A DNA stretch of 64,000 nt from the NCBI GenBank assembly GCA_963758525.1, contig CAVWVQ010000003.1:3968001-4032000 (forward strand). Direction: 5' to 3'. This document shows positions 1-64,000 of this stretch, one piece after another. The translations under genes were made by a program, and so were the position numbers. Within the stretch, counting starts at the first letter, position 1. Every line of letters begins with the position of its first letter. Under the pieces are notes generated by a model, which was not told the DNA's origin, ran no database searches, and saw only the letters and a program-made list of their open reading frames with translations. The DNA is from an uncultured Phycisphaerales bacterium. Its GTDB lineage: Bacteria > Planctomycetota > Phycisphaerae > Tepidisphaerales > Tepidisphaeraceae.

Positions 1-1
1 G

Positions 2-2191
2 TTCGACGTCGTCTACCAGGACAGCGTCCCGCTCCAGGCAAGCACCATCAACTCCTCGGACGTGACGGTCACCGGGCCCAATGGACAGATACTGCCCGTC
101 AGTACCGCCGATGCTCCCACTGACGACGGCACGTCATTCCAGGTCGTCTATTCGGTCACGCCGCCTGCCGGCACGTGGGCTCCGACCGACAATGGCACGT
201 ACACGGTAGCGCTCAACGCCGCCGTCACCGATGAAAATAACAACACGGCCCAGCCTCAAACGGCTCTGGGCACGTTCGACATCAGCGTTCCCGGTCTGGC
301 AGCCACTTTCGGTTCCCCCGTGTTCACTCCGAACTCAATCGAATTGCCGGTCACCTATACCGACACCGTTCCGATCGCGGCAAGCAGCATCAATGCATCG
401 AATGTGACGATCACCGGTCCCGAGGGCCAGGTGATTCCGGCCGCCACCGTAAACGGGGCGCCTTCGCAGGACGGAACATCTGTCGCTGTCACGTATGTGA
501 TCGACGCGCCGCACGGCACGTTGAGCAGCAACGATAATGGAACGTACATCGTTGCCATCAATCCGACGGTGACCGACGAAGACAACATCCCTATCGCGGC
601 ACAGCAGAATCTCGGCTCCTTCACTGTCGACATCCCCGGCGTAAAGGCGGTGTTCGGCCAGACTCTTTCAACTTCATCGCACGCCTTGTTTGATGTCGAT
701 TACACCGACAGCGCGGCGATCAACGCCGATACCATCAGCCCGTCGGATCTCACGGTCATCGGGCCAAATGGTCAATTGCTCCCCGCGTCCGTCGTTAACA
801 TGCCGGCGCAGAACGGCACCTCGTACAGCATTATCTATTCCGTCGACGCGCCCAACGGCGCATGGTCGGCTGCCGACGACGGCGCGTACACCGTCGACCT
901 CACCTCCGCGGTCACCGACGCCAACGGCGACACTTCCGCCGCGACATCCGCCTTCGGCAGCTTTGCCATCACCGCCAGTCCGACCGTGCAGTTCGGCGCG
1001 CCAAGCGAGACGGTTGACGAATCAGCCGGCACTTTCAGCATCAGCGTCACGCAAAGCGCAATCTCAGCGACTGACACGACCATTCCGTTCACTCTGGGCG
1101 GGACCGCCGTGTCGGGCACCGACTACAGCGGCGTCACCAGCTCGCCATTGGTGATCCCAGCCGGTCAAGCGTCGGGCACCATTACCGGCTCGTTGCTCAG
1201 CGATCCGGGAAATTCCGGGACGCTGACGCTTTCCCTCGGCACGCCCACAAACGCGACGCTGGGAGCGACGAGCGCAACTACGTTGAGCATCAGCCAGCCA
1301 CCGGCAGCAAAGTCAGCGACGACCACGACGCTCACCAAGAGCACGACTACCGTGGCGGGTTTCGGGCAAAGCATCACATTTACCGCAACGGTCGCACCCG
1401 CAGCCGGGGCCGGGGCCGGCCCCACCGGCACGGTGATATTCGAAGAAAACGGTGCTGTGCTCGGCACCGGCGCCCTCAGCGGCGGTGTCGCGACATTCAC
1501 CACCGATTCGCTCCCCGCCAACATCTATTCAATTAAGGCATTCTACGGCGGAGACACGCACTTCAATGCCAGCACATCCCATTCATTGAGACAGACGGTC
1601 AACCTCGTCACTGGGACCAAGAGTACGACCACGATCGCCCCGTACGGGCAAACCATCACTTTCACCGCGACGATATTGGCAAGCCAAGGCACTCCCACCG
1701 GCACCATTACTTTCATGGACAGCGGTGCCGTACTGGGCACGGGCACTCTCAGCGGAGGGGTCGCCACGTTCAGCACCAATTCCCTGGGCGTCGGCGTGCA
1801 TTGGATTCAAGCCTCCTACGGCGGCGACGCGCACTTCAACACCGGCACGTCAGTTTCCTTGAGGCAGACGATACGACAAGCGCAGACAACAACCGCGCTG
1901 ACCAAGAGCACGACCGGCACCGCCGCTTTCGGGCAGAGCGTCACCTTTACCGCCACGGTAGCCACTGTCGCCACAGGCGCCCTCGCACCCAGCGGCACGG
2001 TTACTTTCATGGACAACGGCAGCGTGTTGGGGACAGGCAGTCTTGCCGGAGGAATCGCCACATTCAGCAGCAGTTCGCTGCCCGTCGGCGTCAACTCGAT
2101 CAAGGCCGTCTACGGCGGTGACGCCACCTTCAACACCAGCACGTCCCATCCTTTGCGACAGACGGTCAAATCGCCGCCACACTCGGTTTGA
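2..2191 (+). CDS. Large surface/secreted protein with repeated beta-rich domains, a Calx-beta-like domain and Ig-like (Big_3-type) repeats; 5' partial
   Basis: Frame is open from the window edge. Repeats of type VTGPNGQ..DNGTYTV, Calx-beta-like VQF..PSETVDESAG..GTAVSGTDY, and three Ig-like repeats (GQSITFTATV...GTVTF.D.G..LGT..L.GG.ATF...Y.GD). Confidence 0.8.
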   Translation, partial: FDVVYQDSVPLQASTINSSDVTVTGPNGQILPVSTADAPTDDGTSFQVVYSVTPPAGTWAPTDNGTYTVALNAAVTDENNNTAQPQTALGTFDISVPGLAATFGSPVFTPNSIELPVTYTDTVPIAASSINASNVTITGPEGQVIPAATVNGAPSQDGTSVAVTYVIDAPHGTLSSNDNGTYIVAINPTVTDEDNIPIAAQQNLGSFTVDIPGVKAVFGQTLSTSSHALFDVDYTDSAAINADTISPSDLTVIGPNGQLLPASVVNMPAQNGTSYSIIYSVDAPNGAWSAADDGAYTVDLTSAVTDANGDTSAATSAFGSFAITASPTVQFGAPSETVDESAGTFSISVTQSAISATDTTIPFTLGGTAVSGTDYSGVTSSPLVIPAGQASGTITGSLLSDPGNSGTLTLSLGTPTNATLGATSATTLSISQPPAAKSATTTTLTKSTTTVAGFGQSITFTATVAPAAGAGAGPTGTVIFEENGAVLGTGALSGGVATFTTDSLPANIYSIKAFYGGDTHFNASTSHSLRQTVNLVTGTKSTTTIAPYGQTITFTATILASQGTPTGTITFMDSGAVLGTGTLSGGVATFSTNSLGVGVHWIQASYGGDAHFNTGTSVSLRQTIRQAQTTTALTKSTTGTAAFGQSVTFTATVATVATGALAPSGTVTFMDNGSVLGTGSLAGGIATFSSSSLPVGVNSIKAVYGGDATFNTSTSHPLRQTVKSPPHSV

Positions 2192-2272
2192 TCGAGAGCG
2201 AAACCGCGTGCGGGTTCGGGCGCAATGCCGAAGCGCCGCGCGATCCCGGCCGGCTACAGTGCCGAGAAACGC

Positions 2273-2370
2273 AGAACACGAATCGACACGAATTTCGCGC
2301 GAATCTTCACGAAGCAGATCCCTGGGGTCTATTCGCGAGGTTCGTGCGCCATTCGTGCAGGTTCGTGTTC
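2273..2370. repeat. Imperfect inverted repeat (ACACGAAT.../...ATTCGTG type palindromic element)
   Basis: Left arm gaacacgaatcgacacgaatttcgcgcgaat is complementary to right arm attcgcgaggttcgtgcgccattcgtgcaggttcgtgttc. Confidence 0.55.
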
Positions 2371-2431
2371 GCTTTCTTAGATTCGCGCGGCACCCTGGAG
2401 ATTGACAGCGCGGCGCTGCGGTTGACCCGTC

Positions 2432-2687
2432 GCGCCGCCCAGACTCCTCGAACGCCGAGGGTGCTTGCACCCCCACTGGTCGCCGTCGATCGCGACAACG
2501 GGCGCCGCCCAGACTCCTCGAACGCCGAGGGTGCTTGCACCCCCACTGGTCGCCGTCGATCGCGACAACGGGCGCCGCCCAGACTCCTCGAACGCCGAGG
2601 GTGCTTGCACCCCCACTGGTCGCCGTCGATCGCGACAACGGGCGCCGCCCAGACTCCTCGAACGCCGAGGGTGCTTGCACCCTCGGT
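2432..2687. repeat. 70-bp tandem repeat (about 3.6 copies) built on a REP-like palindrome
   Basis: agactcctcgaacgccgagggtgcttgcaccc recurs at 2441, 2511, 2581 and 2651. The last copy completes the hairpin ccgagggtgc-tt-gcaccctcgg. Confidence 0.95.
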
Positions 2688-2771
2688 CCGCGAAGACGCG
2701 AAGCGAGCGCCACGCGCCGCGGCGGAAAACCAGCGTTTTTAGGATGGCGGAAAGCCGGGAAACCCCAACCC

Positions 2772-3930
2772 TCAAGTCAGGGACTTTGCCCACCTGATCA
2801 GCACGTCGGCAACCTCCGGCCGGCTGAACTCGGCGGGGGGCGCTGACCGGCGCCAGCAGGTCGCGGACTTTGGTGCCGCTGAGCATCACCCGGTCTTCGT
2901 TGGCAGAGTTGGTCGTCTTTGGACTGGCCATCGCCTGGGTCTTCTTGCAGTAGAACGTGTGCTCGAATTTGAGCGGGATGACGCCGATCTCTTCGGGCTT
3001 GAACTCGTCGAAAATTTTCTGGGCGTCGTAGGTGCCGTAGTAATTTCCGACGCCGGCGTGGTCGCGCCCGACGATGAAGTGGGAGACGCCGTAATTCTTG
3101 CGGATCAGCGCGTGCAGGATGGCCTCGCGCGGGCCGGCGTAGCGCATCGCCAGGGGCATCACCGTCAGCAGCGTGCGCTCCTTGTTGTAATAGTTGTCGA
3201 TCAGCACCTGGTAGCATTCCATGCGAACGTCGGCGGGAATGTCATCAGCCTTGGTTTCGCCGACGACAGGGTGAATGAGCAGGCCGTCCGTCATCTCCAG
3301 CGCGACTTTGGTGAGATACTCGTGGGCGCGATGAATCGGGTTGCGGGTCTGGAACGCGGCAATGGTCTGCCAGCCGCGCGATGCGAACGCTTCGCGCGTG
3401 CGGGCGGGCGACAAGCGATGGTCGGGAAACTCAGGGGCGTAGTTGGGATTGATGACGTCCACTTCGCCGCCCAGGCAGGTGTTTCCCTGCTTCTGCACGA
3501 TCGCAACGCCGGGATGGGCCGGGTCCTCGGTGCGATAGACATTGGGGATTTCGAGCTTTTTGTCGTGAGCGTACTTCTGACGCACCGTCATCGTCGCCAG
3601 AAGATTGCCGCGATCGTCCTTCAGGGCCAGTTTGTCCCCTTCCTTGATCGTCGCGGTGACCTCGTCGCCAGGGCAGAGCGTTACGGGGATCGGCCAGACC
3701 GTTCCGTTGGCAAGCCGCATGCTTTTGCAGACGGACTCAAAATCTTCCCGGCCCATGAAGCCCGTGAGCGGGGAGAATGCGCCGACGCCGATCATCTCCA
3801 GGTCGCACTGCTCGCGGGGGGAGAGCGTGATGGATTTGAAGCCGGATGCTGCCGTTGTGGCGGCAGTCCCCTTCACCATATCGAGAATGCGATTGACCAG
3901 TTTGCCGCCGTGCGCGGGGATCAGGGACAT
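2772..3930 (-). CDS. sat: Sulfate adenylyltransferase (ATP sulfurylase); apparent indels near the 3' end
   Basis: MSLIPAHGG start with AGGAG RBS; QTRNPIHRAHEY, MRYAGPREA and HFIVGRDHAG motifs. The C-terminal EFSRPEVADVL..* is found in a shifted frame near 2845. Confidence 0.93.
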
Positions 3931-4126
3931 AGTACTCCTGTTGGTTGCTAAAAACGGGCGATAGATTAGCGTGTTTTCCGATAGGAACAAGGAGCCGCGC
4001 TAAACGAGCCTGCGCAAGTACCGCGAACGCGCGGAAAACATGCTGCCACGCGAGCAACGGCTCAAAACGGCGGGCCGAAACGCGTGGGTCGCCAAGAACA
4101 CCTGGAAACGAAGAAGTTGTGATCTT

Positions 4127-5512
4127 ATGAGTCCGCGCACGAAAAAGACAGCGACATTCATTCTGCGGTGGGGCATCGCGGTGGCCGGGGTGTGGTACGT
4201 CTTGGCCAAGACGTCCTTCAAGGATCGCGTGCTGGTGGTGGATCCTCAGACGGATCAGCCGCGCGCCGTGACTGTGCTGAATGACGCGAAGGACTCTGAC
4301 AGTCAGTTTGAAATCGTCGACCCCAATGCGAATCCGCACACCCGCTGGGTTCCGCGCAGCGAGATTTGGATCAAGCCCGACGGCTCGACATTTCTCATCC
4401 CCGATGCCGACGGCACCTTGAAAAAAGCAAAGCTCCTGGCAGTTTTGCCGAGCAATCAACCGGGGACGAAATTTCCGGCGGAAGTCATCTTGAGCCGCGA
4501 TGGAAAGCCCGAGCGGATCGACCCCGCGACGGTGCCGGGAGCCGAGTATAGCGTGTCGGTTCCCTATCCGCGGGTGGATATCGGCCTGAACCGTCTGGTG
4601 CGCGGAGCCAACCCGTGGTTTTTGCTCCTGTCGCTGTCGGTCATCCCCACTGCGATCATCATCACCAGCCGTCGCTGGCACATGCTGCTGGAGGTGCTGG
4701 ACATTCATATGGGGCAGTGGCGCACCTTCGTGATTTGCATGGTCTCCACGTTCTACAGCACGTTCATGCCCGGATCGACCGGCGGAGATCTCGTCAAGGC
4801 TTATTATGCCGCGAAGCACACGACGCACCGCACCCGCGCGGTCATGTCGGTCCTCATCGATCGAATTCTGGGATTGCTGGCCCTGATCATTCTCGGCGGA
4901 TTCATGGCATCCCTGCAATTCCAGGTGCCCGAGTGCCGGCGCGTCGCCATCGGCTGCTGGGCGCTGCTCGCGGCCACGATCATCGGATCGCTTGTCTTCT
5001 ACCATCCCGCTCTTCACAAGGCATTTCGCGTCGATTGGATTCTCGCCCGGCTGCCCTTGCAGCGGCAGGTCTCCAACGGCATCGAGGCGCTGCATCTGTA
5101 TGGACAGCGTCCCTGGATTCCGATCTGGGCGATCATCATGACCTTCCCGGTGCATATCGCGACGATCATCGCAGCCTATTTCGCGGGCCGCGCGTTCGGA
5201 ATCGAGATGCATTTTTTCTATTACTGGGTGGCCGTGCCCGTGATCGTGCTCGTCGGGGCGATTCCCATCAGCCCGCAGGGAGCCGGCGTGATGGAGTTTT
5301 TCGCGATCGAGCTGACGCGCCGCCAGGGCGTTCCCACCAGCCAGGCCATCGCGCTGGCCATGTCCATCCGATTCGTCGCGATCTTCTGGAACCTCGTCGC
5401 CGGCATTTTCGTTCTCCGCGGCGGATATCATGCGCCAACCCAAACCGAGGCCCATGAACTCGAAGACGATGCACCGCCGGGCGTCGGGGTAGCGCCGGTG
5501 GTTTCAGTTTGA
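4127..5512 (+). CDS. Lysylphosphatidylglycerol synthase TM / UPF0104 flippase-like membrane protein
   Basis: RWHMLL, FMPGSTGGDLVKAYY, DRILGL and IPISPQGAGVME motifs; multiple TM segments. Confidence 0.85.
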   Translation: MSPRTKKTATFILRWGIAVAGVWYVLAKTSFKDRVLVVDPQTDQPRAVTVLNDAKDSDSQFEIVDPNANPHTRWVPRSEIWIKPDGSTFLIPDADGTLKKAKLLAVLPSNQPGTKFPAEVILSRDGKPERIDPATVPGAEYSVSVPYPRVDIGLNRLVRGANPWFLLLSLSVIPTAIIITSRRWHMLLEVLDIHMGQWRTFVICMVSTFYSTFMPGSTGGDLVKAYYAAKHTTHRTRAVMSVLIDRILGLLALIILGGFMASLQFQVPECRRVAIGCWALLAATIIGSLVFYHPALHKAFRVDWILARLPLQRQVSNGIEALHLYGQRPWIPIWAIIMTFPVHIATIIAAYFAGRAFGIEMHFFYYWVAVPVIVLVGAIPISPQGAGVMEFFAIELTRRQGVPTSQAIALAMSIRFVAIFWNLVAGIFVLRGGYHAPTQTEAHELEDDAPPGVGVAPVVSV

Positions 5513-5545
5513 TGGAGAATGCGAAGGCATGCACACCGATCCGCG

Positions 5546-5727
5546 TTTCTCATTTTTCATTTTTCATTTTTCATTTTATCTTTCGCTTTTGCCCTTGCCT
5601 CGTTCTTTACTTGATCAGTTTCTTCACTTGATCAGCCCACGGAACGTCCAAGGAAAGATGAAAAATAGAAAATGAAAAATGAAAAGCTGGCAATTCTGAA
5701 CCCTGAACCCTGAACCCTGAACCCTGA
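5546..5727. repeat. Heptamer microsatellites: (CATTTTT)n / (ATGAAAA)n in inverted arrangement plus (CTGAACC)n
   Basis: Directly visible at about 5550-5577, 5658-5685 and 5696-5727. Confidence 0.85.
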
Positions 5728-5740
5728 CTTGGCTCCTGCG

Positions 5741-6562
5741 ATGCTCCGCCGAGTTGATCGCGTCATCCTGAGAGTGGCCAGCGTGGCCGGGGCCGTGTCG
5801 TACTATCGCGACGTGCTGGGGCTGACGCTGGTGCGCGACGACGGGCGCGTGGCAAGCTTCAAGCTGGCCGAAGGGGAGGCGGAACTGGTCGTCCATGCCG
5901 ATCCGGACTTGCCGGCGGAGGCGATTTATTTCCTGGTCGACGACGTCCGCGATCTGTATCAGCGGCGAGCTGCGCTGAAGCTCCGATTCTCCGGCCCGCC
6001 GATCCAGGCGACTCACGGCTATCGCGCGGAAGTAAAGGATCCCAACGGCAATGTGCTTCGCCTGCTGGACCGCAGCACGGACCGCGAAACGGGCGCGAAA
6101 GCCAAGACAACGATTGAGGACGGCCGCACCGCAGGATCTCTCTTCGCAGGCATCGAGCCGGCCGTCCCCGCAAAGCGCGCGGCCTTGATTTCCGTTTACG
6201 AGCAGATCGGTCGCACCGCCGACGACCTGCCGTATACGCCGCACTTCGAAACCCTCTGGACCAACTACTGCGCCCACTACGCCGATCAGAAGCCTTCCCG
6301 TCAGGAAACCTGGAGGCATCTGCTGAATCTCCGCAAAGCCGGCAAACTCCCGCGCCTCGGCGAAGCCCGCTCTCCCGCACCGGAAATTGCCGACGAGGAA
6401 AAAGCGCACCTGCGCACACTCCTCGGCGCCGAACTCGGCAAACGCGATCGATTGCCTTACAGCCCGCGATTTGAGGAATTGGTGAATACCTTCAACGCGC
6501 GTCGGCCGCGCCCCCTCTCCCCACACCTCGTTTGGCGTCTGGTCGCGACGCTCGCGAAATGA
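5741..6562 (+). CDS. VOC/glyoxalase-family domain fused to a duplicated C-terminal domain
   Basis: YYRDVLGL, YFLVDDV and DPNGNVL VOC motifs; C-terminal repeats DDLPYTPHFE and DRLPYSPRFE. Confidence 0.75.
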   Translation: MLRRVDRVILRVASVAGAVSYYRDVLGLTLVRDDGRVASFKLAEGEAELVVHADPDLPAEAIYFLVDDVRDLYQRRAALKLRFSGPPIQATHGYRAEVKDPNGNVLRLLDRSTDRETGAKAKTTIEDGRTAGSLFAGIEPAVPAKRAALISVYEQIGRTADDLPYTPHFETLWTNYCAHYADQKPSRQETWRHLLNLRKAGKLPRLGEARSPAPEIADEEKAHLRTLLGAELGKRDRLPYSPRFEELVNTFNARRPRPLSPHLVWRLVATLAK

Positions 6563-6627
6563 CCGCGCCGCATCATCCAATGTCTCATCGACTACAGCGA
6601 TAGCACCGATCGGCCTGGCTGATTCAT

Positions 6628-6867
6628 TCAACCCACCTTTCGATCCGCTGTAACGTATTCACCCGAGATGATGTCGTGAGCAATGTCGCGCGCTGGGCGA
6701 TGATACACCAGCGCGCCGACTCTTTCGATCTCGTTGCGGTATCGAACGATAGCACGCAGCGGCTGGTCGCCCTGCAGTTGATGCTCCAAGCGCAGGGCTT
6801 CTTCCACGTCGCCCCAGAATTGATGTATCTGTGCCACCGGAAGAGAATGAGGCTGACGATCCTGCAT
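6628..6867 (-). CDS. Small hypothetical protein
   Basis: 79-aa ORF with GGGAG RBS upstream of the ATG; no recognised motif. Confidence 0.45.
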   Translation of the reverse strand: MQDRQPHSLPVAQIHQFWGDVEEALRLEHQLQGDQPLRAIVRYRNEIERVGALVYHRPARDIAHDIISGEYVTADRKVG

Positions 6868-7025
6868 CGGGGCTCCCATCACCTCGCGGCCCAACCGTCG
6901 CGTTTCCCGCTGCGCACGAATGGCGGCACTCCTGCCGTTAATAGATCGGCCGCGCCCACTGGTTCTTTCGCACTCACGCCACGAATTGCCGTAGCATCGC
7001 GGTTTCTCCCTCCGTCGCGGCTAGA

Positions 7026-7388
7026 TCAATGAAGCGCCGGAGCAGCGCGGGTTCGAGAAAGGGGAAGGCAATGCTGGTAACACTCATCCGGCTCCAACCC
7101 TTTGGCTTTCTCCCGGCGGCGGAAGGTCGTGCTGCCCAGCGACGCCACCGGCATATCCAACTCGACCGTCAACGCCTCGATCATTCGCCCGAGCAGTTTT
7201 TTCGGCTTTTCGTGTTCCGGCAACGGCGACCGGATTTCCATCCTCCCCTGGTCGTAGGTGACGCGGATTGGCCGCTGGCCGATATCGCGAAGGAGTTTTT
7301 CGTACAACTCCCAACTCGCATCTTCCATGACGAAGTGCTGAATCTCATCGAGATGCATGACAGGCGGATGGGAGAGCGTACGGCTCAT
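7026..7388 (-). pseudogene. Truncated Uma2-family (PD-(D/E)XK) endonuclease
   Basis: SWELYE..RVTYDQGRMEI.SP..EHE, GSTTFRR and GLEPDECY are typical of Uma2; similarity stops right after DECY, so the C-terminal half is missing. Confidence 0.75.
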
Positions 7389-7527
7389 CCCAAAATAATA
7401 TCAACGACCGCCGCTGGCTGATAGCGGTTTCGCGCTGACGGGATGCGTCTTCCCTCCGGGACCTGCGGCCCGCTGCCGCAGAGGCTGTGATCCGCGCAGG
7501 CGTTCTTCGGGCGGTACAATAGATCTT

Positions 7528-7689
7528 ATGAAACACCTTACGGCTATCATTCACCGAGGCGAGCCGGATGAGGGGGGATTTTGGGCGACGTGTCTGGAGG
7601 TGCCCGGCGCGAACGGCCAGGGCCAAACGCGGGAAGAATGCTTGAGCAATCTGAAAGAAGCCGTTCAATTGCTGTTGGAAACCGATTAG
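7528..7689 (+). CDS. HicB-family antitoxin-like protein (short, no adjacent hicA)
   Basis: Not in the ORF track. MKHLTAIIHRGEPDEGGFWATCLEVPGANGQGQTREECLSNLKEAVQLLLETD*; TACAAT lies 7 nt upstream. Confidence 0.8.
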   Translation: MKHLTAIIHRGEPDEGGFWATCLEVPGANGQGQTREECLSNLKEAVQLLLETD

Positions 7690-7984
7690 AAAGCACTTGG
7701 CGCGTTCCATCTGCCGCAACATGTCTGTCCCGCCTCCATCCGGCAATTGAAAGCGGGAAGTTCGACCTCCCGGCGGACCCGCCGTGGGCGTTCGGATTAC
7801 CCGGCGGATGCCGGCCGCCTTGGTTCTGCGGGTCTGCACGCCCGGTCGTCCGGAGAACTCACGGGCTGCTACTAAGGGTTTTCAGACAGAGAGTGGCATC
7901 TGGGTCGATTCCGTGCCGTCGTGAGGCCATTGGGTTTTCAGACAGAGCCTGATGCCCTGCTCCAACGAATTGACATTGCAGAGT

Positions 7985-8056
7985 GAAGGTAAGCGGCAGC
8001 AAAACGGGGGTGGAGAGCTGACATGGCTGATGACCTGATCACCGCTTTTGCTCACC
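7985..8056. repeat. Conserved hairpin element, copy A
   Basis: aaggtaagcggcagcaaaa..gggtggag.gctgacat..gctgatgac...cttttgctcaccg, shared with 9301 and 11352. Confidence 0.75.
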
Positions 8057-8141
8057 GTGCTCCGACTGAGAAGAATCGAACGTATAAAATTGATTTGCTG
8101 CGCACTCCTGTCAGAATAGCCAGGAGTACGTGAGGGGCCAT

Positions 8142-8888
8142 ATGGACAGCAATCCGGTCGATGCGTTCCCGCCCGAAGTCATCGAGAAACTCGGCTTCTA
8201 CGTCTACCGCCTCATCGACCCGCGCAATGGGGAGACTTTCTACGTTGGGAAGGGAAAGGCCAACCGCGTCTTTCAGCACGCGCGGGCCGCCGTGAAACTT
8301 CTCGAAGAAGGCGACGAGACGACAAACAAGATCAAACAAATCCGCGAAATTCAGCAAGCCGGGCTTCAAGTGGGGCACGTCATCCATCGTCACGGTATGG
8401 ACGAGGCCACCGCCTTCCAGGTCGAAGCCGCTCTGATGGACGCCTACCCCGGCATCCATAATGATGCCAGTGGGATCGGTAGCGGGGACTACGGCTGCAT
8501 GCATGCTATCGAGGTCATCACCAAATATCGCGCCGACCCCGCCGAATTCCGCCACAAGGTGATACTAATTACCGTTAATCGAAGTCTTGAGGTCAAATCC
8601 CTTTACGACGCGACCCGCTTCGCCTGGAAGATCAGCCAGTCGAAGGCGAAGCAAGCCGAGGTGATTCTGCCCGTGGTGAAAGGGATCATTAAGGGCGCCT
8701 TCGTTGCAACAGAATGGTTGCCCGCGACGACCGAGAATTTTCCCGGCTGGCCGAACCATCCGGATCGCGTTGCCTTCAACGGACACGAAGCGCCTGAACC
8801 GATCGTAAGCCTTTACCTAAACAAACGCGTGCCGGAGAAATATCGTCAACAAGGCGCAGCGAATCCGATTCGCTATGCATTTCCATAA
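8142..8888 (+). CDS. LEM-3-like GIY-YIG nuclease domain protein
   Basis: FYVYRLIDPRNGETFYVGKGKANRVFQH, IHRHGMDE..AF.VEAAL and C-terminal ANPIRY. Confidence 0.85.
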   Translation: MDSNPVDAFPPEVIEKLGFYVYRLIDPRNGETFYVGKGKANRVFQHARAAVKLLEEGDETTNKIKQIREIQQAGLQVGHVIHRHGMDEATAFQVEAALMDAYPGIHNDASGIGSGDYGCMHAIEVITKYRADPAEFRHKVILITVNRSLEVKSLYDATRFAWKISQSKAKQAEVILPVVKGIIKGAFVATEWLPATTENFPGWPNHPDRVAFNGHEAPEPIVSLYLNKRVPEKYRQQGAANPIRYAFP

Positions 8889-8974
8889 CCCGTGCCGCCC
8901 AGGGACACGATAATGGGACGGACGGGGGACGAGAGACGAGAGACGAGACAGCTTTCAATTGGACGCGTCCCGGA

Positions 8975-9212
8975 CTCGTCCCGTTATTATTTTTCTGAGG
9001 CAAACCAGCGTGCAGTCATCACTTTTCACGCCAATCATACTCAGGAAGTACCTGGCGAATGGCGCGGGACGTGGGCCGTTGTCGACACGAAGACGGTGAT
9101 GGTGAAGACAAACAGACCCGGTGACTCGATCTTTACTTTCTCCCGTTCCAGGAGGGCCGTAATGGAAGAGAGTCACGACGGCAATAGCGTTTGGCGTCTG
9201 AAGGAGAATTGA
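8975..9212 (+). pseudogene. Probable C-terminal gene fragment, unknown family
   Basis: Protein-like open frame (YYFSEANQRAVITF...VWRLKEN*) whose 5' part runs into a palindromic element at 8908-8988. Confidence 0.3.
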
Positions 9213-9283
9213 ATTGCGCCAGAACTCCCTGATCTGCCAACTTCCTACGTCTCAAGGCGCTCACCGGAATGGATGAAGGACAC

Positions 9284-9365
9284 TAACGGGACGTCCCGTT
9301 AAAGGTAGGCGGTAGCAAAAAGGGGTGGAGGGCTGACATTCGCTGATGACCCCTTTTGCTCACCG
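9284..9365. repeat. Perfect palindrome TAACGGGACGTCCCGTTA followed by conserved hairpin element, copy B
   Basis: Stem agcaaaaaggggt / accccttttgct; same core as copies A and C. Confidence 0.75.
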
Positions 9366-9451
9366 GTGCCTTCTCAAGGATTCCACTCGTCGGAAGCCGC
9401 ACTCAATTTTACGCGAAACCCCCACTGGATGCGATAGAGCGCAATGACGAC

Positions 9452-11158
9452 TGTTAAGCCGCAGTAGAAATGTCCGGTTTTTAACCGCAATAGAACTGTC
9501 ACGTTCGGCTGGCCCTGCCGAAGGCCGGCGGGCGCTGCTTCGCCGTAGGCCTGGTCACCTTGTTATTCACGATCGGCTTCTTCACGCGCACCGGTTTCGG
9601 CTGCTCGGGCAGCTCGCGGTAGGCCAGTCGTGTTCGAACGTCCTGTAGTTGAATCGTGCCGTCCCAGGTGCCGCACCGTCACGCGCCGTCCCGCCAGTTG
9701 CAGGCGTTCGTGGGCCCGGTCGATCTGGAACCAGCGGCTCTCGTAACGCACGCACCAGTCCTGGCCCACCACCCGTTCCTCTGCAAAACACAGCACCTCC
9801 CTCAACTTCACGCCCCGCGCCAGTCGTCGGTGCGCGTCGGCCCTGCGCCGCGCCGCTACGACCTGCCTCGCGTTCATCTTCGGCAGGAAGTCCTCTTTCA
9901 GGAACGTGTTCCCCGCCTCCATCGTGCTGATGCCCGCGAGCCGCATTTCTTTGACCAGCCGATCCTGCATCGTGCGGTTTTGTCGCTCGACGCGCCCTTT
10001 GGCCTGCGGCGAGTGCGCCTTGATCAGCGTCACCCCCAGTTCCTTCATCGCCCGCCCGAACTGCGTGAGGGGCACTTCGCCCGCCAGTTCCTCCGCCGTC
10101 GTCACCGGGCGGTCCGACCGGTAGATGCTGTCGCGGTCGACGTACACGCTCCGCGGCACACCGTACAACTCGATCCATTCCCCGAACGACTCGAAGGCCG
10201 CCACGGTCGTCTCCTCCTTGAAGAACTTCGCGTGGGTCCGGCTGGTGGCGTCGTCCACCAAGTCCATCAGTACGCACTTGGGACCCCGGCCCTCGAACCA
10301 GTCGTGCGGCGACCCGTCCATCTGCACCATTTCGCCGAAGCACGCCCGACGTTCGCGGCGGCTGCGGTGCTTGCGCCCCGGCGCAGGCGCGTCCACACGC
10401 CCGCCTCCTTCAGAAGCCGCGTCAGCGTGTCCGCGCTAACCGCCAGGCCGTCCTCGGCCAGCTTCTCGCTGGCATGCGTCGGCCCGAAATCCGCGTAACG
10501 CGCCTGGTGGCGATTGACGATCTGCTGGCGTTTGGCCTCATCGATTCGGCGGTTCGACGCCCGGCCACGCGACCGATGTACCAGGCCCGCGTCCTTTTCC
10601 GCCAGGAACCGCTTGTGGATCCGCCGCGCCTGTCGCTCGGACAAGTTCAGCCATTGCGCCGCCCGAACCAGCGTGATCTCCCCTCGCTTCACCCGACCAA
10701 AAACCTCCAGCCGCAGCCGCTCGTTGCGGCTCATGCTCAATGCTTTCATCCGAGCCGTTTACAGCCAAACCGAGCGCGTCGCCTCAACCCGGCCTGCACG
10801 CGACCCAGCAAGGCCGCCGTCAGCTTGACCTTGAGCCGCCCGGGGAACGAGGATGTCTCTGCCGCCTGGAGGATAGGGCTCCGCAGGAGTGCGACCCGAG
10901 CGCCAGTCGGTTGCCATACGGCAATGGATCGGGCGGACCTGCTCCGCCCGATCCCGCCGCATCCAACCTGCCGGCGGCACCAAAGCGCAAAACTCCGGGG
11001 TTTGGGGCAGAGCCCCAAGAAGCGTTTCAGTCTTCTTCCTTACCTCTTCCATCCACGTGACAAAGCAAGCAACCGACAAAATAGCGCATCCACTGCGAAC
11101 CGGGAAACCGGACATTTCTATTGCGGCTAAGGGGTGACATTTCTATTGCGGCACAACA
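9452..11158 (-). mobile_element. IS1202-family (formerly ISNCY) insertion sequence with a 16-bp target-site duplication
   Basis: Ends TGTT...AACA, each carrying two sub-terminal copies of GCCGCAATAGAAATGTC-like repeats; flanking direct repeat AGAGCGCAATGACGAC at 9436-9451 and 11159-11174. Confidence 0.9.
9499..10749 (-). CDS. DDE transposase (IS1202/ISNCY type), split by apparent frameshifts near 10390 and 9660
   Basis: N-terminal HTH (LSERQARR, GLVHRSRGRASN, DFGPTHASEKL) and catalytic core QMDGSPHDW, VDDATS, YVDRDS, SPQAKGRVER..RTMQDRL. Confidence 0.88.
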
Positions 11159-11318
11159 AGAGCGCAATGACGACAGTGTCATCGCAGAATTGATTGAATG
11201 TGACGCGAACTTCCCAGGGACCACGCAATTGCTCGACAGCGGGGCTCGGCGGGGTCCGTGACGGTTTCGGCGCGGCATTTGCGTCATGCCACGATCTTAG
11301 TCACGCAGGGAGGACACG

Positions 11319-11410
11319 AACGGGGCGCGTCCCGTTATCTCCGTCCGGAGTAAAGGTAAGCGGCAGCAAAGCGGGGATGGAGGGCCGTCATTTAGCTGAT
11401 GGCTTTTTTT
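11319..11410. repeat. Palindrome plus conserved hairpin element, copy C (more diverged)
   Basis: aacggggcgcgtcccgtt followed by aaaggtaagcggcagcaaagcggggatggagggc...gctgatggc. Confidence 0.65.
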
Positions 11411-11545
11411 ACTGACTACTTTCATGGCCGCTTGACTCGCTCGGGGCCGAGGTGGCTCGCTATACCTTCCTCGCATGAAACTTTGATTCACTGCACCTCG
11501 CCGGCGTCGCCGCGTACGACGGCCCGCTTTCCTCGCCCGAAGCTT

Positions 11546-12724
11546 TTACGAGCCGACCTTCGCCATCGTAGATACAGGTTCAATGGTGGCGCGCATGCCG
11601 TCCGCTCCCGCGAAGACACCGTCGGCAATTCGCCGCAAGTCGTAGGTGCCAACTTCGCATGTCACCGTGAGCAGCGTGTCATTTAGCGTGCATACGAAGT
11701 TTCCCTCGGCATAGCTCCCATAATCGCCTTCACGTTGAAGAATAAGGTATGAAGTACAGAGACCGCTGGGGAAGCCGGAGAGGGCGATTATGAAACCATC
11801 TTTGCGCTCGTACCGAGTCGCTAAACAATCCAAAAAACCGTTCGTATAGTTGGCGATAACACTTGCAAAATAGGCCAGAGTATCCACGGCGTCCGCCGCA
11901 AACGGTTGTTCTTGGGCTGATGTTACGATAACCACGCCCGCTCGCTCGACTGTGCAGGGGCGCTTAATGTGCGAGAAGACAAACTTTTCGGGAGGGCTAT
12001 CGCACGGCCTCTCCTGTTCTGACGGCTTGAGAAGTTGCCGGCAATTGTCGACGCTCTGCTCGAAGCATGACTTCGAGGCAAAACAATAAGCGGCAAGTTC
12101 GTTGACGTCAGTTGTTCCGATTCTCTTAGGGAGTCCTTCCGTGATTCCTGACGCGTAATTGAGCTGAAGAGTCCCGCTCTTGCAGCCGAATTCGTTTAGC
12201 CTGCGAAACCCATTGAGGAACCACACCTGAATCGAGAACTGGCCCGACTCAACGCCCAAAATCAGCTGAATGCTCTCCTGAAGCTTAGCGATGATCGGTT
12301 TCAGTCCGTCCGCAAAGAGGGTTTCCATATCCACATCGGCGAGCGCGCGCACATTATCGCACTTGCGTGCGTTCAGAATATCGAACAACGACCGGACCAA
12401 GCGATATGACTCCGATCGGCGGCGAATCTCGCGATTACAGGCATTGAGGCGATCCGTCATTTCGACCGCCTCGGCGAGGGCAAGTGCGGGGGACGCGACC
12501 TGTTGCGCCACTAGGTAAAGCGCGAGGAACAAATGGACGGTCCCGAGAACGATCAGACACCAACCAGCTCCGGCGCTCGGCGGGGTGGCGGTCCACTTGT
12601 TGACCAGAACTGCTTCAAGGATTGGGAACAGCGCGGTACTCAGCACCAGCAGCACGACGTTCAAGGCTTTAGAGACAACGAGCTGTTGTTTCAGATGGTC
12701 CCAATAGATTGTCTGTTTACGCAT
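11546..12724 (-). CDS. Hypothetical membrane protein: two N-terminal TM helices, coiled coil and possible GAF-like domain
   Basis: 392-aa ORF with two hydrophobic segments; GVVIVTS...PF...VDTLAYFASVIA resembles a GAF C-terminal strand/helix. Confidence 0.65.
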   Translation of the reverse strand: MRKQTIYWDHLKQQLVVSKALNVVLLVLSTALFPILEAVLVNKWTATPPSAGAGWCLIVLGTVHLFLALYLVAQQVASPALALAEAVEMTDRLNACNREIRRRSESYRLVRSLFDILNARKCDNVRALADVDMETLFADGLKPIIAKLQESIQLILGVESGQFSIQVWFLNGFRRLNEFGCKSGTLQLNYASGITEGLPKRIGTTDVNELAAYCFASKSCFEQSVDNCRQLLKPSEQERPCDSPPEKFVFSHIKRPCTVERAGVVIVTSAQEQPFAADAVDTLAYFASVIANYTNGFLDCLATRYERKDGFIIALSGFPSGLCTSYLILQREGDYGSYAEGNFVCTLNDTLLTVTCEVGTYDLRRIADGVFAGADGMRATIEPVSTMAKVGS

Positions 12725-12789
12725 TAGGTGACCACATTATGTTACGCGGGACTCCAGCGATTGGTGGCGGCACCACAACGATCAACAGT

Positions 12790-13045
12790 CGCGTACGGCA
12801 ACTGGCGTACCTCTGCGCCAGTCAGACATTGGACCATGGACGCGGCCGATACATTGCGTCTGCCCGTGATAGTGAAGGACTCGGACAAGCTCTTCACGTT
12901 CTGCGCGTGAATCGCGTGGAACCGACCAACGACCACTCCGAACGTTCGCTGCGTTTCCTGGCGATCATGCGCAAGATCCGCAGCGGCATCTTTAGTCGCA
13001 AAGCCAGCGGATCCCACAGTGTGCCCGCGTCGCTACTGCCGCATC
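12790..13045 (+). pseudogene. IS66-family transposase C-terminal remnant
   Basis: LFTF / VEPTNDHSERSLRFLAIMRKI resembles the IS66 TnpC motif EPTNNxAERxLR..V..RK; frameshifted, no N-terminus. Confidence 0.7.
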
Positions 13046-13058
13046 AATGGCTTGAACT

Positions 13059-14405
13059 TTACGGGGTGGGAATAGCCGAAAGTTCCTTTCGAATTTGTTC
13101 GCCCGCTGCCTGAATTCCATTCGTGATGTCGATGTAGATGATTCCCTTCAGGTCTGACGGAATTTCGGTTTTCCCCTTGTGAAGAAGAATCACCCGACCA
13201 GAACGCCGACCAAGCATCCCATAAAAATAACCGAGTTCGAAGATAACGTTCTGGCGCGTGCGCTCGATTCGCGCCTTGTCACTCGTGCCGCCAACGTCGT
13301 CCGGCGTCACCAGCACGAAGGCCACGTCGATGTCTGAGGCGTATTCCTCGAATTTTTCGATAATGGTGCGCCCTGCGCTCGCCTGCTGATCAAGAATGAT
13401 CGGCTCCGGCATCTTCAAGACGTTCTGGAGATAATCCTTCAACCCGAGTTTTGCTGCTGGGTCGTGACCATGAACGATAAACGAACGGATTTTCTGAACC
13501 ATCAGAATTTTCCCTTTCTTTCGATATTGTAATGGCAGGATGGCCGGGGGATCAACATGCGCCAAACATGCTTGCCACCGCAGATCCGTTCTCAGCGCCA
13601 ACAGTACTGATGTCGCGGCTGTCTCCACGATTTCGAGGATGCCCGCTGCACGACACCTTTCGCGAATGACCTTGTACGAGAGGTCGTCACCGGCCGAAGG
13701 CACTGGGTGCGGCGATTCCAAGTACACCAAATCTGTCACGACCCCTGCGTCCAGTTCGTTAACAAAACTGGCAAAATATGACTCATTAATTACGGAATGC
13801 ATCCGGTTGCGCAGAACCGGATTCCGAGAACGAGGGACAAGCAATGGTAAGACATACGGGACGATGAACGCCTTGTCATTCAATCGTTCCGGGACCGCCG
13901 CCCACCGTTTTTCAAGGTCTTTCGGGATCGCGATCTTAACGCCGTCGAGTAGGCTGGCAACTCCCCGCCCCTTCTCAAGTCTTGCAATCCAATCTTTCTT
14001 GATGTCGTTAGTTGCGCTCGCTCGCCGTGTACGAAATGGCGGTATGTGCCCTCCCCGAAAACCTTTGTACGCGCGCGATTGATTCGACCCGCTGCGGTAT
14101 TGACTCAGTTTCTCATAACGAAATTCCTCCAGGCTACTACCGCTCCCCACGAGCCGGATCAAGCCCATCTCGTACACCGCCTGAAGTTCGTCCAGTATCA
14201 TTCGGCAATCTGCCGATTCGAGATAGGATGCGGCGGGCACAAGAACTTCCTCCGCAGCGAGAACAGCGAAGCGCGTGGCGAGTCTACACTCTCGAACGAG
14301 CGCCCCGCCGATCTGATCTGCCGACTTCATCTCTAAGAAATGGAGATCGAAGAAGTGAAGAAACAGTCGCGGAATCAGCCGCATTGGGGCGTTTCCGAGC
14401 GTCAT
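13059..14405 (-). CDS. Unknown N-terminal domain fused to a Cap12/Pycsar-type TIR (predicted nucleotide-binding TIR-like) domain
   Basis: C-terminal FIVHGHD, TIIEKFE, AFVLVTPDD, RQNVIFELGYF and EIPSDLKG are hallmark motifs of this TIR family. Confidence 0.88.
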   Translation of the reverse strand: MTLGNAPMRLIPRLFLHFFDLHFLEMKSADQIGGALVRECRLATRFAVLAAEEVLVPAASYLESADCRMILDELQAVYEMGLIRLVGSGSSLEEFRYEKLSQYRSGSNQSRAYKGFRGGHIPPFRTRRASATNDIKKDWIARLEKGRGVASLLDGVKIAIPKDLEKRWAAVPERLNDKAFIVPYVLPLLVPRSRNPVLRNRMHSVINESYFASFVNELDAGVVTDLVYLESPHPVPSAGDDLSYKVIRERCRAAGILEIVETAATSVLLALRTDLRWQACLAHVDPPAILPLQYRKKGKILMVQKIRSFIVHGHDPAAKLGLKDYLQNVLKMPEPIILDQQASAGRTIIEKFEEYASDIDVAFVLVTPDDVGGTSDKARIERTRQNVIFELGYFYGMLGRRSGRVILLHKGKTEIPSDLKGIIYIDITNGIQAAGEQIRKELSAIPTP

Positions 14406-14408
14406 GAT

Positions 14409-14918
14409 CTAACTAAAAAGAAGCAGTTGCGCGTCCTCGTGCTTACAAAACGCTCGAAAATCTCCGACCAACTTAGAGAACTCTTGGCAAAGCGGAATTG
14501 CTGCCCACGCCTGAAGTTCGTCCTCAAACGCTTCAGGCATGTCCTGGTAGAGATAAATACGCTTTGACTGAGCGAATGCGACAGCGATCTCCGCAAAGGT
14601 ATTGGGACCAACGTAATTCCTGATATCGTATTTGTCGCAATTAATGGCGACAACAGCAAATGTGGACGGGTGTCGAATTTTGCGCAAGTATTGATAGGAG
14701 ACTTTCCGCTTGAACAGCCGAAACTCTTCCGGCGTCAGAGAATGCTTGATGTGATCTTCCGCAACCGGGACGACTGTTGGGATACCTGAACGCTGGAGGA
14801 TTTTCTGAATGCGCAGCATTTCGCCGTATGCGCTCATGCTGCCGCAGAGCACAACACGCCACTGCATCCGCTGGCGGCCGATCCTGTTCTGCGGTTTAGT
14901 CGTTTTTGAATCGCCCAT
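14409..14918 (-). CDS. Nucleoside 2-deoxyribosyltransferase-like (flavodoxin/TIR-related fold) protein; alternative start 14867
   Basis: RVVLCGSM, YLRKI, AVVAIN..K...NYVGPNTFAEIAVAFAQSKRIYL; fits the NDT-type G..T..E...A motif. Confidence 0.7.
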   Translation of the reverse strand: MGDSKTTKPQNRIGRQRMQWRVVLCGSMSAYGEMLRIQKILQRSGIPTVVPVAEDHIKHSLTPEEFRLFKRKVSYQYLRKIRHPSTFAVVAINCDKYDIRNYVGPNTFAEIAVAFAQSKRIYLYQDMPEAFEDELQAWAAIPLCQEFSKLVGDFRAFCKHEDAQLLLFS

Positions 14919-15396
14919 GCAGCAAATCTTCCTCGGCCATTGAGTATTCGTCCGATCTTGCCTCAAAAATTCGCGTCAGTTTAACGGTGCCATCTGTAAT
15001 CTGACGCGCCAGGGCTTCAGCAGATACGATGCACGAATCAGGTACGGCGACCGGTAGGTCTGCTGGCTGATTCTCGAAAAAAATTGGCCGACCACACTGA
15101 ATGATGCGACCAACCTCGTAACACGTCGTTCGACCGATGTAACGTTCCGGCGAGACGACATACACCAAGTCGGAGCGGAGAATTCGGTGCAACGCAATCG
15201 TCTGGACCATCGGGTCATCTGCATGCGGAGGGTCAGACCGAAATCGAACGAAATCGATTCCCGGCTCGATAATTTCATCGCCCTGCGGCGAAGTGATCTC
15301 CATTGCGGCGTCGCGAAACACCTCTCGTGCGCGGCTGACTTGCGCGAGGTGTTGCTTAAAGCTCCCGATAATTGCAATTGTCTTGGGCCTTGGCAT
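14896..15396 (-). CDS. Nucleoside 2-deoxyribosyltransferase-like protein
   Basis: TIAIIGSFK, HRILRSDLVYVV and YIGRTTCYEVGRI...RPIFF; ATG at 15396 with a GGAAG RBS-like sequence. Confidence 0.7.
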   Translation of the reverse strand: MPRPKTIAIIGSFKQHLAQVSRAREVFRDAAMEITSPQGDEIIEPGIDFVRFRSDPPHADDPMVQTIALHRILRSDLVYVVSPERYIGRTTCYEVGRIIQCGRPIFFENQPADLPVAVPDSCIVSAEALARQITDGTVKLTRIFEARSDEYSMAEEDLLHGRFKND

Positions 15397-16302
15397 ATCA
15401 CTTCCATCCAAACGGAGCCAGATTTTACTGTGGCTCGGGCCACAGGGCCAAATTGGGGCGTACATGTACTGTACACTGCGGGTCCGCCCGTCAAATGATC
15501 CGTCTGCCGCCACGTCACTGAAATTGAGACATGGTCGGACCGGCGTCCTGCGGCATGATCGCACCCAATCGTCCAGTGGGGTTCGCATCTACGTCATACA
15601 ATCGCTGGCGTTCCTCCATTTCCTCCGCGACGTCGGTCTTTCGATCTTCAAAAGCCGGAAAAGCGACATCACTTGGACATCACTGATTTCTCGGTGTCGC
15701 CCTTTGCCCGCTTCCTGGTCCGCGCGGTGTGAACTTCAAGCCTGGGCAGCCCGTGGCTAAAGTCGCGTTCAGAGACCGACGACCGGTTCGACAACCTCAC
15801 CGCGGGCCTGTTCGACAAACTCACTGCAGGAATTCGCTCGGCTCCGTGCTGACGCGATGTTGATATTCCCCGGCGATCCCCTTTCAGTTCGCGCAGCTCG
15901 ACACGACCTCATTCACGGACCGTTGAGCGTCGCCAATCGCTCGAAGCCATCCGCGGAGGTCTTTGCGAGTTGTCCATTGCAGCCCGTGGTAAAAGTTCCC
16001 GGCATGCCGGGAATGCTTACAGCTTCGGGCCGGGCTCTACGTTGTCGGGACTTGCCCGTCCCGGCATGACTGCTGCGCCTCGACGCCTTGATCCCGGCCC
16101 GAATCCGCGGCGCACCGGCGCGCGGGACATTTACCAAGGGCTGCTGGGCCCCTCGTCAATTCCCCAGAGAAACAGGCAGTCCCAGCGTGCATTGAGCCGC
16201 TCGATGGCGGCCATCAGGACCACGCCGCCGTAGCCGAGGAAGAAAATGTGGTCGGCGATCGCTGCGAGATCCAGATGCCGTGAAGAAGCAATCCGAAGAG
16301 AC

Positions 16303-16424
16303 GGTTGCCACAGATGAAGATGATGAACAGATAAATCCGGGGAAACGCGCGATCGCGTTCACTTCATACTTCTCAAACCGACTCTGAATTTATCTGTGTC
16401 CATCTGACTTTGCATCTGTGGCAA
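16303..16424. repeat. Imperfect inverted repeat (GTTGCCACAGATG ... CATCTGTGGCAAC)
   Basis: The terminal 13-mers are exact reverse complements; the inner arms acagataaat / atttatctgt also pair. Confidence 0.8.
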
Positions 16425-16634
16425 CATTCTTTGATTTGAGCATTCCTTGTCTGCAGTCGCTCGCTTCGTTCTGCATCATGATCGACTTTTCACTCAGGTC
16501 CACGCCCCGCAAGCGAGGCGGCTAAAGGAGACGGACTGCTCCGCAGCCAACGAGGCATAATCAGCGTCCGACCTGCCTGCGGCACTGGATTTTTTCGATC
16601 GATTGCAAGACCATCGGTGACACGGAGGTTCACA

Positions 16635-17189
16635 ATGCCCTTCTACAACTTTTACGGGGAATTTGGCGACGGAGATGATGACGGCAACAGCGAGTCAACA
16701 TCGCCCGGCTCATTTGAATATAAGGGTGCAACTGCCCAATTCAACGCTGACGATCTGAAGGGCGTCCCCGCCGTTGCCCTGGGAATGGTCTTGGCCGCTG
16801 GCATCGCAGAGATGCGGGTTCTCTACGACGGCGGAAGCGATGAGGGGTTCGCCCATGCCGACGACATGTGGATCAATGGTGACCGAAAAGTCGTCGATGA
16901 GATATGTGAGATGCTGGCTTCGCCGGCGAACGTTGATGCGATACGAGCCGCCGCAACCGAACCAGACGGTTCCCAATGGGGCGACGCGATCGCGCATTAC
17001 CGCAAGAAGGAACCTCGCAAGGTCGTCGCCGACGCCCTCGATGAGCTGGCCCACGAGATCGCATCGCAACTGCTCGGCTCCGGTTATGGCACGGGCGAGT
17101 ACGAGTTGTACGGCGCCGTGATGGTTGTCTTCGAAACCGGCGAGATGATCGACGACGCCAACGCGGAACGGCCCCTCGATCGGATGTGA
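16635..17189 (+). CDS. Acidic hypothetical protein, DUF6878-like
   Basis: GGAGG RBS; AGIAEMRVLYDGGSDEG motif; lies directly upstream of the DUF6915-like gene. Confidence 0.55.
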   Translation: MPFYNFYGEFGDGDDDGNSESTSPGSFEYKGATAQFNADDLKGVPAVALGMVLAAGIAEMRVLYDGGSDEGFAHADDMWINGDRKVVDEICEMLASPANVDAIRAAATEPDGSQWGDAIAHYRKKEPRKVVADALDELAHEIASQLLGSGYGTGEYELYGAVMVVFETGEMIDDANAERPLDRM

Positions 17190-17193
17190 CTAC

Positions 17194-17631
17194 ATGGCGC
17201 ATCCGTGGCATCATGCCGTTCGCTCCGCCAAGCTCTTTGGGGGCTCTCCCGAAGATTATCTTGCGGTCCACAACTGGTTCGACGAATCGAAGGCGTTTGT
17301 GCCCGACATTCGGCATCGCGCACTACGGCATCATTCCGAGGGGATTTTCCTGTGCGAACGATTGCTGGGCATCACTCTGAAAAATTCCGCCGGTCGTGAG
17401 GTTCCGGTACGCCAGATCGGTGAACAACACGTCAAGGACGATCTCGGCTGGGTCCCAACCGCAAAAGATTGGCTCGTGCATCTGCGCGTTGAGCCCTGGA
17501 TGAGCCGAACACCGTTCAGGCCGTCGAGCGAAGAGGAGGATCAGGCTGCAAAGGATGCGGCAGCCATTCACGACGTGCGTTCGCAGCCAGGCGGCGTTGT
17601 CGTCCCGACTGAGGAAACTTCACGGAAATGA
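17194..17631 (+). CDS. DUF6915-like protein
   Basis: MAHPWHHA.SA..FGG..EDY...H.WFDESK, RHRALRHH.EGIF and VPVR.IGEQHV..DLG motifs. Confidence 0.8.
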   Translation: MAHPWHHAVRSAKLFGGSPEDYLAVHNWFDESKAFVPDIRHRALRHHSEGIFLCERLLGITLKNSAGREVPVRQIGEQHVKDDLGWVPTAKDWLVHLRVEPWMSRTPFRPSSEEEDQAAKDAAAIHDVRSQPGGVVVPTEETSRK

Positions 17632-17657
17632 CGTCGCGTGCCTGCGCGACGAATTCC

Positions 17658-17842
17658 GGAGACTATTGCCACAAAAGACACAAAGAGTGCAAAAGGGAAA
17701 AGCGGGAAAGTCTCGCTTTCTTCTTTTTTTGTGTTTTTTGAGTTGCTTCGTGGCAATTTCTCCTCGCGTGGCTGCTACCAAACAGAAAGAATGCAACCGC
17801 AGATGAACGCAAATGAACGCAGATCGAATGAAATCACTGAGA
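17658..17842. repeat. 185-bp direct repeat, copy 1
   Basis: Matches 18759-18943 with about 4 mismatches by eye. Confidence 0.95.
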
Positions 17843-17844
17843 CG

Positions 17845-18248
17845 ACAATTTGATATACCGCACCCCTGGAAATCGGTGACGTTTCGCGTGGCAAGCGTCG
17901 CTCCGACGGAACGTGCAATCGCGGCGATCTGGGCATCCATCTGGCTGATCGGTCGGCCCGCGTGACGGCGGTCAGTGGCGATGGTGGCAAATAGGCGATG
18001 GCCGCCGCGCTGTCGAAGTCTAGAATCCGCCCGGCAAAGTCCTGTGCGAGCATGCTGTCCAATGCGACCTTAAACTGCTGACGCCTTTGACCGAGTGGAA
18101 GAATTTCGATGCCGTATCGCAGTTCCGCTTCCGTGATGGCGCTGAGGAAGCAATCCGCCGGGGACCGCGCTGCGAGCCACGCTTCCACTTTCGCCTCGGG
18201 GGCAGGCTTCATGAGTTCTGAGATGACATTGGTGTCGAGCAGGATCAT
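17845..18248 (-). CDS. vapC: VapC/PIN toxin; frameshift near 17990 and 3' end apparently cut by the repeat
   Basis: MILLDTNVISELMK, SAITEAEL, then MDAQIAAIA...LATRNVTDF in another frame; the usual terminal NPW is absent. Confidence 0.8.
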
Positions 18249-18505
18249 TGACCAATGTCCAGCGGCTGGGGCATCGGGTCCCTGATCGGTTCGGCCAATT
18301 CAATGCCGCCCAGCGCACCAAAGCGGCTTCGAATGGATGCCGCAAGAGTCATGTTTGCGTTTCCGCGTGGCGGGGCGCTTTCCAAGCCCAAACCCGCCTT
18401 CATCGCTTCGACTGCAACTTGATCGACAGGGCGGTGTTGCTCGTCGGCTTTTCTCCGAAGCGCGGCGTCAAGGTCGGGCGGGATATCCCGAAGCGTCAAT
18501 GTCAT
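18245..18505 (-). CDS. FitA/VapB-like ribbon-helix-helix antitoxin
   Basis: MTLTLRDIPPDLDAALRRKA and LAASIRSRF..LGGIEL; ATGA overlap with vapC. Confidence 0.75.
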   Translation of the reverse strand: MTLTLRDIPPDLDAALRRKADEQHRPVDQVAVEAMKAGLGLESAPPRGNANMTLAASIRSRFGALGGIELAEPIRDPMPQPLDIGQ

Positions 18506-18758
18506 GGCGACATTTTATCCATCCCCGTGCGGGCCGGCAACGACAAGCAGAAGTGGCAACTCCAAGCATTCATGGCGTCATTGGGCTCTCGAGTGCACTC
18601 AAGACAGTTGTGTTGATATGAGTTGCCGCACGATTGGTGCCGCACCCGGCAGATTGACAGCGCGTACTGGCGCAACGTCATTTAGTGTAGCCGGCGAGCA
18701 TGCTCGCCGTGGTCCTTGTAGGGCGCGGGATGCGAAGCACACGTTGCAGCCACTTGGG

Positions 18759-18943
18759 GGAGACTATTGCCACAAAAGACACAAAAAGCGCAAAAGGGAA
18801 AAGCGGGAAAGTCTCGCTTTCTTCTTTTTTTGTGTTTTTTGAGTTGCTTCGTGGCAATTTCTCCTCGCGTGGCTGCTACCAAACAGAAGGAAGGCAACCG
18901 CAGATGAACGCAAATGAACGCAGATCGAATGAAATCACTGAGA
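18759..18943. repeat. 185-bp direct repeat, copy 2
   Basis: Matches 17658-17842. Confidence 0.95.
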
Positions 18944-18981
18944 AGATCATGGATGTTAAACGCATCGTACGAAGTCTTTGA
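18904..18981 (+). pseudogene. Possible internally deleted GxxExxY-family gene
   Basis: MNANERRSNEITEKI (typical N-terminus) is joined to VKRIVRSL* (typical C-terminus), inside inverted arms ccgcagatgaacgc / gcgttcatcggcg. Confidence 0.5.
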
Positions 18982-19041
18982 TCAATCCGCGTTCATCGGC
19001 GTTTATCCGCGGTTCAATCTCTCTTCTGCTTTGATCCGCGG

Positions 19042-19326
19042 TCAAATTCTTCTCTTTGGATTGCGGGCGCAGCCAGCGCCGCGAAATCCGCGGTTCATGG
19101 CCTCAAACAGCTTCTGCAGCTCTTCCAGATCGTCATAGCTGGACTTTGAGTAATCCCGCAGTCGGGTGCCGGGGACGAATGGAGTGGCGTCGAGGAGTTG
19201 GTCGAGCCGGATGGCTTGCTCGGGGGTGAGCCGGCGCGGGTCGAAACGCTCCTTCGGCGGGACGCCGCGGACCTGGGCGGCAAGAGTTCTCTCGGCTTTG
19301 TGCAGACGATGTTGCGATGAGGGCAT
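19042..19326 (-). CDS. Hypothetical protein
   Basis: ORF with AAGGAG RBS, co-oriented with the upstream HTH gene. Confidence 0.55.
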   Translation of the reverse strand: MPSSQHRLHKAERTLAAQVRGVPPKERFDPRRLTPEQAIRLDQLLDATPFVPGTRLRDYSKSSYDDLEELQKLFEAMNRGFRGAGCARNPKRRI

Positions 19327-19356
19327 GACCAAAATCTCCTTTGAGGGTGTGCGGGT

Positions 19357-19791
19357 TCACGCGGAAGCGTTTGCGTCCTTCAACTGTTTGGCGATGGCGG
19401 CCTGGCCGGCCTCGATGGCTTCGAAGCGGCCGGTGACTTCGGTGAGCTCGAACCCGCGGAGGCTGAATTGCAGGATCTTGCCGATGGCGCACAGCCGGAC
19501 CGAAGGCGGCAGCTCTGCATTGTTGGCGATGTTCCAGCTGATCTGGACGGCGCTGGGCGAGACGGCATTGGCAAACCGCACGGCCCGTTCCAGCACCTCC
19601 CGGCGGGCATGGCGATGGGCGAGCTGGAATGCCGGATCGTGGTGGATCCAGCGGTGGGCGGTGCGTGCCGAAATTCCGCACGCTTGGGCGGCCTTTGCGG
19701 TGGTCGGCTGAACCATCAGGGCCGCGATCAACTGTTCCTTCTTGCCTGCGCGGCTGCCCTGCGGTTTGGATGTATTGCCGGTGTCGCTCAC
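19357..19791 (-). CDS. HTH protein resembling phage terminase small-subunit-like/phage-derived proteins
   Basis: GTG start with AGGAGG RBS; LIAALM...T.AKAAQACGIS.RTAHRW..DPAF motif. Confidence 0.6.
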   Translation of the reverse strand: MSDTGNTSKPQGSRAGKKEQLIAALMVQPTTAKAAQACGISARTAHRWIHHDPAFQLAHRHARREVLERAVRFANAVSPSAVQISWNIANNAELPPSVRLCAIGKILQFSLRGFELTEVTGRFEAIEAGQAAIAKQLKDANASA

Positions 19792-19954
19792 GGTAACCTC
19801 CTGTGTTGCGGCGGACGATATGAAACATGGGACGGCCCGCTCAACGTTTACTTTTGTTCGGCAGCCGAAAAGCGGAATCGACGAGGAAGCTCGCACGAGC
19901 CCGCCAGTTACATAAAGATATGTATATTCATCTATTTTACTTGATTGGAAAAGT

Positions 19955-19994
19955 GTGCCATTTCGTGACATTTCGTGACATTTCGTGCCATTTC
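19955..19994. repeat. 10-bp tandem repeat (gtg(a/c)catttc) x4
   Basis: gtgccatttc gtgacatttc gtgacatttc gtgccatttc. Confidence 0.85.
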
Positions 19995-20047
19995 GGGGCG
20001 AGGGCTTCCTCCGAGCGGGCGTCATCCCTGCGTGAGCGGCGTTCTGA

Positions 20048-20160
20048 ATCCTTTAGCCGCCTCGCTCGCGAGGCGTGTCCAGCGGCGCGGATGCTCGCTT
20101 GGCGCGGTTCGTGAAAATGCGCCACTGGACACGCCTCGCGAGCGAGGCGGCTAAAGGATT
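20048..20160. repeat. REP-like long inverted repeat
   Basis: cctttagccgcctcgctcgcgaggcgtgtccag and ctggacacgcctcgcgagcgaggcggctaaagg are reverse complements. Confidence 0.9.
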
Positions 20161-20333
20161 TGGAGTGCTGCGCACGCAGGACTGAAGTGGGGCGTCGGAG
20201 AATCAAACTTTACCGCGCGGGGAGGAGCCGTAAGCTGCGACCGGCGCGGGGTGGCAAGGGTTGCGATGGACTTGCGCGGCTTCATGATGTGCGAGGCGCG
20301 TCGCCGCGGACGCCGGTTTGAAGAGGAAGCGCG

Positions 20334-23300
20334 TTGATTGACACGAAGCTGGAAGAGGTTCGCCGACGACTGCTGGACTTGAGCCGGAACAACCGGCTGC
20401 TGAACCATCGCGCGACGGGGCAGCGGACGTTGCAGATCGTCGATGAGCTGCCGGGGGAAATCTATCGCCGGCTGGTGGAGGAGGGGCGGACGCTGCAGTT
20501 TCTGTCGATGGAAGAGGCGCCGCCGGAAGCGAAGGGCGTTCTTGCGGAGAGCGCCCACGCGGCCGCCGACGCGCGCTCTTTCCCCTCCCCTGGTACGCCG
20601 GGGGAGGGTCAGGGTGGGGGCCGGATGGGAGGAGGTCAATCGGATATCAATGCTCCATTGGGAGCGGCGCCGCCCCCACCCCAGCCCTCCCCCGGCGTAC
20701 CAGGGGAGGGGGAAAATCGGCGGATGGAGGAAGGTGTATCGGATAACGATCCGCCTTTGGGAGCGACGCCGCCCCCACCCCAGCCCTCCCCCGGGGTACC
20801 AGGGGAGGGGGAAAATCGGCGGATGGAGGAAGGTGTATCGGATAACGATCCGCCTTTGGGAGCGGCGCCGCCCCCACCCCGGCCCTCCCTTGGGGTACCA
20901 GGGGAGGGGGAAGAGCCTGAGCTGGCGGCGCTGCCGCTGGCGCCTGTGGCGGATGCGGCGCCGGCGGAGAGGCATCGGGACAACAAGCTGCAGACTGCGC
21001 TCGAAGGGGAGAAGCTGCAGGCGCGGCTGGTCAATCTCGCGCGGGAAGCCAACAGCGCGATTCAGGAGCAAGGATGCAACATCCTGTATCTGACGTTTGG
21101 CGTGGTCGAATGGCGCGATGCCGAGTCGGCAAACGAAACGTCGCGCGCGCCGGTGATTTTTGTTCCTGTCGAGTTGAAGCGGAAGAGCGTCAACGCCCGC
21201 TACACGCTGCAGGCGTTTGATGACGACGTGGTGGGCAATCCGTCGCTGGTGGAACTGTGCCAGAATCAGTTCAACTTTGCGCTGCCGGCGTTTGACGCGG
21301 AGAAGGACGAAGCCGAGACGTATCTCAAAAACGTTGAGGAGGCCGTGGCGCACATGCCGGGGTGGAAGTTCACCTCGGAGATACACCTGGGTCTGTTCAG
21401 CTTTTCCAAGCTGCTGATGTATCGCGATCTGGACCCGCGCAATTGGCCGGCCGCGAATCATCTGGCGGACCACGCGCTGATTCAGAGCCTGACGCTCGGC
21501 ACCGCGCCGGAAGCGGGGGACGGCAACGGAATTCCCGATCCGCATCAGCTCGATGAGATGGTTGACCCCGCCGACTGCTTTCAGATCGTTGACGCGGATT
21601 CGAGCCAGCAGTCGGCAATTCTCGGAGCCAAACGCGGGCTGAGCATGGTGATCGACGGGCCGCCGGGAACCGGCAAGTCGCAGACGATCACCAACATCAT
21701 CGCCGAGTCGCTGGCGGCGGGGCAGACGGTTTTGTTCGTCTCGGAGAAGTCGGCGGCGCTGGAGGTGGTGAAACGACGGCTCACCGAAGCGGGGCTTGGC
21801 GATTTCGTGCTGGAGCTGCACAGCCGCCAGGCGAGCAAGCGCGCGGTTCTGGAGGAAATCAACCGCGTTCTGGAACGCGACGCGACGGCTCGACAAGTCA
21901 CGCTCGCGCCGGCGCAGGAGCTTCGAGCGACCCGCGACCGGCTCAACGCATATCACCGCGACCTGCACACGCCGCTGGGGGCGCTGGCGATTTCGCCGTT
22001 TCAAGCGATGTCGGCCGCGATCGCGCTGGTGAACGAGCCTGAGGCTCATTGCGATATTCCCGATGTGATGGGGTGGTCGGCTCAGCAGCTGACCGAGGCG
22101 GATCAAAAGCTGGCTGGTCTGGATCGATGCCTGGCGCGCGTGGGTGACGAGTCGGCGCATCCCTGGCGCGGCGTCTGGCTGCCATCCGCGGGATTGCGGG
22201 AAAAGCAGCGCATTGGGACAGCGTGCGAAGCGCTGGTGCGCGCGATCAAGGGAACACTCGAAGCGGGAAGCGCCGTGGCCTCGATGCTCGCGGTCAGCGC
22301 CCCTCGCACGCGCCTGGAATGCGAGCAGCAATGCGCCGCTGCCGGGGTGCTCGTCGCCGCGCCAGCGTCCGTCGCGGACGTTGTTATGCCGGGCGTCATT
22401 CCCGTCTCCGCGGCCGCCAGCACTACAGGCGTGGTCCCCAATCCCACGGCGTGGGACGCTCCCAACCCCGCCCTGACGGAATGGCTGCGAATCGGGGCGC
22501 GTCGTCAGCAACTGAAAAATCTCTGGCAGACTTTCTTCCTTCCCTCGGCCGAGGATCAGGAGTGGAGCGATCTGCTCAATCGCAGGCAAAAGCAGCAAGG
22601 GTCTCTTCTGAGGTTCTTCAGTTGGTCTTGGTACGCCGACGGGAAGCGGCTGAAGGCGTTCCGATTGTCAGCCGCGCCGCCCCCACCCCGACCCTCCCCC
22701 GGAGTACCAGGGGAGGGGGAAAGAGAGACATCGTCGGCCCCACCCCGGCCTTCCACTGGGGTGCCAGGGGAGAGGGAAAGAGCGGCACCCACGATGAGCG
22801 AGCTGGAGCTGTTGTCGGCGGTAATTGAAAGTCGAAGGCTGCGGAAAGAGCTTGAGAAGTGGGCCGGTGGATTCGCCCCGATGTTCGGCACGGAATGGCA
22901 TGGAATTGACAGTGATTGGCCATCATTGGAGCGATTTGCAGCTAGCGCGCTGGCCGTCCGAAACTTGCTTCTCACCCAGCGCGTTGATCCTGCCGCCGCG
23001 CGGCGATGGCTCGACGCTCCCGACCGCGGTCCGCTTGCCGCGTCGGGCAACTCCGCGCAGTCGGCGTTGGATCATCTGGCCGACTGCTGGCGCGAATGGC
23101 TCGCATCCATCGGCAGCGATGAGCAGCGCTGGCTCAAGACGGAATTCGCCTCAGCCGAGCTGGCGCCGATCGCGCATCGCCTGGCGGAACTTCCCGCGCA
23201 GATCGAGCGGCTCGACGAGTGGATCGACCTGCGGCGCTGCGTCACCGAATGCTCCAACACTTCGCTGCGCTCATATATCGAGTGGGCGCTGTTCGGCGAC

Positions 23301-25732
23301 GCGAGCGTCGCACGGGGAAAATTGCCGGCGGTCTTCCGGCGGCCTTTTTACCGGCTGTGGGTCGAGGAGGCTTTTGCGCAGCGCGAGAGCCTGCGCGGCT
23401 TTCGCGGGCAGGATCACGAATCGGTCATCGCGAAATTCCGCGAACTCGATCGGCAGTGGATTCAACTGACGCGCGAGCGGCTGTCGGAGAAACTCGCGGC
23501 GCGGCGGCAGGGGGTGCAGCAGCCGGCGCATCGCCTCTCGAAGCTGGGGATGCTGCAGGCGGAAATCCGCAAGAAGTCTCGTCACATGCCGTTGCGAAAG
23601 CTGCTGGAAGCGGCGGGCGAAGTGGTGCAGTCGATCAAGCCGTGCTTCATGATGAGTCCATTGTCCGTGGCCCAGTATCTGGCGCCGGGCGGGCTCGCGT
23701 TTGATCTGGTGGTTTTTGACGAGGCCAGCCAGGTGGAGCCGGCCGACGCCTACGGCGCAATCGCGCGGGGGCGGCAGTTGCTGCTGGTGGGAGATGAGCG
23801 GCAGCTTCCGCCGACCAACTTCTTTGGCGCAGCGATCCGGAGCAGCAGGCGACGGAGGATGCGGACGTTCATTCGACGGATTTGGAAAGCATCCTGTCGC
23901 TGGGGATCGTGCGGCTGCCGCATCGCTGCGGGTTGCGCTGGCACTATCGAAGCCGGCACAGCAGCCTGATCGAATTTTCCAATCACGAGTTTTACGACGA
24001 TCGTTTGCGGGTGTTTCCCAGCCCGCACACCGATTGCTCGGAACTGGGCTTGGCGTTTCGCTACGTTGAGAATTCGGTTTATCTCCGCGGCGCGGGCCGA
24101 TTTAATCCCGTGGAGGCGAAAACCGTGGCTGAAGCGGTCATGCGTCACGCGCTGGAAACTCCCGAGCAGTCGCTGGGCGTCGGCACGCTCAATCAGCCGC
24201 AGCAGCGGGCGATCGAAGATGAGATCGAGCGGCTGCGACGAACGCATCCCGATGAACGTGTCGAGCAGTTCTTCGCCCGGCATGCGGCGGGCGATCCGTT
24301 CTTTGTCAAGAATCTGGAGAACATCCAGGGGGACGAGCGCGACGTCATCTTCCTCAGCATCGGCTTCGGTAAAGACGCCAACGGCCGGCTCCACGTTTCG
24401 TTCGGCGCACTCAACAGCGAAGGCGGTTGGCCGCGGCTCAATGTATTGGTGACGCGGGCGCGGCGGCGATGCGTTGTCTTCAGCTCAGTGCGCGCCGATG
24501 ACATCGACCTGGGCGCAACACAGGCGCGCGGCGTGGTCGCGTTGAAGGAATATCTCTATGCCGCCGAGCAGGGACGGCTCAAGGAGGCGTTGGTTCCCGG
24601 CGGAGACCACGACTCGCAGTTTGAGGCATCGGTCTGCGGGGCGCTGCGCGAGAAGGGGTGGGAAGTGCATGCCCAGGTGGGGTGCGCCGGATTCGCCATC
24701 GATCTTGCTGTGGTCGATCCGCGATCGCCGGGGCGATATCTGCTGGGGATCGAATGCGATGGGGCGACCTATCACAGCTCGCCGACCGCGCGCGATCGCG
24801 ATCGTCTCCGCCAGGCGGTGCTGGAGAGCCTGGGATGGACGATTCAACGCGTCTGGTCGACGGATTGGTTTCACCGGCCGCAGATGACGCTGCAGGCGGT
24901 GCTCGCGCATCTGGACGAGTTGAAGAAGGCGCCGCTCGAAACGAAGAAGCCCGCTCCGCCGGATGAACGGGAGGTTTCGCAGTCATCGGGTCTTTCCGGA
25001 GACGGTGGTCCTGTCCCCTTTGTGGTGCAGGCTTCCAGCCTGCCGCTTAAAAGCAGTCTGGAAGCCTGCACCACAACAGAAGGCCTCACCCCAACCGTCT
25101 CCCGGCGTACGACTCGACCAGGCTCGCCGCAGTCCGGGAGAGGGGGCAAGAGTGCCGACGCCCAGTTGCCATCTGGGGTGGTGCAATACCTTCACGCTCG
25201 CGACGACAAGGCGCGCGGCTCGTCCGCGTCGCTGCTGGCGATGAAGCCCGATCAAGTGGCGACGATACTGAGCGAGATCGTGAAGACGGAGGGGCCGATC
25301 CACGTTGAAGAGGCGCTGCACGCCTGCACCGAGATGTTCGGCGCCAAGGCCTCGGCCCGGCCGCGCGAGGCGTTTGAGCGAGGTTTGGCCGCCGCGGTGA
25401 ATGCCGGCGGGATCATTCGTCGGGAGGATTTTCTCTGGAGCGCGGGGCAGGGCGATGCGGTGGTGCGTCACCGCGGCGGCGATTGTCCGGTGACCGATGC
25501 CGAGCGAATCTGCCCGGAGGAGTTCGATGCGGCGGTGCGATTGGTGTTGCAGCAGCAGTTCGGATTGCCGTTCGATGCTTTGATTGAAGCCACGGCGCGA
25601 CTGATGGGCTTCTCGCGGACCGGAACAAAACTCAAATCAGCAATTGAACAGTCGCTTGTTCGGCTGAGCATGAAGAAAGCGATTGAACTCGATCATGCGC
25701 GATTTGTGACGCTCGCGCGCGACGCATCGTAA
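20334..25732 (+). CDS. DUF4011 - superfamily 1 helicase - Vsr/MTES-like nuclease - DUF3320 protein (Hhe-like); frameshift near 23830
   Basis: LLDLSRNNRLLN (DUF4011), DGPPGTGKSQTI (Walker A), FDEASQ, VGDERQLPPT, WHYRS, VKNLENIQGDERD, RLNVLVTRAR, GIECDGATYH and RVWSTDWF. Confidence 0.9.
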
Positions 25733-25746
25733 CTCGGATGAAGTGG

Positions 25747-25814
25747 GTAGGGCGGGATTCATCCCGCCGCGGTTTGAGGAGTTGCGAAAGAGCGGCGGGA
25801 TGAATCCCGCCCTA
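25747..25814. repeat. GTAG-type REP pair (inverted)
   Basis: gtagggcgggattcatcccgcc ... ggcgggatgaatcccgccctac, between convergent genes. Confidence 0.9.
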
Positions 25815-26029
25815 CACGCCTGCTGGGCGTAACGTTGATTTCGATACCTGCTTAACCGCGATGCGCAGGGGAGCGCGTCCTACGGGTTTTCAAGCTCGGA
25901 AAACATTCGTCCGTCCGCACGCACCGGACACGCTTCGCTTCGCGGCGCGGCTAAGCAGCGGGGGCGGAACGGTCAACTCTACAGGGGTTTTGTCAATCGA
26001 GATGTGGGAAGATAACCCGCGCCTAAATC

Positions 26030-27124
26030 CTAAACCCGCATCGTGTTGAACAGCGCCTGATTGGTCTTGTGTTTTGAGAGGACTTCCTGAAGCGTTTTCA
26101 TCGCCTGGGCGGGGGCCATGGTCATGAGATGCCGGCGGATGCTGCGGCTGGCGCTGAGGGCGCGTTCGTCCATCAGCTTCTCTTCCTTGCGGGTCCCCGA
26201 ATCGGGGATGCTCAGGGCGGGGTAGATGCGCTGGTTGGCCAGATTGCGGTCCAGCGTCAATTCCATGTTGCCGGTGCCTTTGAACTCCTCGAAAATCACC
26301 TGGTCCATGCGGCTGCCGGTATCGATCAGGCAGGTGGCGAGGATGGTGAGGCTGCCGCCGTTTTCGATCTTGCGGGCGGCGCCGAAGAGGCGCTTGGGAA
26401 TTTCCAGGGCGCGGTTGTCGAGCCCGCCGGACATGGTTCGTCCGCCGCTGGGCCCGCCGGCGTTGAACGCCCGGCCGACGCGGGTGAGGGAATCCATCAA
26501 TACGACGACGTCGGCGCCGAACTCGACCTGGCGTTTGCAGCGTTCGATGACGAGTTGGGCGAGGTCGAGATGCTTTTCGATGTCGTTGTCGTTGGAAGAG
26601 GCGTAGACCATGCCGGGGACGTTTCGCCGCATGTCGGTGACTTCTTCGGGGCGTTCGTCGATGAGGAGCAGAACCAGATGAGCATCGGGATAGTTGGCGG
26701 CGACGCCGCGGGCGATGTTCTGCAGGAGGATGGTTTTGCCGGTTCGCGGGGGCGCGACGATCAAGCCGCGCTGGCCGAAGCCGACGGGGGCGAGGATGTC
26801 GATGATGCGGGTGGTCAGTTCGGCGGGGTTGTGCTCGAGGCGCAACGCCGGCGCGGGATCGAGCGCGGTCGCGTCGTAGAGGTTGACGTTGTTGGTGTAA
26901 TCCGAGGGCGCACGGCCCTCGATGGTGTCGATGCGTCCAAGCACCCGTCCGCGCGGCTGGCCGGTCAGCAGCAGACCGGGGCGCAGGCGCATGTCGCGGA
27001 TGAGTTGGCGCGGAACGATCAGGTTGCCGCGCGCTGGGCGCAGCAGATGGGCCGGGTCACGAAGTTGGCCATCCTGGCGCTCGTCGGCAACGTGAAGGAT
27101 TCCCTCCACGTGTCCGTTGTTCAT
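26030..27124 (-). CDS. rho: Transcription termination factor Rho (short form)
   Basis: GFGQRGLIVAPPRTGKT, LLIDERPEEVTD, DSLTR, FEEFKGTGNMEL and SGTRKEE. Confidence 0.93.
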   Translation of the reverse strand: MNNGHVEGILHVADERQDGQLRDPAHLLRPARGNLIVPRQLIRDMRLRPGLLLTGQPRGRVLGRIDTIEGRAPSDYTNNVNLYDATALDPAPALRLEHNPAELTTRIIDILAPVGFGQRGLIVAPPRTGKTILLQNIARGVAANYPDAHLVLLLIDERPEEVTDMRRNVPGMVYASSNDNDIEKHLDLAQLVIERCKRQVEFGADVVVLMDSLTRVGRAFNAGGPSGGRTMSGGLDNRALEIPKRLFGAARKIENGGSLTILATCLIDTGSRMDQVIFEEFKGTGNMELTLDRNLANQRIYPALSIPDSGTRKEEKLMDERALSASRSIRRHLMTMAPAQAMKTLQEVLSKHKTNQALFNTMRV

Positions 27125-27358
27125 CTGCGGTCCAAGCTGAGTGGGAGCTGGCCGTTGGTTATTGAAACGCCTGCGGTGAGGGTGTTCGACCCTCGGATTT
27201 CTCTGAAGATGCATGATTGGAGAGGGACCCTGTAACGGGGGCGCGACGTGCCAGACGCTTCGATCAGTTCCCAAGCTAAAATGTGGCCGTCGAAGGTGCG
27301 GTAAGGATGCGCCCTCAGTAGAATGGTTAGCATACCCAAATGCTTTGTGGAGTCAAAG

Positions 27359-27793
27359 ATGGAACTTTTGCAGAAATTACAGAATGACATGAAGGCCGCC
27401 CTGAAAGCCGGAGAGAAGCAGAGACTGGGCGTTATCCGGATGCTGCTGAGCGATGTCAAAAACATCGATCTGGCACCCAAGCCGATCACGGCCGAGGAGG
27501 TCGTGGCGTCCTACGCCAAGAAGCTACGCAAGAGCCGGGAGGAGTATGAGAAGCTGGGGAAGGCGCAGGAAGTCGCGACTCTGGATCAAGAGATCGGCAT
27601 TGTGGACGGATATCTGCCACAAAAAGCCTCGACGGAGGGTACGCGGGAGCTTGTGGAGGCCTTTCTGGCGAGCAACAGCTTCACCGAGAAGCAGACGGGA
27701 CAGGCAATGGGCCTGTTCATGAAACAGCACGGCGCGGCTGTCGACCCGGGCATCGCGAATAAGCTGCTCCGAGAAAGACTCGCTGGGAAATAG
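27359..27793 (+). CDS. GatB/YqeY domain protein
   Basis: LQNDMKAALKAGEKQRLGVIRML, EI..VDGYLPQ and G.AMG motifs. Confidence 0.85.
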   Translation: MELLQKLQNDMKAALKAGEKQRLGVIRMLLSDVKNIDLAPKPITAEEVVASYAKKLRKSREEYEKLGKAQEVATLDQEIGIVDGYLPQKASTEGTRELVEAFLASNSFTEKQTGQAMGLFMKQHGAAVDPGIANKLLRERLAGK

Positions 27794-27818
27794 AGTGAAT
27801 TCATCAGAAAGGACATTC

Positions 27819-28310
27819 GTGGCTGCTGCTGCTGCTGCTCCCAAATTACCTTCCGTCGGCGAAAAGCCGCCCATCTTTGCGCTGCCTTCGAGCGACGGAA
27901 AGATCGTCGATCTTGCGTCGCTGCTCGGCAAGCAGCCGATCGTGCTCTACTTCTACCCCAAGGCCGACACCCCCGGCTGCACCACGCAGGCATGCGGCTT
28001 CCGCGACGCGAAAAACGACTACCAAAAAGCGGGGGCTATCGTCCTTGGGATCAGCCCTGATCCGATCGACCGCGTCACCAAATTTGCAGCGAAATTCGAT
28101 CTGAACTTTCTCTTGCTGGCTGATGCAGATCATGCAGTATCAGATCGTTATGGCGTTTGGCAGGAAAAAAGCATGTACGGCAAGAAGTATATGGGTGTGG
28201 CACGAACGACGTTTTTGATAGGGAAAAACGGCAAAGTCACGCACGTGTTCGAGAAGGTCAAACCCGCGGGACACGAGGCCGAAGTTTTAGCGCAACTCAA
28301 AGCCGAATAA
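27819..28310 (+). CDS. bcp: Thioredoxin-dependent peroxiredoxin Bcp
   Basis: LYFYPKADTPGCTTQACGFRD and YGVWQEKSMYGKKYMGV.RTTF; GTG start after GAAAGGA. Confidence 0.92.
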   Translation: MAAAAAAPKLPSVGEKPPIFALPSSDGKIVDLASLLGKQPIVLYFYPKADTPGCTTQACGFRDAKNDYQKAGAIVLGISPDPIDRVTKFAAKFDLNFLLLADADHAVSDRYGVWQEKSMYGKKYMGVARTTFLIGKNGKVTHVFEKVKPAGHEAEVLAQLKAE

Positions 28311-28436
28311 ATTGGCCGAATCTGTTGCGAGCGACCGATAATTTTGCTACATGCAAGTTGCGGCAAGATGGGAAAGGATTCCTCATCTATGCCGGGAACC
28401 GATCGATGGTGATCCAAATACGTAAGGAGAACAACA

Positions 28437-28682
28437 ATGGCTGCACGCAAACCTTCCAAGTCTGTCCCCGCGAAGTCCGCTCCCGCCAAAGTGGCCCCCG
28501 TCGTGAGTACGCCGGTGCGCAATTCGGCAATTCCGCCCAAGATGCCCGCCGCGGCGCCGGTGCGCAAGATCGTCACTCACGAGGCGATTGCCATCCGAGC
28601 CTACGAGATCTCCCGCTCGGGAATGGGTGGTTCTGAAGACCAGAACTGGCTCCAGGCCGAGCGCGAACTGAACGGGCTCTAG
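28437..28682 (+). CDS. DUF2934 domain protein
   Basis: HEAIAIRAYEI...G..DQNWLQAEREL; AAGGAG RBS. Confidence 0.8.
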   Translation: MAARKPSKSVPAKSAPAKVAPVVSTPVRNSAIPPKMPAAAPVRKIVTHEAIAIRAYEISRSGMGGSEDQNWLQAERELNGL

Positions 28683-28803
28683 GCGCTGATCGAGTTATTC
28701 CATCGGGCGGCTGGGGCACAGGTCCCAGCCGCCCGATGGTTTCTCCCCCAATTTTTCGCAGGCAATTGACGTTTCGAGCCGGCTCGAAGCCTACGATTGA
28801 GGC

Positions 28804-29481
28804 ATGGCAAGCGCCTCCGAGGAGAGCTTCGACCTCTCGGCCGTTCCGCTGTTTCCGCTGCCAAACGTGGTGCTGTTCCCGGGCGCCGTGCTTCCCCTGC
28901 ACATTTTTGAAGAGCGGTACAAGGAGATGACGGCCGACACGCTTCGCGGCAACGCTCAGGTCGCAATGGCGCTGCTGCGCAAGGGCTGGGAGAAGTGCTA
29001 CTACCAGCGCCCCGCGATCGAGCCGGTCGTTTGCGTTGGGCGTATTCTGTCCCATGAGCGCCTGCCTGACGGGACGTACAATTTCCTGCTGCAGGGAATG
29101 GTGCGTGCTCGCATCGTTCGCGAGTTTGATGGCACGGCCTATCGGGTTGCCCAGCTTGAATGTCTGCGCGAGACCAGGGTCATGGAAGTCGATCTCGACG
29201 ATCAACGTCGACGATTCGCTTCATTGTTCAACGAGAGTCGGCTGGGCTCTGCCGGGATCGGTGCCCAGTTCCGCACCATGCTTCGCGGACCGCTGCCCAC
29301 CGCCAACATCGCGGATCTGGCCGCATTTAACTTTTTAGAGGATATCGGTTTACGGCAAGCGCTGCTTGCGGAGACTGATGTAAAGCGTCGGGTTACGCGG
29401 ACGATCGACGCGCTCTGGGCTCTTACCGAGATAACCTCTTCACTGTTCCTCAGTGGGGCGCCGCAACCGGGCTTGAACTGA
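28804..29481 (+). CDS. LON peptidase substrate-binding domain protein
   Basis: PLFPLPNVVLFPG..LPLHIFEERY and LPDG.YN.LL.G..R. Confidence 0.9.
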   Translation: MASASEESFDLSAVPLFPLPNVVLFPGAVLPLHIFEERYKEMTADTLRGNAQVAMALLRKGWEKCYYQRPAIEPVVCVGRILSHERLPDGTYNFLLQGMVRARIVREFDGTAYRVAQLECLRETRVMEVDLDDQRRRFASLFNESRLGSAGIGAQFRTMLRGPLPTANIADLAAFNFLEDIGLRQALLAETDVKRRVTRTIDALWALTEITSSLFLSGAPQPGLN

Positions 29482-29585
29482 ATAGGGAAGCACTCCGTTT
29501 CTGCCGATTCCGCTCGGGCCGTTCCCCATCTGCCTGCGCCGCGATATAACTCCAGTACCAGCCTCGCGCAACTTGGTCGGCAACA

Positions 29586-30455
29586 ATGAATGAGATCGTT
29601 ATCTCCACGTGGAAATTCTCGCTGTCGGCGGCAGAGACAGCCTCGCGAATGCTTTTTGACGGAAAATCTGCTCTGGACGCCGTTGAGGCAGGAATCGCAG
29701 TTTGCGAAGACGATCCAGAGATCGACAGCGTCGGCTTGGGAGGATTGCCGGATGCCTCGGGGAACGTGACGCTCGATGCGTCGATTATGGATCACGCAGG
29801 CCGATGCGGCGCGGTCGCGTGCCTGAGCAGGACGCGGAATCCGATTCGTGTCGCCCGCCGCGTGATGGAACGGACGCCGCATGTGCTGCTGGTTGGCCCG
29901 GGGGCGGATCAGTTCGCGCGATCGCAGGGGTTTGCCGACACCGAGTTGCTGACGCCTCAATCCGCGAGGAAATACGCGGAATGGAAGCGAGAGAAGTGCC
30001 CGGCGGCGCGAAGTCACGACACCATCGGGCTGCTGGCTCTCGACGCGGCTGGGTCGCTTGCGGGGGGCTGCAGCACCAGCGGCATGGCGTTCAAGCTGCC
30101 CGGCCGGGTGGGCGATTCGCCGATCATTGGAGCGGGGCTCTATGTTGACGGGAAGGTCGGGGCCGCCACCGCGACAGGCGTTGGCGAAGAGGCCATTCGC
30201 ATCTGCGCCTCGGCGGCCATCGTCGATCAGTTGTGGCGCGGCGATGATCCGATCCAGGCGCTTACCCACGTGATGCGAAAGATCGTCCCGCACATTCGCA
30301 AAGATCGCCGCACCGATATGAGCTTCATCACCCTCCGCGCCGACGGCGTGACCGCGGCGCTCTCGTTCCGGGTGGCGACGCGATTTCAATTCATTGTCGC
30401 CAGTCGTGCGGGCGTGCGCATCGTGGAAAGTGGCGCATTGTTATCGACCGATTGA
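29586..30455 (+). CDS. Ntn-hydrolase, N(4)-(beta-N-acetylglucosaminyl)-L-asparaginase/isoaspartyl peptidase family
   Basis: SVGLGGLPD, LDASIMD, HDTIG (nucleophile Thr) and GRVGDSP. Confidence 0.9.
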   Translation: MNEIVISTWKFSLSAAETASRMLFDGKSALDAVEAGIAVCEDDPEIDSVGLGGLPDASGNVTLDASIMDHAGRCGAVACLSRTRNPIRVARRVMERTPHVLLVGPGADQFARSQGFADTELLTPQSARKYAEWKREKCPAARSHDTIGLLALDAAGSLAGGCSTSGMAFKLPGRVGDSPIIGAGLYVDGKVGAATATGVGEEAIRICASAAIVDQLWRGDDPIQALTHVMRKIVPHIRKDRRTDMSFITLRADGVTAALSFRVATRFQFIVASRAGVRIVESGALLSTD

Positions 30456-30632
30456 GCGGCTGCCGTGTGCAGTGCGGCCGTATATTCCGCTGATTTCGCG
30501 GTTTACGACGCGAAACACGGCCATTTCTTGACACGTTTTTTCAGGAGAGATAGCGTGCTCTGGCGCACCGAAAAATCCCTGCGGTCTGGGGACCATGCCG
30601 GGTGATGGCAGCGCGGCCTGTCAAGAATTCTC

Positions 30633-32669
30633 ATGCCGACTCCCGCACTACTGCTGTTGATCGCAACCCTGCTGCCGCTGGTCGGCTTTGGCGTGTTGAT
30701 CTTTGCTGGAAAACGGATCGGCAATCCCCTCGCCGGCTGGTTGGCGACGTTTCTCATTAGCCTCAGTTTCATCTGCACGATTGCGGCCATGGTAAGTTGG
30801 TTTCAGGCCGACGTGGGTCACTATCAGGGCAGCGAATGGGGTGAGGGGGCCGGGCCGATCAATATCCCGCTCAGATGGATTCCCATCGGTCTGTCGACAC
30901 ATCGGAGCGGTATCACGCAGGACCACCCGGGCTATCTGGATCTGGGTCTGTATGTCGACAGCCTGACGCTCGCCATGTTCGCGATGATCACGCTCGTTGC
31001 GGTGCTCGTCCATGTGTTCGGCATCGGCTGCATGCGCGAGGATGTACGCTTCGAGCGATTCTTCGCCTATCTGTCTCTGCTCTGCTTTTCGATGCTCGCG
31101 TTGGTGCTGGGCGGGACGCTTCTGCATATCCTGCTCTGCTGGGAACTGGTCGGATTGTGCTCCTTCCTGCTGGTCGGATTCTGGCACGAATCGCGTGCCG
31201 CGTGCGCCGCGGCTGTAAAGACCGCGGTCTTCAATCGGTTTGGGCACTGCGGTTTCCTGATCGGATTCGGCATACTCTTTTTTCACATGGGAAATGCGTC
31301 ACTGCCCGTTCTCTGGACCTATCTGGGCAGCGCGGGCGAGGGTCATTCGATCATCCTTCCCGGCGGGTTCGAATTCGGCGCCAGAGCCCTGACTCTCGCG
31401 GGCGTCGGCCTGTTCGTGGGCGCTGATTGCCGCGAGCGCGCAGTTCCCGCTGCAAGCGTGGCTGGCGGAGGCCGCCGAAGCCCCCACGCCGGCAAGTGCG
31501 TTGCTCCAGTCTGCCACGACGGTGGCTGCCGGCGTGTATTTCGTCGGACGGATTTTTCCCATTCTCACCCCCGATGCCAAGCTCTTTATCGCAATCATCG
31601 GGCTGATCACGCTGACGATGTCGGCGCTGATCGCGGCCGTGCAGAGCAACCTCAAACGGCTCCTGGCGTATTCCGCCATCTCGCAGGTGGGATACATGAT
31701 GTTCGCCCTGGGCATCGGGAGTTGGGTGGGGGGGCTGTTCCACCTGATCACGCATGCTTTTTTCATGGCATTATTGGTTCTCGCCGCCGGCAGCGTGATT
31801 CACGCGGCCGGCAATGAGCAGGACCTGACGCGGTTCGGCGGGCTGTGGCGCAAAATGCCGATGACCGCGCTGATGTTTGGCATTGGCGTGCTTGCGATCG
31901 CCGGAACTCCCTACCTGTCAGGCTGGGTCAGCAAGTGGATCATTCTGACGGATGCTGCTGCGTTTGCCTCGGTTGCCGGTCAACGCAACTTCAACTACGC
32001 CCCGTTTTTCATCGTGCCGGCTTGCGTCTCCTATCTGACCGCCTTCTACATGGCTCGCTGCTGGATGCTCATTTTCTGGGGCAAGCCGCGCGACGTGGCG
32101 ATCCATGACGCGGCGCGTGAATCCCCGCTTTTGTGGGGGCCTTTATGCGTGCTGGCGTTCATGACGATCGTCAGCGGCAAATATCTCAACGTCCAGCCGC
32201 TGCTCGAATCGTCGATCAAGGAAACCCAGGCGATCTGCCGTGACGATCAGATTCGCGACGACTTCTTCGAGCTGCGCGAAGACTTCCCCGGCTTCAGACG
32301 CGTCTGGCCCACTAATCTGGCGGCCGATGCTGATGATCCGCTGTTGGACGCCGTCCTCGCCGCCGCCCGCGTCGAGCGACACTGGATGCGCTGGAGCTTC
32401 CTGATCGGCATGGGATTGGCGGCGCTCATCTACCTGCGCGGCTATGCCTTCACGCGCATATTCATGCGCGTGCCGCCGGTCCGGTGGATCAATCGCTGGC
32501 TCATTGAAGGGATGTATTTCGACCAGCTCTACGGCGCTGTGATCGTTGGAGCAATCAGAGGGCTGTCGAAATTCTGCGACTGGTTTGATCGAAGCATCAT
32601 CGATGGTTCTCTCAACCGCGTTGCCTCACTTGCGCGCGCGCAGGCCCGGCAGCACGGGCTCCTTAATAA
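30633..32669 (+). CDS. nuoL: NADH-quinone oxidoreductase subunit L-like protein (diverged); frameshift near 31425, 3' end approximate
   Basis: RFFAYLSL, WELVGLCSFLLVGFW, SAQFPL..WL..A...PTP, AYS.ISQ.GYM and FHLITHAFF. Confidence 0.8.
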
Positions 32670-32677
32670 CCTGGGCG

Positions 32678-34280
32678 ATGAACCATCAGTTGTCCATTCT
32701 CCTGCTTCTCCCAACTTTCGGCGCAGCAGCGATTCTGTTCCTCCCCAGCGCCAAGCCGATGCGTTGGACGGCACTGGGTATCACCCTCTTCACGTTCATC
32801 TTCGCGCTCACGCTGCTCTTCCGTTTCGACGCGCATTCGTCGACAACCTTCGGCTTCCGCACCCGCCACGGCGACGTCCAACTCGTGGAACGCGCGGCAT
32901 GCGTGCCGTCGCTTCATATCGAATATCTCGTCGGCATCGACGGCCTGTCTCTGCCCCTGATTCTGCTCACGACGTTCCTTTTCCCGCTTGCCTGCGCCGC
33001 GTCGTGGAAGATCGACAGGTCACCCAAACTCTATTTCGCGTTGCTGCTATTTCTAGAATCAGCAATCCTGGGCGTCTTTCTTTCGCTGGATCTGTTGATC
33101 TTCTGCGTCTTTCTTGAAGCTTCTTTCGTGCCGGTCTATTTCCTGATCGGCGTCTGGGGCGGCCCGCGGAAGCGGTCCGCGGCAATCAAGCTGCTCTTCT
33201 TCATGCTCATCGAATCAGCGGCGATGCTGACCGCGCTCATCGCCATCTATGCCAGTACCCACTGCTTCGACATGATCCGCCTGCCCGGGCTGTTGGCCGC
33301 GCCGTTTGCCTCCGCTGACGCGCCATCGCACCTCCAGACGCTGCTGTTTCTCCTGTTGATGTTCGCGATCGCGATTAAGCTGCCTGCCGTCCCGTTTCAT
33401 ACCTGGCTGCTCGACGCGCAGGCGCAGGCCCCGACGGCCGTCAGCATGATCCTCGCCGCTCTGCTGCTCAAAATCGGTGGCTACGCGATCTTCCGCATCG
33501 CCTATCCGTTCTTTCCGGCTGTGGCGAGACACCTCTGGTTCCCCATCGCACTGATCGGCACGATCAGCGTGCTGTACGGCGTGCTCTGCGCGATGTCTCA
33601 AAATGATTTCAAGAAACTCCTCGCATACAGCTCCATCTCGCAAATGGGATTCATCACGCTTGGCGCCGCGATGATCACGCCGGCAGCGGTCAACGGAGCG
33701 ATCTTCCTGATGGTCGCGCACGGCATCACCAGCGCCATGATGTTCTTCAGCGCCGGCGTTCTCGCTGACCGCGCAACACCAGGACCTCACCCGTCTCGGC
33801 GGACTCGCTTCGGCGATGCCCCGGTTCTCCGGGCTGTTCGCCGTCGGATGTTTCGCGGCCATCGGGGTGCCGCTGCTCTGCGGATTCGTCGGCGAGATCC
33901 TGATCATGCTCGGAATCTTCCAGGCCTTGCGGCCCGACGCAGTACTGTTCGTTTCCGGCTTCGCCTTTCGCGGAAAAATCGACACGCTTGCCATCCTCGC
34001 GGCGCTGGGTCTCGTGCTGGCAGCCGCCTGCATGCTCAGGACCATGCAGCGCATCTTCTTCGGACCTGACAAGGCGCAACAAGGGGATTTCCCCGATGTC
34101 GATCAGCGCGAGACAACAGTTCTGGCATCTCTTGCCACCGCGGCAATGCTGCTGGGGATTTTTCCCAGCATCTTCGTCTTCTCGATGACCGGCAGAACCG
34201 TCGACGCGTTCTTTGGACTTTTCGACAAATCATCCGTCCGAACTTCTAACGTGCCGCCTGACCTTGAAGCGTCGCCGTGA
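32678..34280 (+). CDS. nuoM: NADH-quinone oxidoreductase subunit M-like protein; frameshift near 33775
   Basis: GIDGLSLPL, IGVWGG, IKLPAVPFHTWL, LLKIGGY, AYSSISQMGF and GFVGE. Confidence 0.85.
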
Positions 34281-34405
34281 TGGAGCCCCCAGCGCGCCAT
34301 AGCCGCAACGCCTTGCGAAGATTGCAATGGGTCGCGGCCAAGAACGCTCCGGCGCGAGCGTGCGCAAATTTCCGAAGGCGTCTTCTTGCGTCCGTCGAGT
34401 TCATC

Positions 34406-35155
34406 TCACCGACGCTGATAAAACGGCTTCACCGACCGCATGTATTTGCTCACGCCGTCATCTGGGCGGTCGCTCATCTGCATAAAATCGATGATCTCGC
34501 CGGGACGCGCGACGGTCTGGGCAACCATTCCGATTTCGTTGATCAGCGACTTCCAGTCGCCAGTCATGTCGATGCCGATCATGATGTGCGGAGTCGGATC
34601 CAGCTTGGCGAACACAGCTTGAGCGAGGTACGCGGCCTTCACTGTCGCCTCTTTCGTCAACAGCGGTGCAATCGCGTCCGTGATATGGCTTGGATATTCC
34701 CTGGGCTGCGACAGCAACACCTTCTGTCCGCCAACATTCTGCGTCGGGCCAAGCTTCATGATCGATCCGTCGAGAATCGACTCGACCTCGGTTGCGGTGA
34801 AAATTTTTCCGTAATCCGAGCCGGGATTCATCACCAGATCGGCGCCGCGCAGCATGGTGAAGAGTGCTCGTCCGTTCATCGCCATGTAGGGCGATTCAGT
34901 TTTGACGAACGCCGCGATGCGCTCCTTGGACGTAAAGATCGGCACGTGCGGCTTGTCCTGCACCTCGACCAACTGGATTTGCACCGCGGTTGTTCCCTCC
35001 GGCGCGTCCGCGCTGCTCTCCGGCGATTTTCGTCCCTCGCCAATGACAAGCAGGTCGTGCTCCGTCAGCGCCCGGTAAAACTCCGGCCGGGCCGCGGGAT
35101 CTGTTGTGGCGGAAATCAGGAGCCGTTCGATGTCGTTAGAGGGCGTGAATGCCAT
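34406..35155 (-). CDS. SseB-family protein (N- and C-terminal domains)
   Basis: RPEFYRAL, IFTS, LVMNPGSDYGK.F, V.AAYL and PFY at the C-terminus. Confidence 0.8.
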   Translation of the reverse strand: MAFTPSNDIERLLISATTDPAARPEFYRALTEHDLLVIGEGRKSPESSADAPEGTTAVQIQLVEVQDKPHVPIFTSKERIAAFVKTESPYMAMNGRALFTMLRGADLVMNPGSDYGKIFTATEVESILDGSIMKLGPTQNVGGQKVLLSQPREYPSHITDAIAPLLTKEATVKAAYLAQAVFAKLDPTPHIMIGIDMTGDWKSLINEIGMVAQTVARPGEIIDFMQMSDRPDDGVSKYMRSVKPFYQRR

Positions 35156-35220
35156 GCTCGGAATTGTAGCTCGATTCGTCCAGACATGGCGGCCAGACGC
35201 GCTCGGTCTTGCTATAAACT

Positions 35221-35328
35221 GGGTTAGCCGCGACGCGCAGCGGAGCGCGTATTCAAACCAGAAGCACCTTCAGGTCAGCCTCGCGCAACCCACACGAATA
35301 CGCGCTCCGCTGCGCGTCGCGGCTAACC
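35221..35328. repeat. REP-like inverted repeat
   Basis: ggttagccgcgacgcgcagcggagcgcgtatt ... aatacgcgctccgctgcgcgtcgcggctaacc. Confidence 0.9.
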
Positions 35329-35359
35329 AGGCTGAATTTGGATTCGGAAGGGATAACCC

Positions 35360-36127
35360 ATGCATAGCAAACAACCTTCGCCCGGCGTTCGCATTGAGAA
35401 CCTTACGTGGCTTGAGGTGCAACAAGCTCTGGAGTCCGCGCACACCGTCCTGATTCCCATCGGCGCCGCCTGTAAGGAGCATGGGTTTCACCTTCCGATG
35501 AACACCGATCTGTTGTGGGCCAACTATCTTGTGACGCGCGTTGTCGAGCGGTGCGCAGTGCTGGCTCTGCCGACCGTGACCTACGGATACTACCCCGCGT
35601 TCGTGGATTACCCGGGTTCAGTAAGTATTGCCGAAAGTGTGTTTCGGGGGACGGTAATCGACATCTGCCGCAGCTTCGCCCGGCACGGCGCAAAGCGGTT
35701 TTATGTGCTCAACACTGGCATCAGCACCATCGCATCCCTGCAAGTTGCCCAGTCGATATTGCAGGCGGAGCAAATCGCGATGACGTACACCGACCTGCGA
35801 AAGCTTACGGTCGAGGCGCGTCGGAGTATTGAACGCCAGCCGTTTGGCTCTCACGCCGACGAGATCGAAACTTCGGTGATGCTCTACATCGCTCCAGAAG
35901 TTGTCCGAATGGAACGCGCGGTTGCGGAGCTGGCCGCCGATCGCCCGGGGCCGCTGACCCGCAAGGCAGATGGAGAGGGCGTCTACTCGGCCAGCGGCGC
36001 CTGGGGTGACCCGACGCTCGCGACCGCCGAAAAGGGCAAAGTGGTCGTCGAAGCAATGGTTGAAGAAATTGTGCGTGCGATCAACCGTCACACATCAGAA
36101 GAAGCGCGAGATCCACCACCGGGTTAG
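35360..36127 (+). CDS. Creatininase/creatinine amidohydrolase family protein
   Basis: LTW.EV, KEHGFHLP..TD, HADEIETS and GDPTLATAEKG. Confidence 0.9.
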   Translation: MHSKQPSPGVRIENLTWLEVQQALESAHTVLIPIGAACKEHGFHLPMNTDLLWANYLVTRVVERCAVLALPTVTYGYYPAFVDYPGSVSIAESVFRGTVIDICRSFARHGAKRFYVLNTGISTIASLQVAQSILQAEQIAMTYTDLRKLTVEARRSIERQPFGSHADEIETSVMLYIAPEVVRMERAVAELAADRPGPLTRKADGEGVYSASGAWGDPTLATAEKGKVVVEAMVEEIVRAINRHTSEEARDPPPG

Positions 36128-36145
36128 CTTTGGGCTCGGAGCCGG

Positions 36146-36718
36146 TCATTGGCGCTTCACCGGCTCGCCCCTTGTGAGCAGTTCCAACCGTCCGGTGTCG
36201 GGATGCATGATCAGGCCGTGAACGGCAATGTCACTGGGCAGCAGCGGGTGATTGCGGATCATTTCGACGCTGGCAAGGACTCCCGCCTGGGGGCTTTCAA
36301 AGCCTTTGAGCCATTGCTGGAGATCGACTCCGGCGTGACTGAGCATCGTCAAGGTGTCGGCGGAAATTCCGCGCTGCTGAACTTTCTGGAGCACTTCCCC
36401 CGCGGTCAGCCCGGTCATGCCGCACCCGTGATGTCCCACGACGGCGATCTCTTCTGCGCCCAATTGATAGACCGCCACCAGCACGCTGCGCATCACCGAT
36501 CCAAACGGATGGCTCACGACGGCGCCGGCTGTCTTGATCATCTTCACGTCGCCGTTGCGAATTCCCATTGCCTTGGGCAACAGCTCGACCAGCCGGGTAT
36601 CCATGCAGGTGATGACCACCAGCCGCTTGTCCGGCAGAGGACTGGTGAGGAACGCCTCGTACTCTTTGCTGGCCACGAAGGCGGCGTTATACGCGAGAAT
36701 TTCAGGAAGGGCGGACAT
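36146..36718 (-). CDS. Beta-class carbonic anhydrase
   Basis: TCMDTRL and VVGHHGCGM zinc-ligand motifs. Confidence 0.92.
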   Translation of the reverse strand: MSALPEILAYNAAFVASKEYEAFLTSPLPDKRLVVITCMDTRLVELLPKAMGIRNGDVKMIKTAGAVVSHPFGSVMRSVLVAVYQLGAEEIAVVGHHGCGMTGLTAGEVLQKVQQRGISADTLTMLSHAGVDLQQWLKGFESPQAGVLASVEMIRNHPLLPSDIAVHGLIMHPDTGRLELLTRGEPVKRQ

Positions 36719-36739
36719 GGCGGCGCAGTGTAACGGGAG

Positions 36740-36848
36740 AAGGCAAAATGCAGAAGGCGGAAGACCGAAGTCAGGAGCAAGGAGTCAGGAGCCAGAAGAA
36801 AAAAGGAAGAGAATGAAAAATGAAAAATAGAAAGTGAAAAATGGAAAA
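36740..36848. repeat. Degenerate heptamer repeats (GCAGAAG/GTCAGGA/ATGAAAA types)
   Basis: Visible 7-nt periodicity in the intergenic region. Confidence 0.6.
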
Positions 36849-36961
36849 CGTGGGGCGTTGGTGCGGGTAATTCACCCGTTGCGTCCGTAATCGACGGTGT
36901 ACGTGTCTCCGTCGCGCTCCGATCCCGACTCGGCTGCGCGCCCGATGTCCAATCGCCGGCT

Positions 36962-37924
36962 TCACTTTGCGTGAGGGACGTTCATCGCTTCGATCTCTGC
37001 CTCCACTTTAGCGCGATCAAAATCGGCCGGGATTTTCTTATCCTGGTTGGCCAGGAGTTCGTCCAGCGTCGGCCGTTGCGAGGGAACGCCGTCGGGGGGG
37101 ACATCGCCTTTGGCGATCCAGACGATGCAGTTCAGGATGCACTTGCGAAAGTCGTCCTGGGCCCAGTTCCAGTGGTAGTGCCCGCCGGTGCAGCCGAAGC
37201 CGCGGTTGGTCGTCTCCTTGTTTTCGGAAACCCAGACGATCGTTTCCGGCAGGCGCTTGCCAATGCCGGCGCGAACGGCAGGGTTGCCGCCGTGCGCGTC
37301 ATCCTTGCCCTGGCGTGTCGAATCGGGAGGCACCGCGTAAATGATCGGGGTAACGCCCTCCATGTCGGGGCGGAAGCGCATGTGATAATAAAATTCGTCC
37401 TTATTCGCGAAGGGCTTCACGCCATTGGCGACAGGATGCTTAGGAATCTCTGCGAAGTCAGCCTGCCAGACAGGATTCACCGACCAGTACGCTTCAAAGT
37501 ATCCGCCGATCCAATCGAGAAATTCCTTGCCGCCCTTGTCCTTGGGAACCTCGACCGCGTAGTGAATGCATCCAATGCCAACGCCCTTTTTCGTCAGGGC
37601 GTCCACTTCCGCCAGGTGGGGGATCACCATGTGGCCCGGCCCGCCGTCGCAGTACATCACAATCGCGTCCGCCCCATCAAACGCATGCGGATCTTTCGGC
37701 CAGCCACCGGTGTAGACGCGGTCGTCGAAGTTCGGCATCCCCTCCTTCAGCAATTTTGCCAGCAGCATGCAGCCGGCTTTCTGCTCGTGCTGCGCGAACC
37801 CGTGGCTGGGGGTGCCGGCAACGAACACGACCATTTTCTTCGCGGGCGCCGCGTCATCGGCGCGGAGTGCCGAAGGAATCGCAAGGCACGCCAACATCAG
37901 AAAAAAGCAGGAAATGATGCGCAT
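36962..37924 (-). CDS. Secreted ThuA-like (class I glutamine amidotransferase-like) domain protein
   Basis: Signal peptide; FVAG..SH...HE, HPVANGV, DEFYY and RGFGCTGGH.HWNW. Confidence 0.8.
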   Translation of the reverse strand: MRIISCFFLMLACLAIPSALRADDAAPAKKMVVFVAGTPSHGFAQHEQKAGCMLLAKLLKEGMPNFDDRVYTGGWPKDPHAFDGADAIVMYCDGGPGHMVIPHLAEVDALTKKGVGIGCIHYAVEVPKDKGGKEFLDWIGGYFEAYWSVNPVWQADFAEIPKHPVANGVKPFANKDEFYYHMRFRPDMEGVTPIIYAVPPDSTRQGKDDAHGGNPAVRAGIGKRLPETIVWVSENKETTNRGFGCTGGHYHWNWAQDDFRKCILNCIVWIAKGDVPPDGVPSQRPTLDELLANQDKKIPADFDRAKVEAEIEAMNVPHAK

Positions 37925-37971
37925 GGAAGGTTCTCCTCGTTGAGGATGATACCTCTCGCAAGTCAAAAGGT

Positions 37972-38430
37972 TTACTGCGCGCTGAGAAACGCGGAGAGCT
38001 CGTCAGCTGACATGAAGCTTCCCTGCCGAAGAACCTTTCCATCGCTGTCGACGATCACGATCGATGGGATCGTACTGATTCCGTACTTGGCCGCCGGGTC
38101 CTTCGCGCCGGCGGAATCAACGTCCATCGCCAGGGGAATGAACTTGGTGGTCGCCAGGCTTGCGACGCGCGAATCCGGCCAGGCGCTGCGTTTCATTTCC
38201 TGGCAGGGGGGACACCAGGTTGCGGAGAAGTCGATCAGAATGGGTTTGCCAGTTTTCTTCCCCTCCGCCAGGGCGGCGTCGTAGTCTGTGCGCCAGGGAA
38301 TATGATCATCCGCGGCTACGTTGGATGCCGAAGCCGAAGGCGACGACCGGGAGCAGCCGGAGAACGCCAGGACTCCGGCAAGAATCACAGGCACGCATAA
38401 CAATCCGCGCAACTTGATGCTTGTGTTCAT
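37972..38430 (-). CDS. Thioredoxin-family lipoprotein
   Basis: Lipobox-like AFSGC; KPILIDFSATWCPPCQ; GGAG RBS. Confidence 0.88.
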   Translation of the reverse strand: MNTSIKLRGLLCVPVILAGVLAFSGCSRSSPSASASNVAADDHIPWRTDYDAALAEGKKTGKPILIDFSATWCPPCQEMKRSAWPDSRVASLATTKFIPLAMDVDSAGAKDPAAKYGISTIPSIVIVDSDGKVLRQGSFMSADELSAFLSAQ

Positions 38431-38449
38431 TTCACTCCTCCAAAATCCG

Positions 38450-40153
38450 TCAGTGGATAAACCGCATCTCGCCAAAATCGGGGACGATATTCACCGGCAC
38501 TTTTGCCACCTGGTATCCCGCCGGCCAGTAGACGAAGAACGCCTTGCCCAGCATGAATTCCGCCGGCACGCGGCCGCCTTCCACAAAAGGCAATCCTTCG
38601 CTGGGAAGTTCCACGGGCGCAGTCCAGTAGCGCGCGTCTCCGCTAATGGCTGAATTGTCGCCGAGCACGAAATATTCCCCCTTGTTCAGATGAACGATTT
38701 TATCCGGACTCGCCCAGAACGCATCCCGCCCTGGAACGCGGTTCAGATAATAGATATTGCGCGAGAGGGTGACGTGCTCAAGCGTGCAATTCTGCTTTTC
38801 TCCCACAATTCGCACGGCCGGCGTCGGCGCTGGCGAGCGATTGACATAATCCGTATAGAGCGACGCGACATCGGGATGATATTCCGCGTCATTCGTCCGG
38901 ATGAGCACCTTGCCATTCACCCGCAACGTCACTCGATAATCGACATTCTCCAGCTCCAACTGCACCGGCGCGCTTCCCGCCAGGTCGCTTGAGGCGACCG
39001 CGGCCCCGCCGACCAGTGTTTCTCCCACCACCTGCAACGGCGAGCTTTGCCGCATCTTGCCATGGAGCAGTTCCACCTTGCCCGGAGTAATCCGCGCCGT
39101 GAACACATCATCGCGCTTCGTCAGTTGCATCTGCAACGCTCCGTCGCCGGAGCGCCGCGTGTAGAAACAGCTCAGCTTCAGGTCGCTCACCGAGATCGGC
39201 CGCCATCCGCTGCGCGTCTGCTCCTGTTCGTCGTAGGCCAGCCAGTCGGTGAGAGCATTGGTCGATGGGTTTGCGTTCGCGTCAAATGTCAGCGCCTGCG
39301 GACCCTCCGGATTGTCCAGCGTGAACGAGCGCAGCGGCCGGCCTCGATCGTCGAGCACGCGCCAGGCATTGGGCCCGGCGCTGGCGGTCCAGGGCTCGCG
39401 CCACGCGCTCTGATCGAGATCCTGGCTTCGATCCAGATGCGGAAGAAAGTCGTTGTCGTCGATGACGCGCCACAGACGCTCCTGTGCGTACGCGGGGCGG
39501 CGCGCTATCGTAAACTTGTCGGCATTGACCACCGTGAAGCCATCCGCGCCAAACGACAGATCCGCAGGCTGCCGACTCGTGTAGACGCTTCCATCGAGAA
39601 TCACCACGCTCTCGCCCGGCAGCCCCACCAGCCGTTTGATGTAATTCACCGAATAGTCCGGATCGAGCGCGTCATGCTTGGCTTCCTCATTGGGGCTCTT
39701 GAAAACCACCACGTCCCAACGGCTCGGTCCGGAAAAAAGATACAGATACTTCAGCACCAGAATGCGGTCCCCGAACCGCACTGCCTGCTCTTCGTCGCTC
39801 GGCATCGCGTACCCGCAATTGGGGCAGTGATACGTCATCGTGCGCAGCGCGCTGCTGGGAATATCCGAGTCGTCCGACTGTCCGGTGCTGTAGCCCACGT
39901 CCCAGGTATATCCGCAATCCGGACAATGCAGCCGCATGTGCGCGCCGTAGAGCGTTGGCGCCATCGACCCGGTCGGAATGACAAACGCCTCCACGACGAA
40001 GCCGCGGAAGATAAACGCGAGGATAAACGCAACGAGGATCGACTCGACCGTCTCCTTCACGTGCGGCTCTTGCGAAGGGCGGTCGCTCGAACGCTTCCTG
40101 GGAACCGCCTGCCCGGCAGCGTCCGGTGTCTGCGAATTGGTCGAAACAGCCAT
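38450..40153 (-). CDS. lepB: Signal peptidase I (large planctomycete type)
   Basis: EAFVIPTGSMAPTL, DRILVLK, RWDVVVFK, NYIKRLVGLPGE and YFVLGDNS..S.DAR; inserted CPDC/CPNC pair. Confidence 0.92.
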   Translation of the reverse strand: MAVSTNSQTPDAAGQAVPRKRSSDRPSQEPHVKETVESILVAFILAFIFRGFVVEAFVIPTGSMAPTLYGAHMRLHCPDCGYTWDVGYSTGQSDDSDIPSSALRTMTYHCPNCGYAMPSDEEQAVRFGDRILVLKYLYLFSGPSRWDVVVFKSPNEEAKHDALDPDYSVNYIKRLVGLPGESVVILDGSVYTSRQPADLSFGADGFTVVNADKFTIARRPAYAQERLWRVIDDNDFLPHLDRSQDLDQSAWREPWTASAGPNAWRVLDDRGRPLRSFTLDNPEGPQALTFDANANPSTNALTDWLAYDEQEQTRSGWRPISVSDLKLSCFYTRRSGDGALQMQLTKRDDVFTARITPGKVELLHGKMRQSSPLQVVGETLVGGAAVASSDLAGSAPVQLELENVDYRVTLRVNGKVLIRTNDAEYHPDVASLYTDYVNRSPAPTPAVRIVGEKQNCTLEHVTLSRNIYYLNRVPGRDAFWASPDKIVHLNKGEYFVLGDNSAISGDARYWTAPVELPSEGLPFVEGGRVPAEFMLGKAFFVYWPAGYQVAKVPVNIVPDFGEMRFIH

Positions 40154-40188
40154 CCGAGCATGGTAAGGGGAGGGACGGAGCAGGACAA

Positions 40189-40542
40189 TCAGCGTGGTAA
40201 CGCGCACCACCGACAACTGCACTTCTCCCCGGCCATGACCGCGGGTCTGAAATGCCGGTCCACCGGACAATGCTCATCGGCTGACTTGGCTTTGTCGCGC
40301 GTGGGGCACCCGCATCCGTCCACCGCTGGATCCCGGTCAATCAATTGCAAAAATGGTGTTCCGCAGTACGACACGCCGCGCCGGAGGACGCGCATCGAGC
40401 ATGTCTCGCAGGCGGCGGCTCGAGAAGTCCAGGCAACCGCCGTGGGGGTAATCCCCAGTCGCCGCAGTCGAGCGGAAGCTCCTTTCGCCATTGCCCGGGA
40501 GATCGAGCGAAACGAATTCGTCGGGCATGTGAAGCAAGCCAT
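40189..40542 (-). CDS. Small cysteine-rich hypothetical protein
   Basis: MACFTC...CETC...YCG...GCGCP...HCP...CSCRWC; it appears fused to the upstream ORF only through an apparent frameshift. Confidence 0.6.
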   Translation of the reverse strand: MACFTCPTNSFRSISRAMAKGASARLRRLGITPTAVAWTSRAAACETCSMRVLRRGVSYCGTPFLQLIDRDPAVDGCGCPTRDKAKSADEHCPVDRHFRPAVMAGEKCSCRWCALPR

Positions 40543-40549
40543 GCACTTA

Positions 40550-41214
40550 TTATCGGATCTTCCCAGAAGAGTCTTGCACAGTTTCCCAGCGCATTTCTGC
40601 AGCCGTCGAAGGCTGCCAGAGTCGATGCCGCTCAGCTCAGATTTGTCCAACTCGATCCCAACCGGACTCGCACGAAAGATGGTGGCAAAAAACACGCACG
40701 CCGCCAGGTACGATCCGGCGGTGTTCGGATGGCTTTTGTCGCGGTCGTGCAATGTCAGCGTCGGCTTGTCGCGCAGCCAACGCTGCCATGCGACTCCGAC
40801 GGGCGCGATGAGCGCGCCAAGTTCGCGGCCGATGCTTACGTAGGCGTCGGTGAGTTCATCCTGCCTATCGAGTTCCCCGGCTCGCGACCACGTCAGATAG
40901 AGTATGGTCCTGGCCTTGCGACGGCGTATTTCAGCGTCGAACAGCCGGATGCTCTCATGCATCCGCTGGCGGTTCTTCAGCGGCAGCGTGCTCTGTTCCT
41001 GAAGCACGACATAATCCCACGCCGTCCGCTGAATCGCTTCGATCGCCACGCCTTGCTTCCAATGCGTTTTGAGCGCCATCCCATTGGCAATCACACGTTG
41101 GCTCTCAAACTTCCTGGGCGGCTCGGAAGATGCGGCCAGACGACTGATCATCGTCGGCAGATCGTTGCGGTTGGTGAAGCTGTTGCCGATGAACAACGCT
41201 TTCGTAGCCGGCAT
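40550..41214 (-). CDS. SGNH/GDSL hydrolase-family protein; apparent frameshift near 40590
   Basis: LFIGNSFT, WDYVVLQEQS, APVG.AW and DKSHP..AGSYLAA; the shifted frame gives AWETVQDSSGKIR*. Confidence 0.85.
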
Positions 41215-41287
41215 CAAAGTCCTTCGGGTTTCCAGGGCCAGTGAGTGCCGCGCACGGCTACGAGAGCCCACCCGCAATTGCCAGCAC

Positions 41288-42278
41288 TCATTCCCCGACC
41301 GGCGTCCAACTGCTGTCAGGGTTGTAAGCGGTAATATGACGGGCGATCTGATTCGTATCGATGCCAAGGTCCTTCTGGTACACCTTTCCGCGCTGGTTCA
41401 CGATAAAAGTCATAATCCCCGACGATCCGTATTCCGCCGGATAGGCTATCAGCGCAAAGCCGGCCACCATGTTTCCGTTGATCGTGTAATCGTATTGGCC
41501 GCCCGGCGCAGCCGGACCTTGCCGCCTCAACACGCGAAAGCGATAGCCGTGATACGGCGCCGGCTTCCCGGGCGTTGGCTCATAGCCTTCCATTTTCGCC
41601 TGCGCGACGAGCTGCGCGAGCGGGCTGGGGTCCTGACCGGCGGAGGCAGTCCAGTACAAGCCGTCCATCTTTCCCGGCGTGCTTAAAATTTTCTGGGCGT
41701 ATTTGACCACGTCGCTGCCGTCCCAATCCCTGCTCGCGTATTCGCGCTGGGCGTCCACGTAAATCCGACAGATTTGTATCGCCTCCAGCTCATTTTTCCC
41801 GATCCGTCGAGCGAGGATCTCCGCCTTGCCGGATTCGGTATCGAGGAACCACTTGCCGTCCGATCTCCGCACGATCGGAATCGGGAAACGCCAGTCATCT
41901 TTGCCGACATGGAGGATGGACGTCGAATCATCCATCTTTTCCAGTTGCGCACGTTCGCTCGCGCGGGCGGCAAAGTCTTTGAAGGCGTTCGCGTCTTCGA
42001 CCTTGTCGCCTGAAACCAGTTCTTTCCATGCCGGGCCAAGAAGCTGATGCACTCGTTCATGGTCCTGCACTTGACGGCGGCCAGCAGCGCGGTCACCACT
42101 GCATCATCGCTGTCAAACAACGGCTGGCCGCGACCGGGTTCGCCGGGCGCTGCGCCGACGTCTGAGCTGAGATCGGGACCGTCGGCGAACTGGCGGTGCA
42201 TCCGCTCGTGACCAACATGCTCCCGCCAAACAGACCCGTCACAAGCCATCCGAATATTCCGCGCCGTGGGATTTTCAT
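41288..42278 (-). CDS. DUF2950-family exported protein; frameshifts near 42070-42125
   Basis: WRFPIPIV, EILARRIGKNEL, AQREY, DGLYW, PYHGYRFR, AYPAEYG.SG.MTFIVN and YQKDLG. Confidence 0.85.
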
Positions 42279-42343
42279 AGGTCTCTGCTCGCGATCGATG
42301 TCCGATTGATCCTCTGCAGCCAGCCGGTGATCCGCAATGGTGG

Positions 42344-42700
42344 CTATCGATGTCCGCCGCCGCCGCCCGAATGTCCTCCGCCGCCGCCACCAAAGTGTCC
42401 GCCGTCGCTGAAATGTCCCCCGGCACGTGCTCCGAGGGATGCGCGGCCTCTTGCGCCTTCGCGGTCGCCGCCGTCGTGACCAAACGCGTGATAGTCGTGA
42501 TAGTGGTGATAGTCGTGATAGTGGTGATCCCTGTCATACCATCCGTAGTAGCCGCCGTAGCCATAGTCGTAGTAACCCAGTTGGCCGTTCCACTCAGGAC
42601 TGTCGTCGTAACCGACGGGGACGCAACCGACCGCACTCAGCAGCATGGCCACGGCAAGCGGTAACATCCACATCGCCGCTCTTCGTTTTGTCCTTGTCAT
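42344..42700 (-). CDS. Small Gly/His/Tyr-rich predicted lipoprotein
   Basis: Signal with SAVGC; HYHDYHHYHDYH tract and Gly-rich tail; GGAG RBS. Confidence 0.6.
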   Translation of the reverse strand: MTRTKRRAAMWMLPLAVAMLLSAVGCVPVGYDDSPEWNGQLGYYDYGYGGYYGWYDRDHHYHDYHHYHDYHAFGHDGGDREGARGRASLGARAGGHFSDGGHFGGGGGGHSGGGGGHR

Positions 42701-42954
42701 GATTGCATCTCCGCCCCAGCCAATCATATTAGATGTGCGCAGCCGATTTGCGGAACGCCAATTCTTGTCGCCGGCGGACGGGGTTCCACGGCGTGTGGCC
42801 AAAAACAGGAGTCGGCCTTCTGCCTCTCTGTAGCACAGCCGTCTCGGCTGTGATTTCGGGCCACAGCCGAGACGGCCGTGCTACGCAAGTGCGTCAATTG
42901 TTGCTAGAAGATGCACGGCAGCGGGGGAGTCGGTAGCATTTCAACGGGCAACGC

Positions 42955-44613
42955 ATGCAATTCCAAACTGCCGCGCAAATTCCGGGGGACGTGGCACGCG
43001 CTTCTGAGGTGGCGCGGGTGCTGATCAAATACGGACTTGCCGAATGGCTCAAGGGAACAGAGTGGGAGCCGGTGCGGCGGATGCTCACCAGCCATGCCGG
43101 CGAGATTCTGACGGACCAGGATTTTGCCGTTCGCGTTCGGCTCGCGCTCACTGACCTTGGCACCACCTTCGTCAAGCTGGGGCAGGTGTTGGGCACCCGG
43201 CCGGATCTGGTCGGCCCGGAAGTGGCTCATGAGTTGTCGCGCTTGCAGAGCGGGACGCCTCCCGATGCGCCCGGGGTTGCGCTCGCAACGATCGAGAAGG
43301 AACTGGCGCGGCCCATCGCCGAATGCTTCCTCGACTTTGAACCGACGGCGATGGCCTCGGCGTCGATCGGGCAGGTGCATCGCGCCAAGCTGCTCGACGG
43401 ACGCCCCGTGGTTGTCAAGGTGCAGCACCCTGGCATCGAAGCGACGATCCGCCGCGACCTGAGCATCCTTTCCACGTTTGCCGCGCTGGCAGAGCGACAG
43501 GAGGAGCTGAAGCACTATCAGCCCGTCGCGGTGGTGCGCGAGTTTCGCCAGACGCTCATGCGCGAGCTCGATTTCCGCCGGGAGATGCGCAATCTTCAGC
43601 AGTTCCGCCAGAACTTCACCGCCGATGAGACGGTTGCATTTCCCAAACCCTATCCGGACATGAGCGGCGGCCGGGTGCTGACCATGCAATTGCTGAAGGG
43701 GACCAGCGTGGGCGACGGGACGAAACTGCGTCAGAAGCAGATTGACTGCGCGGCCGTGGCGCGCCAGGGAGCCGGGGTGTTCGTGCAGATGATTTTCCGC
43801 GACGGGTTTTATCATGCCGATCCGCATCCGGGGAATATTCTGGTCATGAGCAAGGGGCGCGTCGGAATACTCGATGCCGGGATGGTGGGGCGGATCGACG
43901 ACGAGCTGCGCGAACACATCGTGGAGATTCTGCTGGCCGCCGCCGATCGCGACGCGGCGCGGCTCGCCGACGTTATCGCCATCATCTGCAAGGCGCCGGC
44001 AACCCTCGACCGCGCCGGCGTGAGCGCCGACCTCATGGAAGTCTTCGGCCAGTACGGCACGCAGGCGGTCGATCAATTCGACGTCGGCGGCGCGCTCACC
44101 GCCGTCACGAGGATTCTGCACGAATACAAGCTGTTCATGCCCAGCCGGCTCTCAATGCTCATCAAGTGCCTGATCGTCTTGGAGGGAACCGGGAAAGGGC
44201 TCAGCGCCAATTTCAGTTTGGCCGAGCTGCTCGCGCCCTATCGTCGCCAGTTTGTGCTGCGGCAATTCTCCCCCGAAACCTGGCTGCGCAAGGCCAAGCG
44301 CCTGAAGCGCGACTGGGAATTGCTGGCTGAATCAATTCCGCGCGGTTTCAACAATCTGCTGGAACAACTGCAGGCAGGGCAGTTCGCCATTCGTTTCAAA
44401 GATCCGCAGTTGGAAACTTCGGTCAACCGGATGGTCTATGGCTTATGCACCAGCGCGCTGCTGCTTGCCTCGGCAATGCTGTGGGTGCATGACGTACCCC
44501 CGACCATTCATGGGACATCCATTCTCGGCGCCGCCGGTTACCTCGTCGCCATGTTTCTCGCCGCCCGCGTGCTCTGGCAAATCCGCGGGTCGGAAAAAGG
44601 GAACAAGGATTGA
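42955..44613 (+). CDS. ABC1/UbiB-family atypical kinase
   Basis: LGTTFVKLGQ, ASASIGQVHRA, VVVKVQHPG, ELDF and YHADPHPGN..LDAGMVG. Confidence 0.92.
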   Translation: MQFQTAAQIPGDVARASEVARVLIKYGLAEWLKGTEWEPVRRMLTSHAGEILTDQDFAVRVRLALTDLGTTFVKLGQVLGTRPDLVGPEVAHELSRLQSGTPPDAPGVALATIEKELARPIAECFLDFEPTAMASASIGQVHRAKLLDGRPVVVKVQHPGIEATIRRDLSILSTFAALAERQEELKHYQPVAVVREFRQTLMRELDFRREMRNLQQFRQNFTADETVAFPKPYPDMSGGRVLTMQLLKGTSVGDGTKLRQKQIDCAAVARQGAGVFVQMIFRDGFYHADPHPGNILVMSKGRVGILDAGMVGRIDDELREHIVEILLAAADRDAARLADVIAIICKAPATLDRAGVSADLMEVFGQYGTQAVDQFDVGGALTAVTRILHEYKLFMPSRLSMLIKCLIVLEGTGKGLSANFSLAELLAPYRRQFVLRQFSPETWLRKAKRLKRDWELLAESIPRGFNNLLEQLQAGQFAIRFKDPQLETSVNRMVYGLCTSALLLASAMLWVHDVPPTIHGTSILGAAGYLVAMFLAARVLWQIRGSEKGNKD

Positions 44614-44787
44614 AGTGGAACAGGCGGGCCCCGAGTACTGTGCCGCCGAGATTCGATCAGTTAGGATAGAAAGCATGCGTCTTCGGTTCACAAGTTGATG
44701 ATAATACTGAATGCGGAACCGAAGGAAGCAGATGAGAGCAGTTCGTGGCCAGCCGTTTCGACACGCTGAACTGCGAAAATGAGGTGA

Positions 44788-45045
44788 ATGGCGATGGTTG
44801 CGACAATCGTTTTCAAGGGCGTCGTTCATGGAAAGACCATCGAATTGGATCACGAACCGGGTCTGCCAGACGGACAGCAGGTCAATGTGACGGTTCAGCC
44901 CACTGCCGAAAGCCGGATGCTGGCACCCGGTGAAGGGCTGCGACGTTCGTTTGGGGCGTGGGCGGAGGATGCGGACGAACTCGATCAGTTCCTTGAGTGG
45001 AATCGCCAGCGACGAAAGTTAGGTCGTGAGGAACTCGGTTCATGA
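44788..45045 (+). CDS. Putative antitoxin
   Basis: GVVHGKTIEL..PGLPDGQ.V.V; ATGA overlap with the downstream PIN gene. Confidence 0.7.
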   Translation: MAMVATIVFKGVVHGKTIELDHEPGLPDGQQVNVTVQPTAESRMLAPGEGLRRSFGAWAEDADELDQFLEWNRQRRKLGREELGS

Positions 45046-45440
45046 GCTTCCTCCTCGACACAGATATTTGTTCTGCCTATCTCAAAGGTGATCGTTTGGT
45101 GGGGAATCGTTTTCTGCAGTATACCGGCGGTCTGCGCGTCTCAATGATCACGCTGGGAGAGCTCTATACCTGGGTTTTGCGAGCAAAGGCTTCGCCAAAA
45201 CGAGCGCAGGCGCTCATTGACCTGCTGAACGACGTGACCGTGCTGGATGTGACGTCAGACGTAGCACACAAGTTCGGAGAGATGCGGGCTGACTTGCTCG
45301 AACGGGGCTTGCCGCCCTCGGATTTGGACCTGCTAAATGCGGCCACCGCGCTTGTACATAATCTCACCTTGGTTACTCATAACACACGCGACTATCTGAC
45401 GGTTCCCGGTCTGCATCTCGCGGACTGGCTCATTCCGTAA
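45042..45440 (+). CDS. vapC: VapC/PIN toxin
   Basis: FLLDTDICS, ITLGEL and DLL.AATAL...LTLVTHN..DY. Confidence 0.9.
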   Translation: MSFLLDTDICSAYLKGDRLVGNRFLQYTGGLRVSMITLGELYTWVLRAKASPKRAQALIDLLNDVTVLDVTSDVAHKFGEMRADLLERGLPPSDLDLLNAATALVHNLTLVTHNTRDYLTVPGLHLADWLIP

Positions 45441-45476
45441 ATAGTCTACGCGCTCGCCGCAAACCTCCATCAGTGC

Positions 45477-46219
45477 TCATCGCCCCGCGACAGTCGTTCT
45501 CTCTGTCGTTTCGGCGGTCTGAACTTTTCCGCGAAGCTCGGCGCGGATCGCGTTGGCGCGGTCCAGCGTCATGGAGCCGTCGGGGCTGCTGCCGACGATG
45601 CAAAAGAGCCCGCCGCCGGAGGTGAAAGAGGCGATGGGATGGCCCGCTTCGATTTGATCGAAGGACGCGTTGTTTTTCGCGGTGGCAACCATGCGAGCGG
45701 GGAGTGAGAAGACCGAGACGTCTTCCTTGCCGCGCTTGAACACCAGATGCGCCGAATCCTGCGAGCCGACGGGGCAGATCAAAGCGCCCGGAAGCTCCAG
45801 TCATCGCCGGGCGATCCCGCCAGGACGGGCCAGCCCAGACGCCGGCTCAGCACGGCGGCAATCGCCGCGTAATTACTGCGGGGAATGCCGGGCATGTGGT
45901 GATCCTCGTGGCTGCAACACTCGTCGTGACGGTCCACCAACTCAGATGCCAGCGGTTCGGGCAACGTTGCCGCGGCGACTTGCGTCGGCGGGGTGACGCC
46001 ACGCATCCGATATCCCACCAGTGCCAGGCCGATCAGCACCACAGCCGCCGCCGCGAGCGCGAACCGCAAGGCGCGTCTCGCCACGCCGGATGGCGAACGC
46101 GACGAGGCGCTGCGGACGCGCTCGATCAACTCCGGGGGCGCAACATCATCTTTCCAGGCGCGGCGGATCGCGTCCTTCAATGCACCATCATCGAACGTTT
46201 CAAAATCCTTCGGTTCCAT
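45477..46219 (-). CDS. Putative membrane anti-sigma factor; frameshift near 45780
   Basis: Downstream of the ECF sigma gene; APPELIERV, one TM helix (FALAAAAVVLIGL) and a periplasmic domain. Confidence 0.65.
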
Positions 46220-46332
46220 CGCACTTCGCCCACTCGCCCGCGCCGCCACGTTTCGCCCCCTTGCGAACATTATCAGACACCGGGAATCAGCGCGTGCATT
46301 GCTACGGGCTCTTAACCGCTCGTGCCGCTTCG

Positions 46333-46875
46333 CTATTCCCGGATCATCCGCCTTTCCTGCCCGAAGGCGTGCAATGATTTGAGCAGCAACTGGCGAGCGC
46401 GGTGCAACCGGCTCATGACCGTGCCAATCGGAGACTCGATGGCCTCGGCAATTTCCTTGTAAGAGAAGTCTTCCACGGCCCACAGCATCAGCACCGCCTG
46501 ATATTCTTCCGGCAGAGCATGCAAGGCCTTGACCAGCTCCTCGTCCATGTTCTGAAACTGGTCGCGCACGATCGGAATGCCGGCGCCGTGGTCATCGCCC
46601 CACGTTTCCAGCGACTCGGCATCGGCTGATCGAGGCTGATGGCTTTCGCGCTCCGCCCGGCTCAAATGCACGTTGCGCATGATGCGCACGAGCCACGGGC
46701 GAATCCCATATTCCTTGAGGTCGAAGCTGTCGCGCGAACGCAGCGCACGCAGAAACGTCTCCTGCACCAGATCGCATGCACGGTCGGAGTTGCGCGTCAG
46801 CCGGCGCGCGGTCCGATAGAGCATGTCCATCTGCTCCATCGCCAGCGCCTCGAATTGAGCTTGCGAAAGTTTCAC
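46333..46875 (-). CDS. ECF sigma-70 factor
   Basis: LYRTARRLT, DLVQETFLRA, WL.RIMRN and SYKEIAE....PIGTVMSRLHRAR. Confidence 0.93.
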   Translation of the reverse strand: MKLSQAQFEALAMEQMDMLYRTARRLTRNSDRACDLVQETFLRALRSRDSFDLKEYGIRPWLVRIMRNVHLSRAERESHQPRSADAESLETWGDDHGAGIPIVRDQFQNMDEELVKALHALPEEYQAVLMLWAVEDFSYKEIAEAIESPIGTVMSRLHRARQLLLKSLHAFGQERRMIRE

Positions 46876-46989
46876 CGATCCGCACCCGAGTCGTTACTCA
46901 ATCATCCACCGCAATCGCGCGCTACCGAATCACACTTCTGAAAACCGTTTGTTGAGGGTTCAGGGTGTCAAGTTCAGCACTATTTTTCG

Positions 46990-47087
46990 CTGAACCCTGA
47001 ACCCTGAACCCTGAACCCTGAACCCTGAACCCTGAACCCTGAACCCTGAACCTGAACCCTGAGACCCTGAACCCTGAATCCTGAACC
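46990..47087. repeat. (CTGAACC)n heptamer tandem repeat, about 14 units
   Basis: Directly visible; an inverted copy gggttcaggg lies at about 46956. Confidence 0.95.
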
Positions 47088-47099
47088 CGCACGCTTTCA

Positions 47100-49612
47100 T
47101 CAAAATTCGATCCGATCGTCCTGATCTTCGATGGATGTCTCTTCATCGTTTTGCACAAATGCCGTGTCGAGCGATCTTACAGTCTGTTCCTCGGAAACGC
47201 CTTCGATAAAGTTGGCATCTTCCGCCTCCCCCGGCGCGGAATCTTCCGCGATCGTCAGTTGCCGCTCCGGCGGCGCCTCTGCCGTCACGCTTTGATCCTC
47301 CGTTGCGGTCGTATCATCTTCCTGAAGTTCGGCCGAGTCGGCGCCCTCACTGATCACTGGCAATTCCCCGCTGCCGATCGTGTCAAGTTCGCCGGTTTGA
47401 TGAGTTGTGGGCGGTTGACTTGCGGGCGGCGCGGGGCTGAGGTTGGCGATGAGCGAGGTATTCAACAGCGCCGCCAGGCTGGCGACGGTCGCCCGTAGCG
47501 CGTCGTCGGAGAGGTCCGGCGCAAGATCCGTCAGCTCCGTCGAAAGCGGCCGCATCTTGTGAAGTTCGGGAATCTCCGGGCGTCCGCACAGGCGCGGAGA
47601 CGCCAATCGGTGCCGGAGCGTGTCCGAAATGGACTTCAGGCGTGCATCGACCCGGCGCAATCTTTTTGCGGCCGCGTCGAGCGCGGCATTGCAGTCCGTA
47701 TAGGTCTTGGCGTATTTCGGAGGAACGATCAGGGCGCCGGTCAGTTCGTGCCGGCTCGAGCGCGTTGCGATCGCGGCAATGCTTTCGGTTGCCTGACGGG
47801 ATTTCTGTTGCAACGCGTCGCGCTCGGCCGCAAGCCGCGGAACCAGCGCGACCGCGCGCGTCAGCAGAAAGTGGGTCGCGAGCCGGGCTTTATAACTCGA
47901 CAATTCCGTCAATTCCGCGATCAGCGCATCCCATCGGTGGTGGGCGCGCCGATGCGCCGCGCGCGCCGCCTGTTGCGCTTCTATCCCGGCGAAGAGGTTC
48001 AACATGCGCCCGCACCACGATTCCGCTTCATCCGCCAACACCGATTGCAGCTTGGGCAGCAGCGTGGTTGTCTGCTGACAGGCATATTCCAACTGCAGCA
48101 GCGGCTCGTCGACACTCTCGGCAAGCTTGATGATGATCGGCGCGGCCGCATTGTCGCCGCCAGGAAGCATTGCAGTGGCGCTCCCGTTGGCTCCGTGACC
48201 GAGCACCGAGTCGTCCGCTGCATTGCGAACCTCGATCGCGCCGCCGTTGCTCGCGCTGACAACGATCGTTGTCGCGCCCACCACGACTTGCTGCTCCAAC
48301 TGGAATGGCCCGAACGCGCCTTCCGCGGACTTGACGAAATAGCCGCCGACCGCATCGCTGTTCAGGCTCGCGATCTGCTGCTCCAGTGCCGCAGCCTTTG
48401 AGAAGAGGTCGATATATTCGCGCCACCGGCCGATCGTTCGCAGCGCCAGCACCTCGGCCCGCGCGCGCAGCAGCGCCGGCTCCAACGCCGCCATGGTTTC
48501 CGTCGCCGTATGTCGGGCAAATTCGACGTCGTCGTCCGCTTCCGCAAGCTTTTGCTTCAAATGCCGCGCGATGACGCACTCGTCCGCAAGCGCATTGGGC
48601 GGCCGCTTGAGATCGATCGAAGCCAGTTGCGCCCGCAACGTTGCGAACCCCTGCGCCGCCTCAGTGTAAGCTGTCGGCAAATGCAGCAGTGACGGCCCCA
48701 ACTCCGATGCCGATGGAATGAGTTGTGCCGCTTGCTCCGCGCTATCAAATTCCGCGGTCACCAATCCCGAGAGCTTGTCGGTTTCGACCGAGAGTTGCGT
48801 CATCGCCGGCGTCAGCTCCGCCGATTCAGCGAGCACCGTCTTCGCCCAGGCCTTGAGCCGGCGCACGTGTTCCCAGGATGGAACCGAAGCCGGGAGATCC
48901 AGGGCGCACTGATCGAATTCGTGAGCCCGATTCCGCAGCTCGGCGGGAATGTCGGGCTCCAGAAAGAGTCGCATTGCCACGCGCGTCTGATGGCCAAATG
49001 CCCGAACCTGCTCGACGTTCGGCCCCGCTGCCTCGCCGGAGAGCGCCGCGATGAGCTCGGCCATCGCGCGACGCATCTGTTCGAGCGTTGCCGGCCCAAA
49101 CCGGTTGATCCGCCCCAGCGGCTCGCCTCCCGCGTTCCGTGAGAAGTCCCCCCGCGCATCGAGAGGGAGCAGCCCCGGGTTGTCGCTCAACCATTGCAGC
49201 GCGATCATATTGACCACCGCTGCCGGGTCGTACGTCCGCCACGCCAGGTACTCGCCGATGCGTTGGATCACGTCCGCGAGGGTGTCCGCGATCTGCCAGT
49301 TGGAGGTGAAAGGCACGCCGTCCGGGGAGATGTTCGGGTGGAATACGTTGACGAGCGGCCGCACCAGCGGCGCCTGAGTCGGATACCCCGGCGGGATCCA
49401 GATCTCCATCGGCACCGCGTTCACGTATTGCAACTGCTCGTCGGCATCGAGCACCAGCGAGCGAACGCGGAAATCCACCTGATAATGCGAGGGAGGATCG
49501 CCGCGCAACGCGGAGACAGCGACAAACGGGTGATATGCGAACGCCCGGTGCGCCCGAGCCACTCGGCGCGCAGCCGCTCGATCTGGCTGTCGCTCCACGC
49601 GACCGGGATCAT
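47100..49612 (-). CDS. Protein with an N-terminal ubiquitin-conjugating enzyme (E2/UBC)-like domain, long helical region and acidic tail; frameshift near 49555
   Basis: Start MIPVAWSDSQIERLRAEW; GDPPSHYQV, IPPGYPTQAP, VFHPNI and W....TLADVI..IGEYLAW..Y. Confidence 0.75.
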
Positions 49613-49871
49613 TGCGAACGCCGGCGGCGGCAACGCAATCCGCCCCACGACCGCGGCAGACGTATCATTCCGCATGCGAGTCTTCCAAAGGTTCAGCGGC
49701 CCGCAACTTTGACGTCACGCGCGGACCGCGCTGCATCGACGAAGCATTCCTCGTCCGCCGGTATCGCGGGGAAGAAAAACCATCGACCGAACTTATCACA
49801 GACGCGCCCGTGACACCGCGCGGCGGCGCGGTTTGTGCGTCGCTCAAGATGTGCCTATACTACCGGCCTTC

Positions 49872-49944
49872 GGGGCCGTAGCTCAATTGGGAGAGCACTG
49901 CCTTTGCAAGGCAGGGGTTGTCGGTTCGAGCCCGTCCGGCTCCA
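49872..49944 (+). tRNA. tRNA-Ala(TGC), CCA not encoded
   Basis: GGGGCCG/CGGCTCC acceptor stem with G3:U70, D-arm TAGCTCAATTGGGAGAGC, anticodon arm CTGCC-TTTGCAA-GGCAG and T-loop GTTCGAG. Confidence 0.97.
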
Positions 49945-49980
49945 TTTCGTGTAAAAGACAACATTGTCACACGCTGGATC

Positions 49981-50006
49981 AAGCCTCGCTTTGCGAGGCT
50001 TTTTTC
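49981..50006 (+). terminator. Intrinsic terminator after tRNA-Ala
   Basis: aagcctcgc-ttt-gcgaggctt followed by a T-run. Confidence 0.85.
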
Positions 50007-50200
50007 ATGGAATGCGCATGCGAAGCCGGTTTCAGAAATACGCGCGGTGGCATCACCAAATCGGGCGGACGAAGCCGAGGCTGCCTGGGCTTGAGCCCCG
50101 TCCACCCCGTGCAGCCGATTGTGCGGCGCGCCAAGGTGTCAGGCGCCATCGCGCGACTACAATCGCAGAGCCGAAGTGAACACAACGCAACGGCAAACTC

Positions 50201-50794
50201 ATGGCGAAGACGAAGCGACAGCGCAAGAGAAACCAGAGCCACAGGGCGGGTGACGCGCTGCTGGTGATCGATGTCATCAACGATCTCGAGTTTCCCGGCG
50301 GGGACAATGTGCTTCCGTGGGCCATGAAAATGGCGAAAACACTTTCGTCCTTCCAGGCAAAAGCCAGACGGGCTGGGATGCCGGTGATTTACGTCAATGA
50401 CAACTTTCAGATGTGGCGCAGCAACTTCAATGACGTGATTCGCCACTGCGAAAGACGCGGGGCAAGAGGCGCCACAACAACCAGGCGGATGCGGCCCAAG
50501 GCGACCGACTACTTTATTCTCAAGCCGAGGCATTCGGCTTTCTTTGCCACATCCCTGTTGCCGCTCCTTCAAGATCTGAACGTCAAGCGGCTGATTCTCT
50601 CTGGAATCGCGACCAATCTCTGCGTTCTTTTCAGCGCTCACGACGCCCAGATGCTCCGCTTTCCAATGGTGGTGCTCTCCGATTGCTGCGCTGCTGAAAG
50701 CGATTTCGATCACGACGTGGCGCTGGGTCAATTGAAGCGGTTCTGCGATGCCGAGGTGTGTCTCAGTACGGAGTTCCGGATCAAGAAGAGATAA
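50201..50794 (+). CDS. Isochorismatase/cysteine hydrolase family protein
   Basis: ALLVIDVIND, PVIYVNDN, LKPRHSAF and GIATNLCVLFSA.DA. Confidence 0.92.
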   Translation: MAKTKRQRKRNQSHRAGDALLVIDVINDLEFPGGDNVLPWAMKMAKTLSSFQAKARRAGMPVIYVNDNFQMWRSNFNDVIRHCERRGARGATTTRRMRPKATDYFILKPRHSAFFATSLLPLLQDLNVKRLILSGIATNLCVLFSAHDAQMLRFPMVVLSDCCAAESDFDHDVALGQLKRFCDAEVCLSTEFRIKKR

Positions 50795-50997
50795 GTCGCC
50801 TCTCCTTTTCTCTTTCCTCACCCAAGTTTTCGTCAGCACCGTTCCCCCGCGCGGCATCCAAGCGGATCGCAACGCCTACAACATGCGGTGATCGCGCATC
50901 GACTGTGCCGGGTCGCGCGTGATCGCTGCCTCTGGAGTTCATCCGCCGGCCGGAAGGCTGCTTCCGCTTCTTCGAATTGCTGTTCGATCGCCGGAGG

Positions 50998-52461
50998 TCA
51001 TTGAGCGGGTTGGGCCGATGGAGGCGGATAATTCTTCGCCGCGTCGTCGATCACGACTACCCAATCCTCGCCGGACGGCCTCTTTGCCAACTCGAGTTTG
51101 CCCGGATTTGGCGCGTGGTTCATCAGCGGTTCGCTCTGGCCCGTTTCCGGACTGAACCATAACGCATTCAGGAATTTCGCATCGATCACGCTTGTGTTGA
51201 CGGTAATTGCCTGCGGAGCACTCAGGTACACCATGATGTAACTTGCACCCTTCCCCCCGGCGATCACGTCCCGGGTCGCCTGCACGCGGTCGGCGATCTT
51301 TTTCCCCTGCCCGGCAAGAATCAAACTCTGATCCGGAATGCGCTGCAGATACGGACGCGATGAGAGAAGCGGTTTGATGTACTGCAATTGATCCACCGCT
51401 ATGGTGTCCAACGCTAGGGTCCATTTGGAAACGTCGGGCGGCCAGCCTTTGAGCATCCACGGCTGCGCCGTGTGCGGCGTCATCTGCCATAGGGCGTTGT
51501 GCCCGTACGCATAGCCGAACGCGCCGGCAAAGACCGACAAATAGAGCGATCTTCTCTGAATGACCGGCGGCTCGCGGGTACCAATCTCATAGCGGTGTTC
51601 GGCAACCATCGTCGGCTTCAACGCCGCCAACCCGAAATCCGCGGCGACGTGCCTGGTAAGATCCGCGGACTCGCCCCCCTTCCCTGACTTCACCTGCGAC
51701 ATATAAAAGTCGAGCCAGGGCGACGCCTTGGCAAGCGATTGCGACGAAGAGCGATCGGAACACGGATGAACGGCCACCAGATTCTTTCCCTCGCACCCGT
51801 CCTTCAAACCGCTGCCGATCGCGTTGACCCGATCGACCTCGACATTTGGAGGCGTGGACTCTCCGCCGGCAACAAGAATCACATTGGCCCGGGTCTTGTA
51901 CCTGGCTCCCAGTTTCAATCCGATCGTGTGCAACTGATCGAGCGAGTAGGTGTTCATCGTTCCGGAAGTCTTGCCGCCCCACATTGCATAGAGCATCACG
52001 TACATGCCTAATCCGGCGGATTCGTCCACGATCCGGTCGCACCACGCGAAATATGCCGGGTTCAGATCCGTCTTCTCCTGCCCGCCATAAGCCCGCTGTC
52101 CGAATGCGTTCTCGCTGGCGGCCTGTGGATAAAAATCGAGACAAAACATGACACAGTTGAAGCCATGCCGGCGCCGGTCGTGGAGATAAGCGTCAATCTC
52201 TTCGTTGGTCAGCGCATTGAGGTTCCAGGCAGTGTCTGCCAACAGGAAAAAAGGGTTGCCGGTGCGAGCGTCGACAAGGAAATGGTGGTTATCGCTGACT
52301 TTCAGTCCATTGGGGGATGACGTCCCGGCCTGAGAATCGGGAGGCGATGTCGGAGGCCTCTGCGCTGCGGCGACGGCAACCTGTGCAAGGAGGATGCCCG
52401 AATAGGAGCAAAGAACAATGATCGCCCGAAAACGTTCACCGAGCGACGAGAGATGAGTCAT
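50998..52461 (-). CDS. DUF4038 / apiosidase-like (GH140-like) glycoside hydrolase with C-terminal beta domain; start uncertain
   Basis: PFFLLADTAW, YL..R...GFN, KPT...E..YE, G.AYGHN.LWQ, RIPDQS and WF.P.TG...DWVVVI. Confidence 0.8.
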   Translation of the reverse strand: MTHLSSLGERFRAIIVLCSYSGILLAQVAVAAAQRPPTSPPDSQAGTSSPNGLKVSDNHHFLVDARTGNPFFLLADTAWNLNALTNEEIDAYLHDRRRHGFNCVMFCLDFYPQAASENAFGQRAYGGQEKTDLNPAYFAWCDRIVDESAGLGMYVMLYAMWGGKTSGTMNTYSLDQLHTIGLKLGARYKTRANVILVAGGESTPPNVEVDRVNAIGSGLKDGCEGKNLVAVHPCSDRSSSQSLAKASPWLDFYMSQVKSGKGGESADLTRHVAADFGLAALKPTMVAEHRYEIGTREPPVIQRRSLYLSVFAGAFGYAYGHNALWQMTPHTAQPWMLKGWPPDVSKWTLALDTIAVDQLQYIKPLLSSRPYLQRIPDQSLILAGQGKKIADRVQATRDVIAGGKGASYIMVYLSAPQAITVNTSVIDAKFLNALWFSPETGQSEPLMNHAPNPGKLELAKRPSGEDWVVVIDDAAKNYPPPSAQPAQ

Positions 52462-52761
52462 TTGACGCTTTCGGTTGAGATGGTGCTCGCAACGGGCAAT
52501 TTCGGGGATTTCGGTCGCCGCTGGCCGAAGCAGTAAGAAAATGGGCATTTTCATAGATGAGAGAGCGCCTAAATTATCAAAAGAATGGCTTTCTGTCTTT
52601 CACGGGACTCAATTTACTACAGAAAACGGGCATTCTGCACTTTTGCAATGAATTGTTTTTTTTCTTGTCTTACAGCACAGATGTTGTAATGTATCTGCTT
52701 GACGTACGGACTTGGGCAGGTCCATACGGGGTGAAGCCTCATCGCGGCGGAGGAGAATAGC

Positions 52762-55700
52762 ATGGCGGCAGGAACACGTCTGGCTCCCGGTCAGACTGTC
52801 GGTAATCGGTATCCTAAAGAATACTCGGCTCTGAGTCGGCGACGCAGACTGAAGCTCGCGGCGGCGGTTCTGCCATTGTCGGGGATGATCCTGAGCGGTG
52901 AATCCGCGCGGGCGCGACCAGAATCAAGGCTGACACCAACACATTAAACCTCGGTACGGACTGGATCGGTAACACCGCGCCGACCGCGGCGGACGTCGCT
53001 TCGTTCGACACCACGATTTCGGGCGGCAACATCGGCAGCCTCAGCCTGGGAGCCAACCTGAGCTGGCAGGGGCTGACGATTGGCAGCGTCAACGCGGATG
53101 CGGTGATCACCGCCGGCAACACGCTCACGCTCGGCAGCGCCGGCATTAACATGAGTGCCGCCAGCAACAATCTGGAAATCAGCTCGGGACTCACGCTGCT
53201 GGCAAATACGAGCCAGCTCTGGAACGTTCAGACGGGTCGTACGCTTACCCTGGATACCGGAACCTTCACGCGCAGCGCCGGCGCAACCCTGAATGTGCAG
53301 GGCGCGGGCACCGTCGCCACTTCCAATATCTCCAATGACGCGACCGGCATCATCGGCGCGTGGGCGAGCTTCGGCACCGGCGGATCCACGAAATATGCGA
53401 CCGTCAGCGGCGGTAACATCGCGGCTTACACCGGCACGGCAGCGGCCGACGGGTCGGGACTGACCGACACCACCGGAACTGTGAACTACGATCTGGCGAC
53501 CTTCGGGGGCACGGTTCCCGCCACCGTTTCGGCAAATACCATCCGCTACACGGGCGCTAGCGGCACGACGGCGCCCGGGGCCACCTCCTTTTCCGTCAAC
53601 GGGCTGATGAACGCGGGCAGCGGGGCATGGACCATCGGCACCAACACGCTCACGATCGGCGGCAACAAGGAGCTGATCGTCAACTCGGCGAACAATGCCA
53701 TCACCATCTCGAGCATCATCGCCAACAACGGCGGCGGAGCTTCGTCGCTGACAGCCACCGGCGGAAATATCCTCACCCTCTCCGGGGTGAACACGTTCTC
53801 CGGCGGTCTGACAGTCGATAATGGGGCCACTGTCACGGCCGGCACGTCAGCAAATTCGACGGGCTCGGGCGGCGTGGTGGATAACGGCACATTGAACCTC
53901 ACGGTCGGCGCCGTGACGTATACGGGTCTTTCCACCAGTTTGGCGGGCTCGGGCGTGGTAAACGTCACGCTGGGCACGGGAAGCAATACGACCGTCCTCA
54001 GCGGCAATTACTCCGGTTTCACCGGCACCTGGAATATCGGCGTGGGCGCCACCGCGGGGGCCGGTAAAGCGCAGATGACCGGCGCGGACAATGCGGCGGC
54101 AACCATCAACGTGCTCGCCAACGGCACTGTATATGCTTCCTCCTCAACGACGCATAACGCATCGATCGTGCTCAACGGCGGTGACACGGGTGAATCGTAC
54201 GGCCAACTCCGTCTCGAAGGCGGCGCCAACTGGGCCGGTTCCGTCACGCTCGCCGGGGCAATCACGGGGAGCGGCGACGCCTTTATCGGCGGCAATGGCA
54301 CCGGCACGATCAGCGGCAACATCGGAGAAACAGGCGGACCGAAAGTATTGAGCGTCATCGGCTCCGGGACCATGACCCTCTCGGGCTCAAATACGTATTC
54401 AGGCGGAACGGTACTCAATGGTGCCGGCACGCTGAGTATTTCCAGCGACGGAGCGGGGGGCAGCAATACCAACCTCGGCGCAACCACCTCAGGCATCACC
54501 TTCAACGGAGGTGCCCTGCAGATCACCGGCACCGCCATCACCGGCTTCGGCTCGCACACGCCGACGATTAATGCCGGGAAAGTTTTCTCGTTGGACATCA
54601 ACAACGCCGCCAACACCTTCACTTACAACACTGCAATCACGGGCACGGGCGGCATCACCAAGAACGGCGCGGGCACGCTCACCCTCGGCGGCAAGATCAC
54701 CGAGACAACCGCAAACGGCATCATCACAGTCGGTGCGGGGACGCTCAATCTCACAAACACAGGTGGCAACTCCGCCACGCTCGTGAATCTCAACGCCGGC
54801 ACGATCGACATCGGCGCGGGCAACCTCACGATTACTCCCAGCACCGCTGGAGGCAACGTCCTTCAAAGCACCGCGATCACGGGAACGGTAACGGTCAATG
54901 CCACTGGCGGCGGCGCATTGATTCTGACGCAGAACAACGCAGCTGACGGCGGAAACGTCGGCATCGCCAACGGCGGAACGCTGGCGATCAACGCGAAGAT
55001 CACTGGTGCAAACGCGTTTGAAGCATATAACAGCAACAATGGAACCGGTGTCGTCGTTCTGGGTAATGCAGCCAATGATTTCACCGGCAACGTGCTGATC
55101 AATTCCGGTGTCCTCCAGGTCACAAGTGTCGGAAATCAAAGCTCGACGACCAGCAACCTTGGAGCGGGAACGACGATCAGCTTCGGCAGCACGAGCGCCT
55201 CAACGGGCACATTAAAATATATTGGCACCGGCGAAGTCAGCAACCGCATCATCAATCTCAGCGGCAGCACTGCCGGGGGCACTCTCGATGCCTCGGGCGC
55301 CAGCGGCACTTTGGAATTCTCCAGCAATCTGACCGCTGTTGCGGGTGCGAAGACCCTCACGCTGCAAGGCTCGGGGCTCGGCAAGTTTTCCGGAAATCTG
55401 GTCAACGGCAGCGGGACCGTTGCCATTGCCAAAGGCGGTGCCGGGACTTGGACGCTGAGCGGAGCCGCAAATACGTATGGCGGCGGAACAACCGTCAATC
55501 TTGGCACCTTGTCGTTCGCGGGAGCGGGGGCATTCCCCACCAGTTCCAACCCCGTCACACTCAACGGCGGCACCTTCCAGATTTTGCAGGACGGAGCGGG
55601 CAGCGCCGGAACCATCTCACTCGGCAACGCGGTAACCGTCGCCACCGGCACAACCCTAACAGTCGCCGTCGGCAACAACACCGGAAATACTGGCAACACC

Positions 55701-58700
55701 GTGGCGTTCGGAGCGCTCAATAACGGCACCACCGCCAATAACCTGACCAGCACCATCAACTTCACCGGCGCCAACAGCTATCTCCAGTCATACACCAGCC
55801 TCGGACTCTCAGGATCGTCCGGCGGCGCGACGACTCTCGCGCCCAGCACGGGTGTAACCATTTCTGGAAATGTGACGAACCAGGAATCCGGTTCCGTTAC
55901 CGGCCACTATGACACCCTTGTCCTCGACGGGACGAGCACCGGCAATGCGATCAATGGCACCATTGCGGACAGTGGCGGTTATGCCAGCGTCGGCAACGGC
56001 GACACCCGCGTCACCAAACAAAACAGCAGCACTTGGACGCTTGCAGGCTCGAACACCTACCACGGCGCGACCACCCTGACCCTCGGTACCCTGAACCTCA
56101 ACAACAACTCCGCTCTGGGCTCCAGCGTCCTCACCGTCAACGGCGGCGGCATCGATAACACTTCGGGCACCGCGAAGACGCTGGCCAATCAGTTTATCAT
56201 CGGCGGAAGCTTCGCCGTCTTCTCAGGCGGGGAGACTGCCACCAGCAATCTGACCTTCAGCACCGCCTCAACCACGACCACGGACATCAGCAAGACGATC
56301 ACGTTGAACGGCACCGGCACGACACTGGATCTCGGGCAGATGACGCTGACCAACAATAACAACGCCGGCCGCACGCTTACGGTCAATGGCGCGGGGAACA
56401 CGCTGGTTCTCGGGGCCTTGAACCTGGACAGCGGCGGCAACACGGCAAGCACGCAAATCATCAACGGAAGCGGTAACGTAACCATCAATGGCGCAGTCGC
56501 TACCGGCACCTCCACCGTCGCACAAAGCCTCAGCTATTCCGGCACCGGCACGCTCTCGCTCGGCGGGGCAAATTCGTATGCGGGCGCGACGACGGTGAAC
56601 AGCGGCACCATGGATTTCACCGGCGGCACCAGCACCGGCAGCACGTCGCTCGTCGTTCATGGGACGACAGCCGTTCCGGCGGCGTTTAAGATCGAAACCG
56701 GTGCGTCGGAGACGATCGCCGGTGGTATTGCGATCGCTCAAGTGACCGGCGACACCAACGGCTCGCTCACCATCGCCGGCGGGACCCTGGCCGAGACGGG
56801 CGCTAACGCTTTCACCGTGGGTGACAATAATGGTGGAAACGGCGGCACCGCAAGCGGCAGCGTCACGCAAACCGGCGGCACGCTGAACCTTGGCACCGTC
56901 GGCACTCCGAGCGGCTACGCCTCTGTCGGCGCGGCCAACGTGGGTACGTACACGCTCAGCGGCGGGACCATTAACTCTTACACGACTGCCGGGTTCAACA
57001 TTGGCGACCGCACCGGCTCGACAGGCACCATGACGGTCAGCGGGACCGGCGTGTTGAATGTGCTTACCAGCGACGGACTCTACATCGGCAAAGGTGGAAC
57101 CGCCGCCAACACCAGCGCGACCGGCACTTTGAATGTGAATAGCGGCGGGGCAGTCAACACTCCCAAAATCAGCTTCGGAAATGCCGCCGGGACCACCGGC
57201 ACCAATGTCGGCACGCTCAATCTCAACGGCGGCACGCTGACGGTGGGAACCTCCGGCATCAGCAAAGTCGGCAGCATGTCCAACCCGACAATTCATATGA
57301 ACGGCGGCACGCTCAAATCGAGCGCTGCCTTCGCCCTCGGCGCCAACATCGTTATTGATGTTGATACCGGCGGCGCGTTTGTGGATACCACCGGCGGTAC
57401 GATCACCGCCAGCAGCGCGTTTCTCCTCGGCAACGGCGTGGGGGCCTTGACCCTCACCGGGGGAAATTCACTCATCCTGCCCACGGGCAACACGTATACG
57501 GGCACCACGACGATTACAGGCTCTGCCACCACGCTCAAGTTCAGCGGCGCAACCTCGCTGGTCAACAGCGTTGCAATTGGGACCACCGCCCTTTTCGACC
57601 TGAATGGCAACAGCCAGTCAGTCGCGGGGCTCAATAACGTAGCCGGGGCCGGCGGGGCAGTGATTGCAACGGGAACGGCGGGGAAAACCCTCACGTTGAA
57701 CGGCAGCGGAGCCTACAGCTTTGCCGGCGTCTATTCCGGCGGCGTCGCCGCGGGAACCTCGGGAACCGGCACCCTCACCGTCGCTCTCACCGGCGGCGGT
57801 TCGCAGACCCTCACGGGCGCAAATACGTATACGGGCGCGACAGCGGTCAACAGCGGATCGCTCATTCTCGGGAGCGGCGGCCGCCTCGCCGCGACGGCCG
57901 TGACGATTGCCAGCGGCGCGACTCTCGCCGTCACTCCCGGCGTTGCCAGCGCAACCAATGCGGTGAGCACCTCGTCGCTGGCGTTAAATTCCGGCAGCAA
58001 CTTCAGCATGGCAGACGGCGTCGCGAGCACCGCGACCGTCGGTACCACCGGCACGCTCAGCGGCGCCAACTTCACGTTTGACCTGGGTGGCAGCACCACC
58101 GCAACCGATACCCTTACGATCGGTGGCGCCGTGACCCTGGCAGCGGGCAACACGATTACGATTAACGGTTTCGGCACGACCGCCCCCACGGCTGCCAGTT
58201 ACACTCTGATCGGAGGCGCATCGGGACTCGGGACCGCCGCCGATTTTACCCTGACCAACACCAGGGTGGCGTTCAACGGCTCTTATTATCCGATTTCGCT
58301 TAGCAACTCTGCGACCGCTGAGAAACTGGTCGTTGGTGCCGCCGGCTCCGGTGCCCTCTACTGGAATGGCACGACCTCGCTCTGGAACAGCACAACAAAC
58401 TGGAACACCGATGCCACGAGCAGCACCAACGCCGGGGCAACTCCGACCGGTGCTACCGATGTCTTTTTCTCCACTACAACTCCGTCGCCGGGGAACCTGA
58501 CCAACACGCTCGGCGTCGCGACCGCAGTCAACAGCATCAATTATTTGAGTACCAGCGGCGCGGTCACCATCGGCAACAGCGGCACTTCCTATGGCCTGAC
58601 AATCGGCGCAGGCGGCATCAGCGATGCCAGCGCAAGCGCCCAACTCATCGGGACCAGCGCACAATCACCCTTGCAGCGGCGCAGAGCTGGAACAACAGCA

Positions 58701-61700
58701 ACGGCGGCACTTTGACCGTCACCGGTGGCGTGACTGCGGGCGCCAACCTGCTTACCTTTGCTGGAAGCGGAGCGACCACGATTTCTGGAGCGACCGCTTT
58801 CACAACCAGCGTCGGCGCTACCGTCAACAGCGGCGCCGGCGCGGTGACGATTTCCTCGCCCATCACCGTTGGCGGAACTTCCACGTTCACCAACAACAGC
58901 GGCAACACGCTCGCCCTCGGAGCGGTAACCGCCGCAGGCAACGCCCTCACCGTCACGGGTTCCGGAGCGGCAACCCTTGCATCGCTCAGCAGCACGGGCA
59001 ACGTGACGTTCAGCCAGACGGGCGCAATCGGAGTCACGGGCAACATCAGCGGAACGTCAACCCTGACAACAAGCGGCGGAGCCTTGACGCTGGGTGGAGC
59101 CACCAACGTCGTCAAGACGCTCAACATCAACAGCACCGCCGTCGTGGATATTGGCTCGGGCAGCCTTTCCATCAGCAATTCGGGGAGCACGACGCTCACA
59201 TCGTCCACCGGCGGCACTCTCAACGCCACGGGCGGTGGTGCGATCACCATCTCCACCGCCGGCGGCACAAACTACGGGGACAACAAAGTGGCCGCCGGGA
59301 AAACGCTGACGGTCAATGCCAAACTAACCGGTAGTGGAGGTTTCGAGATTTTCGGCGACACCGGAACGTTCGTCCTGGCCAACAACGCCAATGACTTCAC
59401 CGGAGACATTCTCTACAGCAATGCCGGCACGATCAGCGTTTCCTCGATTGGCAATGCGTTAGCGGCGGGCGGAATTGGCGCGGGAACCAACCTCTTATTC
59501 ACTTCTAACGGAACATTGGCCTACACGGGCGCGGGCGAGAGCACCAATCGCGTCATCCAGCTGACCGGCGGTGCAAACATCGGCGGAACCATCGACGCTT
59601 CCGGCACCACAAGCAGCGGCAGCCCGCTGAAGTTCACCGCCAACGTGCAAAACAACGCGTCGGCCGCGGGAACCAACCTGCTCACGCTGCAGGGCAGCGG
59701 GTTCGGAGAAATCGGCGGCACATTAACCGATAAGACGGGCGCTCCGACCTTCAAGACCGGAATCAACAAACTGGGCACGGGCACGTGGACCCTTTCGGGG
59801 GCAAACACATATACGGGCGTCACGGCGATTGCAAACGGCACATTGATCGTGACCGCGGCCGGAAATCTTGGCGCTGGCGCACTCTCGATGGGCACCGGCT
59901 CCTCCGGCAGCATCGGCACGGTTGGCAACCTCACTCTGAACAACAGCACGACGGTGAGCAGCCTTGCGGTTCAATCCAATACGTCGGATACGACAACATC
60001 GACGAACATCGAGCAACTCCTCATCGCCAGTGGCAACACCCTGACGGTCAGCGGGGCCGCAATCGTTGGGGTCACGGGCGGCGCCTCCGCGACCAACACG
60101 GCGTTGAGCACCGGCGCCACGGCCGGCGCGGGCGGCACTTTGACAGTCAACAACTCCTTCACGGCCGGAATCGCGGCGACCAGCGCCGTCGGGAACAAGA
60201 CCGTGGTAGACCTTTCGGGCCTGAGCGCCTTCAATGAAAATCTGGTCGGCGGATCGCTGCTCGTTGGGTTTGGTCAGGACGATGGGGCGACGATGACCCT
60301 GGCTGCCACCAACACGATCAACGTGGCCACGATTTCGGTCGGCGACAGCAACGGAGCGAACTACGACCTGGCGACCGGCGCGGTGAGCACCCTGAATCTC
60401 GGGACCGGCGTGAACACGCTTCACGCCAGCACGATCACATTGGGCACCGGCAAGGGCGGCGGCGTGTTGCAGTTTGCCGGCGGTAACGGTTCGGTGGCCA
60501 TTGATGGGACCGGAGGCTCGGGTACGTCGAATATCACGCTCGGTAACGCCAGTTCGGTCACCTCTCAGGGAGGACCGAGCGGACTGTTGTTGGCCGGCCA
60601 TAGCGCGACCGTCAGCGCGGGCACGGTAACGGTTGCTGAAAAGACCGGCAGCGTCGGGGGCACCGTCTCCGCGTCGGTAACATTCGATACCGGAACCTTC
60701 AATGCCGCCAGCATTCAGATGGCGCTGAGCACCGGCGCATCGGCTGCCACCGGAGGCGCCACCGGCACCTTCACCGTGGGCGGGCCGACCGCCAATTCTG
60801 CTGCCACCGGCATCGTAAACGACAGCGGCAACTTCATCCTCGCCGGGAATACCAACTCGACCGCCGGCGCGACCGGCATCTCGACGGGCTCCCTGATCAT
60901 CAACGGCGGCACCGTGAATGTGAACACCGCCGCCTCCGCGACGGGCGGCATCTTCGATACAACCACCACTACAACCGGAAGCAGCGCCACCACCCTGACG
61001 CTGGCCGGCGGCACTCTCGATCTTCACGGCGGTGTCATTGGTGGCACCACGGTGGGCGCCGGCAAGAAAAATATCGGCACCCTCAACTTCAAGAGCGGCA
61101 CCCTTCAGAATGTGGCCGAGATCAACGGCGGCGCCACGGCTCTGACCAAGATCACCGATGGCACCGCGACTGCCGGAACCCTGGTCCTCGCGGGAGTAAA
61201 CAGCTACTCGGGCGGAACGACGATCACCGCCGGCACACTGCTGGCGAACAGCACCGACACCACCAACGGGTCGACCGGCTCCGGAGCCGTATCGGTCAGC
61301 GGCGTCCTTGCCGGAACCGGCGTGGTCAAAGGGGACATCACCGTAAACAGCGGCGGACACCTCTCCGCCGGGGCCGGCGTCCCCCCGAATGGGACCACCG
61401 CGACCGCACCCGGCCAGCTTACAGCGAACACCGGGACCACGGCATTCGCCAACGGATCGAATTTCGACGTGAAGGTGAACGATGTTGCTGGCGCTGCCGG
61501 GACCAACTGGGACCAGGTGCTGATGAACCTTCTCTCCGTCAGCGGGACAGACACGATCAACCTGTACGGATTGACTGCCGGCAACGTCGCCGGGCCGACG
61601 CCCAACTTCAACGGCACCACCCCATTCACGATAACGATCGCAACGTTGACGGGCGTCACACAGAGCGCGCTGCAGACCGACATTGCGGCCCTGAGCCTGA

Positions 61701-61921
61701 ACACCAGCAATTTTACCGCCAACAATCCCACCGCCTTTGGCGACGGCTTCAGCCTGGTCGCGGTCGGGGATACGTTTGGCGGCAGCTTCCCGAACGGCTC
61801 CGACCTGCAGATCAATTACAACGCCACTCCCGAGCCGGGGACGGCGATGCTGGTTCTTGGTGGTGTTCTGCCGATGCTGATGCGCCGTCGCCGTCGGTCC
61901 CGGCAACTGCCCGCTCAATAG
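52762..61921 (+). CDS. Giant PEP-CTERM protein with autotransporter-associated beta-strand repeats (about 3000 aa); frameshifts near 52920 and 58655
   Basis: GGAG RBS and signal-like RRRRLKLAAAVLPL; many K.G.GT.TLSG.NTY.G.T repeats; C-terminal TPEPGTAMLVLGGVLPMLMRRRRR. Confidence 0.88.
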
Positions 61922-61992
61922 AAGAAGCCGGACGCTCCGGCCTTCACCCCTGCTATGACTTGTATTAGCGCGCTGTCTCGCTCAAGGCGAAG

Positions 61993-62114
61993 AACCGGGG
62001 GTGCAAGCACCGCCCGGCGTTCAACCCAACCGCTACGCACCGGTCCGGGAGGTCCGCTCATTCTCCAATAGCGGGTGGCGCCGGCGAACGCCGAGGGTGC
62101 TCGCGCCCTCGGTC
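61993..62114. repeat. REP-like pair related to the 2432-2687 unit
   Basis: aaccgggggtgcaagcaccgcccggcgtt (reverse orientation) and cgaacgccgagggtgctcgcgccctcggtc. Confidence 0.7.
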
Positions 62115-62285
62115 TCTTCGAAATCGAATGCAGGAATGCCACCGTGTGCGGGGAGAAGCTGCGCAGTTGGGATGTCCTCGATCAGTGCCGTCGGGTTGGG
62201 TCAGCACACTCGCCTCGGGCGGGATACCTTCTGCTCTACCCTTGGGATGTCAAAATAGCTTCGGCGATAGTTCAAAGTTTCGTAC

Positions 62286-62756
62286 TCACTTCAAATGCCA
62301 CAATATCGCCGGGCTCGCGCCTTCATTGGGGACCGCGACCAGGGTTTTGCCGTCGGGTGATAACGCAACGGTGGCGAAAACCGTCTCCTTGGAGAAGAGG
62401 CCGATCGTCACCATCGGCTTGCCCGTTTTGCTGTCGGCGACACACACACAATTGTCGGCCATCGTGTTCCATGTTCCGTAGGCAAAGCGACTGCCGTCGG
62501 GCGCGAACGAGGCTTGTTGCAGTCGATAGATCTCGTGCTTGTATCCCTCCAGCGTGCCGGCGGACTTGCCGTCGGCGGCGCTCCACAGTGCGATGTCGTT
62601 TGCCGCACCCGTCGCGATGAGTGTGCCATCCGGCGAGATCGCGGCCGTCTTGGCCCGCGCCAGTTGCACGGCATCCTTTACGGTGGGATCAGAGTACGCG
62701 GCCGAACACAAGAGGCACACCGCGCCAATAGCAGCGATGAGAAAACGAAGTTTCAT
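62286..62756 (-). CDS. Short secreted WD40-like repeat protein, possibly truncated
   Basis: Signal peptide; ISPDG..IATG, FAPDGSRFA and LSPDGKTL repeats. Confidence 0.7.
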   Translation of the reverse strand: MKLRFLIAAIGAVCLLCSAAYSDPTVKDAVQLARAKTAAISPDGTLIATGAANDIALWSAADGKSAGTLEGYKHEIYRLQQASFAPDGSRFAYGTWNTMADNCVCVADSKTGKPMVTIGLFSKETVFATVALSPDGKTLVAVPNEGASPAILWHLK

Positions 62757-62923
62757 GCATCCTCGCGACGTGATACTTCTCCCTCAATCGATCGTATGAG
62801 ATGGAGATTCTACACGACGTTGCTTTTCGTACGCAACGATACCTCTCTGCGTGCTCACTTTTGTGAGGCACGAGAGTCGCGCCCACACGCGGCAACTCAG
62901 AATGCGAAGGGGACACCACGCCC

Positions 62924-62961
62924 TTGACAAGGATGATATGTGTCACATAGTATGCAGCATA
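62924..62961 (+). promoter_or_regulatory. Sigma70-type promoter overlapped by two palindromes (candidate PadR operator)
   Basis: TTGACA-18 nt-TAGTAT; TATGTG-T-CACATA (62937-62949) and TATGC-A-GCATA (62951-62961). Confidence 0.65.
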
Positions 62962-62974
62962 GAGGTTATTCCAG

Positions 62975-63307
62975 ATGAAACTCGAAACTGAACTGATGCG
63001 GGGCGCGGGGCCATTGGCGGTGCTTCGGCTGCTTGAAGGGGGCGAGCGATACGGCTACGAGCTGATCGGTTTACTCGAACGTCGAACCGATGGCGTTCTG
63101 GCGATGGGGCAAAGCACGCTCTATCCGCTGCTGTACAACCTCGAGGCAAAAGGATTGGTGGACGCGCGCTCGGCGGTCGCGGACAACGGCAGGCCCCGCA
63201 AATACTATCGCCTGACCGAAAAGGGGAAACGGCGGTTGGCACGCGATCGCAAGCAGTGGGAGGCAATTTCCATTGCCATGGGCAAGCTGGGAATTGCCGG
63301 GGCGTGA
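62975..63307 (+). CDS. PadR-family transcriptional regulator
   Basis: YGYEL, TLYPLLYNLE..GLV and RKYYRLTEKG. Confidence 0.93.
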   Translation: MKLETELMRGAGPLAVLRLLEGGERYGYELIGLLERRTDGVLAMGQSTLYPLLYNLEAKGLVDARSAVADNGRPRKYYRLTEKGKRRLARDRKQWEAISIAMGKLGIAGA

Positions 63308-63330
63308 GTTCGTAAGAGGTGAAGAAACCC

Positions 63331-64000
63331 ATGTCTGATGGCGTCTTTCCAACCTTCCAGAAGCTCAGCCAGACTCCGCTGCGCGACATTGCGCGCGGCA
63401 GGGTCACCGGCCGACTCGACTGGAAATCGCACCTTGCCACGGCGGGTTTGCCGCAAGCTGCTGCTGAATTGATTGGACGGGTGGTGAAGCACACCAGGCT
63501 TTTTCGCCTCGAAAAAGCGGCGGTTGCCGATGAAATGATCGCTCATTTCCTCGATGGACTGGCTGCGGGAACCAGCACTGAGCAACTGATCGAAAGCTTC
63601 GGCGATGAGCGTGTGGCCGCCCGGCTGATCCGTCGCTCCAAGCGGCGCGGACGAGCATGGCCGTGGCAAGCCTGGAGCGTCAGCATCCGCGCGATGGCGG
63701 TTGTGCTGGCGATCTACGCGGTGCTGCTGATCCGCTTCTGTCTCGGCCGGCCAAATCCCTCCGTCGATTATGTCGCCCGCTTGAATGACTCAATCGCTCA
63801 TACCGCGCAAAGCGATCGGGCCTGGCCGCTGTGGCGGCAGGCGATTTTGGAATGTTCCGACGGCGCAAAAGATGGCCGGCTGACGTTCTCGGAAGCGATC
63901 CTTCCCACCGGGAATGAGAAGCCGTCGTGGCCGCAGACGGTACGGTGGCTCGATGCGCACGCGTCGGCGATGGAGATCGCGCGCCAGGCGGGGCGAAAGC
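63331..64000 (+). CDS. Membrane protein downstream of padR; 3' partial
   Basis: Frame is open to the window end: MSDGVFPTF...ADEMIAHFLDG...FGDERVAARLIRR, then a TM segment. Confidence 0.75.
   Translation, partial: MSDGVFPTFQKLSQTPLRDIARGRVTGRLDWKSHLATAGLPQAAAELIGRVVKHTRLFRLEKAAVADEMIAHFLDGLAAGTSTEQLIESFGDERVAARLIRRSKRRGRAWPWQAWSVSIRAMAVVLAIYAVLLIRFCLGRPNPSVDYVARLNDSIAHTAQSDRAWPLWRQAILECSDGAKDGRLTFSEAILPTGNEKPSWPQTVRWLDAHASAMEIARQAGRK

Follow-up and report, generated by a model that had tools for sequence, protein, structure and literature searches.

A likely new anti-phage system built from two NDT-like proteins and an undescribed domain with exchangeable effectors

Results

Gene layout and composition of the locus

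Within the window, the whole 64,000-nucleotide stretch of DNA analysed here, three neighbouring ORFs on the minus strand encode two small NDT-like proteins and a predicted fusion of a switch with an effector:

Gene 1, 14896-15396, minus strand: 166 aa, NDT-like protein A, with motif IGRTTCYEVG and putative catalytic E94 (codon 15115-15117)
Gene 2, 14409-14918, minus strand: 169 aa, NDT-fold protein B (predicted), with motif VGPNTFAEIA and putative catalytic E110 (codon 14589-14591)
Gene 3, 13059-14405, minus strand: 448 aa, N-terminal domain plus TIR, a predicted switch-effector fusion
N-terminal alpha/beta domain of gene 3, 13542-14384, minus strand: residues 8-288 (~280 aa), the constant part and predicted switch
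CAP12/Pycsar-type TIR domain of gene 3, 13122-13481, minus strand: residues 309-428, putative NADase effector with E390 (codon 13236-13238)

An earlier note on this DNA had described the genes as co-oriented, tightly packed and visibly less GC-rich than their flanks, and both the coordinates and the base composition bear this out. Gene 2 in its long form, over 100% of which the closest homologue (167 aa) aligns, shares 23 nt with gene 1, and a start at 14867 instead would leave a 28-nt gap; the spacing between genes 2 and 3 is 3 nt. The GC content of the trio is 53.1%, compared with 60.7% for the genome, a value undercut by only about 0.1% of equal-sized genome tiles, and the low-GC zone around it spans about 11 to 15 kb of the window. 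Neither promoter predictions (3 vs 1.5 +/- 1.3) nor terminator predictions (6 vs 3.8 +/- 2.3) exceeded those in shuffled sequence, and Rfam gave no match in 8000-20500 of the window. A downstream 392-aa ORF (11546-12724) was considered as a cassette member and rejected, because it has no homologue in the 80 loci described below.

PADLOC was run on 70 of the 75 ORFs of 185 aa or more in the window, with most ORFs <185 aa lying outside the scan; two of the remaining five were scanned by Pfam alone and three are unscanned shadow ORFs inside a helicase gene. Within this scope the only matches were the gene 3 TIR and, within 5 kb of the trio, PD-T4-3 and the DUF4011 helicase. In agreement with the earlier note, the scan of these ORFs gave no CD-NTase, PycC or ThsA.

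The three genes form a conserved unit

Relatives were gathered by searching with the N-terminal domain of gene 3, rather than with gene 1 or gene 2, which yielded 80 loci; a first genome scan with a single sequence had returned zero. The full trio is present in 67 of the 80 loci and in 18 of 18 genome loci from five phyla, and so the co-occurrence elsewhere that had been set as a test is found. Contig ends interrupt 12 of the 13 incomplete loci, and the remaining one (L031) has a broken gene 1 next to a whole gene 2 and a whole gene 3 with an intact PNP effector. The gene order of the window recurs in 59 of the 67 complete loci, while the other 8 have gene 2 inverted behind gene 3. Each complete locus carries one gene 1 and one gene 2 drawn from two fixed families, the sole double count (L079) being a split gene, and the N-terminal domain is always accompanied by gene 2 where the flanks permit. 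The three genes are thus a conserved unit. Pairwise identities of the three parts correlate (r 0.39-0.69, against a maximum of 0.22 in 2000 shuffles), which shows shared descent only. In a quick gene 2 tree, the nearest relatives of the window's cassette, with a clade support of 99, carry a TIR (L001), an EAD7 domain (L002) and a nuclease-like domain (L019) in gene 3.

Genes 1 and 2 resemble nucleoside deoxyribosyltransferases

Gene 1 matches the Pfam family PF05014 with an E of 0.006 and 17.1 bits, under the curated cut-off of 28.8, and gene 2 has no PF05014 match in Pfam. The two gene profiles match each other (E 3.6e-4), and judged from these sequences gene 1 is a distant paralogue of gene 2. 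The AlphaFold2 model of gene 2 (pLDDT 90.6) has as its best VIA-align match the deoxyribosyltransferase 7o62 (Z 13.8, rmsd 2.8, 127 aligned), and in the top six rows of this fold search NDTs and YtoQ are joined by a single unnamed conserved protein. ThsB 6lhy scores Z 10.3, vs 13.8 for the NDT, and the model therefore suggests a clade shared with ThsB and a different family. Gene 2 is accordingly predicted to adopt the flavodoxin-like NDT fold. For genes 1 and 2, no PADLOC match at E up to 1, no TIR or ThsB match in Pfam and no DUF4062 match at E up to 1 (Pfam) were obtained.

The catalytic Glu motifs noticed in the earlier reading are upheld along with the NDT-like fold: E94 of gene 1 is kept in 46 of 46 alignment rows and E110 of gene 2 in 58 of 58. 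In both proteins the putative nucleophile Glu lies on the helix after strand 3, as in the NDT/(d)NMP N-glycosidase superfamily, and E94 aligns, weakly (E 0.21), with the WELG-motif Glu of NDT 6evs; the Asp six residues ahead of that Glu in 6evs is Gly in genes 1 and 2. A GSF loop follows strand 1 in gene 1, gene 2 has a GSM loop, and strand 1 contains no Tyr in the alignment rows of either family. The strand-1 residue that we take, from a presumed register rather than an alignment, to correspond to the Tyr of NDT/DNPH1 is Ala in gene 1 and Val in gene 2. In those enzymes, this Tyr enforces 2'-deoxy specificity (available text of PMC11204291).

Two natural fusions join gene 1 to gene 2 (P0310 and P0311), and no fusion of gene 2 to the N-terminal domain of gene 3 occurs among the collected proteins or in a search for longer forms (7998 candidates scored). 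More distant relatives of genes 1 and 2 occur by themselves on plasmids (four) and phage contigs (two), so these families also serve other roles. A gene 1-like relative is fused to Nudix and an NrtR winged helix, a setting of NAD regulation, and phage gene 2 relatives occur in a setting of thymidylate metabolism and near a Tad3 Thoeris inhibitor. L090 is a weak viral match to gene 2. The search of phage records gave no relative of gene 1 or gene 2. Neither gene 1 nor the N-terminal domain had a relative in the viral contigs, the N-terminal domain had none in the plasmids, and gene 2 was not found in 400 other genomes in each of two groups.

Gene 3 joins an undescribed domain to exchangeable effectors

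Residues 1-~290 of gene 3 have no match in Pfam, PADLOC, NCBIfam or PHROGs, in line with the earlier statement that this part is not STING, SAVED or cNMP-binding. At E up to 0.001, the domain forms about 650 clusters at 50% identity. Its model is confident (pLDDT 92.8). VIA-align searches peaked at Z 5.5 and 5.9, and the best matches, at only Z 5.0-5.9, fall in a range (Z under 8) frequent between unrelated models; they include cyclodipeptide synthases (AlbC; Z 5.9, rmsd 4.9, 151 aligned) and, at Z 5.0 (rmsd 4.3, 133 aligned), PIN AF1683. No Foldseek match in PDB or BFVD reached an E of 0.001 (best E 0.28), ESM Atlas gave no usable match, and PDB sequence searches with profiles of all three parts gave nothing significant. 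The ~280-aa domain is undescribed, with no family or clear fold match. Its near-invariant residues are H17, D20, E39, R45, S60, E63, Y103, Y113, W139 and Y210.

The C-terminal part of gene 3 was correctly recognised as a Cap12/Pycsar-type TIR with an intact NVIFELG motif: residues 309-428 match PF10137 (E 9e-33), and E390 is the Glu of this motif. Of 23 TIR-fused relatives, 22 keep the pattern N..[FY]E[LM]G and one is truncated. Matches to PADLOC PDC-S35 are confined to the TIR (protein 303-445, model from position 82-131 on), with no match of the whole model to gene 3. The fused TIR likely destroys NAD+, and TIRs of this type require filament assembly (PMC9402430, accessible part).

Other genomes carry the N-terminal domain attached to different effectors, the recurrence that the earlier note had proposed to look for. 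Among 218 domain-bearing proteins, the extensions fall into clusters of PNP (81, the commonest), a presumably restriction-nuclease-like group (35; assigned by its motif, with no Pfam match) and Cap12-TIR (23), followed by glycine-rich/helical tails (8+3), SEFIR/TIR_2 (6), PRTase-CE (4), HNH (3) and EAD7 (2). Single extensions include caspase, SIR2, DUF4365, alpha/beta hydrolase and EAD1, and 30 of the 218 proteins, many of them fragments, have none. The TIR is the putative effector of the window's cassette and, across the domain-bearing proteins, one payload of many. In L002, where the domain is fused to EAD7, the neighbouring gene encodes PNP-EAD7 and the two EADs are 49% identical, so that the effector there is apparently tethered rather than signalled; EAD-EAD coupling of effectors has been described (in the portion of PMC7159879 at hand).

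A modelled complex docks the NDT-like pair on gene 3

Genes 1 and 2 are predicted to form a heterodimer, and in the complex model this pair docks on the N-terminal domain through gene 2 with a score of 0.82, against 0.01 for the best of 3 controls. In the calibration set, 116 of 157 solved complexes attained the score mark, as did 2 of 215 mismatched pairs; the trio, with its own alignments and three chains, lies outside this calibration, and the counts apply to it only roughly. The runs share at least 88% of contacts, with partner pLDDT of at least 85. Replacing gene 1 lowered the score to 0.00, which may reflect a modelling effect. A gene 3 segment (226-230, with Y228) lies over the gene 2 loop S27-M28-S29, and the top contact, D95 (gene 2)-R201 (gene 3), keeps the D-R pair in 31 of 40 loci, and the 9 remaining loci all lack the R, with the D changed as well in 6 of them. 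The modelled contacts did not stand out by mutual information (mean percentile 0.58, 25 pairs, 40 rows). Interface residues are less conserved than average in both gene 2 (0.47 vs 0.54) and the N-terminal domain (0.38 vs 0.47), and the conserved polar residues of the latter fall outside the interface. On the strength of the model, the three proteins probably form a physical complex.

Genomic context

Specific defence genes occur within 6 kb in 7 of the 18 genome loci (a raw count), 8 have no PADLOC neighbour and 3 have just generic kinase/ATPase matches, in a scan of 132 of 179 candidate neighbour ORFs. The cassette is inserted inside a BREX operon in L005. In L018 it adjoins a CBASS locus, a separate convergent operon that holds the only CD-NTase among the 18. 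The cassette was not found in 400 other genomes of its own phylum. PADLOC has no model for its core, and no known system matched it there, consistent with the novelty suggested earlier; the literature searched, which excluded Burroughs 2015 and Burroughs and Aravind 2020, holds no description of it.

Discussion

Proposed mechanism and alternatives

Its effectors and neighbours indicate that the cassette very probably has a role in anti-phage defence, and we consider it a likely new anti-phage system. Our main reading, with a probability of about 0.5, is an abortive-infection switch in which the NDT-like pair, docked on gene 3, is triggered by a nucleotide. Genes 1 and 2 would pair and dock via gene 2 on the N-terminal domain, an infection-linked nucleotide would be bound or cleaved by the pair, the N-terminal domain would then cluster and switch on the fused TIR, and the active TIR would destroy NAD+ and kill the infected cell. 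The conserved polar residues of the N-terminal domain may form a pocket that takes the product directly. Both the nucleotide trigger and the clustering are steps that we infer. Solely from the settings of the stand-alone relatives, we guess that gene 1 would take NAD+/ADP-ribose as its input and gene 2 a pyrimidine deoxynucleotide. In a more specific and rather doubtful version, which would amount to a new class of immunity in bacteria, an N-glycosidase heterodimer would base-exchange a phage-derived (modified) pyrimidine deoxynucleotide with NAD+ and pass the signal to a docked new-fold receptor that polymerises any of a dozen killing domains.

The earlier note had the NDT-like pair make or process a signal sensed by the N-terminal domain. 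Trio co-occurrence, effector swapping and the NDT fold bear out other parts of its reading, whereas the docking model favours a physical switch over a free messenger. Signalling akin to Thoeris, in which genes 1 and 2 would make a diffusible molecule from NAD+ or a nucleotide and the N-terminal domain would be a new receptor that activates the effector, therefore seems unlikely. It would fit the invariance of both E94 and E110, an effector set similar to that of second-messenger systems and the many conserved polar residues beyond the modelled interface; moreover, DrHyd/NDT immune enzymes have been described as NADases or signal makers (PMC9503650, in part), and NDT-like sites and base exchange are described for some ThsB proteins (PMC11204291, in part). 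Against it stand the direct docking and the fixed complement of one gene 1 and one gene 2 per complete locus, when ThsB number varies across Thoeris loci (accessible text of 10.64898/2025.12.03.692087).

Alternatively, the pair could restrain the effector as a guard or antitoxin, by binding or by a constant supply of an inhibitory nucleotide, until a phage protein releases it by attacking NDT/TIR-fold enzymes or draining this nucleotide. The one modelled complex is compatible with such restraint, as are the constant company of gene 2 and the phage-borne gene 2 relatives near Tad3, but L031 keeps an intact PNP effector despite its broken gene 1, and payloads such as TIR require assembly beyond mere release (PMC9402430, in part), so we give this arrangement a low probability. 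The modelled docking favours the pre-assembled nucleotide-gated switch over both a diffusible signal and a guard.

A complex of several toxins that a phage protein sets off, with the N-terminal domain as a degenerate PIN nuclease or HUP/CDPS-like ligase, or with the pair as NADase effectors, is improbable: the near-invariant H17, D20, E39 and E63, the weak fold matches and the activation of TIR-like DUF4062 NADases by phage portal (available text of 10.64898/2026.05.01.722283) speak for it, but such Z scores are frequent for unrelated models and a core that is already toxic would not need continual payload exchange. A nucleotide salvage or detoxification module, suggested by the NAD regulation and thymidylate settings of stand-alone relatives, is very improbable given the nuclease, caspase, SIR2 and TIR payloads, the rarity, the low GC and the defence neighbours.

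If the nucleotide-gated switch is correct, the cassette would be a previously undescribed defence against phages, built around a ~280-aa switch domain, likewise undescribed, that can drive at least ten unrelated effector types, and NDT-fold enzymes would gain a regulatory role in a docked heterodimer rather than an effector role. New receptor domains in such systems tend to lead to new signal molecules. The small size of the cassette (2.3 kb), its natural TIR, PNP and nuclease versions and the residues named here make direct testing feasible.

Comparison with known systems

Swarozyc (DUF4062) also places a small TIR/NDT-like domain in defence, judging from the part of its description available, and differs in that the trio has no DUF4062 match. 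NDT effectors occur in some retrons; here no reverse transcriptase was found in the scanned window or neighbour ORFs, and the trio contains no RT or RNA gene. Clover was rejected as a counterpart, since CloB is a Pol-beta nucleotidyltransferase (10.1101/2025.07.09.663793, accessible text), and a term search of the available text of PMC12839542, PMC13069673, PMC13434031 and PMC11350192 found no NDT system.

CBASS Cap12 (TIR-STING) and Pycsar PycTIR likewise fuse a PF10137 TIR with a catalytic Glu to a constant domain, and activation by assembly is the model for such TIRs (PMC9402430, in part); in contrast, no CD-NTase or PycC was found here and the fused domain is not STING, SAVED or cNMP-binding. 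With NDTs and (d)NMP N-glycosidases (PF05014; DNPH1, MilB, BcmB, YtoQ) the cassette shares the predicted gene 2 fold and the gene 1 Glu position, but genes 1 and 2 fall under the Pfam cut-off and are predicted to form a heterodimer, not a homo-oligomer. PUA-Calcineurin-CE-HAD (10.64898/2026.01.15.699771) and short prokaryotic Argonaute (PMC13434031), the latter with swappable effectors, are, in the text available, pre-assembled multi-protein complexes that polymerise on a nucleotide or nucleic-acid cue, which is the principle proposed here; no core domain in common with the cassette was found there.

Ternary NTPase conflict systems (PMC7159879, accessible part) likewise consist of three genes, have partners of TIR, PNPase, caspase, trypsin-like and EAD type, and show EAD-EAD coupling of a neighbour effector as in L002. 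The conserved cassette core, however, has no MoxR/STAND/GTPase match and its neighbours vary, and DrHyd is a variable fusion in those systems (same part of PMC7159879), whereas the cassette has two constant genes.

The likeness to Thoeris (types I-XI) lies in small TIR/NDT-clade enzymes that adjoin a cell-killing effector (10.64898/2025.12.03.692087; PMC11204291; available text), and type IV and some type II loci there contain two such enzymes. The words deoxyribosyltransferase, NDT, PNP and phosphorylase are absent from the main text of 10.64898/2025.12.03.692087, with Fig. 1C and Table S1 outside the comparison. The Thoeris receptors SLOG, Macro, DUF2270, SLATT and TPR-CMP hydrolase gave no match in gene 3 residues 1-290 (Pfam/PADLOC/NCBIfam/PHROGs). 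Unlike in Thoeris, genes 1 and 2 are not scored as TIR, with NDTs heading the gene 2 fold search, and represent two fixed families with natural fusions between them; the receptor candidate in gene 3 is not SLOG or Macro, the TIR is the payload, and the cassette is predicted to form a physical complex.

Organization of the cassette

The three open reading frames, their spacing, both glutamate motifs and the TIR motif matched the description in the earlier note when checked on the window sequence, and each gene is present in one copy in the host genome. The low GC content claimed for the trio was likewise confirmed (53.1% versus 60.7% for the genome), placing it within the lowest 0.1% of equal tiles. 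Pfam assigned residues 309-428 of gene 3 to the TIR family PF10137, matched gene 1 to deoxyribosyltransferases (NDT) below threshold (E 0.006), and gave no useful match for gene 2. In the proposed PADLOC check, no system matched the trio, the TIR part of gene 3 being the sole match. Neither a cyclase nor ThsA was detected among the window ORFs scanned, in agreement with the stated absence of CD-NTase, PycC and ThsA.

Cassette and neighbouring features in the window
8130-8888, +, PD-T4-3 homologue, GIY-YIG (PADLOC E 1e-103), 4.2 kb from the cassette
9563-10749, -, split transposase (HTH and integrase core)
11546-12724, -, 392-aa ORF, low GC, two hydrophobic N-terminal stretches
12709-13113, +, short stretch between gene 3 and the 392-aa ORF, no Pfam match
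13059-14405, -, gene 3, N-terminal domain (residues 8-288) and TIR
14409-14918, -, gene 2, NDT fold, putative catalytic E110
14896-15396, -, gene 1, NDT-like, putative catalytic E94
16635-17631, +, 184-aa gene without assigned family, adjoining DUF6915
17775-18248, -, partial PIN/VapC-like gene
20334-25732, +, DUF4011/Hhe-like (PDC-S37) helicase-nuclease, two overlapping ORFs (20334-23969, 23882-25732)

The helicase-nuclease gene is likely frameshifted, because it is split over two overlapping ORFs; its product carries repeated Pro/Gly-rich inserts (PPPQPSPGVPGEGE-like). The 392-aa ORF had no family match and no homologue among 80 related loci, and the stretch beside it resembles an IS66 transposase remnant.

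Conservation and genomic context

A motif-seeded scan yielded these 80 loci (18 from genomes and 62 from metagenomes, several being near-duplicates). Recurrence of the three-gene order, which the earlier note proposed to test, was evident, with genes 1 and 2 both beside gene 3 in 67 loci: 59 have the gene order of the window, and in eight an inverted gene 2 follows gene 3. At 12 of the 13 incomplete loci a contig end lies too near the gene to judge; in the other, L031, gene 1 is reduced to a remnant. The genome loci span Acidobacteriota, Pseudomonadota, Actinomycetota, Armatimonadota and Thermodesulfobacteriota. Trees of the three parts, each with 40 rows (the window plus a non-redundant 39 of 57 complete loci), share most clades, and the cassette has therefore been inherited whole. 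It is rare, with no match in 400 other genomes of its own phylum or in two further 400-genome samples.

Specific defence genes lie within 6 kb at seven of the 18 genome loci (a raw count): methyltransferases (L001), PD-Lambda-5 (L004), BREX, where pglZ and brxD flank the cassette (L005), KAP NTPase and PDC-S65 (L007), type IIG RM (L010), type I RM and SoFic (L017), and CBASS (L018). Three genome loci had generic matches only and eight had none, while two of four metagenome loci scanned had real defence matches (PDC-S59, SspH).

A domain with exchangeable payloads

The N-terminal domain of gene 3 is confidently modelled (pLDDT 92.8) as an alpha/beta core that bears a large helical insert, and for this fold fold searches returned background-level matches alone (cyclodipeptide synthases, PIN domains). 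Residues H17, D20, E39, R45, S60, E63, Y103, Y113, W139 and Y210 are conserved in about 90-99% of 218 rows. Residues 1-300 as query found 87 proteins, and a profile search found 650 clusters at 50% identity; beyond the best 150 listed, clusters may carry other partners. P0090, a distant form (25% identity), is fused to TIR_2.

Recurrence of the domain with swapped effectors had been proposed as a check, and clustering of the attached parts revealed many payload types among 218 domain-bearing proteins: nucleoside phosphorylase (PNP, 81), a cluster that we labelled restriction-nuclease-like from its motif (35), Cap12-type TIR (23), glycine-rich plus helical tail (8+3), N-terminal SEFIR/TIR_2 (6), PRTase-CE (4), HNH (3), EAD7 (2), and single cases including caspase, SIR2, DUF4365, alpha/beta hydrolase and EAD1. 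Thirty had no extension, many of them fragments, and EAD4 appeared once in a separate analysis. Three different payloads occur among the window's closest relatives. Loci L009, L044, L052-L055, L058 and L061, one of them from an actinomycete genome, combine an N-terminal payload (SEFIR/TIR_2 where scanned) with the arrangement in which an inverted gene 2 follows gene 3. Only in L002 does a neighbour gene have the same tail as the domain protein: its domain protein terminates in EAD7, and the convergently oriented gene encodes PNP-EAD7. In L017, L033 and L035-L042, the domain is followed by a glycine-rich AGQVGAQGP-type motif and a helical tail, for which Pfam gave no match and no neighbour gene had a counterpart; these tails may resemble amyloid signalling motifs. 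Because payloads sit at either end or are adaptor-tethered, we infer that the domain acts by drawing copies into proximity, an assembly that TIRs of gene 3's family require according to PMC9402430.

The NDT-like pair and its predicted complex

The NDT-type fold claimed for gene 2 was upheld by its predicted structure (pLDDT 90.6), whose best structural matches were deoxyribosyltransferases (Z 13.8), with DNPH1, BcmB, MilB and YtoQ also among the matches. Genes 1 and 2 align across the core (E 3.6e-4) and are fused in two proteins; E94 aligns, in a weak match, with the Glu of the NDT 6evs, and both E94 and E110 are invariant in family alignments. Stand-alone relatives lack the rest of the cassette at L082, L086, L087 and three other plasmid matches, so the two families are not confined to it. 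A Streptomyces plasmid (L082:4980-6119) encodes a protein that joins a gene 1 relative (45% identity) to Nudix and NrtR winged-helix domains, possibly forming an NAD regulator with a built-in glycosidase; NrtR senses ADP-ribose, according to PMC9503650. On two large low-GC phage contigs (L086:3917-4408, L087:3935-4408), a 37%-identical gene 2 relative neighbours dUTPase, HAD, ThyX and thymidine kinase genes, and a homologue of the Thoeris inhibitor Tad3 follows 2.5 kb downstream. Such company hints indirectly at the substrates of genes 1 and 2.

In a three-chain model with row-paired alignments, the domain docked onto the pair formed by genes 1 and 2 with a score of 0.82, compared with 0.01 for the best control. 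Among solved complexes 116 of 157 attained the score mark, as did two of 215 mismatched pairs, counts that are only rough for a three-chain job. At least 88% of contacts were common to runs, and partner pLDDT was at least 85. All confident contacts of the domain fall on gene 2 (the S27-M28-S29 loop against gene 3 residues 226-230, and D95 against R201), and the score was lost when gene 1 was replaced. The score is unlikely to reflect a memorised structure, because the searches revealed no solved relative of the domain. Covariation lent the modelled contacts no support, however, and the interface, which contains none of the ten near-invariant domain residues, is conserved less than average, which counts against the complex. 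The D95-R201 pair is retained in 31 of 40 loci.

Mechanism and relation to known systems

With a probability of about one half, we favor a mechanism in which the NDT pair and the domain would form a pre-assembled complex, binding or cleavage of a nucleotide by the pair would flip the domain into a clustered state, and clustering would activate the payload. A diffusible signal, as in the earlier proposal that the pair makes or processes a messenger sensed by gene 3, seems less likely, and so, to the same degree, does a guard role. No description of the cassette turned up in searches of largely open-access full-text literature. The cassette is a real, conserved and apparently undescribed candidate defence system. 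By the features compared, it does not qualify as Thoeris, CBASS, Pycsar, a retron, Swarozyc or an NTPase ternary system, but its proposed working mode resembles that of nucleotide-gated abortive systems.
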